A stretch of 64,000 nt of DNA, from the NCBI GenBank assembly GCA_049999805.1, contig JBNGIO010006141.1:151057-215056 (forward strand), in the 5' to 3' direction. Below, one piece after another: positions 1 through 64,000 of this stretch. A program made the position numbers and the translations under genes. The notes beneath the pieces were generated by a model. It was not told the DNA's origin. It saw only the letters and a program-made list of their open reading frames with translations, and did not search any database. This DNA is from Folioceros fuciformis. Taxonomy: Eukaryota. Each line of letters starts with the position of its first letter. Within the stretch, counting starts at the first letter, position 1.

Positions 1-1666
1 GCATTAATCAAAATACAACCTACACAAATTGTATTCTTTAAGTTTTTGGTTTCTTGATTAAGAAAATATTTTTCTAAATAAAATGTATATATTCAAATAC
101 ATTTTTAAATACATTTTAAAATGTACATTAATCAAAATACAACATACATATCTTGCTATGATACCATTTGAAATAAATAAAAAATACAGATTAATAACAA
201 TATTTTTATTGTATTACATTGTATCTCTCTATATGTAAAGAATATACACTAATTAAAGTTTGTAATAGTTTAAGTAGAAACCAAAAACGACGCCTTTACG
301 AAAAGACATAACCTTAATGAAACGCTATGAGTTTTTAAAATAACTTAATAAATTAACCCTTAATCATGAGTCCAACACATCTATTCCTTTAAGAAACAAC
401 TAAGCCCCAATGGAAGACCTAGTTCTAGTGTCTTTGGACTACTATGATAGGCTTTAACACTATGATTACCAACAACAGAGTGAGTGCCAATGTTAAGGAC
501 ATAAACACATTTCTGAGATGATAGATGATACTTAATTTATAATACAACAAGTTTTTTGCAACTATGGGTTTGTTGAACTCTTTATAAAAGGAGGGATTTC
601 TCGCTCATCTTTCTTTTGAATACTAGATCCTTAAGTGGCCTATCTAAAGTCTTGTACATGCCATTGCCTGTGAAAAGCATATAGACCTAGATTCCTTATA
701 CACAATAGAAACCAAGGGAAGGAAGTGTGAGGATGTAGTCCTGGGTTTGTTGGAATCGATTCCTTATGCCTATGCATAGCTTGAATGTCACTGAAGAGAT
801 GATGAAAGGGAAGAAGAAAAGAGATGATGAAAGGGAAGAAGAAAACATGCGAAGAAGAGATTGAAAGCTTCGTCTTACCATTGAGTAGTTGTAGTTACAC
901 CACATAAGTTTTCTCATCCCACAAAATGAAGTCTAAGCATGCACCTGACACCCTTCAAGACTAGAATTGAAGAAGTTTTACAAGTGTACATAGCTTTCGA
1001 GTAATAAGTGAAATGCTTGAACCTACCTTTCGTGACACGATGCAAAAGAAAAAGCACGTTGAAAGAAAATATTTCCCTCCACCCTAGTGTATGTGTATTA
1101 TTATGAGCTCTACAAAATGCTCTAAGCATATTCGAGTACAATAATCCAGAAAATAACATCTAAAGACATAGCAGCGCGCACACGGCGAGATCGGTACGTC
1201 GCTACACAGCGAAGGTTCTAGAGCACTACACCATATACTTCCAAGAAGTTTGGTCAGTTTGGTCCGAGGCCATTCTCTGATTCCCACAATTTCGTGCGCC
1301 GTGTCGTGGACGCATCAGGTGAGGCACGCTCGTCATGATCGATGTCTTCTTTCAGTTGTCCAGCAGGTGCTGCATGCCGTGTTGTGGACAGGCCCAGCAG
1401 GCGTGCTTTTGCGGTTTGCTTGACGGTGGTTACGGCTCTGGATTTGTCGTGAAGAGGATCTGTCTGTCGATTACTGTCTGTCCTTTGACGGCCGCGTAGC
1501 ACCTAAATCGGCGCAGCAGCTAGTAGCAACTCCAAGCCTTGGTATTGGATTGTCGGGCGATGGTTTTGGTGTAGGATGGGGGTGATCAGAGGGTTTGCTG
1601 TGGCATTCAGGCAGATTGGACGATGAGGTCTTGAATGGATGCAACTGAAAGCTGTTTGCGGCGTTT

Positions 1667-1675
1667 TTAGGGTTT
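1667..1675 (-). promoter_or_regulatory. Telo-box (AAACCCTAA) upstream of the CHCH gene
   Basis: TTAGGGTTT lies about 110 nt upstream of the ATG at 1787. A site-II-like TGGGCC (reverse strand) is near 1391-1396. Function is inferred only. Confidence 0.3.
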
Positions 1676-1786
1676 TGATGGTGGATGAAGTCCGAGGCCG
1701 GAGTTGTTTGCTGACCATGTTGTTCGTTCCTTCTTACGGTGTAGATTTTGTTGTTGAGAAGGGCCGAGCGTTCTCTGTCGGCAATC

Positions 1787-2720
1787 ATGCCTCGCCGTAA
1801 CTCTGGTGACTATTCTTTTATCTCTGCTTTGTTATCGCATGTTTCGGTGTTTGAGCATAGCGGTGGAGGCACCGTGAAGTCGGGCAGGGCTTGATGCGGC
1901 GGCGCTCTTTGTAGGTCGTCCGGCTTCTAGGCCCCCTCCCAGGCCTGCCGCTAAGCAGTACTCCACCGCTGCACATCCGCCGGCTCCAGGTAATTTTCGC
2001 TTGTGAATTTTGTGGGTACCGTTCTGACGTTTGTGAACCCCGTGTGTGGCTCACGTGATGGTGTGCTTGCTCTGCAGTGCACCATGCACCTCCTCCTGCA
2101 GTTCATCAGGGCTCTGCCGGTGGCTCCATGCTGGGTGGCCTTGCAGGCACCATAGCTCAAGGTAAGTGTCTCTGCCCGGAAATCTTTAGGGTTACTTTTC
2201 TCAGGTGTTTGAGTGAGAGAAAGATGGTTCTGTCTTGCCAGTGGGATGCAAGCCCCGTCTGACGCCACAGTTGGTGCCTTGGCTTTTCGATTCAGGCATG
2301 GCATTTGGCACCGGTAGTGCTGTTGCGCACAGGGCAGTCGATTCTGTCATGGGGCCCCGCCAAATTGAGCATGTGCACACTAATGCTGAACCTGCGTCCC
2401 ACAGTGGACCAGTGAATGCAACTGTTGGAGATGCTTGCTTCAACCAGTTGAAGTCGTTTCAGGATGTAAGTTCAGCTGTTTGTGTCCGAATCAGGCGTGC
2501 GGTTTGCAAATTATTAGATTTCCAACGCTTAGGATTGTTGCTTCGGCCCTCAACCCTAGCTTCTCACCTCACCACGGTTTTCCTGTTGCAGTGCATTGCT
2601 GCCAACGGGAACGACATTGGGAAGTGTCAGTTCTACGTTGATATGCTGAATGAGTGCCGCAGGGCCCCAACTTCAGGTCAGCTGCTGTCTGAATCCTCTG
2701 GCCAGACTGGTTCGAAGTGA
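1787..2720 (+). CDS. Mitochondrial twin-Cx9C CHCH protein (CHCHD2/CHCHD10/At12Cys-like), about 5 exons
   Basis: Spliced reading MPRRNSG|RPASRPPPRP...GGSMLGGLAGTIAQ|GMAFGTGSAVAHRAVDSVMGPR...CFNQLKSFQD|CIAANGNDIGKCQFYVDMLNEC, with GT-AG introns of about 80-140 nt. Confidence 0.9.
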
Positions 2721-3554
2721 CCTGATTTGTGTGAAGTGCGAAGCTGCCGCTTATTTCCGGGTGCTCTATTGTCGCCCTCCTCATGCCTAAGGGTTGAGGC
2801 ATTAAACACTTTTCTCACCAGCTGTGCATTGTCTGTGCAGTTCTGTGATACATGCATTTGGTCAGGCGGCCACTTGTGTCATTTCAGCATCACCATTCGT
2901 CGGGATCATCCACATATGTTGGATGAACATTTGTTGTAGGTCTGGCTCCCTGGAATTGATGTAGTATCAAACTGAACGTTTAAAGCCAATACCGAATTAG
3001 GGATTGTCTTTTGGTAACTTCTGCATGGGCACTCCCTACACTACGTCGTTCGTTCTCGGCACTCTACAACCACTAAAAAACAGCCCTCTGAGACTCCGAG
3101 GGACAAGAGACGAGGTAGTCGGGACCGTTTGACGATGCCCCTCATTGATACAGGCGGTTGGTTTCCCAGGTCCTGACGTCCTGGCTTCATTGGTTCCTTC
3201 TGATCGTCTCGGAGGGAAGAACGCATTTAGGATACACAGCCAAGACGTTTGATTTGATCGGAGCCGGTACGACGAACCGAGCCAGGAAAGTGGTTGCACG
3301 AATTGCAGGCGAGGCACTAGACTAGGAAGGAGCTGTCGTCGGAAAGGGGCCGAACCGGGTTGGTGCATCCCGCAGCGCACCGTGGAGCACTCCTCGAGCA
3401 CATATAACAAGTCAGACACCATTAAATGGTGCCCCGTACGTTCCGCTACGTCTCCGTCCGTTTCCTTCAATCTGCCCTACAGGATGGTCCGTAGTTGGAG
3501 ATAAGTCTCGCGAAACAGCAGACGCCATATTGAACTGGGTCGAGCTAAAATATA

Positions 3555-3565
3555 ACCCCATATTG
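3555..3565 (+). promoter_or_regulatory. snRNA upstream sequence element (USE)-like
   Basis: ACCCCATATTG at about -70 from the U1 start resembles the plant USE RTCCCACATCG. A weak TATA-like TACTTAGA sits at about -30. Confidence 0.5.
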
Positions 3566-3625
3566 CGCGGGTAACATTCGTAGCCACTTCTTCGGTACTT
3601 AGATGAGGCGAGCCCGCTGGAGAAC

Positions 3626-3786
3626 ATACTTACCTGGGCGGGGCCTATCGGTGATCATGAAGGCCGATGACCTGGGGTTATCCTCGCCATTGCACCAAGG
3701 CCGGGGTGCCTCCACTATCTACCTACGGGTAGAATAGACGTCATAATTTGTGGCAGCGGGGGCTCGCGTTCGCGCGGCCCCCTCCC
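3626..3786 (+). ncRNA. U1: U1 spliceosomal snRNA
   Basis: Starts ATACTTACCTGG (5' splice-site pairing). Has the loop I GATCATGAAG, loop II CATTGCAC, Sm site AATTTGTGG (3745-3753) and terminal stem GGGGGCTCGCGTTCGCGCGGCCCC. Confidence 0.96.
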
Positions 3787-3853
3787 AAATAATTTAAGAC
3801 GGAGTCCAGAATAGACGTCGTAGAGAGTGGCAGCGAGCCCTAGCGTGTCGATG

Positions 3854-3878
3854 CCCTAAACCCTGAACCCTAAACCCT
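3854..3878. repeat. Short interstitial telomeric repeat (CCCTAAA) x3.5
   Basis: ccctaaa ccctgaa ccctaaa ccct. Confidence 0.8.
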
Positions 3879-3952
3879 TGCTCGATCTGATGTTGATCGA
3901 GCTGACTGATAAGTCTGGAGATAAATTGAATCGAACCTCACGCACGCGAAGG

Positions 3953-4083
3953 GAGTCGAACTTCAAGCATTCCCAGTGATGGATCGAACTTAAAGAAGCT
4001 ATTTAGAAGGATTGAACTTAAAGGATGTGCGTGCAAAGTCGGATGAAACTTCAAGAATATTCAAAGTTGGATCGAACTTCAGG
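3953..4083. repeat. Degenerate ~28-bp minisatellite with core GGATCGAACTTMAAG, 5 copies
   Basis: Cores start at about 3953, 3981, 4009, 4041 and 4069. Confidence 0.65.
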
Positions 4084-4368
4084 AAGGAACAAGGGATCCC
4101 CTGCTTCCACAATTGAAGGGTGAGGTTCAAAATCGAAGGCTCCTGGAGCGAATTGGAACTCAGCTTCAGCTTAGGCATTTAGGTTGAAGCAGCAGACTGC
4201 CGGGACCCTGCGTTCACGCGGCAAGGACAGGTTGTCTCCGGAACCTGGGCTGTCTCACAGTATTTGCCCAGAATTGCGAGCCACCGGCCGCCGATCGTGT
4301 TGCTGAATGAACGCTTTGCTACTTACGTTTAATGAAGCCTCTGCCATTTTTGTCTATCGAAGGTAAAC

Positions 4369-7300
4369 ATGGGTCCCAAGAAGAAGGCACCAGCGAGAGC
4401 ATCGTCGACACCTTCGGACCGGGAGAAGACAGCGGCCGAGCTCCGTTTGTCAGCAGGAAACGAAGCTAAATTGCGGCGCCTGCTTCAGAACAATGCTGCA
4501 CAGGCTGTTCCGCAGCAGCAGCAAGAGCTGTCGGAGGGGGAGAGGAAGGTGGCGGGTCGCCGCCTGCGGGCTGTCTACGACAGTCTTGCCAACGAGGGCT
4601 TCCCCGCTCACCACATTCAGGAGGCGCTGGCTGCCATTCCTGTGGTATGGGTCTACTTTGCCGCCTTGTTATTTCAGCTTACCAAGTGTTCCTTCGTTGA
4701 GAAGGTCATTGGGTCTTTGCAGGAATCAGCCACCTTAGAGGCTGCATTGGATTGGTTGTGTCTCAATCTCCCTCCTGATCAATTGCCACTGAAATACGCC
4801 AGCGGGAATCTTCCAGAAGCTGAGACCCGGGGTCTGCTGCTATACCCAAGTTCCTTTCATGCACTGCTTTAAGTTTACACGAAAATTCTGAATCCTATCC
4901 TGTGCTTCCTGTGGTGGATCCATGCGTAGGAGTATCCGTTCAAGTGCTATCGATTGGTTCCTCTGACCGGGTTCCAGCCGGTAGGTCAGTTGACGAGGTT
5001 GAGCCTCAACGAATTTTACAACCTCCAAACGGCAAGCAGTCAGCGGGACTTGATCAGTTTAATCAATCAGAGTGGATCCGGCGATATGTTTTCCAGCAAG
5101 AAGAGGTAGAAGGGTGGGCGTTGTACTGCTCCTTGTGACTCATCTTCCACAAGCGGTTGAAGAATGTTATTCCATCCCACAGGAAGAGCGGGAGCAGAAT
5201 AATGCAAGTAAAGAGGATGGCCATCACGACTCGGACTGGGAGGTATTTTCAAAACATTTCATGTCTGCCTATGCTCTTCTCGAAGTCCAGACATCAGTAT
5301 CTCTGAATTACCCTTAGTGCAGCCAAGCCCCTGAAAATCTCTCTCCTGTTCGTGGTGGTTATCAGCTGTGGGCAGATCCTCGTGCAAGGCAACGGCGAGT
5401 AGAAGAATCTAACGTGCGTTTTGTAGTTCGTACGTGAATGTTGAGCGGAGTGTCTTGGCTGCTGTGCCCATCGATGATTCCTTTCCTGGTGTGGTGGGAC
5501 GAACAGGCTGCAGGTCTTTCCCGTGCCGCTTCAATTCCGGCAGAATTTCAGAAAGCTAAGCAAACTGCAGCTGAAGCTAAGCGCCTTGGGAATAAAGAGA
5601 AGCAGGCAACTGCTAGCAGGCTCCTTCAGCAGTTGAAGCAAGAAGCTGCTTCCCTTGGTATGTGCAGAGACATCCTTGAGCCCAGTTGTCAACTTTTGGT
5701 CTCCAGCTCATGTCTTGCTGTTTATCTGTAGGTTTGTCTGAGGACCTACTACGTTTGGGGCTCCGAAGTGGTGGTGAAGTAGGGGCCAGTGTGAACAGTC
5801 CAACGAAGTGGAGGCAGTCTGGGGGGCTCGATCCCACCGCTTGGTATGTCAGCCCTGAAGAGCCGAATTGTCCCGTTAATGGCGTTGAAAATGTCGCTGC
5901 TACTGGCTTGGTTGCTTTTGCAACGCAGTCGGGAACAACGGCCGCCAGTGTAGAAGTGACAGGAAAGGATACCGGAGAGGAATCACGGATTGCTGATGAA
6001 GCTAAGCGCCTTGGGAACAAGGAAAAGCCAGCAACTACTGGCAGGCTTCTCCAGCAGTTGAAGCAAGAAGCCGTTTCTCTTGGTACGTACAAAGACCTCC
6101 TTCAACGCAGTTGTCAACTTTTGGTTTATCTCAAGCTCATCTCTTGCTGTAAATCTGTAGGTTTGTCGGAGGACCTACTGCATTTGGAGGGCAGAAAAGG
6201 TTGTGAAGCAGGGGCTTGTGTGAACAGTCAAACAGAGGGAAGCCATTCTGGAGGGCCTCAACCCACCACTCGGGATGTCACTACCATTAAGGGCGTTGAA
6301 AATCTCGCTGCTACTAGCTTGGTTGCGTCTGAAAGGCAACCAGGAGCAATCACAGCCAGTGAAGACATGGGAGGGAAGGATACAGGAGAGGACTCATCGA
6401 GTGCTGATGAAGAAGGCATAGCGTTAATGTTTGATGACGAGTCTCCGTCAGAACAGGCCTTGCCAGAGACTGTTAGGAGTATTCAATTAGAGCAAAAAGC
6501 CAAAGCACTGGTTGCAAATAGTTTGTCTAGGAAGGATGAAAGGAAAGGCAAAAGTCGCAGCACTCAGGTACACAAAGCCAGATTGACCTGGGTTCTGGAC
6601 TTATTTGCAAATTTGAAGCTAAACCACTGTAATATTCTCACTCTGCAGTCGCATGAGGGAACGCTCAGGCAGCCCAAGGTACTCCTGCAGCAGCAGTGCC
6701 AGAAGCATGCCTGGGGGGCACCCAAGTATGAAAGACTCCATGGCACAAGAAATGGCTTGTATTTGTGTTCTGTAACGGTTATTCGAACTGCGTCTGGTCG
6801 CGGAAAGAGCAAAGTAGCCGGAGGGCCCGTATTGATTACGCTGCCACAGGACCAAGATGGTTTTCAAACACTCATAGTAACAGCGCTCCTCAACCCTGGC
6901 AGTGCAGATAGTTTCGACTCATTCTATTTGAAGCTTGTCCTTCCTTCCATGATACAAAACCTTTCTTTTGATTCCAGGAAGCACAAGACGCTGTTGCAGC
7001 ATGGGCTCTTTTCTCATTGCTTCCTGATCTTCCTTTATATCGGATACTGCCTGATCCTTATCGAGCTCTGTACCTGCATTGGCTTGCTAAAGGTGTCGTG
7101 CTGCCCTCTTGTACCTTTTGTCTCTCCTGTTTTTTACGGCGTGCAAGCACTTTCATCAGGACCTCTCTGTCTTCATAGTGATTGATACTGAGTTTTATGG
7201 CGGCAAACAGGCGAAAAGGCAACAAAGGAAGCAGCAGACGCTGAGAGTAATTGCAGATCCTCTTTTATTGATACATTACTATCTTCTACTTCTTCTCAAC

Positions 7301-10300
7301 CTGTACCAAACAAACCACCATCCAGAGAGATTGCTCCTCCAAGTCCTTTGGAGCAATCAGGCCCCCAACGTAGGCAACGTAAGACGGCACTCCAGGAGCA
7401 GTTCGAATGTGGCATATGTTGCTTGTTCTTATTAGCATTGTTCCTGGTGGTCAAGGTTCAAAATACTTCTGCTTACGCCTTGCAGGTTCGAGACCAGCTG
7501 TGGAGGAACTTGGACGGAATTTGCTCCAGGCTTTCAAGGAAAGACAAAGCACTAATGACTACAAGGTAAGGAGAAACGTTTTTTTTCAAGGATGTGAACT
7601 CTATTGCTACATGTACTGGAAACTGCTTTGTATTCCATGTTGTCATTTTCTCTGTAGCAAATGATGGCAAAACGGGATTGCCTTCCCATGGCAAAAGTTA
7701 GAGCAGAGTTGCTCACAAAGATCAGTGAAAATGACGTCGTTGTGGTTAGTGGAGAAACGGGTTGTGGGAAGACAACACAGGTGCTGATCAAACAACACTT
7801 CTGGTCTCTCGAACTGGTCTATCCCTTAAATTGATAGTTTACCTCAAATTTGGCCGTTGTCTGCAGGTCCCTCAGTATATTTTAGATGACAGGATCATGG
7901 CTGGTATGGGTGGAACTTGCAATATCATCTGCACTCAACCTCGTAGAATTGCGGTAAGTAAAGGTGACTTTGTGGCAGCAGCATGTATTAATGCCTGGTT
8001 ATAAAATTTTCATACTTCTTGATTGTTAAATATGCTGTGTCAGGCCATCTCGGTTGCAGAGCGTGTGGCTGTAGAACGCTGTGAGCCCTCACCAGGAAAT
8101 AGCGGATCTCTTGTGGGTTATCAAGTACGTCTTGATGCTGCTTGGTAATGCTATTCCTTATACTGAACGGAACCGCATTCCTTCAATTTCTAGACAGCAT
8201 TGTATAAGAACTTTGGGGAAGTAACTGAGTTCGTTATTGGTATTCCAGTACTTCAAGCACAAAAATTCTTTTCTGTACGACTGGTATCCTGCTTCGACGG
8301 TTTGATGTGAGTACTTAATTCTGTAGGGCTTCGTATAGGTTATCATGTGTGTTTGGTGATTGCGATTTATCGACTGTTGCATGTATGGACAGAGTGACCT
8401 CAATCTGACAGAAGTCTCACATGTGGTGGTGGATGAAGTTCATGAGCGGAATGTCCTTGTAAGTAAATTGTTGTTGGTGGCTTCATGAACTGAAGGTGAA
8501 CCTCCAAGGATGATATATGATCTATTGCCAACTTGGGATGACCTACAGGGTGATTTTCTACTGATCATCCTTAAGGATCTTCTTGAACGAAGAAGGGAGA
8601 TGGGAATACCACTCAAAGTTGTTATCATGTACTTTCATTTCAGTATCTTTCATGCATAGCTGGCCACCTATTTGCATTGCAAGTTATGACGGTTTTGGAG
8701 CTGGGACCTCCTTTTCTATGCAAATATACAGTGGTACGTTGACAAGGTTGAGCTGTTACCTTACGCAGGTCTGCCACATTGGACACAGATCTCTTTTCAC
8801 AGTACTTTGGAGGTTGTCCAGTTGTATCTGTTAAAGGCCGGACACATCCAGTGACAACTAAATTTTTGGAGGACATCTATGAATGGCTTGACTATCGGCT
8901 CACATCTGACTCATCAGCTGCAGTGCATCATTCTCATCGAAGGCAGGTACTGCTTAGAGTAGTCTTGCAGTGGAAATTGGTCTTTCATACTTAAAAGTTG
9001 CTGAACGTCATCCCTGTGAGTCACTGAACGTGAGTCACGCGGATTGATGTGGAGCATCCTCTGGACGTGCAGGGATTCAAGAGTACGGTTGGGGGAAGCA
9101 GAGGTAGACAGAACCTCATTCGGACAGGGTTTGGGGATGAGAGCTTATTGGAGGAAGCGCCTGTTAACCCCCTGTTTGATGAACAAATCTACAAACACTA
9201 CAGTTCTAAAACACGTCAAACGTTGGTTAGTCTTCCGAATGTTGGTCCTGTCAAGAACTTACCTTGGCGGTCAGAACATCTGCAAGAGCAACTTATGCTT
9301 TTTGTGCGTTCGTTGGGAATGCGTTAGTGATTTGAGACTTTTTGCCTCCTTCTGCTTGCTTTGATTACAGGCCAGAGTAAATGAGGAAGTGATTGATTAT
9401 GATTTGCTTGAAGATCTTATTATCGCCATAGATGAGCACTTGGAACCTGGTGCCCTTCTAGTGTTCCTGCCTGTGAGTCATCTTTCCAGAGTTTCTGCAA
9501 GTTGGAGTCATGTATCTTTGCTACTGGCCAGGTCAACATCTTACATGCCTCCTGAATGTGGTTGACTCATGGCAAGGTGATGTACAGGGACAAGCAGAGA
9601 TTCAGTTGATCTTAGACCGACTTAGAGTTTCCAAGCGATTTGGCGGACCAGCAGCGCATTGGCTACTTCCACTTCATTCTTCAGTTTCTACAGCAGATCA
9701 ACGGAAAGTTTTTGCCAGTCCAGAAACTGGAGTTCGGAAGGTTCTGAACTGCAATATTTGTTGGTTTCCTGGATCACATACCTTGAGAAAGGATAACACA
9801 GTGAGATGGTGTAGGGATTGCTATTAATCAAGCTGATGCGTATGTATTCGTGACTGTTAGATCGTTCTGGCTACAAACATCGCAGAGGCAAGCATAACAA
9901 TTGACGATGTTGTGCATGTCATTGACTGTGGGAAGCATAAGGAGAACCGTTTTGATCCTCGTCGAGTAAGTAACCTTGCACTTCATGCCTAAATGTTTTT
10001 GCTCGTCATGTCTACCGATTGTTACGATAATTCTCCAGGGTATGACGAGTCTAGTAGAAGCTTGGATTTCTCAAGCGAATGCCAAACAGCGTAGTGGGAG
10101 AGCAGGACGAGTTCAGCCTGGAAATTGCTTTTGTCTGTATACCAGACATCGTTTTGAGAATCTGATGCGTCCATTTCAGGTCTGTCTTTTCTGGTACAAT
10201 CGAGACAACGAAAGAGGTTTTACAGATGTGACTTGTGGACCTGTAGTTGGAGTGTTTAAACCTGATCTGGTGTTTCATAATGGTCCCTCCAGACTCCAGA

Positions 10301-12474
10301 GATATTGCGAGTCCCTTTGGTCGATCTCTGTCTGCAAATCAAAGTTCTCTTGCTTGGTGATGTCTCCTCATTTCTTCAGAAGGTGCCTGCACAGCTCCTT
10401 GCAGTAGCGTTTCTGACTAAGTTCATCGGGGGTGAGACTGGTTTCAAATATGCCTCGTGATTCTCTGTCATGGCAGGCTCCAGAGAGGCCAACAGCAGAA
10501 GCGGTGCAGAGTGCACTATCAACGTTGCACCAAGTGAGTCGTGAATGTTTTGCAAGCTGTCCGTTCTATCTGTTTGTGAGCCTCGTATTTGTTTCATTCA
10601 GGTTGGGGCGCTTGATGAGAACGCGGCCCTAACGTCTCTTGGATATCATCTGGCTGCACTGCCAGTGGACGTTCACATTGGGAAGGTGATAGAGATTATC
10701 GTTCTTGTAGTTTTCACGGTTCTTCCCTGCATATCTGAGTGAACTGATGAATACTGATTTCTTTGAACGCAGATGATATTGTACGGGGCAATGCTTGGCT
10801 GTTTAAGTCCAGTCCTTACTGTTGCTGCTTGTCTCAGCCACAGAAGTCCATTTGTGGTACCGCAGGATCAGGCTAGTGCTCAGCACGACTCATGCTTATT
10901 TTAACTGCCAACCATGCTACTCGAGGTTACAGAATCTTTCCATTGCCATTCAGAAAGAAGAAGCAGTCCGAGCTCAAAGATCTTTGCTTGGTGAAGCTGA
11001 GGAGCGCACGGCTGAGCAGAGCATTTGGAAAGGTCAACAGTCTGATCATTTGGCCATGGTGGCTGCCTATGATGGCTGGAGGAGAAAGGTAGAAATTCTT
11101 GCTTTCAGAAGACGGGTACTTACTGCTTTCACAGGTTCCAATAGATTGTTCAGCATTCCTGAATGCTGGAATGCCGTATTATTGGGACGCTGAGTGGCAC
11201 GATTGGAATATTTACCTGCAGAAAGGTGCGAAAGCAGCTAGGGCATATTGTACCACCTATTTCTTGAGTGCGGTTACTCTAAGCATGTTAAGGTGTGACC
11301 TCCTCCTGTGTAGATTCATAGTTTCAGTATGTTCTCTGTGGTTTTAGTCAGAGATAAAGGGGTGCTGTTGATGTTTGGCAGGGATATGAGGACCCAGTTC
11401 GCTTTTCTTCTCAAGGATATTGGATTCGTTCAGGAGGTTAGGTCCCCTCTCTTTACATTTGGACTACATTGAACTGTTTCTGAAGCCAGGTTCAACTGTA
11501 CGCGTTTGTTCAGATACTGAGTAAGTCGTATGATTTTCCTTGCTCCCACCGCAGGTAGCTGGAGCAACTAGTGGAGATTGGATAGATGATGTGGATAAAC
11601 CGTTCAATAGAAATTCCAAACATCCTGCAGTCGTGAAGGTGTGTGTGTCATGCCATGTAGTCCAACGTCACTAGCAGGTGTTTTGATGCTGGGCTAATGT
11701 TAGACACAGGCAGCTATATGTGCTGGTTTGTTTCCTCAAGTGGCTGCAATGGATGAAGACAGCATTGCCACCGGGCATGCAAGTGCGCTCAGCCTGCGTG
11801 CAGGCTTATCGTCAGGGCGAAGGCCTCGGTGGTCTGATGGCCAAAGAGAAGTTTTCATACATCCTTCTTCTATCAATAGCAGTGTATTTGAGTTCCGTCA
11901 CCCATTCCTCCTTTTTCACGAGAAGGTACGACGACAGTTTCCGCAGCTCTTGGGATGGACAGCCAGACCATTTGCAGCACTTACACACTTTCACTGACAG
12001 GTGAACACCAGTAGGGTGTACTTGCGTGATACGACGGTGGCCTCTCCGTATACTCTCCTCCTCTTCGGTGGCTTGATCAGTGTTCAGCATCAGGTGCGTC
12101 TCATGATTCAGCACAAGATGACAGACTGCAAGCTCTTGTATGCTAGCCTACTGCACATGGTAACATGTAGACAACTGCAGGCTGGTCGTGTCGTCGTGGA
12201 TGGATGGTTGAAGATGCGTGCTCCTGCACAAACTGCTGTGTATTTCAAGGAACTACGACTTGCCCTTGACTCCATCATGCGCGAGAAAATCGGGGCACCC
12301 CAGGTTTGCTCTGGTGTTCCTGGTTTTTTGTATCCCTCAGATCGTCTGCAAACTTCCTTGATGCTTACAGCAAATCGTGTACCTTGGCAGGGCACTTGGT
12401 CAGAAAATGCCAGTAGATTCATCCCGATCATCACTCGGCTGTTGATTGATGAAGACAAGCCAAATGTGGTGTAG
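4369..12474 (+). CDS. DExH7: DExH-box ATP-dependent RNA helicase (plant DExH7 / DHX29-like), many exons
   Basis: N-terminus MGPKKK...[15 protein letters not shown]. Motifs [45 protein letters not shown], followed by HA2 and OB-fold regions (IHPSS, VYLRDTT). Stop at 12472-12474. Confidence 0.92.
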
Positions 12475-13638
12475 GAGAAGACCCATGCATGTTGTTTGGG
12501 TCTGAACATGTCACTTCTACCCCGCCGTTGTCGTCCAGAACATATGCTGTACATGCAATCCACTTCACCCCACTGTTCCAAACTATGAACATATCTGATA
12601 ACCCTGCCATCGTCGTCGATAATGGAAACATCGTCCCTCGTCACTCCGACCTGCGTACGCACGCCGCCGTTGTACCACGTTCTGGGATGATTGGAATCGT
12701 TCCCGATTCCAATCATCCGATAAATTTTTCCCTCGCCGTGGAGAAATTCTGAGCGTGGATTCACTCCTCTTCATCGTGGCAGGTGAAAAGCGCAAGTACA
12801 CAACAACCGTGTGATTGCAAGCCTGTCGGTGATGGCGTACTTTTATTGCAACTGGGAATTCACTTTCCTAATAGTGTATTAGCGTCACTATTCCGTCATA
12901 TTATTTGACGTATTGAAAGCTGGAGGCTCACGATGCTGCGGTTGAGCATTATGCCTCGTTCGGACCAACAACTATCAGCGACTCAAAGTAGTGGACAAAC
13001 CACCGCAAGCAGAATATTCTAACCATTGATTTGTGGCGTCCGAATTTAATTGGTCGATACAAATCATATACATACTCAGACCCCAACGGCACACACACCT
13101 AATCCCACAAGACCTAGCCTCAACAAGACAGGGGAACTCCAACCCCAAGCCCCTTGGCGTAGCGCGATCACCTGATGCAAATGCCCTGCTGTCACAAGTT
13201 CAGCCTGCACTTCCACCTTTCAACAACTGAACAGCAGATATAATGTACAACACCTTGTTCTTTGAGCTTCACGATCCGACAATGTAAATGGCAACGCTCT
13301 CAGCTTCACCTTCAAAGCATCATGAGTGGCTTGGCCCACTTGGTTCCAACTAGGTTTCCCACATTTGGACTATTAACTTTCACCTCTGCCGCCGCTGCCG
13401 CTCAAGCAATGCGGACAAAACGACCCTGCAAAAGGAAAACGTAGACAAACGCTGGTTCATTGCACCGGCTGCAGAGACAGCTCTAGATCGTACTGGACCT
13501 CTGGATAAGTATGATACACTCCAGACTAGTGATACGGAAAAAAAAGAAAAACAACAACAACGTTCCGGCAGTCATCAACAATTGCACCACCTCACCTGGA
13601 AAATCATGAAAGAGTGTCCCACTTGACAGTAGCATCCA

Positions 13639-15141
13639 CTAAACATTGTCATCGTGAAACCACCACCGGGTCTCTTTAGGTGAACGGCCATTTCGACAGT
13701 TCCTCACGTATCTATCATTATCTGGAGGTCTTGCCTGAAACATTCAGAGCATGAGAAGGACGTTAGCCCTGCGGCCTGCAAACGTATCCTGAAAGCGGCC
13801 CGTCAGTAATACGTGCACATATCCAGCAATGATCTACAAAGCTTCAAATAAGACACAATGTAAGCTTCTTCAGGAAACCCCATCACCTTAACCGTAGAGC
13901 TTGAAAGCATAGACAGTATGCTGATACAGATGGAACTGACAGTCATCGCTGGGGACCACGAGTCATACAAGATATCTGGCAACGGTGGACAAAGTGGTCA
14001 ACAGAGCTATCTTCTAACTGCAAACCCAAAAATCATGTGCCAAGTATTGCTGGGGCATCCGGCAGATTGAGTAAAGGAATCAAGATGCACTGACCTAGGC
14101 AGATGTGACCATTGCTGTATATATGCGGGTGCAGAGGAGGAGACTGGACAAAAATAACCTGCCACGAACAAACATGCACCGTGTTATTTGAAAGAACGCG
14201 TCCCATGGGAACAAGTGCAGACCGCATCGGATTTAGCAAGTCTAAACAGAAGTGCCTTACGAGATCTTCACGCTATAGTCTGACATCAATGGATGAAAGG
14301 GCACCACACCATAGCAAACAACAGGAATTCAAAAAAAGCTGTTTCCAGGACCATTTCTGATCACCACCTTCGCCTGTCTGCCATGAAATCCAGCACTAAG
14401 TTCCCTCCTACTGCTCCAAAGAGTAAGAACGATTCGAACATGAAAAGCAGACTTCACCCGACATCACTTAACGCAGCACATAGAGCGCACTCCACATATT
14501 CAGCGATCCTCCAAAACTAGAGCTCAACGTGAAACCCACTAAGCTGACGGCTCGGTAGTGAACCGGGAGGAGGATGTTTTGTCACCGTAACGTAGCATCC
14601 GTTGGGCACCCTATCCCACAATCTAGGGTATCAAAAGCTCTCTTCTACCATCCAACCTATCTCTTAGACATACGCAGCAGCTGGATGGTCCAAGCACAGA
14701 GCTCTCCGAAATGGACCTGAGGAGCCTCCATAGGGTAATGTTCTGGGAAGTCAACTTGGAGCTGATACTGCTCATTGGCGTACAGCGTGCCTGAGGCGCC
14801 TGTCACTTCGATAAGCCACCTGGAAAGCAAGTGTTTCAGGGAGAAACGCAAGACATGAAGGGGAAGCAGGCACGAGGAAGGGGCAATAGTGAAGCACCTC
14901 TGCAGGTTGTCCGTAACCCGATGCTTGAATCCTGCAGGTGGATTCAACTGCCACTCAGCAAGCTCCTTCTGGAGACGATTCGCAGCAATCCTGCTGAGGG
15001 TCTGAAAAGTTGGCAGTTAGCAATCCGCATCAGAAATTGTATTCCGCATTTTACAAAATTTCAGGAACGCTATGCTCTGTCACCCCAGCAATAGAAGAAA
15101 GGCAGAAAAGGGAAGACCTTTTGGGAAGTAGAGGTGCTCAT
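13639..15141 (-). CDS. Ubiquitin-conjugating enzyme E2, UBE2W-like (plant UBC15-18 group)
   Basis: MSTSTSQK...RIAANRLQKELAEWQLNPPAGF...VDFPEHYPMEAPQ|VIF...HPHIYSNGHICL|DILYDSWSPAMTVSSICISILSMLSSS...SPKETRWWFHDDNV*. Confidence 0.93.
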
Positions 15142-15329
15142 GGTGGCAGGCATGTGCGCGCGAGAAGGAGAAGTCGTGGGCGAAAGATTTACGGGTCAGC
15201 ACGGCACCACCAACAGAGGTGACATGCATTCTCAGCCCATCGACGGCGGCTCGCTCCCCTCTACGTCTTTCCTTGCCACTCGACCCTGTTTTACTGGTGG
15301 CCCAAGCACAAATCTAAGGGTCTGGGTGT

Positions 15330-16480
15330 CAAATATTTAACCTAGAATAACAAGCGTTATCATACAAGAAATGTAGGTACAGCACCTCTGCGCAGCGCTG
15401 CAGAACCCTCGACGAAAAAGGGAGAGGAGGAGGATAATTCCAAGCGCCTTCGGGCACTGCCAAGACCCCAGATCCCACGTGCTCCCAGTTAAATAAATCG
15501 GGTTTTCCAATGATTCTATTGGTATGATCCAAGTCTACAATTGGAAGTGGAGCTCCAAATCATGGCCAGCTTTGGCCTCGCCAATTTACTCCACTCCGTA
15601 GTTGGACTGAACTAAGCTCTAAGTAGTATGTTGTCCATCCATGACTCGTATAGCGCCTTCTCCTCCTCGGGATCTTGCTCTTTATTTCAAAGATGCTCTT
15701 TTGTTTCAAGACTTACACAACAAGTTCTATTCTGGTGATGTGCAGTAGACGACCTTGACTCTTAACAAGTGTGCTCTCCAAGCTCTCCACAACTCTATCA
15801 CTTAAGGTTGTCATCGATTCTCTTTGTAGTTCTGCATAAACCTACAACACATGCATCGATGCGTCAACAAGGCAATACTATTACTATACTAGACATGTTC
15901 ATCCATTTGTGAAAGGTACGTAGTGTTGTAAGTATTCATCTTGCCAATAGATTCTATGTGCTATCTCCAACACCTTGTGAAGCTTTACACACTTGTTTTT
16001 AATCCACACCTCCTTGTATTACACACTTCGTCTTGATCCACAGCTCCTCGTATTACACACTTCCTCTCGATCCACACCTCCTTGTATGTACACCACACAT
16101 TTCCTCCACCAGCCCCCTCCAAATAGTATCACCCTCGAGCTCACTACGAACACATACTCTCCATTGTCTCTTTTCAATAGTGGCATATTCCCTCTGAACA
16201 GTATCATCCGTTACCTCACTACAAAACACATACTCTCCATTGTCCCTCTAAATAGTGGCATCCTCAAGCCTCTCATACTCACCACATGCAACACATAATC
16301 AATCTTGTTACTTGGATGTTTAGATTCAACCCTTGTTTGATCTTAAAACTTGGGGTTGTAGATCAAGACAAACCTACCCTCTTGTATTTGTGATTGACAC
16401 AAACCTCTCCTTCTATATTGGCATTGACTCTTGCTTTTGATTGAGCATCATGGTACTTTCTTCTTACTCAAAGAAATAGG
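15330..16480 (-). mobile_element. Possible highly degenerate LTR-retrotransposon (gag-like) relic
   Basis: A short IGKPDLFN-like segment and retroelement-like composition. No intact domain is present. Confidence 0.25.
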
Positions 16481-17078
16481 CTACGTCTATGGTGCCATTA
16501 CTCATAAACAGTACATGTACATGCTCTTCACACATTCAAGTTTAGTAAGGAGTTTGTAGCAGTCCACAATTGTAGTGCATAATAAAAGCCTTTCTATTGA
16601 TGATGCGTTTATTTTAATATATATATATATATATGTATATTAATAATTTTGATAATTTTTAATAATTGTTTAGGGTTTGGGTTAATTGTCGGGTTACCAT
16701 TTTTAGTTTTTTTAATAATTGTGAAAATATTGGATTTGATTTGGTTATTTATTCATGTAATATAGTTATAAAAGATAGATGGGCAAATATATACATGACT
16801 ATGTGGTTAAGTATGTATTTGTATTTATTTGTTTTACTTCTAAGTAGAGGACATAGCTTATTTATTTTAGAAGAACAAGATGAAAAACTCATCTATCTTT
16901 AAAGAAGGAGATAAATCATGAAAGAAATACTGGGGACTAACCCCTTGAAGTCTAATGACCATCAATAACACCTAAGACATCATGGTCGGGGAAGAGAAAG
17001 GGTGGTCTATCTACTACGGGGTTGCTCACGCTATCTCTCCCGCCGACATTGTCGGTCGTTCTGTACAGATAGTATTAG

Positions 17079-17279
17079 CCAACGCTCGTTGTAGAGCATT
17101 AGAAACCCTTTGCCGAAAAAACTCTAATGTAAAATGCATTACTTGTAAGTCACAATGTAATGTTCTCAATAGATAGCATTACCCAACGCTCGTTGTAGAG
17201 CATTAGAAGCCCTTTGCCGAAAAAAACCGCTGATATAAAACGCGTTACTTGTAAGTCACAATCTAATGTTCTCAATAGC
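17079..17279. repeat. Direct repeat of ~105 bp, 2 copies
   Basis: ccaacgctcgttgtagagcattagaa...tcacaat.taatgttctcaatag starts at about 17079 and 17184. Confidence 0.85.
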
Positions 17280-17438
17280 TAGGGAATGTGAGTTTTTTTC
17301 CATGTAAGGAGTGCTCAGACTTGGAGGGCATCTCTTTTCAGCGGAGGAGAATAGTTTGTGTTGCCAATTCAATTCAATTGTTATAGATCCCATATCCCTT
17401 GTGTTGCCAATTCAATTCAATTGTTACAGATCCCATCA

Positions 17439-17765
17439 GGGATTCCTTTTGGTTGTGAGAGTGTTATCATCAACCCCCAAGTCCCATATTCCAGTGGGGA
17501 TTCCTTTTGCTTGTGAGAGTGTTATCATCAACCTCCAAGTCCCATATTCCAGCGGGGATTCCCTTTGCTTGTGAGAATGTTATCATCAACCCCCAAGTCC
17601 CATATTCCAGTGGGGATTCCTTCTGCTTGTGAGTGCATTATCATCAACCCCCAAGTTCCATATCCACCAGGGATTCCTTTTGCTTATGAGTGTGTTATCA
17701 TCAACCCCCAAGTTCCATATCCACCAGGGATTCCTTTTGCTTGTGAGTGTGTCATATCAACCCAA
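17439..17765. repeat. Tandem repeat, ~57-58 bp unit, about 5.5 copies
   Basis: Unit gggattccttttgcttgtgagagtgttatcatcaacccccaagtcccatattccag. It is preceded by a ~43-bp duplication at 17357-17436. Confidence 0.9.
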
Positions 17766-18740
17766 GAGGTTGGGCAGCAAAGAAATGCCTCATAAGAAAG
17801 TTTGACAAATTCTCTCTGGTGAAGGATGCCTATGTATTTTCATCCGTGTTGATCTTGAGAGCTATGGAATCTGAAAAAGACTTTTCAAGGCTTATCAAAG
17901 AGTGAGTGTGTGACGGAGTATGATAGTTACATTCATGGAGGAGGGCTACTTGCATAGTAGCGGTAGGAGGAAGAGGAGAAGTGGACACGACATGTATTTT
18001 ATGGTCCACTTGCAGGGATTGATCTTTTTTTTTTGTGGCCGTTTAGTCACAGAGAGCGAGCGTAGAAAGCGAGATAGAGAAAGAAGGCGACTCGCACTGT
18101 TGGACACGCTTGTGTGCGCCAAGCTCGTTCCGGCTATGCTCTGCATTCTGCAACAAGTCCAGGAATGTGCCTAAAGCTTGTGAGAAGATCCATGGTGAGA
18201 TTCGTGCGCAGCAGCCCGCTGCCCTGAAGTGAAGTGGGCCAGGACCAGGAGATCTACCCAATGGCCCTGGGCGTATAGATAAAATGAACAGGCCGTGTCC
18301 CCAGTGCAACGGCATCAACTTCTGGTTTCGCAAAACAGGACAAACAGAAAAATAGAAAAACTATGGAGGCCAGGTGGTAGAAGCTGATTGACGGCCAGAA
18401 GGCAAAGAGGCGCGGAGCGTTGGGTACCGGGGCCCCGGCCGGCAGAGGCACGTGGTTAGCCTGGGCGGGCGGGTGGCCTTGCCTGTACGAAACACCAATG
18501 GAACCTTCCGCGCGTAAACACTCAGTGTTTCCGGGAAAACGGCCTCCAGAGTCGGGGTCTAGTTTGTGCCTGCGTCCTCGCTGCAGCCTTGGTTACTTCG
18601 TCCCTTCGTCCGCATAGCCTATATATTTGCATGTAAAATCCTCATGTGACTCGATAGCGCCGATGTGTTGTTGATACTACTGTACAAAGGTTAACCAAAA
18701 AGCATAGGTGTGTCTGTCTACCAGATCAAGAATCCCGAGT

Positions 18741-19925
18741 ATGGCTAGCCTCATCAAAGGCGCAGCGGCAGCAGCAGTAGCAGCGGCCATGACTGTGGAC
18801 ACTTCCCGGCCGCTCCAGGAGCCTCATTGTCTGGCGAGTACTAGCCATGCGGCCTGCACCAGCAGCACCAGCGGTAGCGGAGTCTCCGGGGCAGGCAGCG
18901 GCGTCAGAAACACGGTGCCCTTACCCGGGCTCGCCTCCACCTCGAAGTTGAAGCGGGAAGTCAAGAAGGCGAGGCGCATAAGCGCCATCCTAATGGAGGA
19001 ACGGGAGAGCGGCAGCAGCGGCAGCCCTACCAGCAGCGGCAGCTCCACCGCCAGCTTGCATCTGCTCTTCCAGCACCAGCAGGCGGCCAGCGCCGGAGCC
19101 CTGGATCTCAGGCTGGAGGCGGACGAGCTATGGCTGGAATTGCGCCGCGAGGCGCACGCGGAGTCGGAGGCGGAGCCGGCGCTTGTCAGCTACTACTACT
19201 CCACCGTGCTGGCGCATCGTTCCTTGGAGCGAGCCCTGGCCTTCCATCTAGGGAACAAGCTGGCCAGCTCTACGCTGCTCAGCACGCAGCTCTTCAGCCT
19301 CATTCTGGACACTTTCTCGGAGGACAGTGGGATTCGCGACGCGGTTCGGGCGGATCTGAGAGCGGTGCGGGAGAGGGATCCGGCCTGCATCTCCTATGCG
19401 CACGCAATGCTCAATTTCAAGGGCTTTCTGGCGTGCCAGTCGCACCGGGTGTCGCACCGGCTGTGGAACCAGGGAAGAATGTCGCTGGCTCTGGCTATTC
19501 AAAGCCGGGTGTCGGAGGTGTTTCACGTGGACATTCACCCCGCGGCTACCATCGGCAAAGGCGTCCTCTTCGACCACGCAACAGGCGTGGTGGTGGGAGA
19601 GACGGCCACCATCGGCAACAACGTCTCCATTCTCCACCATGTAACCTTGGGAGGCACAGGTGCTGCGCGAGGGGATCGGCACCCTAAAATTGCTGACGGT
19701 GTTCTCATTGGCGCTGGAGCCACCATTCTAGGGAACATTCGGGTTGGGGAGTGCGCCAAGATTGGAGCTGGCTCTGTGGTGCTCATTGATGTTCCTCCGC
19801 ACACGACTGCTGTAGGCAATCCAGCACGTGTGGTTGGAAGTGGGAAGCCCGGCACTCGAACGAGAGCGACGGAGCCCCCCAGTGAGACCATGGACCACAC
19901 ATCCTGGTCTGACTATGTTATTTAG
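18741..19925 (+). CDS. SAT: Serine acetyltransferase (SERAT), intronless, with N-terminal extension
   Basis: ERDPAC..YAHAMLNFKGF, VFHVDIHPAA, DHATGVVVGETA, GDRHPKI, VGNPAR and the C-terminal WSDYVI OASTL-binding tail. First ATG at 18741. G-box CACGTG at 18449 and a TATA at about 18619. Confidence 0.95.
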   Translation: MASLIKGAAAAAVAAAMTVDTSRPLQEPHCLASTSHAACTSSTSGSGVSGAGSGVRNTVPLPGLASTSKLKREVKKARRISAILMEERESGSSGSPTSSGSSTASLHLLFQHQQAASAGALDLRLEADELWLELRREAHAESEAEPALVSYYYSTVLAHRSLERALAFHLGNKLASSTLLSTQLFSLILDTFSEDSGIRDAVRADLRAVRERDPACISYAHAMLNFKGFLACQSHRVSHRLWNQGRMSLALAIQSRVSEVFHVDIHPAATIGKGVLFDHATGVVVGETATIGNNVSILHHVTLGGTGAARGDRHPKIADGVLIGAGATILGNIRVGECAKIGAGSVVLIDVPPHTTAVGNPARVVGSGKPGTRTRATEPPSETMDHTSWSDYVI

Positions 19926-20135
19926 GTGTCACTAGCTGCACGCCACAAGTACCGGCCTCTCTGAGATTTGATAGCACACCTCGTGCTCCACGACTGTAAG
20001 ATGAGACAATGGACGCATGCCCTTGCGACAAATTGTTGCTAGACACTGTATTGATGCGTGTAATATACAACTTCCATTATTACTCCTGTCTACTCTAATT
20101 ATCGCCCCTTCCCAGCTCCTCCAACTCCCTCTTTA

Positions 20136-23100
20136 TCACAGGAGCGCCCACACCTGCGAACGTTTGGCACCAGCAGTCAGCAACACGTCGCCTGACTCTA
20201 CGAACTAGATGGATGGAGACGAGCATGACGGCGAAGAAACAAGCACACCGACCCTGATCTGCCCGTCCGCATGCGCAGTGAATAAGCTGTCGCCATCTAC
20301 GGTCAGCGCTGTCAATCTACTGCTCAAGCTCAAAGTTGCCACCTTCACCAGTTTTTCTCGCAACCACACCTGCGTGTAGTCAATCAGGACCTTCATCAGA
20401 CACCTTCGACTTCTCATCCTTTCCACCTTGGATTCACATCAAGCCTTACACATTGTTTCCTTAAAAGAGTACACATCACGTCCACGCGACACACCTCAAC
20501 GCTTCCTGAGACGGAACTGCACCCCAAGTATACAAACTCTTCGTTCACAGCAATGGCACGAACATCCGAGTTGCCAGGAATGGATGCGGCCAAACTTCTG
20601 TCTTCGCGGCTCCATACCTTCAGTAACAAAGACGCTAAAGTCAGTGGTCTGACCAGCAACATTATCCTCGTACTCGATAATTCACCAACGCTCTTTTTTC
20701 GGTCTCAAAGACGGCTTTTAGTGTGTACCTTGACAGCCACACCATCAACAGGAGTGCCCCCTGTGTAGAGGAAACCATTGTAAGAATGCACTGCGTACAC
20801 TGGTTTCTTGCCCAGCAGCGTCCGTACCCCTGGTTGCAGGGCCACACCCTGCCCGCTTGCCGCGTCCACCTCCTACAAAAACAAAAGCACCCCTCGCCCC
20901 CGTTAGACAAAAGCGAGAGAAAAAGAAAGGACTGACCATGTATAACCAAAACAAACAGGTCATGTGACAAACCTGGATGCTATTGTCACCGCAACCGCAA
21001 TAAATCTTTTCGCCCACAACTGAAACACATTCCACGGATTTCCCGCCATACAGCGTTTTGGCAGGCGAGTTGTCTTTCAGCATCTGCACCCACATTTCAA
21101 ATCGAGATGACGAATAGTTCAACTCTACACAACGGTAGCTTGCTCTCATTGACCTTAATCAAAAGCCAAGCATAATGAGTGCACCTTTAAACCCATCCCT
21201 TGAGTAATAAAACACGTGAATGTCTCGTTGAAGGCCACAGACTGTACAGATTCTTTCAGCTCGACGACTTGAATACATTTCAATTTCTCTTGGACCCGCG
21301 ACCAAACCTGTTTGACAACCTTGTCATGAAGTCTTGGGTCCCTAGAAAGAAAGAGCATGAGCCTTCCAAATAAGTACAGATAAATTTTACCCGAATGGTC
21401 TTGTCAGCTGATCCACTGAGGAGACGATTATCCTCATCCTGAAGAGCTAAACAGGAAACTGCCCTTGTATGTTCCTTGACCTCCTCAGAAAGCGCCCATA
21501 ATGAGCTGGTTACGTCCCAGACCTGGTAAACACCAAGCCTTGGATGTCAACAGACATAAATCTTTCACCGATCCCATACAGGGACGGTCCGGCAGATCAT
21601 AGCTTACGACAAGAGCCAAAGCTACAAAATTCCATCCTGTTTAAACAGATTAAATTGAACAGTGGAAGGGAAACCAGATGTACGTAATGCATCAATAGCT
21701 CACGGGTCGAGAGAGGAAGATGCACCTTAATTGCACCATCTGCATGGCCACTATATAGGAATCCCCCACCAGACACTAGAGCCCTGATTTCCCCGTTCAT
21801 TCTTGAATCCAAGGTGCCAATCTCCCCATGTGCCCACAAATCCGCATGCTGCAAAGTCGCTCCCATGTTAATGAGCACTCATTCACTTCCACCCAATGAA
21901 TCGCCAAATCAGATGATGAGATCAAATACAAGAAAAAATATACATCATTTCAGTGGAACCCAGCAACCTCAATTGCCTGCCACCTATGGTCGACTTACTG
22001 CAACTACCGGACTAGTTGCCAGGGTCCTTAACAGAGCTTTAGCACACCACGTAAACTGCTTCAGCCGGCGCAAAGGACCAAACAGCTCTTTTGAGAACCC
22101 TAAGAACTGATCCCTGGCCCCTGCCACCAGCAAAGATAACGGTTTAACCCAATGGACTCAGAGATCCTTGCTTGGGAAGAAAGACAGCAAACAAGGTACC
22201 TGCGTCTGCAACATAGCTTTCCAAACAGTAGGCTGCCATCACTCTTTCCTCCATCTCACGGTTGGAAGTGAGAATGTTAACCATTTCTGGTAGCAGTTGC
22301 TGGGCTGCAACTGACAGCATGCCTACATCAGGAAGAGTTTTCATAGCGGAACTCAGGTATGCAGCCAGAGTCACAGCCATTGTTGTCACTTCTCCAACAT
22401 CACTTGCAAGAGCATTCCTTAGTGCTTCAAACAGAGGCTTCCCATCCTGTAAAAGAACAGTTGCTACCCTCTTCTCCCAGACAGTCGCTGCCTTTTCCTC
22501 CTGATCCTGCAGCCAGAAAACAGACGTACGATTCCCTTGTCACAAGGAACTTGGGAGATCAAAAGGAACTTGGAGAGCTTTTCCTAGCAAAAGACCCGAA
22601 TAAAGCAAACACTGCACTACGCACCTGGTTACCATGCTTCTCCCCAAAGCCTTTCCCCAACAGCCCATCATAGCCGGCCTCTGAAAGCACCCGATCCTCA
22701 GTCAGAGATACACCACTCTCTGTAAATCGCCCCGCAAGAGATAACAAGACCTTCAGTGCCTGCAGTTGTGCTTCCTCGTTGTCTTTGCAGCTCAAAGCTT
22801 CAATGAGCGATTCTAGAGCCTCTTCTCTAACCATGCTATTCCTTCGTACCCCAACCTGACATAGTTCAGATCAAGATGTTCAGATACCACCATCATGCTC
22901 TTTACGGATGAACGTAGCCCACAGCACAAGCATCCAGCCGGAGATTGAAAGCAAACTTGCAAGAAGAATTAAAACCTTGCAGGTCCTACGATGTGAACAG
23001 CGTTAGTGTACCAAAAGATCAATCTGCAGTAGTAAGCTTGCCAATCGGGGACGCTCCTCTAGTGGGGCAACTTGAAGATGCACTAAGAGTACGTGCAAGC

Positions 23101-26095
23101 TACTCAGGTAGCCCTCCTTTTGAACTTCAGACAGCATCCTGGTAACAACCGACCTCCTAGTGACAAATGAAAAGCTCCAAGGTCAAGTGCTATAATTATG
23201 AATTTTCCCACGAGAGGTGGAGGTGACTCGGCCACAAACAGCAAGCACACCTGTTGAACTGGATGAGCTCGAGCAGGAGAGAAATTGCTGTCGTCATGGC
23301 TTTCCCCCTGTTGCAGTGCAGCAACTCAACGATGGATGATGTTTTGCAACCAGCAGCCACATCATTGCGACAGCGTCCATCAGCTTGTATACAACTTCGA
23401 AGAATCGTTGCAGCACTGATCTTCTCCTCAATAACAGTTGAGTGAAGACTGGATATGAGAGCTGGGATAGCCTGAAGATTGACAAGTTGCGCAGCAATTG
23501 CCATGTTTACAGAATGGTCGAACATCGTTACCATCTCCTCAATCAAAAACGCAGCTGCAGCTCTTGGTGTCCAGCAAACATCGAAAGCCCCTTCCTCCTG
23601 AAGAATGTCATCTTTCAGGGTATCAACGAGAAAGGGCAGGCCCTTAAAATATTCTTGCTGCATCGGTGACTCCTTCAGCAAGTAAAGCAAAACTGCCACC
23701 TGCGGGACAGAACCTACTGTGACGAGGTGCATCAGGACCTTCAAATCTGGATCACATTCGACAATTGCTTTGTGGATGAAGTTATTTCGCTCCAATAGCT
23801 CACATAGCAAGCACACAGTGGTCCGCAAAACAATCTTGGAACTTGACACTGACAGTAAATGCATTAATCTCTCCACCACAGCCACGGTCAACAGCGATCC
23901 TTCCACTTCCTCGTCGCCTTCAGAGCGTACCCAGACACGGGCAAGCCTCAGCGAAGCGTCTTCCAGCTCGGACAACTCAGTATCCGATGAGCACAAAGAC
24001 GAGACAGCATCATGCAGATCAGTAAGCAGGGTATCCATGTTCGAGTAAGGTGGATCGGTATCTGCTTCCAACCGGACGCGTGACTGTAGCACCTGACCAT
24101 GGTCGATTCCCGTATTCCGATCAAGAAAAGTGGTCACATTCCAGCCTTCGATGGGGGCATCTTTCGGTAGGTCTTCCAGAACAACTTCAGGATTCTGCTC
24201 TTTCCAAGCATCCACTAAACCCTTGAGCACAGAATTGGTTTGAGGCAGACTGAGGTTGGTCAGTGTCTGCTGAGTGAGGGGACAAGTTTTGTTGCCTTGG
24301 TCTAGCCAGTCCTGTATCGCGAATCGCTCATAAGTCTGCCCCGTCTCCAGCGTCACCGGGCTGTCAAAAAGCTCGTGCGTAATGGGGCAAACAAAATGCT
24401 TCGGTGGTTTGAAATGGCCCAACTCCGAGGAGGACCTCCGCTGCTGCTGTTGTTGCTGTTGATGCTGCAGGGGGTAGTGGGTGCGGACTGACTTTCTTTC
24501 AGCCGGCTCGGTGCTGCATCATCCAGAGGGGGAGAAACCATCAGCTCCTGCTATCGTTGTGACAATGTCCAACAGCGACGACTGCACAACAGACCTGAGA
24601 TTTGATAGGCCGGTTGATCCAGTCTGGACTATATCTTGACCATGCTTTCCACGCCCCGCTACGGAGCGATGCCGTCTAGCCTGTCCATTCCAGTAAACCT
24701 TCTTTTAAAGTCTGCCGCAAAACACGCCCCAGAAGCATTGGAGCAGACTGGAGACGCTAGAGTTTTGATAATCGAAGAAGAAAATACCTCCAGGTCACTG
24801 TAATCACTGGACTCCGAAGAACTTAGCTGAAGGAGCACTTCCCGTTCTCGAGGTGTACGAGCTGCAGCAGACCACTTGGCAAGCCTCCCCGATGCGAGAC
24901 CTGTTGCAGCTGTCCTCTCGTCCGGAATAGACTCAAACGTGGAAGGCGATTCAAAGGCGCCCGCGGTTCGTCCGTCGAAAGTATTGTCCCAAGGCATTCG
25001 TTGTGCAAGCTCATCGACGGTATGAACCACAGGGCGCTTATCCGACTCATGACTGGTGCTGTCCTCTGCCTCAGGCTGTATATCACATTCCAAATGCCCG
25101 TCAAGCCGCAACCTCCAGTAGCCCGAAAGGTGCAGGAAGAGGCCAGTTGCAAGCCGCACCTATCCCACCTCTTTGAAGGACATGTCAAGCGAGGAGGAGA
25201 GATCTTTGGCGGCGTCTTCTCGGGAGGCGTCTCTGTCTTCGTCCTGGAAGGAAATGGAGGTATTGAACCTGCAATCAAACAGCAGTGTGAGCGTTGGGAA
25301 GAGCCGCACGGCGCGCTGGACGTGCAGACCCGTCCACACTTACACGCTGTTGGTGGACACCTTCCAGACCCCTGGGGCAGCATCGACGGCGGCAGGCGGT
25401 GAAAGCGTGAAAGAGGAATCGGAGGTGGAGCGGCTGTAGCCTCGTTCTTCCTGCAACCGATCCCTATAGTATTGCGCATACTGGCGAGTGTTGTCATCCA
25501 GGGTCTCCTGATACAGCTTGTCGAGGAGCTCTTTCCTGGCGCTGTGCGCGGGGAGCTTGGCGCACTCCGTCTTGTACCAGGCGTGCACGTTGGACAGGTG
25601 CGGGAGAAAGAGCACGTCCCAAAGATCCGGGCCAAAATCCAGCCGTGCGTGCCTAGGGTCCAGCACAAACATATCCAGCAGGTGAGCCGCGGCTGCGCGA
25701 TCCCGCGCCCGCAGTTTGTAGAGCAGAGCCAGGTACAGGTGCGACCAGGCCGCCAGGTAGCGGGTACCCGCGCTGGCAGCTCCTTTGAGGAGCTTGTGGC
25801 AATGCTCCAGCCGCGCGGCCCTGCTGCTCAGCGTGTACCCCGCGCGCAGAGCCGCCTCCAGCCTGTCCGCAGCCCACTCCACATTGGCCTGCACCTCCGC
25901 CTGTGCCTCCTGTTCCTGCGCCGTGGCCTGGGCCTGATCCGCCTCCCGCCGCAGCCTCTGCGAGCACCGAGCCCGCACCTCCAGGCGCGACTCTTCCTGA
26001 TCGATCAACTGCGCTGCATAGCCTGCGCATGCTGACACCACGTCTACGTCTGCGCCAGCTTCCATGCTGCCACTGCTGCTGTGCATTGCTCTCAT
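20136..26095 (-). CDS. LIN: LIN/CERBERUS-like E3 ubiquitin ligase (N-terminal LIN domain, U-box, ARM repeats, WD40)
   Basis: N-terminal YLAAWSHLYLALLYKL..HLLDMFVLDP..R.DF.PDLWD.LFLPHL. U-box PPKHFVCPITHELFDSPVTLETGQTYERFAIQDW. ARM region and C-terminal WD40 exons (LYSGHADGAIKVWD). Probable last exon VWALL* at 20136-20153. Start could be 26095, 26086 or 26065. Confidence 0.88.
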
Positions 26096-26729
26096 CCTCC
26101 TCCTTTTCTTCTCTTCTGCTCGTCTTCCCGTCTCCTTTCCTTCCTCTGCTTCAGTTCGATGTGCACCAGCGCACGCCCATGGCGTTGCTCTTGGGAGGGA
26201 ATCAGGTGGGTGCGCCGCTGCAGCATCAGCCGCGGCTGCTGCTACAGCACCGGCTCCACTTTTGTGAGGCCGCCGGCCGACCGGCCACACCGGCCGGCTT
26301 GCCGTCGTCACGAAACAAAAAAAAACCATACCGTAAACCGGTCGTTGTTCTGTTAGACTTCAGGATCCACCGTTCACAATCATATTTACATACATATTCA
26401 CGAACGCGATTTGATACAAGAAAACAAAACAGGGGCTGTGTAGCCCGGTACCTAGGAATAAATACCGTTCCAACGAGAGGTGCAAGGCATGGAAGATACC
26501 TCTCAACCAAAGAGTAGTTGGAGACTTTATTATTACCGAACATCTCTAAGATTACAAGATGAAAAATCATCTACATTAAAAGAGGTGAGACTAACCGCTA
26601 AAGGTGAGTGGGCCAGCCAAGGGGGATAAGGTGTCCAACCTACAAAAGGGTGTGCTGTTGTGTTGAATCTTGGCGGATGCATTCTCCTCTCCTCTACTGC
26701 CAAGCACAGATATCCTCAAGAGACCACGC

Positions 26730-27110
26730 CAGCTATAGAAACTTGTGAGAAAGAGGTAGGGATGTTTGTAAGGTCCGTTACAGCCACGCAACAGAACCCT
26801 ATGAAAAAGAGATAGAGAAGTCCATAGGTTTTGTTGTGACCACGTCAACAACAAGAGAAACTTGTGAGAAAGAGATAGGGAAGTCTTGGAGTCTGTTACA
26901 AGCACAAGCACGTCAGCAACAGAAACAAGTGAAAAAGAGATAGGGCAGCATTAGGGTCTATTACCACCATGTCAACAATAGAAACCTACGAAAAAGAGAT
27001 AGGGAATATTCCGGTTCGTAACGACCATGTCAACAACGCAAACCTACGAAAAAAAGAAATAGGGAATTTTTTCCGGTTCGTTACATCCATGTCAACAACA
27101 TAAACCATAG
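26730..27110. repeat. Degenerate ~60-bp tandem repeat, 6-7 copies
   Basis: Recurring caacagaaacctacgaaaaagagatagggaa...gttacgaccatgt. Confidence 0.75.
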
Positions 27111-27533
27111 GTTCATGTTCTCTATGGAATAATATATTTTAATTTAGAAATTATATATATCCTCTATACCCCAAGGGGCGTATCGAGGGTCCATGTCGAC
27201 AGGGTCACACCCTTCCCCCTCCTAATTGTAGTAAAAGCCAAGAAGGGGCTACACCCTTCTCCCTCCCCTTCCCCCTCCTAATTGTAGTAAAAGCCAAGAA
27301 GGGGCTACACCCTTCTTCCTCGTAGCTGTAATAGCGTATTTTCTATGATTGAAAAAGAGATGAAAAGTCTCATTTACTCCAAAGATTAGAGGAACAACCC
27401 ATTAGGGCCAAAGGCAAAAAAAGGTATTCTCCTTGCGAATATCATTTTCAAAAACTATTTACTGCTCCCAAAATGTCATGATGTGGAATAACAAAAGGCC
27501 TAACTACCACCGGTGCCAAAGAAGTCGCTTGAC

Positions 27534-28675
27534 CTATGCTTGTTGTTGTTCTAAAACTGCATTGGTCAATGCTCGTCGCAAAGCAATGGATACACGTTGT
27601 CGAAAGAAGGTCACGACAGAAGAAAGAGGGAGAACACCATTCCTATTGCTCTGATAAACCTTGGCGCACTCGTTCATAAACCTTGAAAAGTCCTTGCCCA
27701 TAGTTCCATGAGTCTCAAGAGCAAGGGGGATGAAAGTATGCCCGTCTTGCAGGGGAGAATATTTATGGACTTTGGCACTTGCACAACCCTCTGCTGCCCA
27801 ACCAGGGGGGTTGATGATGACATGCTCATAAATCGAATCCCTTGTAAGATCCGTAACAACCACATCAGTAACACAAACCTGTTCTCCCCCAGTGAAGAAA
27901 AGGTCGACTCTAAGTGAAACCCCATAGCACAAAGTACATGGACCATCCCTACACGGAAGAAATCCACACTCCCTAGCCATTGAGAACATGACATCTCGAA
28001 CTGCATCATGAGTGGCAATGCGGTGCCCCCCAATGGGACAACATGCCAAATGGGACCCTGTATCGACAATGGCAACCCCACAACTGCATGTAGAGAGAGA
28101 AAAAGCCAAGGGGTGGGCCAAACCTAAGCGAAATCTCATCGCGGTGGCGAAAGTTGCTGGTGCGATTCGAAACGCCTAGATGCAAGGTCGAGCTAAAAGC
28201 CAAGAACGCGCTCCTTTACCTGAACAAGATCGAATACGAGCTTGAGAAGACCTAAGGATGGATGAGTTTGAAAGAAGGGCTCTTAATGCTTGGCCATATT
28301 GCTTTTCTAAGAGGGAGGCTTGGAGACCCTTCAACCCTTCTCTAGAAAAGGAGGTGAAAGGAGGTAGAGCTTCACGAGCCTCCAAAGCTAGAGAATTCCT
28401 CGCTTGCCTAAGAGATACCTGTAAAGGGAAAACGCCCTCCTCAACTCCTCAAATAAAAACCCGTAATAGAAGCTAATTGCACCTTAGTGGGTAGCATAGC
28501 TACACTCCTTTTGAAGGGCCTATCGTCTCTAGGTAGAAAACAACCAAGGTTGCACCCTAGTGATTAGCATACCTAGAATCCTTTTCGATACCCCGCCAGT
28601 CTATAGGTGATAACCAACCAAGGCGAGAAGCCATCTGGCGATGGCCTAAGACACCCTCTGAAGCATAGAAGACAA
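27534..28675 (-). mobile_element. 5'-truncated, frameshifted non-LTR retrotransposon with restriction-like endonuclease (CRE/R2-group)
   Basis: ARIRSCSGKGARSWLLARP; RLGL..CSCG..HLACC..GG.RIATHDAVRD (zinc knuckle and THD motif); RVD..DVVV; AKVHKY; FIPLALETHG; FFRQRVSIALRR. Confidence 0.85.
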
Positions 28676-28679
28676 GGTG

Positions 28680-28819
28680 TAGGGTTTAAACCCTAAACCT
28701 TGAAGACTTAAAACCTTAAACCCTAAACCTTGAAGAATTAAACCCTAAACCCTAAACCTTGAAGAACTAAGCCCTAAATGCTAAACCCTAAACCTTGAAG
28801 AACTAAACCCTAAACCCTT
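28680..28819. repeat. Compound telomere-derived satellite: (AAACCCT)n interleaved with TGAAGAACT
   Basis: About 4.5 higher-order units of 27-41 bp. It begins with the inverted junction TAGGGTTT|AAACCCTA. Confidence 0.85.
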
Positions 28820-29487
28820 ATTCGACCCCATAGAAAAAAAAGAAGAAGCCCATAAGCTCGGCAAACATCGTCATGAAAGTATTATGGGTAGTGTCGGAAT
28901 AGCATTGTCCTAAGTAATGCGCTTGAAATAATGCCAAATATTAAACACTGTAAAAAACAATAAAATTGCATATAAAATTAAATATTTCATATTGATATGC
29001 AACATGGATCATTGAAAAGAGGAAAAGCCATCTATGCCTAAAACAAAGAGAAATAACCCACCGCCATGAAAAGTTATAAAATGTAAAGGGAGGAGGTCCT
29101 ATAATCACGCCTCCAGAGATTATTAACAATGTGGAGGAAATATAGTAGTAATTCACAACTTGTTGTGATATCTTTATTGATTATCTTAAATAAAATAACT
29201 TAATCTCTTAGACAATTTTTTATTTACATCATATGGAGACTGAAATAAGTAAGGTGGTTCAAACTGTGGGTATAAGATTACGTCCAAAGAATCACGAAAC
29301 TGAACAAAATGTTTATAATTTTGGGTATGTTTAAAAAATAAATAGTTCTATAGCCATCAGGGAGCTCGCGGTGACCTCTGTGAGACTGCTTGTTACATAT
29401 GTATGTACGTATGTGCTACTGAAAGCGGAGAAGGTTTTCGAACCGCCGAACGTGAGGTTGAGTGAGTCCCTAATTCTTTGGTATACC

Positions 29488-31050
29488 ATGCTGCGGATCG
29501 TGAAGCCCAAGACGAAGCGAGGGGCTCGCGCCTTGGAGAAACGAGCTCCCAAAGCAGTAAGCCTGCTAGTCCCTTGCGAGGCTCATCTCGCCGGATTTGT
29601 GAACTTTGATGAGGGTCAGTCATGACTGTGGTGTGTGCATCGGCAGGTCGAAAATGTGAAGAAGTTGATGCTTCTGCATGGTACCAAGGTTAGCGGCACA
29701 GTGAAGGCGGTGATTTCCGACCTGTATCATCTCAAGAGGAGCGATGGGAACGCCATCAAGTTCTCCAAGGACAACGGTAACGTGCGGCCGTTTGAAGGAG
29801 GGGGTGAAGCCCCTCTCGAGCAGATGTCTCACAAGTCCGACTGCAGCTTGTTTTCGGTAAGCCCGGATGTTGGGAGACGTCGATGGTCATGTGGCCTCCT
29901 TGTTCTATCCGTCCACCTACTCATCGTGTCTGTCTGCTGTCGCTGCTGCAGTTTGGGTCTCACTCCAAGAAGCGGCCTGATAACCTAGTTCTCGGCCGCA
30001 TGTTTGACCACCACTTGTACGACATGATTGAGCTAGGGGTTGAGGACTTCAAGTCTATTGATTCGCTTGGCGGTGGCAGGAAAGCTGCTCCTCAAGCAGG
30101 GTCGAAACCTTGCTTCGTTTTTATTGGTCAAGCTTTTGAATCCCAACCACAGTTCCGGCAGCTCAAGGAGATTCTTATCGATTTCTTCCGGGGTGAGGTA
30201 CTGTTCTAGTCGTTGCTGGTTGAGTTACCTTATGCAGAAGGGCAATGAAGAGACTAATGTCACGCGTTTCATCCGACCATATGATAGTGACTTGTTTGTA
30301 TTATCCTCCAGGTTGTGGAGGTTATCAATCTCAGTGGTCTGGATCGAGTGTTTGTCTGTGTAGCAACTGCTAACAAGGTATCCTTACGCGCCCTGACTCA
30401 TCGTTGCCCCTTCCCGAGAGACTGACCTGACCTAACCTGTCCGTGTCCGGGAGTTTCTTATTACCGTCTGTTGGCGTTTGTGTCTCGGGCAGGTGCTTTT
30501 CAGACACTGTGCTATAATTCAGAAACGCTCTGACTCTGAAGTTCCGCCCATGGAATTGATAGAAGTTGGTCCATCATTCAACATGACTCTAAGGCGGAAT
30601 CGTGTAGCAAGTGATGATTTGAAGAAGGTGGCCATGAAGGCTGCTTCTAAGTTGGTCAAGAAGGTATATCTCTATCTCTACAGTGTGTTTGTAGGCGGCA
30701 GAGATATAGAACCAAGAGGCGTGATCTTAAACTGCCATTCTCGGTCTGTCCAGGTGAAGAACGTGAGTGCAGACCCGTTGGCTGGCAAGGTTGGACGCAT
30801 CTACATGCCAAAACAGGAGGTACGTTGTATTGTGGACAGCTGTGCTTGCTTTCAGAGCTCGCCCCATGAGGTAAGATCTCTTACGAATGCCCACAATTCG
30901 TTTATCCTGCAGGTGCATGGCATGGCCCTGGCGAAAATGAAGGGTCTGAAAAGAGAGCGCAGGCAAGCTGCAGCCGTCAAGAATTTATCTGTTGCATCAG
31001 GGGCCGAAAATACAGAGGGTGCTGCATCTAAGAAATCTCGAACCCGATAG
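29488..31050 (+). CDS. RPF2: Ribosome production factor 2 homolog (Brix domain)
   Basis: MLRIVKPKTKRGARALEKRAPKA|VENVKK..HGTK..PFEGGGE..KSDCSLF|FGSHSKKRPDNLVLGRMFDHHLYDMIELG..DFFRGE..ELIEVGPS..GRIYMPKQ..KMKGLKR. Confidence 0.95.
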
Positions 31051-31499
31051 CTAATCTGTATCCCTTCTTTTGTATTACCGTGGTGGTTCGTGGTTAAGAT
31101 CCTTCGAGAAATTTTGAAAAATTTGTGGCTAAGGCTGGGAGTTGCTGTAAACGTAAGCGGAATTAGAGTAGGACAATGCCGTGGCTACCACAGGAATGTT
31201 TTAGTACATCTTGCAGGACTTCATGATCTAGGAAACTACCTTAAAACTTCATAGTCAGAGAAGCAGGAAGATGTCTCTAGTTCCTGAGTCTGGCTGCATG
31301 ATCCCATGGACATTAATAGCATATGTCATACAGTTCGTATGCTTCTATCGAATTCAATCATGCATCTAGACATTGTGAAAGGGGAACAAGCTTCACCTCT
31401 GGCACATCTGTGATATACCCGCTGCCAATTCAATCGTCCATTATCAGATGTGCATTCCCCGGGTCACTCGTATGCTGGTTATTCCTTGATTCCTTTTCT

Positions 31500-32340
31500 G
31501 CTTGTTTGCATTGTGCTTGAGATCAACACTTGCTGCAGCATCAGTCTTGTCTTCGCTACTTCATGGAAAGCATGGCCTTCTACCTCCACATTAAACCATT
31601 TTCGACAAGCACCCAAGAGTCTTACGAGGGTGTGCCAAACAAACTGCAGCAGGCATTGTCGTGACCACAGCTTGTACCTCCTACAGTCGACCTTCACGAC
31701 CCAGGAGATCAACCATGCATGTGTAGTGATCCACCGTGGAAGTGGTGCCATGGTTTCTACTCATAGCTTCGATATACTGTCACCTCTTGCCATGTCCACT
31801 TGTCCTCGTACCTGTGAAGTTCGAGAGCTTCCTGCCCCTTGGCTCTCTCGGGATACCCTGCAATAATGCATTCCAGGTGCATTGTCCTGCAGAGACGAAG
31901 GGCTCTTGTAATCCTCTTCGCACACATCCTTGGCCTCTCGCAAGCTGGCATGATGAGAAGCAGCATACATCTGCAGTATATGGTTGCACAGGAACGAGTC
32001 CGACTCGTAACCCGCTTTCACAGCGAGAGCATGCACACGACGACCTGGGGGGTTGCAAATTCGGCTCCAATTCGGATGTTTCAAGCGCGAGTGCGTACAT
32101 GGGGAAGCATCCTGCGTTGCATGATGGTGCAACTCGTTGCGGTGGCCTTCCAATGCCGACAACGTATCTGGCGAACATGGATGCAGGACGCCAGAGGTAT
32201 ACATAATAATTCAGAAAAGAATCAGTTTCGTTGCTGCACCATCTGCATGCAAAGCGTTCTGGTCAACACACATCCTGGAGAGCCAGAAATCCGCCACCTA
32301 GCCTCCTGTCCGGTTGTCTGGACGACACATTGAAACACTC
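31500..32340 (-). pseudogene. Frameshifted PLS-PPR relic (E-type)
   Basis: Fragments in different frames: GRRVHALAVKAGYESDSFLCNHILQMYA, TWNALLQG, HYTCMVDLLGREG, VWHTL..LLGACRKWFNVEV. In-frame stops are present. Confidence 0.75.
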
Positions 32341-32384
32341 TGGATTGCAGACATTCAAGTGGGAATCATGTTCACTCCGCCTAC

Positions 32385-35300
32385 CTACTTACGATCCCCG
32401 CAGGAACAAGAGCCATCCACAAAATGGTGCACTCGATGTGCATCTCGTACAATGATCTGCCGGTTTTCGATCCTGGACATGACCTTCGTGCCGCTATGGC
32501 AGGCATCGCACATCCGCAAGTTTTTTGTCACTAGCAAAGGTGTGCCGTCTGGAGTGTTGAGGAGACCGTAGGCCAAAGCGAGTTTCTCAGCATGCCCGCA
32601 CAACGACAGCGAATCATCTCCTCGTGTGCCATCGGACATTTGCCCTTCCACGCTCTTCAGCTTGCAAGAAATATCATCCCCTTCTTGACCCACAACGAAC
32701 TCACGGATGTCGCCTCTCTTTACCTCAATCCAGGCCTTAGCAGGCTTCTTGCAAGCACCTGCACGCCTTCTTAGACTCTCTACCGTCTCTGCATCCCTCC
32801 ACCTACCAAGATCTGTATACATATTTGCCAACAGACTGTAGGCTGCCGCATGTTGGGCATCCACTCTAACCAGGTGGTCAAAGCATCGTCGTGCACGCTC
32901 TATATCACCATGGCTTTTGCAAGCACTCAGTAGTGATGTCCATCCCACTGTCTCATTCTGCAGTATCGCCCTACTGTGCAACATTTTCTCTGCCTCCTCC
33001 AGTCTCCCGCATCGACCAAGAAGATCCATCAGACACGCATAATGCTGAGCTCTAGGCACTATCCCATGATCTTCCAACATCCTTTTGAAGAGCTCTTCAG
33101 CCTCATCCATCAGGCCCTCGTGACTGCATGCCACCAGGAGAGAGACAAAGGTGGCATCGTTGGGCTGTACCCCTTGGTTTTGCATCTCTTCCAAGCACTG
33201 CATTGCCATCTGGCTCCCATTACATTGGGCATAGCAATTCAGAAGAGCATTCCATGTCACCACATCCTTCCTGGGAAGCTCATCAAACACGCGGCGAGCA
33301 TCCTCCACACATCCACATTTTGCATACATGTCCACCAGGCTGCTCCCCACAACAACGTCAGCTTCCAGCCCAAGCTCCTCTATCTGAGAATGAAGCTGCT
33401 TTCCGTGCCATATAGCTCCTATGTTGGCACAAGCCTTGAGGAGGAGGACCAGTGTAAAATCGTCTGCAATACACATGCCCTCCTCTTGCATCCTGACATA
33501 CAGCTTGAGTGCTTCCTGCCCAAGACCATGCTGGGCATACCCACCAATCATAGCCGTCCATGTAACCACATCTTTCATGGGCATGCGTTCAAACACTCTG
33601 GAAGCGTCCTCTGGACTCCCGCACTTTATATACATGTCTACCAGGCTGTTGCCTACCAGCAGATCATTCCCCAGTCCTCTTTCTGCGATCTGGGAATGAA
33701 GTTCTTGACCTCGACCTAAAGCTCCAATTGTGGCACAAGCTTTCAGAAGGCACACAAACGTTACGGCATCGGCCTGTATACTGTCATCGTGCTGCATTCT
33801 TTCATACAACACGAGGGCTTCGTCTCCAAGCCCATGCTGAGCATATGCTCCGATGATGGCATTCCATGTCACCACATCTCGCACCGGAAAACTGTCAAAC
33901 ACTTTGCGGGCACTCTCTAAGCTGCTACATTTTGCGTACATGTTCACCAGACTGCTGACCAAATCACCTTCCATACCCCTCTCCTGCACGCGGTGGTGAA
34001 TCTCTTTACCTTCATGTAAGGCACCAACGAGAGCACATGCTTTGAGAAGGAACACGAACATGGCACGGTTGGCCTGAGCCAAGTCCACCTCTTCCATGCT
34101 CGCATAAATCTGAAGGGCTTCTCGGCCGAGACCATGCTCAACATATCCTGAAATCAATGCAGTCCATGCCCCCCCGTGTCTTGTGGGCAACCTGTCAAAG
34201 AGAGTGCGAGCATCATCCAAGCTCCCACACTTCCCATACATGTCTACCAGGCTGCTGCAAACCACCATGTCAGCCTCCAGTCCTCTCTCTCGAATCTCAG
34301 CGTGGAGCTTCTTCCCTTCCTGCAAAGCCCTGATGCTGGCACACCCTTGGAGCAGACATGTGTAGGTCACGTGATTGGCTTCTACTCTTCCACCATCCTG
34401 TTGCATTTGTGCGTAGAGAAGAAGAGCTTCCTGAGGCAGCCCCTGCTGGACATATGATGCAAACATGGCATTCCAAGTGACCACACTTCTCGTGGGCAAT
34501 GCGTCGAAGACCCGACGAGCATCGCCTATGCTCCCGCACTTTCCATACATGTCCAGAAGGCTGGTGCCCACAACGACATCAGTATCCAGGCGTCTGTTCC
34601 GAATATCAGCATGGAGCTCCTTGCCTTCCTGCAAAGCGCCAATGCTTGCACATGCTTTCAGCAGGCAAACGAAAGTCACGCTGTCGACTGGTGTGAGGCC
34701 CTCCTGCCTCATACCTGCATACAGATCTAGGGCTTGCTGGCCCAACCCATGCTGGGCATACCCTGCGATCATGGCAGTCCACGTAACCACATCCTTGGTG
34801 GACAGCGTTTGAAACACTCTGTATGCATCCTGGAAGCTCCCACATTTTGCATACATGTCCACCAGGCTACTTCCAACGAACAAGTTGGGCTCGGTCCCAG
34901 CAGCCACAACATGGGCATGGACCTCCTTGCCTGATGCCAAGTCCCCTAAGCAGGCACACGCTCTGAGAGCTGCCACAACCATGTAGTTGTCGGCATTCAC
35001 GTTGGACAGCAGCCTCATCCGCCGGTACAACTGAATGACTTGAATGGGCTGTCCCCGTTCGGCATGTGCCAAGATGATGGAGGACCAGGAGGTGGTGTCG
35101 GGTGCAGGCAGACTGGTAAACACTTGCAAGGCCTCCTGCAACCTCCCATGAGCAGCGTACATGCGGATAAGGTGGTTGGCCAGGAATGTGTTGAATTCCA
35201 AACCCCTTTCAAGAGTAAGAGCGTGAACACGTCTGCCCACAACCAGATCTCGGCTTGCTGTGCATCCTTTGAGGAGGCGAGAAAAGAGGGAGGAGGGAAC

Positions 35301-35525
35301 GAAGGACTGCCGGTGCACCAGGATGTCCAAGGTTTGCACAGCATCCGCAAGCCGTCCCGACTCACACAGTTGGCCACAGGTTGCAATCTCCACAGGCCAA
35401 GGCCAAGGACCAGGCACAGGATGGTGATTAGGAACAGCTCCATTGCCGTCCACCAACACCAACCGCACCAAGGCTTCCCAGCTCCTGCTTGCCCTACTGC
35501 TGCCCACATGCCTTTTAAGGCTCAT
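32385..35525 (-). CDS. PLS-class PPR RNA-editing factor with DYW:KP-type deaminase domain (ends DRK), intronless
   Basis: Long P-L-S array, E1/E2, KKPAKAWIEV, HAEKLALAYG, KNLRMCDACH, HHFVDGSCSCGDRK. Confidence 0.95.
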   Translation of the reverse strand: MSLKRHVGSSRASRSWEALVRLVLVDGNGAVPNHHPVPGPWPWPVEIATCGQLCESGRLADAVQTLDILVHRQSFVPSSLFSRLLKGCTASRDLVVGRRVHALTLERGLEFNTFLANHLIRMYAAHGRLQEALQVFTSLPAPDTTSWSSIILAHAERGQPIQVIQLYRRMRLLSNVNADNYMVVAALRACACLGDLASGKEVHAHVVAAGTEPNLFVGSSLVDMYAKCGSFQDAYRVFQTLSTKDVVTWTAMIAGYAQHGLGQQALDLYAGMRQEGLTPVDSVTFVCLLKACASIGALQEGKELHADIRNRRLDTDVVVGTSLLDMYGKCGSIGDARRVFDALPTRSVVTWNAMFASYVQQGLPQEALLLYAQMQQDGGRVEANHVTYTCLLQGCASIRALQEGKKLHAEIRERGLEADMVVCSSLVDMYGKCGSLDDARTLFDRLPTRHGGAWTALISGYVEHGLGREALQIYASMEEVDLAQANRAMFVFLLKACALVGALHEGKEIHHRVQERGMEGDLVSSLVNMYAKCSSLESARKVFDSFPVRDVVTWNAIIGAYAQHGLGDEALVLYERMQHDDSIQADAVTFVCLLKACATIGALGRGQELHSQIAERGLGNDLLVGNSLVDMYIKCGSPEDASRVFERMPMKDVVTWTAMIGGYAQHGLGQEALKLYVRMQEEGMCIADDFTLVLLLKACANIGAIWHGKQLHSQIEELGLEADVVVGSSLVDMYAKCGCVEDARRVFDELPRKDVVTWNALLNCYAQCNGSQMAMQCLEEMQNQGVQPNDATFVSLLVACSHEGLMDEAEELFKRMLEDHGIVPRAQHYACLMDLLGRCGRLEEAEKMLHSRAILQNETVGWTSLLSACKSHGDIERARRCFDHLVRVDAQHAAAYSLLANMYTDLGRWRDAETVESLRRRAGACKKPAKAWIEVKRGDIREFVVGQEGDDISCKLKSVEGQMSDGTRGDDSLSLCGHAEKLALAYGLLNTPDGTPLLVTKNLRMCDACHSGTKVMSRIENRQIIVRDAHRVHHFVDGSCSCGDRK

Positions 35526-35548
35526 CGGCCTCGCCTGCAGCAGCCTCT

Positions 35549-37642
35549 ATGGCCGAGTTGTTGGTGTTGCCAGCGCTGGTTTCGGTCAAGCAGCAACGTC
35601 GAGCAGCACCAGAGCAACATTTGAGGTTATCTGTGCTCGGATATGGCAATAGCCGGCTGTACACGGAAGGGAGGCGGAATCAGCAGGAGAGGTGTCGAGC
35701 CAAAAGCTCCTGCACTTCCCACTTGACGCAACACGAGACGTTGTCCGCATCCAGCAGCCGGCCCAAGGTAGCCACACGACGGGTGCATCATGCAGGAGAT
35801 GGGGAGGATTCCATCCTGGCTAAGCTTTGTGCACAGGGTCAGCTGAAGAAGGCCGTGGAGGCCTTGGACCTTCTGGTGCAGCAGGGAGCATGTCAGGTCA
35901 GCGAGCAGCTCCTGTTTCGTGTCATCAAGATGTGCATGGCAGAGCAGAACCTTGGTCTGGGGATGCGGGTGCACGCTCTTGCATCCATCGGTGGGTACGA
36001 GAACAATTCATTCTTGGCCACCCACTTGGTTGCCATGTACTCTTGTCACGGTAAGCTGCAGCAGGCGGTCCAGGTCTTTTCCAAAGTGACTGCCCCGGAT
36101 GCCCATCTATGGGCCACCATGATATCGTCTCTTGCCCGACATGGGCAGCCCAAGCAGTCCTTGAGGCTGTATGCGCAGATGAGGAAGTATGGCACGAGGC
36201 CGGACAGCCATGTGTTCGTGGCAGTGCTCACGGCTTGTGCCGCAGCACAGGATGTGGTTGTGGGCAAGGAAGTGCATGGCCACATTCTTGCCTCAGCCAA
36301 GGGCACCATGAATAGCTTCGTCGGCAGCAGCCTGGTGAACATGTATGCAAAATGCGGGAGCTTGGAGGACGCCATCCTTGTGTTTGACAGGTTGGAGGCC
36401 AGGGATGTGGTGACCTGGAATGCCATGCTCGCAGGGTACATGCAGCAGGGCCTCGGCCTTCAAGCTCTGGCTCTGTATGCCAGGATGCGGCAGGAGCATG
36501 CCATGCCGGAGGCAGCCAACGCTGTGACCTTCGTCTGCGTCCTCCGAGCCTGTGGCAGCGTGGGAGCCCTGCAGCAAGGGAAGCAGCTCCATGCACACAT
36601 CCGGCAGAGGGGCCTGGAAGCCGATGCCACCATCGGCAGCTGCCTGGTGGACATGTATGCCAAATGTGGGAGCCTGAAGGATGCTCGCACCGTGTTCGAC
36701 AGACTCCCCTCTCGAGACGTGGTGACATGGAACGCCCTGCTCAACGCCTATGCTGAACATGGCAAGGGAGACCTGGCTGTGCAGTGTTTTGAGCACATGC
36801 GTGAGCAGGATGGCATCGTGCCCGACCTCACCACCTTCAGCTCTCTGCTGGTGGCATGCAGGCATGCCGGGCTGGTGCAGGAAGGAAAAGGCTACTTCGC
36901 CATGATGGTGGCGGAGCACGCTCTGTCTCCCACCGACTACCACTACAACTGCATGGTTCATCTATTGGGGCAGGCAGGCAGCCTGGATGAGGCCGAGGAC
37001 TTGCTGCACACCATCCCGTTCCAGGACGAGGTCATCGGCTGGACGTCTCTGCTGACGGCTTGCAAGACGCATGACGATGTAGAACGAGCAAGGCGATGCT
37101 ACGAGCGCCTTGTGGAGCTAGAACCTGACAACGCCACGCCCTATGTTCTGCTGGCCAACATGTACGCAGCAGCCGGCAGGTGGGAGGATGTGGGCGTGAT
37201 CGAAACCCAGAGGAAAGGTGCGGGCGCTTGGAAGAAGGCTGCAAAGGCTTGCATAGAAGTGAAGCAGGAGGTGCACGAGTTCAGTGTGGGGCAACACAGC
37301 TCTGACACCGTCGTGGCTTCCAAGCTCATGAGCGTGAACACGAGGTTGATGGAGGAGGGAGGGCATGTACCACGTACAGAGCTGGTGCTCAAGGCCGTGT
37401 CGGAGCAGCAGAAGGAAGATGCCTTGTGTGGGCATGCTGAGAAACTGGCCCTGGCTTTCGGCCTTCTCAACACTCCGGATGGCACCCCTCTCATAGTCAC
37501 CAAAAACCTTCGCATGTGCCAGGACTGTCACAGTGGCACAAAGATCATCTCCCATCTCGAGCGGCGCTCCATCATCGTTCGAGACATTCACCGAGTACAC
37601 CATTTCATGAATGGCAGTTGCTCGTGCGGGGATTGGCACTGA
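35549..37642 (+). CDS. PLS-class PPR with DYW:KP-type domain (KKAAKA variant, ends DWH)
   Basis: Transit-peptide-like N-terminus, PLS array, WKKAAKACIEV, HAEKLALAFG, MCQDCH, CSCGDWH. Confidence 0.95.
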   Translation: MAELLVLPALVSVKQQRRAAPEQHLRLSVLGYGNSRLYTEGRRNQQERCRAKSSCTSHLTQHETLSASSSRPKVATRRVHHAGDGEDSILAKLCAQGQLKKAVEALDLLVQQGACQVSEQLLFRVIKMCMAEQNLGLGMRVHALASIGGYENNSFLATHLVAMYSCHGKLQQAVQVFSKVTAPDAHLWATMISSLARHGQPKQSLRLYAQMRKYGTRPDSHVFVAVLTACAAAQDVVVGKEVHGHILASAKGTMNSFVGSSLVNMYAKCGSLEDAILVFDRLEARDVVTWNAMLAGYMQQGLGLQALALYARMRQEHAMPEAANAVTFVCVLRACGSVGALQQGKQLHAHIRQRGLEADATIGSCLVDMYAKCGSLKDARTVFDRLPSRDVVTWNALLNAYAEHGKGDLAVQCFEHMREQDGIVPDLTTFSSLLVACRHAGLVQEGKGYFAMMVAEHALSPTDYHYNCMVHLLGQAGSLDEAEDLLHTIPFQDEVIGWTSLLTACKTHDDVERARRCYERLVELEPDNATPYVLLANMYAAAGRWEDVGVIETQRKGAGAWKKAAKACIEVKQEVHEFSVGQHSSDTVVASKLMSVNTRLMEEGGHVPRTELVLKAVSEQQKEDALCGHAEKLALAFGLLNTPDGTPLIVTKNLRMCQDCHSGTKIISHLERRSIIVRDIHRVHHFMNGSCSCGDWH

Positions 37643-37940
37643 CACCACCACTGACGCAAAGGATCCATCTTCCGGAGAGCTGGTGCTCAAGGCCGTGTCG
37701 GAGCAGCAGAAGGAAGATGCCTTGTGCGGGCATGCTGAGAAGTTGGCCCTGGCTTTCGGCCTTCTTAACACTCCGGATGGCACCCCTCTCATAGTCACCA
37801 AAAACCTTCGCATGTGCCAGGACTGTCACAGTGGCACAAAGATCGTCTCCCATCTCGAGCAGCGCTCCATCATCGTTCGAGACATTCACCGAGTACACCA
37901 TTTCGTGGATGGCAGCTGCTCGTGCGGGGATTGGCACTGA
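37611..37940 (+). other. Tandemly duplicated DYW:KP catalytic module forming a 109-aa stand-alone ORF (small gene or pseudogene)
   Basis: Bases 37378-37667 are repeated at 37676-37965. HAE, CxxC and the terminal Zn site are intact. Confidence 0.7.
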
Positions 37941-38291
37941 CACCACCACTGAAGCAAAGGATCCAGGAAGATGGTAAATAGTTACGGACGATGAAAGCCC
38001 TCCATCCATCTACCAGGTGATCAGCTTGGCTTCGTGATCGGACAGCCCCTGCTCGCAACTGTGCACACTGTGCAGTAGAGAGAAGCCAGGGTTTCCGAAA
38101 GCTCAAGACCTCAGGAGGAAGGGAGGTAAGCCAGCGTCTCTTCAGGACAAAGCGAACACCAGCCTTGGGGATAGTTCCGTAGTGCGTTCCTCGGATAGGT
38201 CTCACTCCTCGTCTGATCGAACTTGTGTATCACACATTCAGTCCCGTGGGTCAAGATGCGCAGATGCATGCACCATCAACGTCTTTCCCTT

Positions 38292-41006
38292 TCACTCACC
38301 ATCTCCACATGAACAAACGCCATCCGAAAAGGTGTGCACGCGGTGTGCATCTCTGACTATGATAAGCCTCTGCTCGAGTCGGGACATGACCTTGGTGCTA
38401 CTATGGCAGTCATTGCACATGCGAAGATTTTTATTGACCAGCAGAGGTGTGCCATTCGGAGTGTTGAGAAGACCGTAGGCCAGGGCCAGCTTCTCGGCGT
38501 GGCCGCACAGAGTGTCCTCCTTCTCCTGCTCAGACCCTGCCCTGAGCACAAGGTCCGTTCGTGGCACATGCCCTCCTTCCTCCTTCAGCCTCGAAGTAAC
38601 GCTCCTGACCTGAGAAGAGATGTCAGCCCTCTCCTCTCCTACCGTGAACTCATGCACCCTTTTTTTCACTTCGATGCATGCCTTGGCGGGCTTCTTCCAG
38701 GCACCAGCAGCCTTTCGCATCGCTTCTACAGTGTCCACATCAGCCCACCTTCCTGCAGTTGCATAGATGCTGCCCAACAAAACATAGGCAGAGGCACTCT
38801 CAGGTTCCAGTTCAACAACACGGTCGAAACACCGCCTTCCCCGCTCTACATCACCGTGACCTTTGCAGGCAGTGAGCAGAGATGTCCAGCCCACCACGTC
38901 TTTCCGGCCAGGCATGCTCTGCAGCATACCCTCTGCCTCATCCAGATGGCCCGAGCGGCCAAGGAGATCAATCATGCAGCTGTAATGGGAAGCTGTGGGC
39001 ACGATGCCGTGCTTCTCCACCATGTTGCTGAAATACTGCTTGCCCTGGAGCACTAGGCCCGCATGACTGCACGCCACAAGAAGACAGATGTATGTCGTGT
39101 CGTTAGGTGCGCAGCCCTGTTGGCACATCTCCTCGAAATACTGCACCGCTCTTTCACCATCGCTGTGCTCAGCGCAGCCATTGAGCAGAGCATTCCACGT
39201 GACCACATCCCTGTCGGGCAACGAGTCGAACACGGTGCGAGCATCCTCCAAGCTCCCGCATTTGGCGTACATGTCCACAAGGCCACTGCCGATAAACACG
39301 TCGGCTTCCAGCCCTTGTTCCCTGATGTGCGCATGGAGCTCCTTGGCCTGCTGCACGGCTCCAGCATTGGCACACGCATGAAGGAGGCACATGTACGAGA
39401 CACGATTGGGTGCACACATGCCCTCCTCCATCATGCTCCCATACAGAGAAAGGGCTTCTCCCCCGAACCCCAGCTGCGAGTATCCTGCCATCATCGTGTT
39501 CCAAGTCACAACATCCCTGGCGGACAATCCGTCAAAAACCCTGCGAGCATCATCCAAGCTCCCGCACTTGGCATACATGTCCACAAGGGCATTAGCCACC
39601 GACAGGTCATGTTCCAGCCCGGTGCCGCGAATCTGTGCGTGCAGCTGCTGCCCCTGAAGAAGCTCTCCGGCACTGGCACACGCTTGAAGCAGGCAGACGA
39701 AGGTAACAGGGTTCGCCGGGGGGGGCATTGTGCGGTACAGAGCAAGCGCTTCGTGGCCAAGGCCATGCTGTGCATACCCTGAGAGCATGGCCGTCCACGT
39801 GACGACATCTCGGGAAGGCAATCCGTCGAACACCTTCCGGGCATCCTCCAAGCTGCCGCACTTGGCATACATGTTCACCAGGCTGCTACCCACAGAAACA
39901 TCCCACTCCAGCCCTCTTTCCCGTATCTGTGCGTGGAGCTGCTTCCCCTGATGCAGCACACTGGCCCCCACAGCCGCACACGCTTTCAACAGGCACACGA
40001 AGGAAACCGCGTCTGGCAGCAGCCCTGCCTCCCCTGACTGTTGCTGTTGCTGCTGCTGCTGCTGCTGCTGCACCCCCTGTGCGTACAGGGCGAGCGCTTC
40101 TCGACCCAACCCCTGTTGCACGTAGGCAGCGATCATAGCAGTCCATGTCACCGTGCTTCTGCTCCCGGCGGGCAGACTGTCGAACACCTTCCGCGCGTCG
40201 TCCAAGCTCCCGCACTTGGCATACATGTGCAACAAGCTGTTGGCCACGAAAGTGTTGGGCCTCACAGAGCTTGTCAGGATGTGGGTATGCACATCCTTCC
40301 CTGCCTCCAGATCCCCAGCTGCCGCACACGCCTTGAGCACAGCCACGAAGATGTGGTTGTCGGGGCTGGCACCGGACTCCCGCATCCGACGATAGAGGCA
40401 GACGGCCCGGGCAGGCTCCCCGTTGTGGGCATGCGCCAGGATGATGGAGGACCACATGTGGGCCGTGGGAGTCGGCACCTTGCTGAACACCCCGACCGCC
40501 TCCTCCAATTTGCCGTGCCCGCCATACATGCCGATAATGTGCGTGGCCAGGAATGCATCGGACTGGAAGCCGCTTCTCACAGCCAGGGAGTGAAGGCGGC
40601 GGCCGGATGCCAGATCCCGTGCTGCGATGCATCGCCTGAGTGCGCGGAAGAGGAGTGAGGTAGTGATGTCGCAGCCTCGTTGCAGCAGCCCATGCAGAGC
40701 CTCCACAGCATCGCTCACCTCACCACTCTCCAGCAGCAGCATGGGATCCGTGCTGTCCCTCCACACCTCTTGTTTCCTCCACCCGACATGTTCCTGTTCC
40801 TCCAAGTCTACCACCACTCTGGAAGCCGCTGCTGCCGGCCACGAACGGCTCAAGCACACGAATCCCAGCTGCTGCTGCTGCCTGCATAGTCTCTCCTCTC
40901 TGAATGGCAGCACCCTTGGAGAGACAGCACTTGGCGAGTGTGCACTTGAGGCAAGCGCTGGCTGCCGCTGCTGCCCTACCACCAAGCTTTGAAGATGCAA
41001 AGCCAT
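38292..41006 (-). CDS. PLS-class PPR with DYW:KP-type domain (ends DGE)
   Basis: First ATG at 41006 (MALHLQ; the ORF-track start at 41054 is TTG). PLS array with a Q11 insert, WKKPAKACIEV, HAEKLALAYG, MCNDCH, CSCGDGE. Confidence 0.95.
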   Translation of the reverse strand: MALHLQSLVVGQQRQPALASSAHSPSAVSPRVLPFREERLCRQQQQLGFVCLSRSWPAAAASRVVVDLEEQEHVGWRKQEVWRDSTDPMLLLESGEVSDAVEALHGLLQRGCDITTSLLFRALRRCIAARDLASGRRLHSLAVRSGFQSDAFLATHIIGMYGGHGKLEEAVGVFSKVPTPTAHMWSSIILAHAHNGEPARAVCLYRRMRESGASPDNHIFVAVLKACAAAGDLEAGKDVHTHILTSSVRPNTFVANSLLHMYAKCGSLDDARKVFDSLPAGSRSTVTWTAMIAAYVQQGLGREALALYAQGVQQQQQQQQQQQSGEAGLLPDAVSFVCLLKACAAVGASVLHQGKQLHAQIRERGLEWDVSVGSSLVNMYAKCGSLEDARKVFDGLPSRDVVTWTAMLSGYAQHGLGHEALALYRTMPPPANPVTFVCLLQACASAGELLQGQQLHAQIRGTGLEHDLSVANALVDMYAKCGSLDDARRVFDGLSARDVVTWNTMMAGYSQLGFGGEALSLYGSMMEEGMCAPNRVSYMCLLHACANAGAVQQAKELHAHIREQGLEADVFIGSGLVDMYAKCGSLEDARTVFDSLPDRDVVTWNALLNGCAEHSDGERAVQYFEEMCQQGCAPNDTTYICLLVACSHAGLVLQGKQYFSNMVEKHGIVPTASHYSCMIDLLGRSGHLDEAEGMLQSMPGRKDVVGWTSLLTACKGHGDVERGRRCFDRVVELEPESASAYVLLGSIYATAGRWADVDTVEAMRKAAGAWKKPAKACIEVKKRVHEFTVGEERADISSQVRSVTSRLKEEGGHVPRTDLVLRAGSEQEKEDTLCGHAEKLALAYGLLNTPNGTPLLVNKNLRMCNDCHSSTKVMSRLEQRLIIVRDAHRVHTFSDGVCSCGDGE

Positions 41007-41343
41007 GCGGCCAGCCCGCCTCTGGCTTGGCCTTGGAAACCTAGGATGGCTCAATGAGGCTGGCCCAGAGACATATCATGCTGCCATGTCACGCAGCCCT
41101 GTGCCATCCCGTCCCTCTCAAGCAACGAGGGCACACAAACACAAAAAAATGCGGGTGTGCGGTTTGCTCCAACCTTGCTAGCTCCGCATCACTCTCCTTG
41201 ATTCGGACCGCATCGTCTTCTTTCACGCAGAGAAAATGTCCATGTCCCTGTCCTGTCCCTGCCCCTGGACGGGTTGGACCAACCCGACTGTGGATATACG
41301 CTGTTTCTCTTGGAATACGTGATGCCAACTATGGCATGCCAAA

Positions 41344-44300
41344 GCCTTGGTGGAGTAACACCCACTTCAACGGGGTGGGGGCAGAAACACGCAGTTAGAA
41401 GCCAAAGCAAGGGTCAGTTTTAAACACGGACACATCACTGGGCCTCCAAGTAGCCCGCCCTCCTCCTACACTAGACTTCCAAGTAGGCCGCCCTCCTCCT
41501 ACACTTAGACCTCCAAGTAGCCCGCCCTGCTCTTTATTCAAATCACGAGTCAACAAGAACATACAGCGCTGAAGGGTTAGAGAGAACTCCCCATAGGAGT
41601 TTCGGAGTCTAGGAGTTTAACAGCTCCTTCACAACACCTTTCATGTGTAGGAGTCTAGGAGTTTAGGAGTCTAGGAGTTCAACACCTTTCATGTGTAGGA
41701 GTTTAGGAGTCTAGGAGTTTAGCAGCTCCTTCACAGCACCTTTCATGTGCTCTCACAGCCCAAGCAACACATGCTCTCAAGGCGTAGCCCAAGCACCCCG
41801 TGCTCTCAAGGCTTTGAGGACGTACCCATCTCAACTCAACTTGCCTTAGCCCTTGGCTAGGTCCCCTTTTATACACAAGCTCAAGTCACTAACTTAGCAA
41901 CTACTTACTTAAGCATTTACTTAAGCCTTAAGCAATTATTCACTACCACACACTTTTTCCTAGGGTTGCATGCTTCTCATGCTCTTAGTAACCTGCTCTG
42001 CTAAACATGCCTCTGCATGGAGCTTACTTGCTTGGCACTCAAACCAGCGTTGTTACTTCCTCCCCCACTAGGAAAGAATCACTATCCTCAGTGATAACCA
42101 GTGTAACGAGCAATCATCCAAGAGCCTCTCTGAATAGCCTCTAATGTTACCCAAACTGGTGTTGAGATCCCACGCAACTTTACCACATATTGTGGTAGAG
42201 TTCCACGTCTCGTAGCCACGCTACCTTCTGCAAGGAATTCCTCAATCTCCTGCAGTCTTTGATCATGCTGCACCAAGATACTGTACTTCTTCCTGTCCAT
42301 ATCCTCTTTCTCTTTGCCTAGCACAAATGGTTTCAACATAGATACATGAAACACATTATGTGCAAAAATCCAGTCACGCAAGTCTAACTTGTAAGCCAAT
42401 TCTCCAATGCACTTCAAGACAACATATGGACCTCCAAACTTTGGTCTCAACTTTAAAGACAATCCTTGGGGTAGTGTGAAATGCTTCAGTTTCACCCAAA
42501 CTTTATCCCCAACATTGAAGACAGTTTCTCTCCTGTGCTTATCAGCATATCTCTTTTGACGTGCTTGAGCATTGGCTAATATCTTTTGGGCAACCTCATG
42601 CCTAGCCTTCAATTGCTCAACAAATTGGCGTGGATCTCCAGTGGTAATGTCGAAAACTTCAGCATTTAACATGGATACCACATCCAAAGCTGAATTTCCA
42701 CTCATCTCAAAGGGACTACATCCCAGGGAGCTATGTACTGTGTTATTGTAACAAAACTCCGTATCATCAAGATGATCAGCCCAATCTCTCTGATCAATCT
42801 GCACATAGTGCCTCAAATATTCTTCTTGAATTCGGTTGACTCGCTCAGTTAATCCATCAGTATCTGGATGGTATGCAGTACTCATGCATAGCTGCACATT
42901 CAAACTCTTCATCAAATGCTGCCAGAACTCTCCTGTGAATCTTGGATCTCTATCGCTCACAATCTGCCCGGGCAAGCCATGATACTTGTACACATACTTT
43001 TTGAACAAGTTTGCTGCCTCAGAAGCGGTCACTCACTTCTTGGTGGGGATGAAGTGTGCTTGTCTGGTGAATCTATTAACCACTGTCATGATAGCTGTAA
43101 ATCCATTACTGGGAGGCAAGGGCATGATGAAGTCCATAGAAATACTTTTCCATGGGCCTCTTGGGATAGGTAGAGGCTGTAATAAACCTCTCGGCTTAGC
43201 CTGCTCAACCTTGTCCTGCTGACAAACAGCACATGCCTTGACATAATCCAATGTATCTTGATAAATTCCTTGCCAATAGAACAGTCTCCTCAACTTCTCA
43301 TAAGTTGAATCACCTCCACGGTGACCAGTACTTGGCACATCATGACACTCAGCAAGCAATTTCCTCTTCAACCCTACAGAGTTAGGGATCACAACTCTCT
43401 TCTGTTTGTATATCAACAAACCATCGCTGAGTTTGAACTTGCTTCCTTTCTTTGCTACCCCATTCATCGAGTCCTGCACTTCAGGATCTTGCAGATAAGC
43501 TTCTTTTATCTCTTTGTGAGCATCCAAAGGTTCAATCACAATTGCCATTGCTTTCACGTATTGACTCTACTTGCGGCTCAGCACATCTACAACCTTATTC
43601 TCTTTTCCAGGTTTATATCTAAGAGTCACGTCATACATAGCTAGGAAATCTTGCCATCTAGCTTGCCTCGTATTCAACTTCAACTGGTTTGAGAAGTACG
43701 TCGTGCTGATATTATTAGTATACAGCACAAAAGACCTACCCAAGAGATAGTCTCTCCAAGCCTTCAGACAGTGGATGACAGTAGTCATTTCCTTCTCATA
43801 GGTGGGATACTTCCTCTCATAAGGATGCAACTTCCTTGACTCAAAAGCTAACGCCTTTTGGTCCTGCATCAAAACTCCACCTATAGCCACATTTGAGGCA
43901 TCACAATACACTTCCACATCTTTCCTGGGCTCATACATTCCCAACACCGAAGTCGTGCTCAACTTCTTCTTCAAGCATTCAAAGGCTGCTTGACACTCAA
44001 CATCCCATTTCCAAGCTTTTGCTGTCTTCAAGAGGTCAGTTATGGGGGCTGCTATCTTAGAAAACATATGTACAAACTTCCTGTACACAGAAGCCAAACC
44101 CATAAAACTTCGCACCTCATGAATATTTTGAGGGGGCTGCCAATCCTGAATGGCCTTAACTTTATCAGGATCCATCCTGATGCCCTCGGCAGAGACAATG
44201 AAACCTAAGAATGAAATTTCTGTCTTGACAAAGTCACACTTCTTGATTGCCAAGAACAAAGAATTCTCTTTTCGTCTTTGTAACACTTTCCTCAAGTGTT

Positions 44301-47300
44301 CAACATGTTCCTCCAAGGTATGACTATAGATCAAAATGTCATCCAGATAGATTACAACACACTTGTCCACAAGATCTATGAATATAGTATTCATAAGAGT
44401 CTGAAATGTAGCAGGTGCGTTAGTAAGTCCAAATGGCATGACAAGGAACTCAAAAGATCCATACCTTGTTCTACATGCTGTTTTGTACTCATGCCCCTCA
44501 TCAATCCTGATCTGATAGTACCCTGCCATCAAGTCTAGCATGGTGAAATACTTGGCACCCTTCAACCTGTCAAACATGTTGTCCATTATCGGCAAAGGAT
44601 ATGCATTCTTGATTGTGATCTGGTTCAAAGCTCTGTAATCCAGACACAATCTAAGCCCTCCATTCTTTTTGCGCGTGAATAACACAGGCGCACCAAAGGG
44701 AGACTTAGAAACTCTGACATATCCCTTTGCCAACAGGTTGGATAGTTGTCGTTTGAGTTCTTGCAACTCATCTTGTGACAATCTATATGGTGCTCTCAAA
44801 GGAGGTGTACTCCCTGGCCTCAACTCAATTTCATGATCCACAACTCTGCGAGACGGCAATGGTGGCAACTCATATGGCATCAAGTCCTTGAACTCATCTA
44901 GTACAGCTTGTACTTCTTTTGGGATGTGTCCTTCTCCTCTATAGAATCTTCTTCCAAACCATCCTCTAGTCCTTGGAGTACAACCAAGTATAACTCCTTC
45001 TTTTTCCTGAGGTCTTTCTTGAGCTCTCTTTTTGTAATCAGATGTACTGATACGCTCTCAAGCCTCTGGCTACAGCTAGCACAAACTCACTTTGTGCTTT
45101 CTGGATATCTCGATAGTGCGTGACTTAACATCCATTTGTACTTCATTAGATCTCAACCACTCCAGACCTAGGATGATATCATGGTCATCCATCTCGATTA
45201 CTGTAAAACTCACACTTCCTTGCCATGCATCAACTTGCAGCTTTACTCCATGCAATTCACCCAGAAATTGCAGAGTTTCTTTAGCTTGCTTGATTCTATA
45301 TGGCGTGGAAGTTTCAGTCCAATCAAGGCCAAGCTCTCTTGCCTTACGTGGAGTCACAAAATTATGGGTGGCTGCAAAATATAACAATAGCTCAACATCC
45401 AAGTCATTGATCTTGCCACATATATACATCAAGTCTCCACCCTCCCTGGAAATAGTGTCATCCTTGACACTTGATGACTCACCACATGTCCTCACAACAT
45501 GTGGCCCTTGGCGTCACCTAGACTCGTCAGGGAGCTCTTGGATCCTGGCTCTAGGAGCAGGTGGATTTGCGGCAACTAAATTCAAGTTGGGAGCTCCTGC
45601 ATGTGGACAGTTTCTAGCAAAATGTCCTTGCTCTCCACAACTATAACATACACCAGAGGTAGGTGCTACACATCGTCTTCCACGACTCTTGTTATCACCT
45701 CTACCTCGGCTTCTAGCAGTAGTCTCAGCAGTTGCACTATTCCCAGTGGTGGTGGCTCGTCCTCTGCCTCTAGATCTACCCTAAGATCTAGGATATCTCC
45801 CCTTGGAGATTGGAGCCTCTTGGACAAACATGTCCGGTATGGCATCTGCTGTTGCCATAGCCTCTAGCAACGTTTGAGGATTAGTCAATGCAATCCTGTT
45901 TTGAGCCCATCTCTTAAGGCCAGTAGTAAACTTGTGGAGTTTGTCCTGCTCATGCATCTTAGGACATTGCAAGCCAATAGAGCTGAATTCACTCACATAC
46001 TCCCGCAAAGTTCCAATATGCTTGACATTGTCGAGCATCCTTCGCGCCAAACTTGCAGCATTAGCTGGTTGGAAACGGAGTTGCAGCGCTTCCTTGAAGT
46101 CTGCCCATGTGAAGATTGTTGCTCTACGATTGCCTTGCCTTGCGTTCTCTACGTAAGTCCTCCACCAAGTAAGAGCATACTCGTCTAAGAAATTCGAGAC
46201 GTGCTTCAAGTACTCGTCTTGCGGCACTCCGCATGATTCCAAGTACGCTTCCAAAGAGAAATTATGAGAATAGGGTGTTAATACATTAGGTTTCGTTTGG
46301 TGAATGCGTTCATAGCTACTATAAGTCTAGGTGCCCGTTCATTTGGGTTACGTCCTTTATGAANNNNNNNNNNTAATTGTTTTATAGCAATTGGTCTACA
46401 CCAATTTCCATATTTTCTCAAGAAAAACCAAGAACTGATTTTCTCTACGTCACGCTCGCCTTTGTAACTCTTAGGCGCTGGAACACTCAATCTCAACTTC
46501 TTGTTGTTCTTAGGAGCACTGATCTCAGGCTCGGGCTCCACTTCTTCTTCTTCTGGCTGTTCATCAACGAGCCTACGTTTGCCTTTGATCTCTTGATCAA
46601 GGGCATAAGTCTCCTCATGATTTTTTGGAGCTTGTCCTCTATGGTGGTACCGGTCCTTTGCTCCGAAGTTCCTTTCTCTGTCGTTCTCACGACTTGAGGA
46701 TCCGCCTGTATCTCTTCCACAACGGCTTCGGTAAGCGGGGCCTTATCCTTCCTGCGGCGTACCCTCTCTGCTCTGCCTAGCTCAGCAGGATCTGCCATCG
46801 TTAACTTGCGTACTAGTCAAGGATGCTTCAACCTATGCCTTGGTGGAGTAACACCCCTTTCAATGGGGTGGGGCAGAAGCACGCAGTTAGAAGCCAAAGC
46901 AAGGGTCAGTTTTAAACACCGGACACAGCACTAGGTCTCCAAGTAGCCCGCCCTCCTCTTGTAGGAGGACTCGCAGCCAGCACCCTTACTGTTGCTCTTC
47001 ACCCTTGCTGCTGCTCTTTATTCAAATCACGAGTCAACAAGAACATATAGAGTTGGAGGGCTAGAGAGAACTCCCCATCTTTGCCTAAGCTAGGAGTTTA
47101 GCTCTCTCTTCTCTTGACCTCCTCCCGCAGCTCCTTCACAGCGCCTTTCATGTGCTCTCACAGCCCAAGCAACACATACTCTCAAGGCGTAGCCCAAGCA
47201 CCTCGTGCTCTCAAGGCTTTGAGGACATACCCATCTCAACTCAACTGAACTTGCCTTAGCCTTTGGCTAGATCCCCTTTTATACACAAACTCAAGACACT

Positions 47301-47580
47301 AACTGAGCAACTACTTACTTAAGCATTTACTTTAACTTTAAGCTATTATTCACTAACACACATTTTTTTTCTAGGGCTGCATGCTTCTCATCCTTTGCAC
47401 TAACTTAGCAACTACTTACTTAAGCATTTACTTCAATTTTAAGCTATTATACACTAACACACACTTTTTTTCTAGGGCTGCATGCTTCTCATCCTTTGCA
47501 TGGAGTGGCACTCAATCCTTACTTGCGCATGAAGCGTACTTCATGAAGCCTACTTGCTTAGCACTCAAACCAGCGTTGTT
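41344..47580 (-). mobile_element. Ty3/gypsy (chromovirus-like) LTR retrotransposon, inactive
   Basis: Direct repeats at about 41344-42057 and 46837-47580. gag with a CYSCGEQGHFARNC knuckle, protease with a mutated catalytic motif (LLYFAATHNF), RT (YLDD) and RNase H at 43567-44883, integrase at 42088-43557 with a chromo-like tail. PPT at 42058-42069. Multiple in-frame stops. Confidence 0.95.
46262..46420. mobile_element. Nested AT-rich insertion in gag, containing an assembly gap (N x10 at 46364-46373)
   Basis: Flanked by a duplicated AGAAA (46257-46261 and 46421-46425). Near-terminal TGAGAA...TTCTCA inverted repeat. Removing it restores gag SWFFSLEAY. Confidence 0.7.
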
Positions 47581-47598
47581 TTTGTGGACACTCTCTCA

Positions 47599-47846
47599 CT
47601 CTTACTATTTTAATGGTTTCAGCCGCGAACGGGCTGGATGCTGGTGGCCTAGGAAAGCCCAAACACGGCCCAGTAACCTCTCTTACTATTTTAATGGTTT
47701 CAGCCCCGAACGGGCTGGATGCTGGTGGCCTAGGAAAGCTCAAACACCGCCCAGTAACCTCTCTTACTATTTTAATGGTTTCAGCCCCGAACGGGCTGGA
47801 TGCTGGTGGCCTAGGGCAGAAAGCCCAAACACCGCCCAGTAACCTC
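47599..47846. repeat. 81-bp tandem repeat x3
   Basis: ctcttactattttaatggtttcagccccgaacgggctggatgctggtggcctagg... starts at 47599, 47680 and 47761. Confidence 0.92.
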
Positions 47847-47908
47847 TGTAGCCTGACTGTAAAGAAAAGACCAGAGAGAGCCAATGTGTCCCCTTTGTCA
47901 TGCCATAG

Positions 47909-48235
47909 CAGGACGCGGTAGTGGACCCGGGCCTGGCCCGAATCCGAGGGCGGTTGCATACCGGCGCCAAGTCCAAAAGAAGCGCGACTGGGGATCGGAG
48001 ATTCGGGCCGTGGCTGGGGTCGGGAAACGGGACTGAAGGAACCAGAGCCACAAGCAGAGGCACAACCACAGGCCAGAGCAGAGTCAAGAGATGGTCAGGG
48101 CCGGGCCAGCCCACCCCACAACAACACAACGAAATGCGAACCACCATTCCACCGTCTCGCTTTTTGCTACCTTATTAACCACCAGCAGCTGTAGCAGCAA
48201 CAGCAGCGGCATAAGCAACAGGAAGCATCTGGCAT
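47909..48235 (+). repeat. Diverged copy of the SERK upstream block at 52617-52990
   Basis: Shared colinear segments caggacgcggta, tggcccgaatccgag, aaaagaagcgcga, ggagattcgggcc, ggaaacgggactgaagg, gggccagcccacccca, ttgctacctta.taaccaccagcagc. Confidence 0.85.
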
Positions 48236-48650
48236 CATCTGGAACATCTTAAGCAGACAGAACAGGCGCCAGGAGGTGCTTTGTCTTGACCGCCGTAATC
48301 GAATGACCTCGAATGTTCCCCAACCACCACCTTGGTGCTGTAGTGTACATGGACTTATCCTACCATCTGTGCGATTTTTTTTCTCAAGTGCTTCGGTGTC
48401 CTGTTCATATTGTGGCGTTCCAAATAGACCAGCAAATTGTTCTTTTCACGACGACTGTGTCCCTAGGGTTTGCTCTTGACGGCATATCCGATAGCCACCT
48501 GTTCCCTGTGCCCGCACTAATGTTGCACCTCTCTATCATCACTTGTGTCCGGACGCCTTTGAAGAGAGTCCATTTGAATGTGTAGCATGAATTTCTGATA
48601 ACCTTCTCTGTTTGCAAGTAAACAAAGAAGATCGCCAGCAGGCTTCACAC

Positions 48651-51600
48651 TTATCTCGGGTACTGCTTCTCATCCCCGACCAAAAAACTATGCACCTCTT
48701 TGTCTGTCCACCAGCACTGACCTGGCTGCTTCCATGCCCTGATTCGTTTCCGCAGCGTTTGCATCTTCTCTGCCTGCTCCCACATCTGGGCACCAGTGTA
48801 TATGTTTGACATCAACACATAAGCTGCGGCATCTTTCTTGTCCAACTTCACAGCTTCATTGAACGCCTGGTTCCCCACTTCCACGTCACCCCACTTTCCA
48901 CACGCACCCAACAGGGTGTGCCAGATTGTAGCATTGGGGGACACGGGCATCGTCCTTACCAAACCTAGAGCCTCATCCAAGTGCCCGGCACGACCCAGGA
49001 GATCCACCATGCATGCGTAGTGCTTCTCGCTGGGTGTGATGCCATACTGTTTGCTCATAGCTAAAAACAACTCCCGCCCCTTGTTCACGAGACCTGCATG
49101 GCTGCACACTGTTAGAACACTGAGGAACGTGATGCTGTCTGGCCGCAAGCCGTCTTCTCTCATTCTCTGAACCAGGTCAAGGACCACTGCACTGTCACCT
49201 TGACAGGCGTAGCTTGCAATTAACGCATTCCAGGGGACTATGCCCCTTTCGGGCAAGCCATTAAACACACGCTGAGCATCCAAAGTGCTCCCGCACTTTC
49301 CATACATGTTGATCAAACTGCCAGCTACACACGAATCAGACTCGAGGCCTTGTTCTACGAGCTGCGCATGCAGCTGCCTACCCAGATGTAGAGCTGCCAC
49401 ATTTGCGCATGCTTGTAGGAGACACACGAACGTCACGGAATCTGCTCCAGCCCTGCCCTCTCCTTGCATAGCACTGTAGAGACGTAGGGCTTCCAGCCCC
49501 ATTCCCTGCTGCGAATACCCTGCTATCATGGCATTCCATGTCACCACATTTTTTTCACCAAGTCCGTCGAACACCATCTGCGCGTCATTCAGGCTGCCGC
49601 ATTTTGCATACATGTTCACCAAACTGTTGGCTACGAACACATCAGCTTCATGTCCTCGCTCCTTGATTTGCGCATGAAGCTGCTTCCCCTTCTCTAATGC
49701 TGACATGCCCACACTGGCACACGCCTGAAGGAGGCAGACGAATGTCAAGGAATCGGGTACAGCTATGCCTTCTTGTTGCATGCCACTGTAGAGGCGAAGG
49801 GCTTCCAGCCCCATACCCTGCTGGGAGTACCCTGCTATCATAGCAGTCCATGTCACCACATCTTTCTGAACCAGTCCGTCAAACACTCTCTCAGCCTCAT
49901 CCAAGCTGCCACACTTTGCATACATGTTCACCAAACTGCTGGCTACAAACACGTCGCCTTCGTGTCCTCGTTCCCTGATTTCCGCGTGAATATGCATCCC
50001 CTGCTCCAGCGCCGCGGTGCCCATGCCGGCGCATGCCTGAAGGAGGCAGACAAATGTCACAGAATCAGGAACTTCAGTGCCACCTTCTTGCATAACAGTG
50101 TACAGATGAAGGGCTTCGTGCCCCATTCCCTGCTGGGAGTATCCTGCTATCATGGCATTCCATGCCACCACATGCTTCTCCCCAAGTCCGTCCAACACCC
50201 TCTGTGCAGCTTCCAAACTGCCACACTTTGCATAAGCGTTTATCAAACTGCTGGCTACACACACATCAGCTTCAAGTCCTTGTTCTATTATCTCAGTGTG
50301 CAGCTCCTTTGCCTGCTCCAAAGCCGAGGTGCCCAAACTTGCACATGCCTGCAAGAGGCACACAAATGTCACAGAATTGGGTACAGCAACTCCTTCATCA
50401 CGCATAGCCCTGTAGAGACGAAGGGATTCCGAACCCACACCCTGCTGAGTATACCCTGCAATCAGGGCAGTCCACGACACCACATCCTTGTCACCAATCC
50501 CTTCAAAAACTCTCAGTGCATCTTCCAAGCTGCCACACTTTGCATACATATTCACTAAGCTGTTGGCCACAGGCACATCAGCCTCACGTCCTTGTCTCTT
50601 GATTCGTGCATGAAGCTGCTTCCCATTCTCCAACGCTGCGGCGCCCACACTTGCACACGCCTGCAGGAGGCACATGAATGTCACGGAATCCGGTACAGCG
50701 ATGCTCTCTTCCTGCATAGCACTGTAGAGGTGAAGCGCCTTCTGCCCCATACCCTGCTGGGAATACGCTGCTATCATGGTAGTCCATGTCACTACATTCT
50801 TGTGACCGAGACCATCAAACACTCTCTGGGCCTCGTCCGAGCTGCCACATTTTGCATACATGTTCACCAAACTGTTGGCTACAAACACATCAGCTTCATA
50901 TCCTCGTTCCTTGATTTGTGCATGAAGCTCCTTGCCCTTCTCCAAAGCTGGGGCACCCGCGCTTGCACATGCCTGCAGGAGGATGACGAATGTCACAGAA
51001 TTGGGCACAGCGCTGCCTTCCTGTTGCATGGCGCCGTAAAGACACAGGGCTTCCTGCCCCTTTCCCTGCTGGGCATACCCTGCGATCATGGCATTCCACG
51101 TGACAACATCTTTCCGACCGAGTCCAGCAAACACGCCTTGAGCATCCTCCAAGCAGCCACACTTTGCGTACATGTCCACCAAGGAATTGCAGACAAACAA
51201 ATCAGGCTCCACACCACCGGCCAAGACATCAGCATGCACCTGTTGCCCAGACATCCAGTCCGATCCCCTGGCACACGCCTGAAGGGCTGCCACGAACACA
51301 TGGCCATCCGGCTTCACACCAGACGTGCGCATCCGATGATAGAGCTGTATGGCCCGCTTGTCGTGCCCATGTTTCACATGGGCAGAAATTATGGAAGACC
51401 ACATGAAGGCATCTGGCTGCGACACAGCCTCAAACACGTCCATGGCATCCTGCAATCTGCCATGGGAAGCGTACATCCGCAGGAGGTGGTTGCCCAGGAA
51501 CGTGTCGGACCGATACCCCATGTTCAGCGTCAACCCATGGACGCGCCTTCCCAGAACGAGGTCCTTCTTCACAACACACGCCTTGAGCACAGCAAAAACG

Positions 51601-52151
51601 AGAGACCTGGAAACGAGCGATTGGTCTGCCTGCACCAGACGTTCCAAAGCCTCGACAGCCTGGACGAGGCGGCCTTCGTGGCAGAGCTCGCTCACGGTTT
51701 CAGCCGTAATGCTCCCACCGTCTCCGGCAGGCCTGCGAGAATGAGGAGCGTAGGGTGAGTCCGTGCGGGGGGTGATCAAACGACTCATGCTCATGCCCAT
51801 GTGCGTGTGCGTGTGCGTGTGCGTAGCCATATGCAAAGCAGCCAGCTGCTCATCCACCCAGGCGGTCTTGTGCAAGCTGTTTACCCAGAGGACCTGTCGG
51901 GAGTGCCTGTGCTGGAAGTCGGGCCGACGGCGGCCATTGTTGTGCTGCCACCAGAGCGTTGGATCCTGAAAGAATTGTCTCCACAAATCCTCCTGCCGAC
52001 CACGCCTGTCGCTGGAGGGCGGTACGGTAGCCACCCATCCCATTGCGCGGGCTGGAATTGTGGCCCAGCTGCTGCAACCAGACGATGCAATCCTTGACGC
52101 TTGTGCTGCCGAGTGAGGCAACGAGTTCCCTGGCCCTGTGGACGAGTCCAT
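48651..52151 (-). CDS. PLS-class PPR, E+ (WW-box, no deaminase) with an N-terminal OSB-type PDF motif
   Basis: N-terminal EDLWRQFFQDPTLWWQHNNGRRRPDFQHRHSRQVLW. About 8 near-identical PLS triplets, E1/E2, then WKQPGQCWWTDKEVHSFLVGD and a stop. Confidence 0.93.
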   Translation of the reverse strand: MDSSTGPGNSLPHSAAQASRIASSGCSSWATIPARAMGWVATVPPSSDRRGRQEDLWRQFFQDPTLWWQHNNGRRRPDFQHRHSRQVLWVNSLHKTAWVDEQLAALHMATHTHTHTHMGMSMSRLITPRTDSPYAPHSRRPAGDGGSITAETVSELCHEGRLVQAVEALERLVQADQSLVSRSLVFAVLKACVVKKDLVLGRRVHGLTLNMGYRSDTFLGNHLLRMYASHGRLQDAMDVFEAVSQPDAFMWSSIISAHVKHGHDKRAIQLYHRMRTSGVKPDGHVFVAALQACARGSDWMSGQQVHADVLAGGVEPDLFVCNSLVDMYAKCGCLEDAQGVFAGLGRKDVVTWNAMIAGYAQQGKGQEALCLYGAMQQEGSAVPNSVTFVILLQACASAGAPALEKGKELHAQIKERGYEADVFVANSLVNMYAKCGSSDEAQRVFDGLGHKNVVTWTTMIAAYSQQGMGQKALHLYSAMQEESIAVPDSVTFMCLLQACASVGAAALENGKQLHARIKRQGREADVPVANSLVNMYAKCGSLEDALRVFEGIGDKDVVSWTALIAGYTQQGVGSESLRLYRAMRDEGVAVPNSVTFVCLLQACASLGTSALEQAKELHTEIIEQGLEADVCVASSLINAYAKCGSLEAAQRVLDGLGEKHVVAWNAMIAGYSQQGMGHEALHLYTVMQEGGTEVPDSVTFVCLLQACAGMGTAALEQGMHIHAEIRERGHEGDVFVASSLVNMYAKCGSLDEAERVFDGLVQKDVVTWTAMIAGYSQQGMGLEALRLYSGMQQEGIAVPDSLTFVCLLQACASVGMSALEKGKQLHAQIKERGHEADVFVANSLVNMYAKCGSLNDAQMVFDGLGEKNVVTWNAMIAGYSQQGMGLEALRLYSAMQGEGRAGADSVTFVCLLQACANVAALHLGRQLHAQLVEQGLESDSCVAGSLINMYGKCGSTLDAQRVFNGLPERGIVPWNALIASYACQGDSAVVLDLVQRMREDGLRPDSITFLSVLTVCSHAGLVNKGRELFLAMSKQYGITPSEKHYACMVDLLGRAGHLDEALGLVRTMPVSPNATIWHTLLGACGKWGDVEVGNQAFNEAVKLDKKDAAAYVLMSNIYTGAQMWEQAEKMQTLRKRIRAWKQPGQCWWTDKEVHSFLVGDEKQYPR

Positions 52152-53109
52152 GGCTCACGGCGGCACAAGGTGAGGGCCCCTCATCCATGGATGCATGTCA
52201 TCCATACCACACTGTGACTAGTGCGCCATGTACGGAGCGTGCTGGTTTTGTGCTCTGGTACACGGCTGTCAATCACTGCCTTGGATGCTGCTGGGTGCCT
52301 TAGAATGGCATGACACGGCGGGGGAACAACCATTACGTTAAGAGGAAAGAAACAACCATAAACATATCCAGTCCAATCCAATCTACTCCACAGACACAGC
52401 CACACATCTACAGTCAGACCCCTGTAATTGGGAACAAATGGGAGTAGAAAAAATCGTCCCCTTTAGAGGCGTTCCCCTTGAGGCATTTTCATTTTTTTGA
52501 AAATAAATCGAAAGACGTAAAAAAATTCGAAAGATCTTTAAAGCTTTAAAAAATCCAAAATGCTACCTCATACTACATGCCGTGTGCCTGTTTGCTCCTG
52601 TTTAGTGGAGGAGGACAGGACGCGGTACCTAGTGGCCCTGGCCCGAATCCGAGCGCAAGTTGACCGGGTCCATATCTGCGTCAAGTCAAAAAGAAGCGCG
52701 AGGGGGGATTGGAGATTCGGGCCATGGCTGGCCGGGGTCGGGGTCAGGAAACGGGACTGAAGGTACCGAAGCCACGAGCACAAGCACAAGCTAGAGCAGA
52801 GCCAAGAGCCAGAGCTCGGGCGAGGCGAGGTGAGGTGAGGCTGGCCGAGACGAAGAAGAGATGGGCAGGGCCGGGCCGGGCCAGCCCACCCCACGGCACA
52901 CGGAAATGCGTACCACCATTGCATCACCTCGGTTCTTGCTACCTTACTAACCACCAGCAGCGGCAGAAGCAGCAGGAGACATCATCTGCCCCGGGCGCAG
53001 ACTCAACTGCGTCCGCTGCGCACGAGCGGGGGGACCCGGACCATGGTCATCCGATCAGCTTCCTTTCCACAAGAATGCGAGCTCCTCTAGGCTGTACGTC
53101 ACGCACAGG

Positions 53110-53252
53110 CCGGGGCAGGGCAGGCCAGGGTAGTGCAAGTGCAGGGCAGGGCAGTGCAAGGGCAAGTGCAGGGCAGGCCAGGGTAGTGCAAGTGCAGGGC
53201 AGGCCAGGGTAGTGCAAGTGCAGGGCAGGCCAGTGTAGTGCAAGTGCAGGGC
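53110..53252. repeat. G-rich ~26-bp tandem repeat in the SERK leader/promoter
   Basis: gcagggcaggccagggtagtgcaagt repeated about 5 times with variants. Confidence 0.85.
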
Positions 53253-53336
53253 CGAGCCAGCAGGCTGCCTGCCTCACAGTCCTGGATCTGTAGGGATCAC
53301 ACGCGAGCAGGGAAAGGGAACCACCAGTAGGGACTC

Positions 53337-56300
53337 ATGCCCCCGTGGATTCTCCTCCTGCTCCTTCTTCTTCGTCCATTGCGAATGCGAGCTAACCCTG
53401 AAGGTCGGATCTCTTGCTCTCTCTGCAGGACTGTGTTCTAATGTGTGTCTCTAAGATCTTGATCTCCTACGGCTGCGGCCGTTAGCCGTAGCCGGTGTCG
53501 CCGTCGTTGCGCTCAGGCGTTCCTTTCCCTGCTGCCGACCGCAATGCTTCTGTCTGTGCCGGCGAATCCTGCTTCGGATCGCTGTGCGCTGCCCTGCTGC
53601 GGAGTCGTGTCGCTTTTCATGTTTCACCTCCTTCTACACCCGCAGCATTGTCTACGGCCCAGGATTACTTCGCCTGCGCTCGGCTACTCTGTGAGCTGGC
53701 TCACTCCGAATTGCGTAGCTGCATTTCCAGTGGGGCGACCTGTAACCTACACGCTGCCGGCTCTCATTAGGCCCTATACTGCACGCCTGCTTCCATTCTC
53801 TGCTTTACTGTAGAATGGACCAATGCAATCCTGGTGTTGCAGCATAGATCTATGCGCATGATGCTGGCCTTTCCGCTCCTCTCCGCTCCCGCCGCTCTCT
53901 CTTCAATCCTGTTATGGCTACTAATTACTTTGTCTACCTGTAATTATTCTCTGTCAAATCTCTCCAGGTGACGCTTTGTACGCTTTGAAGAATCATCTTC
54001 AAGATCCCACCAATGTGTTCCAGAGCTGGGATATGCAAGTGAGTCCCTGCGCAGGGACATGGTTTCACGTCAAGTGCAACGGTGACAACAGTGTCACAAG
54101 GGTGTACGTTGCTGCCTGACCCCTTCTCCAGAGCCACCTCCTGCACATCTGCTGTTTTGCTTCCTGGCATAGGAAACCTGGTGTCACGCCTTGTGTGCCT
54201 AACCTCATCTCTCGGCCAACTAAGCATGCCTTACACTCTTTTGCTTTTGCTGCAGTGATTTAGGAAATGCTTCTCTTTCTGGGCAGCTTGTGCCCGACAT
54301 TGGCAATCTTACTAATCTTGAGTTCCTGTACGAACCCAACCCTTGCCCTAGTTGAAATTCTGACTTGCATTATGTTTTCCCTTGCTTTGAAAGGAAGGGC
54401 CATGTCCCTCTGGCAACCTCTGACCGTATTTCATTCCCTGCTTTCCTCCTCGCCTCCTTCAGGGAGCTGTACAGCAATAATTTATCGGGAGAGATTCCAC
54501 CAGAGATTGGAAACCTAAGTGCTCTAGTGAGTCTTGACTTGTACCAGAACAACTTCACAGGGAACATACCTGCGACCCTCGGCGCACTGAAGTCCCTCAG
54601 ATTCCTGTAAGCTCTCTTGTTCCTGATTGCTAATCCCATCGCTCACTGTATTTTTTTAAGCGTTCTTTGTCTGCAACTCCTTTTTCTTTCGGGTTTGGTG
54701 TGTTGGTCAGGCTATTTTCAGGTACCAAGTAAACGCATTGTGTTGGTGTTGTGGGAGGAGCAGTAGGTTAAATAACAACAGCTTGTCGGGGGAGATTCCA
54801 GTGCAGCTCACATCTGCTTCTGGCTTGCAAGTTCTGTAAGTGTGCTCCACTGACAAATCTGGCTGGGTCATGCCTCTGGTGGATCCGCTCCGTCCCAGAA
54901 ATAATTCAGATGGATGGAATTTGTTGCAGTGATCTTTCTTACAATAATCTCTCGGGTGAGATTCCGGTCAATGGTTCTTTCACTCTCCTTACTACTATCA
55001 GGTGATTCCTGCCTTGGCAAGCATTCCTTTGCCTCCATTAGAGCGTTTGCGTTTCTTCTCCCTGTGTGGTAAGTTCCGCCTCCTGATGCAAGGCTCCCTG
55101 TGGCCAGTTTCCAGGGGAACAACGACCTCTGCGGTACAGTTGTGGGGCGCAGCTGTCCTGGGGCGCCTCCATTTATAACCCCACCTCCTAGTACACCATT
55201 CACAAGTCAAGGTTGAACCTCGGCTTCTTGGTCGTACGTGCAATGTGGTGATGGTGTTGTGGGCCAAGTATGACTCAGTCGTCTACGCTGTATGCAGGAG
55301 CTTCATCTGGTTCTCGTATAGCAGCTATAGCTGGGGGTGTCGCAGCCGGCGCTGCTTTGCTTTTTGCTGCTCCAGCTATCGTGTTTGCGTGGTATAGGCG
55401 TCGGACTCAGGATGCCTTCTGCGATGTTCCAGGTGCAAATCCTAATAACTTGCCTCCTCCTTCTGGGCGTAGTACTGTGCCTCTGAGTGTTGCTCTGAGA
55501 CCGTATGTGGATCGTGATTCCAGCCGAGGAAGAACCTGAAGTGCATCTGGGGCAGCTGCGGCGTTTTACATTACGCGAACTGCTGGTTGCCACGGACAAC
55601 TTGAATAATAAGAACATCTTGGGACGAGGCGGGTTTGGCGTAGTGTACAAAGGTCGTCTTGCAGATGGAACTCTGGTCGCAGTGAAGCGACTTAAGGACG
55701 AACGCAGTCCTGCGGGAGAGTTGCAGTTCCAGACGGAAGTGGAGATGATAAGCATGGCAGTACATAGAAATCTTCTCCGGCTGCGTGGGTTTTGTATGAC
55801 ACCGACCGAGCGCTTGCTTGTGTATCCCTACATGCTCAATGGCAGTGTGGCATCGCGGCTTCGAGGTTTGGCCATCTGCCTCCAGTCAGTGAGCAGCAGA
55901 CAAGTCGTTCAGCTGTTTTTTGAGGCTAGCGTAGCGTAGCTTGTGGTGTTCTTGTGGCCGGAAGTTGTCGCAGGTGATTGCATTCCTTGTGTTCTTTGGG
56001 TTGTCTAATTGATCACGATGGTCTCAGGGCGAGGAGTAGGAGAGCCTGCGTTGGATTGGCCGACGCGGAAAAGGATATCTCTGGGGTCAGCGCGGGGGCT
56101 TTCGTACCTGCATGACAATTGTGACCCCAAGATCATTCATCGGGATGTGAAGGCAGCGAACATCCTCCTGGATGAGGAGTTCGAGGCAGTGGTGGGAGAT
56201 TTTGGACTAGCCAAGCTCATGGACTACAAGGACACACACGTGACAACTGCTGTGAAAGGCACGGTTGGTCACATTGCACCTGAGTACCTGTCGACAGGCA

Positions 56301-56846
56301 AGTCTTCAGAGAAGACAGATGTGTTTGGGTTTGGAATCATGTTGTTGGAGCTCATCACAGGACAGCGAGCATATGATCTTGCTCGCCTTGCCAATGACGG
56401 TGATGTTATGTTGTTGGATTGGGTGAGCTTACTTCCCTACCGACTCATTTCGTGACACCGATCTGCATTCAGGGGTAGTAAGTAGGTTGGTGTGGTTCTC
56501 ACGGTAGCGTGGTTGTTGACCGGTACAGGTGAAAGGACTGCTTCGCGAGAAGAAGATTGATCTCCTTGTGGATCCTGATCTGAAAACAAATTACGAGCCT
56601 AAGGAAGTGGAGGAACTCATCCAGGTAGCCTTGCTTTGCACGCAAGGCTCTCCTATGGCTAGGCCAAAGATGGCCGAGGTTGCACGCATGCTTGAAGGGG
56701 ATGGGTTGCCTGAGAGTTGGGAGGAGTGGCAGCAGGTGGAGGTTGTTCGGAGCCAAGAGTTGGACCAGGTCCCTCACAGCACGTCTGAATGGATTGTAGA
56801 TTCCACGGACAATTTGCATGCTGTGGAGCTCTCTGGACCCAGATAG
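53337..56846 (+). CDS. SERK: SERK/BAK1-family LRR-II receptor-like kinase
   Basis: Signal peptide [42 protein letters not shown] exons, Pro-rich linker, [28 protein letters not shown], kinase [14 protein letters not shown]-terminus [10 protein letters not shown]. Confidence 0.96.
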
Positions 56847-57184
56847 TAGTAGTACATGTGGGTAGAGTTACTCTACCGACATGTCAAATAGATCATTACT
56901 CATAGGTTATAAAATGCGGTTGATGCACTTACTGCAGATGGTAACATTTAACGAGGAGTCCAGCCACCTTTTGGGCATAGTTCGCTCATTACACCACCAT
57001 TCACGCTTGTAGCTCAGTGACGGTCGAGTCCACTGTGTGACGTTGGACGCAGCAACAGTGTGACGAGTTCCGTTGTTGGGTCGGCTCGTTCACTCGTTGT
57101 GACTGAAGTACAGTACTGTAAGCACATTCGGCGTGAAGGCAACTTTGGTTGAGACGGAAGTGAGATCAAGGCACCCCGTTTTCT

Positions 57185-59460
57185 TCACACCAACAGAAGC
57201 CGTCTTTGCAGTAGTGAACATGGTGTGCATCTACGTCTGAGCTCTCGCCGTTCCATCCGTGAGATGAGCTTTGTGCCTGTACGAGAATGGTCACACATCC
57301 GAAGGTTCTTTCTAACTGTCAACGTCGTACCCTGCGGTGTGTCGAGCAGACCGAATGCCAGAGCCAATTTCTCTGCATACCCACACAGGGCATCCTCCTT
57401 GTTCCTGTCCCACTCCCACTCCCAGTCCATGTTCCGGTTCCAGTTCCAGCTCCACAGAAACCTGCTTGTGTCAGCCTTTATCTGCAAGTTGAGCCCCTTG
57501 AGCCTGGAAGAAACATCTTCCCTCCTCTCCCCAACGCTGAACTGGTGCAGTACGCCATTCACTTGAACCACGGCCCTTGCAGGCTTCTTCTGACCGCCAG
57601 AACATGTCAGCAAGGTTGTGATGCGCTCCACAACATCCCACCTCCCAGCGTCTGCATAAATGCTTGACATGAGAGCATAGCCAGCAGCTCCTTGAGGCTC
57701 CAACTTCACCAGTCGATCAAAGGTGCGCCTGGCCATGTCCACACTACCATACTTCCTGCATGCAGTCAGCGAACATGTCCATGCAACATTATCGGCGTCC
57801 AATGCCATGGATTTCACCACACTTTCTGCCTCACTCAACCGGCCTGCACGAGCCAGCATATCCACCACGCAAGTGTAATGCTCGGGTGCAGGGTGGATCC
57901 CATGCTCTCCTCTCATGCTGCTGAAGATCCGTTGGCCCTCATCCACCATGCCACCACGACTCCACGCCTTCAAAACCGACATGAACGTGGCAGCATTTGG
58001 CCTCACACCCTCTTGCTGCATGCCATGAAAGCAGGTCACCGCCGAACTCCAACTGTTGTGCTGGGCATAGCCGTTTATGAAAGCTGTCCATGTCACCACA
58101 TTTCGGGTGGACAGCCTGTCGAACACACCTTGGGCATCCACTAGGCTCCCACACTTGGCATAGGTGTCCACCAACGTGTTTCCAACCCACGTATTGATTT
58201 CCAGCCCCTGTTCCAGAATCTGATCGTGAACCTTCTTTGCCTCTCGAATGTCTCCCATATTGCCACACGCTTTGAGCACGCTCACGAAAGTGAAACCATT
58301 TGGCGATACCACGCCCTCTTCTTGTTGCATTCGCCAATACAGTTTTTGGGCTTCCTCGTCGAGCCCATGCTGCACATATCCTGCAATCAGGATATATTCA
58401 CAGGCTTTCAGTATGGATGCGAAAGTGACCTTGTCTGGAATGAAGCCAGCTCGCTGCATGTTCCAGTAAAGTTCGATGGCCTCATGACCCCGACCCTGAT
58501 GAGCATACCCGGTGATCATAATGCTCCATGTCACCAAATCTCTGGCTGGCAATGTGTTGAACACTGTACGAGCATTGCTCAGACTGCTACATTTCACATG
58601 CATGTCCACCAGGGCATTTCCCACAAAAACATTTGACTGGATCCCGCTGTTGCTGAGATGAGCATGAACCAACAGGCCTGATGCCAAGTCTGATGCATGT
58701 GCACACGCTTTTAGAACAGCAACAATCATGTGGGCATCGGGCCTCACATTCGACTGACGCACCAGCATCTGCTTGCACAGCTTGATACCATTTGCTGCTT
58801 GTCCGTGGTCTGCATTCGTTGAGATAATTGCTGTCCACACACACCTGCTGGAAGCCACCAGCCTACTGAACAACTGATTGGCCTCCAGCAGCCTTCCTTC
58901 ACTTGCATACATGCGGATGATGTGGCTAGCTAGGTATGTCTCACGCCCATTTCGCACAGCGAAGGCATGCACACGCCTTCCCAGCTCAACATCTTTCCGC
59001 GCAATGCACTCCTTGACAAGATGTAGTAACGCATCCAGTAAAACCTGGGAGTCCTGCACGCACCTGGGAGTCTCTGCAGGGTCTCACGGAGCTGCCCAGC
59101 ATCACACATCGTGATCCAGGCTTCAGCATCCAGAATATTGGAAGGTGACGACCTGCACATAAAGCTGGCGAGTTGGGCATCACAACACCTAAAGTAAAGC
59201 CCCATGATCCTGACGACCATGCCTCACTACAAACTATACCTGACACCTTCTCCTGGTTCTGCTCTGCATCCAGCGGCGGTGTGCACCGTGTGAGAAAGCG
59301 ATATGACTGTCTCTGCAAGCTCCCTCTTTACCACCTGATTCTGATGGAGGTTCTGCGTGTGAGGATCCCCAACACTGAAATTGCAAGTGCAACTCCGACT
59401 GCGACTGCAAAGGTCCAGTTCGTTACCTTGCTCCACCAGTTGTCCCAACACTGCCACTGC
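57185..59460 (-). pseudogene. Decaying PLS-PPR DYW:KP gene
   Basis: The main ORF (57185-59059) begins at GTG and the N-terminal pieces lie in other frames. Internal motif deletion (LKACEY|ILIAGY), KKPARA, HAE changed to YAE, CxxC changed to CDHS, and a frameshifted C-terminus. Confidence 0.8.
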
Positions 59461-59929
59461 GACGCAACGGCCCGCTCATCTGCAATACAAGATTCAGTGG
59501 CCCCCTTACGTTAGATCAGAGGTGTGGGGGAGCACGGACAGGCCTTCGACACAGCACTCTCATGATGGACCCGCCTCACTCACCGCCCTGTCCGCTGCGC
59601 TCGGCCAGTCCCCGGCTCCGAAGGCTTGATTGGCTGATGTTGCAGTCCTGCTCGATGCTGGGGGCATTGCATTTGCTACTAGGCCTCTGCTTCAGGCACG
59701 AGGCCAGCTTCAGCTTTACAGGTCCGCGCAGGGGATCAGGGCTGGGGCACTTCATTCTGCAACATCGTAACAAGATTTCCGCAAATCAAGCGATCACCAA
59801 GCTCTCTTTTCCTTTTTTTGGTTTGCTGTCCTGAGTGCTGACTCCCGTGCTCTAAGGCTTGAGCGATGCAAGCCCCTTTGGAGTGGCACCTTTTCTTATA
59901 GCCGGGGAAATCTTTAAGACTCGCAGGAA

Positions 59930-62644
59930 ATGGTTGGATCCTTGTCGATTCCCAGCAGGAGCCATCTGATTCTGGACCCCTTGGGCTGCAGTGATGCTGC
60001 CGTCATCTGTAAAGGCCGGACACGGGTGCCCATCAACAGCAGGCCCGAGGATGTCCTACTCTGCATGGATCAAAGGGGTGGTGTGCCCTCGGTCCAGGAA
60101 TACAAGAGGCTGTTGCAGCAGTGTATCCAGGACGAATCTTTGTCTGGAGCCAGGCGCGTGCGCGCTCACCTGGCAAGGAACGGGCTGGAGCTGCACAGAT
60201 GTTTGGGGGAGTATGTGGTGAACGCCCTGGCCAAATGCGGCAGTATGGTCGAGGCTGTGCAGCTTTTCCACCGGTTGTCACGTCCAAGTACGTTCTGCTG
60301 GACAGCACTCATTTCAGGCTACACCAGAGCCGGCCAAGCTGAGGAGGCCGTGCGGCTGTTCCGCCAGATGCAGGAGAAAGGCGTGCAGCCTAGCAAGTTC
60401 ACGTTCGTCAGCTTGCTCAAGGCTTGCGGAAGCCTGGAAGACCTTGATGAAGGCCACCGTGTTCATGCCCACGTTTTGAGATGCCGTTGTGAGACTGATT
60501 TGTATGTGGCAACGGCTTTGGTTGATATGTATGCCAAATGTGGAAGCATGGCCGATGCTCGCTGTGTCTTTGACACTCTGGCCGAGCCTGATGTGGTGGC
60601 ATGGACGGCGATGATTGCAGGATATGCCCAGCAACAGGAAGGACACCTCGCTCTGCAGCTTTACGCCCAGATGCAGGAGGTCGGCGTGCCACCGGATACC
60701 TGGACTTTGGTGAGTGTGCTCAAGGCATGCAGTAGCATTGCTGATACAGAAGAAAATGTGTCTGCAGCATTTGTAGAGGGGCAGGGGCAATTCATCAAAC
60801 CGAACACTCTGCGCAAGTGCAGGGCAATTCATGCTCAAATTGTGCACCTAGGCTATGAGGCCCATGAGTACATCGCGAGCTCTCTGGTGAGTGTGTATTC
60901 CAAGTGCGGGAATTTGACAGATGCGCAGGCAGTGTTTGACAAACTGTCCCGCCGAACTGTAGTCTCATGGAATGCCATGCTTGCAGCATATGTCCAGCAG
61001 GAGCAATGTGAGAAAGCGATACAACTGTACACCCAAATGCAGCAGCAGGTTGGAGCCGGAACAGGAGCAGGAGCCCCACCTCCAGAAATGAGGACTCTCG
61101 TAAGTGTGCTCAAAGCATGTGGCAGCCTTGCTGCCTTGGAGGCCAGTTTGGTCATTGGTGGGCAAGATATAAAAGTGAGGTCGCTGCAAAAGGGCAGGGC
61201 CCTGCATGCTGAGGTTGCTCGCTGGGGTTACGGGTCAGATGTATTCGTGGGGAGCACTCTTGTCAGTATGTATGCGAAGTGTGGGAGCATCCGGGATGCC
61301 CAGCTTGTGTTTGACACATTAGCTGTACGCAATGTGGTGTCATGGAATGCCCTGCTGGAAGCCTACGCCCAGCAGGAGAAAGGAGAGATGGCTTTACAAG
61401 TATATGGCCAAATGCTGGAAGCTGGCATCGCACCAGATGCGTGGACCTTTGCCAGCGCCCTGAAAGCTTGTGGTGGCCTTGCAGGCTTGGAGGAAGGCGT
61501 GCAGGTAGATGGGCGCTGCATAAAGGTGGAGACGCTGCAGAAGGGCAAATTGATACACGATCAAGTGGGTGGGCATGGGTGTAAGTCGGATCTGATTGTG
61601 TGCAATGCTCTGCTGAGCATGTATGCGAAGTGTGGGAGCCTGGTTGATGCGCAGAATGTGTTTGATGTCTTGCAGGAGCGTGATGTGGTGTCATGGAGCT
61701 GCATAATTACAGGATATGCGCAGCAAGAAGACAGCAGTGACAGGGCCTTGCAACTGTATGCAGGCATGCGGCACGCAGGCTTTCGAGCAGATGAAGCTAC
61801 TTTTTTAGGTGTTCTAAGAGCTTGTGGCAACACAGGAGCCCTGGACAAGTGTGGTGAGGCCCACAGAGATGTTGTGGACAGCGGACTTGACGGGAATTTG
61901 TGTGTGGCCAACTCTCTGATTCATGCGTATGGCAAATGTGGGAGCATGGTGGATGCCCAGGCTGTGTTTAACACACTGCTCGAGCCCAGTGTGGTGTCGT
62001 GGAGCGCTTTGATTGCTGGATATGCCCGGCAAGGGAACTGTGAGATGAGCTATCGAAGTTTTGAGGACATGGTACGAGCAGGCATGATGCCTGATGGGGC
62101 TACATTTCTTTCACTACTGTCTGCATGCAGTCATGCGGGCCTGGTGGACAAAGGCCTGGAGTACTTCGAATCCATGAGCAGAGATCACGGTGTGAGGCCA
62201 GCCAGTGAGCATTACGCTTGCTTGGTGGACCTGGTGGGCCGAGGAGGACTGTTGAGCAAGGCGGAGAGTGTCATTATGGACATGCCCATGGAACCTAGCC
62301 TGTCCTTGTGGATGTCGTTGCTTGGAGCCTGCCGGAATCATGGGAATATTATGCTGGGGAGACGGGCCTTTGATAGGGCAGTGGCGATAGCGCCGACACA
62401 TGGTTCAGCATATTTGCTGATGTCAAACATGTATGCTCATGCTGGCTTGTGGTCGTGCGTGCTGGAAATTGAAGAGTTGCGGCAGCGAGCAGGTGCGTGG
62501 AGGAAGCTTGGGCAGAGCTGGCTGGAGCACAATCAGGAGGTCCATTCATTTGTGGCAGGAGGAGAGGATGGCACACAAGAAAGCAGTGATGTACACAGAC
62601 TGGTGGACGAGCTGACATGGAAGCTGAAGCAAGGTCAACTGTGA
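59930..62644 (+). CDS. PLS-class PPR, E+ type (PG-box-like RKLGQSWLE, no deaminase), with elongated L motifs
   Basis: 904-aa intronless ORF with PLS triplets, E1/E2, WRKLGQSWLEHNQEVHSFVAG and a stop before any HxE/CxxC. Confidence 0.93.
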   Translation: MVGSLSIPSRSHLILDPLGCSDAAVICKGRTRVPINSRPEDVLLCMDQRGGVPSVQEYKRLLQQCIQDESLSGARRVRAHLARNGLELHRCLGEYVVNALAKCGSMVEAVQLFHRLSRPSTFCWTALISGYTRAGQAEEAVRLFRQMQEKGVQPSKFTFVSLLKACGSLEDLDEGHRVHAHVLRCRCETDLYVATALVDMYAKCGSMADARCVFDTLAEPDVVAWTAMIAGYAQQQEGHLALQLYAQMQEVGVPPDTWTLVSVLKACSSIADTEENVSAAFVEGQGQFIKPNTLRKCRAIHAQIVHLGYEAHEYIASSLVSVYSKCGNLTDAQAVFDKLSRRTVVSWNAMLAAYVQQEQCEKAIQLYTQMQQQVGAGTGAGAPPPEMRTLVSVLKACGSLAALEASLVIGGQDIKVRSLQKGRALHAEVARWGYGSDVFVGSTLVSMYAKCGSIRDAQLVFDTLAVRNVVSWNALLEAYAQQEKGEMALQVYGQMLEAGIAPDAWTFASALKACGGLAGLEEGVQVDGRCIKVETLQKGKLIHDQVGGHGCKSDLIVCNALLSMYAKCGSLVDAQNVFDVLQERDVVSWSCIITGYAQQEDSSDRALQLYAGMRHAGFRADEATFLGVLRACGNTGALDKCGEAHRDVVDSGLDGNLCVANSLIHAYGKCGSMVDAQAVFNTLLEPSVVSWSALIAGYARQGNCEMSYRSFEDMVRAGMMPDGATFLSLLSACSHAGLVDKGLEYFESMSRDHGVRPASEHYACLVDLVGRGGLLSKAESVIMDMPMEPSLSLWMSLLGACRNHGNIMLGRRAFDRAVAIAPTHGSAYLLMSNMYAHAGLWSCVLEIEELRQRAGAWRKLGQSWLEHNQEVHSFVAGGEDGTQESSDVHRLVDELTWKLKQGQL

Positions 62645-63669
62645 GGGATGGAGGCTCGAGGAATCGGGTGGTGGGAATCTATGGCAAAGCAATACATCCC
62701 ATCATTCTACTTGATAAGCTTGGATAAGCTTGACGCAGATGGGGTTGTGCGCCATGAGAGGGAGCCGATGTAGAGTGGTGATCAAGCTTCCACCTTCTCA
62801 ACACAATATGAACAGCACACTAAGCTTTTATTGGCAAAGAGACCAACAGCTGATGAGCAGGAAAACAGGAGGGCAGATCGTATAGATGGCAAAAATCCAC
62901 AAGATCAGGATGCCGTGATAACTGGTTCGTATCTGTGGTGGCCATTGATCGGAGCGTGCTGCATAGACGTTCACACGGAAGCGAGTGAATGTAGGCTGCT
63001 GTAGGGTCATTCCAGGGCAGGCATCCACGGAGCCCTTCTCCCTTTACAGTGCCACGCAAGGCGCTCAGAGTCGCTGCATCCGTTCTGTATCTCCTGCTGG
63101 CATGTGCAATTTGGAAGGCATCTCACCTCATGTCCTCCGGGGTAAAATGCTGTTAGGATGCGACATCCTTGTAGTGTCGATATCCCTTGGACCACACTTT
63201 GTGAAACAGACTCTGAGACTGCGAGAAGTTATCAAACACTTGGCTTGCATGCTCAAATCCAAACTAGTATGCAAAACTTCAGGTTGTAAACACATCTTGT
63301 CCTTGTTGCTGGATCTGCCCAGGTTCTCCTCCCCCCGCGCGCGGGATGCTTGGATAGGCAGAAGGCGCAACACTGCACATGTACATAAGAAATGAATCGT
63401 GCCTTTGACGATCACAGGCCGGACACTCTTGTTACCAACACAGACGTCTCCATCACCGACGAGTCAATCTTGCTAAATAGTATTTCTGCCATCTCCTTGC
63501 GGCGAACTGCAGGAATGGCACGTCGTGGAATGGCTGAGTTCTACAATCTCACGCATCCGGGACAGAAGGTGTGCATGAAGACCATGCCTCGCGGCTGATG
63601 TGAGTGGACAGACGATGAGGAGTAATCCTGCCGCGGCCTGGAAAGTTCCTTGAGAGCGGGGCCTGTAGC

Positions 63670-64000
63670 ATGGCCATACTGTGGCAACCGGATCCCTTGT
63701 GGACCCAACAAGGTGGTGAGTGTGCAAGGCATCTACGAGAAGCTCCCGATCACCTCACCTTATGGAGCCAACGCCTGGGAAACATTCAATCCTGCAGGTA
63801 CAGCAGTGCACAGAACCCAGCACCTCCACTAGCTCCCAGAAAATTTGTGGGTGGGGAAGGATTTTCCAGACATAGTCCTCGCCAGGAGCAGGAGCGCTTG
63901 TGGCATCAATTTTTTCTGGATCCTACCATGTGGTGGGACAACAGGCGAGACAAGAAGAGCTCCCGTTCCCCTGACTTCCGGCGGAAGGGGCCAAGCGGCG
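63670..64000 (+). CDS. Partial ORF with an OSB-type PDF motif (runs off the window; possibly another PDF-PPR or an OSB)
   Basis: Translated by hand: MAILWQPDPLW...RQEQERLWHQFFLDPTMWWDNRRDKKSSRSPDFRRKGPSG. The frame is open to the end of the window and is absent from the ORF track. Confidence 0.75.
   Translation, partial: MAILWQPDPLWTQQGGECARHLREAPDHLTLWSQRLGNIQSCRYSSAQNPAPPLAPRKFVGGEGFSRHSPRQEQERLWHQFFLDPTMWWDNRRDKKSSRSPDFRRKGPSG

What the first reader, a model, noticed from the sequence alone, without database searches (positions are those of the whole stretch)
51843..51992. PPR editing-type protein fused to an OSB 'PDF' single-stranded-DNA-binding motif
Seen: between the putative transit peptide and the first PPR motif, the 1166-aa protein reads EDLWRQFFQDPTLWWQHNNGRRRPDFQHRHSRQVLWVNS..KTAWVDEQL in the same uninterrupted ORF. 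Known: this matches the pattern LW..FF..P..WWDNR..K.....PDFKH......LW of the C-terminal PDF motifs of plant organellar OSB proteins, which bind ssDNA. PLS-E+ PPRs are normally RNA-editing specificity factors without such a module. Inference: a PDF-PLS-E+ architecture could tether an editing factor to organellar nucleoid ssDNA or R-loops (co-transcriptional editing), or reuse PDF as an extra nucleic-acid clamp. I do not know of a description of this fusion, but I cannot search for one.
Basis: partly seen in the sequence, partly recalled or inferred. Interest (0 to 1): 0.8.

Follow-up and report, generated by a model that had tools for sequence, protein, structure and literature searches.

The report
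PPR editing-type protein with PDF motif
A plant organelle RNA-editing-type PPR gene really does carry, near its start, the small DNA-binding "PDF" motif otherwise known from OSB proteins, and the same unreported combination turns up in many mosses, liverworts, lycophytes and ferns.

Summary
The minus-strand ORF 48651..52151 (1166 aa) reads exactly as quoted. Residues 51-110 are a true homologue of the OSB "PDF" motif. A profile built only from 56 PDF segments of 23 proteins that their sources name OSB matches it at 36.8 bits, E 3.8e-9 for a nominal 30,000-protein proteome. An exhaustive phmmer search gave 214 hits at E<=1e-3.

The rest of the protein is a PLS-class PPR array ending in an E motif. 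There is no DYW domain and no OB-fold, so it is not an OSB.

The fusion is not unique to this gene. In the proteins fetched, 70 of 72 that hold both PDF and PPR have one to three PDF motifs N-terminal to the PPR array. Named examples come from Sphagnum, Riccia, Selaginella, Diphasiastrum, Adiantum and Pteridium. A second, cut PDF motif lies at the window's right end.

Eight full-text searches found no description of PDF-PPR proteins. Two key papers are not held.

The function is inferred: an accessory single-strand nucleic-acid clamp. The window's copy is unusually divergent. No expression evidence was obtained.

The parts
48651..52151 (-). Whole CDS, 1166 aa, no intron needed: presequence, PDF motif, (Thr-His)n linker, PLS PPR array, E motif, stop
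   Evidence: ORF and translation; in-frame stop two codons upstream of the ATG
52002..52151 (-). Residues 1-50: Ser/Ala/Arg-rich presequence with almost no acidic residues, a presumed organelle-targeting peptide (inferred, not predicted with a tool)
   Evidence: sequence; a median of 54 residues precede the first PDF in 72 PDF+PPR proteins; similarity to P0065 begins at residue 22, upstream of the second Met (M37).
51822..52001 (-). A divergent copy with a loop of 8 residues; the commonest length is 11.
   Evidence: OSB-only HMM, 36.8 bits, E 3.8e-9; 214 hits; alignment; 10 of 15 conserved columns kept; AlphaFold2 model, pLDDT 88.7
51800..51824 (.). Hexanucleotide tandem repeat TGTGCG x4.2, read on the minus strand as (Thr-His)n. 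It lies between the PDF and the PPR part. A period of 6 keeps the frame if copy number changes.
   Evidence: translation
48891..51704 (-). Residues about 150-1087: PLS-class PPR array. It holds seven units of 101-104 aa; five 104-aa P-L-S triplets are 62-78% identical to one another.
   Evidence: PPR, PPR_1, PPR_2, PPR_3 with 11-19 stretches; unit lengths and identities
48711..48890 (-). Residues 1088-1147: E motif. The protein ends 19 residues later, with no DYW deaminase domain.
   Evidence: PF20431, 3.7e-13; tblastn with seven DYW-bearing or E-type C-termini finds no remnant in 46000-48800 beyond the E region itself.
63874..63999 (+). Second PDF motif (…LWHQFFLDPTMWWDNRRDKKSSRSPDFRRK…) with the canonical WWDNR..K signature and full-length loop. 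It is cut by the end of the window. The open frame runs from 63619, with a possible ATG at 63670.
   Evidence: OSB-only HMM 8.1e-12, A1 HMM 1.9e-14, HMM positions 5-42 only; translation; 47% identity to the target's motif over 36 residues

Best explanation
The gene encodes an organelle-targeted PLS-class PPR protein of the E subtype. It is an RNA-editing site-recognition factor without its own deaminase. Between the presequence and the first PPR motif it carries one copy of the ~55-60-residue PDF motif, otherwise known from plant OSB single-stranded-DNA-binding proteins.

It belongs to a recurrent architecture not found described in the literature searched: presequence, then 1-3 PDF motifs, then a PLS array, then E or DYW. 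This architecture is present in mosses, a liverwort, lycophytes and ferns.

Proposed mechanism (inferred): PDF is a small, independently folding, sequence-nonspecific binder of single-stranded nucleic acid. PPR tracts bind RNA with their N-terminal repeats towards the RNA's 5' end (established knowledge, recalled). The N-terminal PDF would therefore sit at the 5' edge of the footprint, farthest from the edited base. There it would add affinity or dwell time by clamping the RNA strand upstream of the recognition element.

Shown: the homology, the reading frame, the domain order and the recurrence. Inferred: organelle targeting, translation from M1, retention of PDF in the mature protein, the ligand and the effect on editing.
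For: 1. Homology. phmmer gave 214 hits at E<=1e-3. Of 10 top hits scanned with Pfam, 6 matched the SSB OB-fold family at E<=0.01: P0009 1.2e-15, P0023 9.1e-10, P0008 3.8e-6, P0030 8.5e-5, P0004 3.7e-4, P0015 5.5e-3. One search places their best PDF matches C-terminal of the OB-fold in five of the six; P0004 is the exception. A profile of PPR-linked motifs finds proteins that their sources name OSB1, OSB2, OSB3 and OSB4. An OSB-only profile finds the window protein at E 3.8e-9.

2. One frame. The ORF is uninterrupted. The linker repeat has period 6. Similarity to P0065 starts at residue 22, upstream of M37.

3. Recurrence. 9 of 10 long proteins with the motif near the N-terminus are PPR proteins with an E motif or DYW domain. 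17 of the 150 listed phmmer hits contain PPR. 40 of the 120 listed profile hits carry PPR Pfam families: 39 from Diphasiastrum and 1 from Adiantum, 6 of them with DYW. 70 of 72 PDF+PPR proteins have every PDF N-terminal to the PPR array. Pteridium transcriptome ORFs hold PDF and PPR in one ORF.

4. PPR-linked PDFs cluster on a tree of 382 motifs: 14 label changes against 73.4 in shuffles, with 0 of 500 shuffles as low.

5. Fold. The AlphaFold2 model is confident: pLDDT 88.7, helix, two or three short strands, helix.

6. Biochemistry from papers (passages seen). The PDF motif of AtOSB1 is sufficient for ssDNA binding (PMC6963530). OSB1 and OSB2 prefer ssDNA to dsDNA or RNA (PMC4166229).
Against: No expression or protein evidence exists for this gene. 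No listed run is on record as RNA, and the one run holding most of the stretch (X1) covers the flanks with mismatch-free contigs, so it is probably DNA.

The start codon is not established. Starts at M118, M120 or M122 would omit the motif. Targeting and the cleavage site were not predicted because no tool was available.

The window's PDF is atypical. It lacks the D and R of the WWDNR signature, has two K-to-R changes and one P-to-T change, and its loop of 8 residues occurs once among the 290 motifs that the loop pattern matched. It may be under relaxed constraint.

The reported in vitro preference of OSB PDFs is for ssDNA over RNA. PPR-linked and OSB-linked motifs share the same conserved residues. 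Both points favour the ssDNA rival over an RNA clamp.

No structural analogue was found to support a binding mode.
Confidence: 0.55

Rival explanations
1. Nucleoid tether. PDF keeps the ssDNA preference it has in OSBs. It anchors the PPR protein to single-stranded regions of organellar DNA, such as the displaced strand of transcription bubbles or R-loops, or replication and recombination intermediates. The factor then meets its RNA target co-transcriptionally.
For: PDF of AtOSB1 is sufficient for ssDNA binding, and OSB1 and OSB2 prefer ssDNA to RNA (passages seen). PPR-linked and OSB-linked PDFs share the same strongly conserved columns, W, P, W.D.R..K, PDF..K, LW, P.W, so the same ligand is the parsimonious expectation. 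One to three tandem PDFs in PPR proteins mirror the one to five in OSBs.
Against: There is no localisation or binding data for any PDF-PPR. RNA bound by the adjoining PPR array would be at very high local concentration. The window's own copy has lost two of the conserved charged residues.
Confidence: 0.25
2. Relic or untranslated leader in this particular gene. The PDF-PPR architecture is real elsewhere, but in this copy the motif is decaying. Alternatively it is skipped by a downstream start (M118-M122), or removed with the transit peptide, so the mature protein is an ordinary PLS-E factor.
For: The copy keeps only 10 of 15 columns conserved at >=80%, and its loop of 8 residues is the only one of that length among the 290 motifs the loop pattern matched. 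Three ATG codons sit just after the (Thr-His)n repeat. The four neighbouring full-length PLS genes in the window lack PDF.
Against: The frame is open for 130 codons with a stop immediately upstream of M1. All aromatic core positions are kept: W10, F14, W20, W21, F32, W42 and W51 of the motif. The AlphaFold2 model is confident. Similarity to P0065 extends upstream of the motif. M1 has G at -3 and G at +4 (read).
Confidence: 0.15
3. Protein-protein interaction module. PDF mediates oligomerisation or docking to other nucleoid or editosome proteins rather than nucleic-acid binding.
For: AtOSB2 is reported to be tetrameric (passage seen). The weak Foldseek rows include WW domains, which are peptide binders, but at E about 7 these rows carry no weight.
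Against: The only biochemical activity reported for PDF is ssDNA binding. The passages seen do not assign oligomerisation to PDF.
Confidence: 0.05

Closest known systems
[quoted passage not shown]
   Same: The window protein shares the ~50-60-residue PDF motif with the same conserved W, P, WW, PDF, LW and W positions. It is also presumably organelle-targeted.
   Different: OSBs have a central SSB-like OB-fold followed by C-terminal PDFs. The window protein has no OB-fold. Its single PDF is N-terminal and is followed by about 940 residues of PPR repeats. It is not an OSB.
PLS-class PPR proteins of the E subclass (organellar RNA-editing specificity factors)
   Same: It has a long P-L-S array and a terminal E motif. 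It sits in a cluster of PLS-DYW and PLS-E paralogues.
   Different: It has an extra N-terminal PDF domain. The papers held do not describe this for PPR proteins, and Pfam has no model that detects it.
PDF-PPR proteins in public proteomes, annotated only as 'pentatricopeptide repeat-containing' or 'hypothetical'. Examples: Selaginella XP_024517303, Sphagnum fallax KAH8950713, Adiantum KAI5076972, Riccia KAL3675360, many Diphasiastrum KAJ7… entries.
   Same: They have the same domain order: a short leader, then PDF, then the PLS array, then E or DYW. The nearest motif is that of P0065, at 48% identity, a 753-aa PDF-PLS-DYW protein from an unnamed assembly.
   Different: Most carry a canonical WWDNR..K loop, and 45 of 72 have two or more PDFs. 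The window protein has one divergent PDF and no DYW domain.
Other PPR proteins with accessory nucleic-acid modules (PPR-SMR, PPR-RRM, PRORP; named from memory, with RRM-PPR fusions also reported in PMC13386178)
   Same: They follow the same principle: a PPR array combined with a second nucleic-acid-related domain.
   Different: The domain is different, and in those families it is mostly C-terminal or catalytic. PDF is a small N-terminal binding motif.

Membership tests
PDF motif (as defined in OSB proteins) | A ~50-residue motif with the Pro-Asp-Phe signature | tested here: met
   P-D-F at residues 77-79 of the protein. These columns are invariant or nearly invariant in alignments A1 and A2.
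PDF motif (as defined in OSB proteins) | A significant match to a profile built from PDF motifs of bona fide OSB proteins | tested here: met
   An HMM of 56 segments from 23 source-named OSB proteins matches at 36.8 bits, E 3.8e-9 (Z=30,000), residues 51-110. Caveat: the segment boundaries were set with a profile that included the window's motif.
PDF motif (as defined in OSB proteins) | The full conserved signature W..P..WWDNR..K…PDF..K…LW…P.W | tested here: inconclusive
   10 of 15 columns conserved at >=80% are kept. D to Q, R to N, K to R (twice) and P to T differ. The loop is 8 residues where 11 is the commonest length.
PDF motif (as defined in OSB proteins) | Binds single-stranded DNA | not testable with these tools
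   Known only for AtOSB1 and AtOSB2, from passages in PMC6963530 and PMC4166229.
OSB protein family | A central SSB-like OB-fold domain preceding the PDF motifs | tested here: not met
   Pfam SSB (PF00436) was not found in the 1166-aa protein or its first 130 aa at E<=10. The space is occupied by PPR repeats. Caveat: OSB OB-folds are weakly conserved.
PLS-class PPR, E subclass (RNA-editing specificity factors) | A tandem array of P, L and S PPR motifs | tested here: met
   PPR_2 1.8e-124 with 16 stretches and PPR 2.4e-107 with 19 stretches. The array has regular 101-104-aa units.
PLS-class PPR, E subclass (RNA-editing specificity factors) | A C-terminal E motif | tested here: met
   PF20431 at 3.7e-13, residues 1088-1147.
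PLS-class PPR, E subclass (RNA-editing specificity factors) | Specifies a C-to-U (or U-to-C) site in an organellar transcript | not testable with these tools
   No organelle genome or transcriptome of this organism was available. The PPR-code target was not predicted.
PLS-DYW PPR | A C-terminal DYW deaminase domain | tested here: not met
   No PF14432 hit. No remnant in any frame downstream of the stop. Four neighbouring genes do have it.
PDF-PPR architecture (defined here) | One or more PDF motifs N-terminal to a PLS PPR array in a single polypeptide | tested here: met
   Residues 44-114 against PPR from about residue 149. The same order holds in 70 of 72 proteins with both.

The most novel reading that the evidence does not exclude
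PDF-PPR proteins are an ancient subfamily of organellar RNA-editing factors that arose early in land plants and is not on record. They persist in bryophytes, lycophytes and ferns, with dozens of paralogues in one lycophyte. No seed-plant example appeared among the named hits.

Their built-in single-strand-binding module either couples editing physically to the transcribing or recombining organellar chromosome, or acts as a cis affinity booster. The second role would resemble what trans-acting helper proteins such as MORF/RIP do for PLS proteins in seed plants (that role is recalled, not tested). Because no Pfam model detects PDF, domain-based surveys have missed the whole group.
Probability: 0.3. 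Interest if true: 0.8.

Novelty: new variant of a known kind. Interest (0 to 1): 0.62.

Why it matters
PPR editing factors are among the largest and most studied plant gene families and are being engineered as programmable RNA editors. A conserved extra nucleic-acid-binding domain on many natural factors in early-diverging land plants would be a new component of the editing machinery.

It could explain how PLS proteins in these lineages achieve affinity or nucleoid association, and it could become a portable module for synthetic PPR tools.

It also widens the known range of the PDF motif beyond OSB proteins. That makes the ligand question, ssDNA or RNA, directly testable with natural fusion partners. 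The finding further shows that surveys which require an OB-fold (PMC13393729) or rely on Pfam domains miss this group.

Tried and rejected
**Chance resemblance.** Rejected on the E-values.

**Word-based protein searches.** Searches with the single motif (lengths 'longer') and with residues 1-200 found nothing. Only the exhaustive search and the profile search worked.

**Own genome.** None is held, so the proteome-wide count of PDF-PPR genes in this organism could not be made.

**Expression.** No RNA holder is listed. Four runs were laid. X1 holds 0.82 of the sampled words, but its mismatch-free contigs also cover 47800-48693 and 52663-53144 outside the ORF, so it is most likely DNA and possibly the source sample. 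X2, X3 and X15 gave only diverged paralogue pieces over the PPR repeats. Nothing can be said about transcription, the start site or the junction. Contigs break at the repeat at 51782-51835.

**Structure.**
- No PDB chain matches the PDF profile by sequence at E<=1.
- Foldseek against the PDB found nothing at E<=1e-3; the weak rows at E about 7 include WW domains.
- VIA-align against 48,161 chains gave a best Z of 3.6, with no match at Z>=5.
- No fold assignment is made.

**ESM Atlas.** Residues 1-330 returned only generic PPR clusters.

**Earlier findings of the scan.** None were found.

**Promoter and terminator scan.** The bacterial-type scan upstream of the gene is not applicable to a plant nuclear gene and is disregarded.

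**DYW remnant.** None was found downstream of the stop.

**Literature.** Eight full-text searches, with passages read in seven papers, found no PDF-PPR description. Zaegel et al. 2006 (PMC1785405) and Gutmann et al. 2020 (doi 10.1016/j.molp.2019.11.002) are not held. Supplementary tables are closed. A mention in either of those papers or in supplements would remove the novelty. One paper reading failed on a two-letter search term and was not repeated.

**Not done.** Transit-peptide prediction, PPR-code target prediction, and a complex or oligomer prediction.

Full report
**1. What is in the sequence**

The window holds an uninterrupted ORF on the minus strand, 48651..52151, of 1166 codons. An in-frame stop lies two codons upstream of the first ATG.

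Pfam finds PPR families along residues about 150-1087 and an E motif at residues 1088-1147. It finds no DYW domain, no E+ motif, no SSB OB-fold, and nothing at all in the first 130 residues. tblastn with DYW-bearing C-termini of neighbouring genes and relatives finds no DYW remnant downstream of the stop. The protein is therefore a PLS-E PPR protein with an N-terminal extension that Pfam cannot name.

**2. Is the extension a PDF motif?**

Yes. An exhaustive phmmer search with the 61-residue stretch (P0003) against 1.84 billion cluster representatives returned 214 proteins at E<=1e-3 and 27 at E<=1e-10. Many are 300-500 residues long with two to five copies of the motif near the C-terminus.

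Of ten top hits scanned with Pfam, six matched the SSB OB-fold family at E<=0.01, for example P0009 at 1.2e-15 and P0023 at 9.1e-10. In five of the six, one search places the best motif match C-terminal of the OB-fold; P0004 is the exception. OB-fold followed by PDFs is the OSB architecture described in the papers I read (passages in PMC6963530, PMC4166229 and PMC13393729).

A profile of PPR-linked motifs (alignment A1) found 1030 proteins at E<=1e-3 among 8000 candidates scored. These include proteins that their sources name OSB1, OSB2, OSB3 and OSB4 in many angiosperms.

I built an HMM from 56 PDF segments of 23 source-named OSB proteins only. It matches residues 51-110 of the window protein at 36.8 bits, E 3.8e-9 for a nominal proteome of 30,000. 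One caveat applies: the segment boundaries were drawn with a profile that included the window's motif, although the sequences themselves are OSB sequences.

A six-frame scan of all 64 kb with both profiles finds only two sites. One is this ORF. The other is a second motif at 63874-63999 (+), cut by the window's end.

**3. The fusion is recurrent**

- Of ten long hits with the motif near the N-terminus, nine are PPR proteins with an E motif or DYW domain.
- Their sources name Adiantum capillus-veneris, Selaginella moellendorffii, several Sphagnum species (a 39-member cluster), Diphasiastrum complanatum and Riccia sorocarpa.
- Among the 150 listed phmmer hits, 17 contain a PPR part.
- Among the 120 listed profile hits, 40 carry PPR Pfam families: 39 from Diphasiastrum and 1 from Adiantum. 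Six of them also have the DYW deaminase family (my count of the listing).
- Six further representatives are ORFs of a Pteridium aquilinum transcriptome assembly. Several hold PDF and PPR in one ORF, for example P0039. This is transcript-level support for the architecture, in another species.
- Over all proteins fetched, 72 hold both PDF and PPR. In 70 of them every PDF lies N-terminal to the first PPR match. The two exceptions are a 155-aa fragment with overlapping envelopes and a 1362-aa model with two PDF blocks.
- 27 of the 72 have one PDF, 36 have two, 8 have three and 1 has four. A median of 54 residues precede the first PDF, close to the 43-50 in the window protein.
- No seed-plant protein among the named PDF+PPR hits was seen. 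The lists are capped, so absence from seed plants is not shown.

On a quick maximum-likelihood tree of 382 non-redundant motifs, the PPR-linked ones are strongly clustered: 14 label changes against 73.4 in shuffles, with 0 of 500 shuffles as low. The tree rests on 75 columns and is poorly resolved. Some 'non-PPR' rows are probably fragments of PPR genes. One origin or a few origins cannot be told apart.

The window's nearest motif is that of P0065, at 48% identity. P0065 is a 753-aa protein from an unnamed assembly with presequence, PDF, PLS array and DYW. Its PPR part resembles the window's gene family.

**4. Is PDF part of this protein?**

Evidence for:
- The frame is open through 130 codons and stops immediately upstream.
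- The repeat between PDF and PPR is a hexamer, TGTGCG x4.2 at 51800-51824, read as (Thr-His)n. Copy-number changes therefore keep the frame.
- Similarity to P0065 begins at residue 22, upstream of the second Met, M37.
- M1 has G at -3 and G at +4 (read).
- The first 50 residues are Ser/Ala/Arg-rich with almost no acidic residues, as expected of a targeting peptide. This is my reading; no predictor was available.

Evidence against or open:
- Three ATG codons follow the repeat (M118, M120, M122).
- No RNA data could be obtained (see Tried and rejected).
- The cleavage site is unknown.

**5. The window's copy is divergent**

Against 382 motifs, 15 columns are conserved at >=80%. The window keeps 10 of them. 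It differs by D to Q and R to N in the WWDNR signature, by two K-to-R changes, and by one P-to-T change.

Its loop between WW and PDF is 8 residues, where 11 is the commonest length. It is the only loop of that length among the 290 motifs matched by my loop pattern. The second motif at the window's end keeps WWDNRRDKKSSRSPDF and is 47% identical to the first over 36 residues. The target copy therefore looks like a derived paralogue.

All aromatic positions are kept. AlphaFold2 with a 41-row alignment gives a confident model: mean pLDDT 88.7; helix 2-15, short strands at 20-22, 32-34 and 40-41, helix 50-60.

No solved structure matches. This holds by sequence, by Foldseek (nothing at E<=1e-3) and by VIA-align (best Z 3.6). 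The fold gives no mechanistic lead.

**6. How it most likely works**

Shown: the homology, the domain order and the recurrence. Everything below is inference.

The only activity reported for PDF is binding of single-stranded DNA. The motif of AtOSB1 is sufficient for it (PMC6963530, passage). OSB1 and OSB2 prefer ssDNA to dsDNA or RNA (PMC4166229, passage).

PPR arrays bind RNA with their N-terminal repeats at the 5' end of the footprint (established knowledge, recalled). An N-terminal PDF therefore sits at the upstream edge, far from the edited base.

My preferred reading is a sequence-nonspecific single-strand clamp that adds affinity or dwell time on the RNA held by the adjacent array.

It is favoured by the ssDNA preference of OSBs and by the identical conserved residues in PPR-linked and OSB-linked motifs. 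I cannot separate the two readings with these tools.

For this particular gene, a decaying or untranslated motif remains possible.

**7. Comparison with what is known, and novelty**

The protein is not an OSB, because it has no OB-fold. It is a PLS-E PPR protein with an added PDF.

Eight full-text searches found no paper that links PDF to PPR proteins. A 2026 survey of OSB genes kept only proteins with both OB-fold and PDF and does not mention PPR. A 2026 kingdom-wide survey of editing factors that lists domain fusions has no occurrence of OSB or PDF. Because no Pfam family matches the motif, domain-based surveys would miss it.

The founding OSB paper (Zaegel 2006) and the main PPR-diversity paper (Gutmann 2020) are not held, and supplements are closed. 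Prior mention cannot be excluded.

I rate this as a new variant of a known kind. The sequences are public, but I did not find the architecture described.

**8. Context**

The gene lies in a cluster of PLS genes. Four have DYW domains and one more is E-type. Several DYW genes carry a K-P-A-x-A-like box. From memory, this box marks the DYW:KP type linked to U-to-C editing. That process is reported only in hornworts, some lycophytes and ferns (abstract of PMC4915041).

Noticed in passing
window 63619-63999 (+): A second gene start with a canonical PDF motif (WWDNRRDKKSSRSPDF) runs off the right end of the window. Whether it continues into a PPR array or an OB-fold cannot be seen.
   Followed up: partly
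window 32385-35525 (-), 35549-37642 (+), 38292-41006 (-), 57185-58912 (-), 59930-62644 (+): This is a cluster of PLS-class PPR genes. Four have DYW deaminase domains and one has an E motif only. None has a PDF motif. The first two are divergently arranged, only 23 bp apart.
   Followed up: partly
window 38292-41006 (-), 32385-35525 (-), 35549-37642 (+), 57185-58912 (-): C-terminal regions: The DYW genes carry KKPAKA, KKAAKA or KKPARA boxes, a GHAEKLA or GYAEKLA motif, and ends other than D-Y-W. From memory this resembles the DYW:KP type linked to U-to-C editing. It would place the organism among hornworts, lycophytes or ferns. This was not tested against a KP-specific model.
   Followed up: no
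window 57185-58912 (-): This PLS-DYW ORF looks damaged. The DYW match covers only profile positions 15-71, the C-terminus reads out of pattern (…CDHSRTGTK…RRRCTPCSLLQRRLLLV), and a W/N/E-rich insert precedes it. It is possibly a pseudogene or frameshifted copy.
   Followed up: no
window 43567-44880 (-): A 437-aa ORF reads like a retrotransposon reverse transcriptase (…YLDDILIYS…). It lies between PPR genes. It was judged by eye only.
   Followed up: no
window 38292-41006 (-), about residues 315-325 of the protein: A run of ten or more glutamines (QQQQQQQQQQQ) interrupts a PPR motif in the 904-aa PLS-DYW protein.
   Followed up: no
window 49773-51758 (+): Long antisense ORFs (261 and 388 aa) lie opposite the PPR array. 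They are repetitive mirror images of the PLS repeats and most likely not genes.
   Followed up: no
P0199 (Diphasiastrum, 1362 aa), P0095 (Coptis, kinesin), P0030 (Striga, ICR2-like): A few database proteins place PDF motifs inside or beside unrelated domains, or show two PDF blocks. They look like merged gene models rather than real architectures.
   Followed up: no
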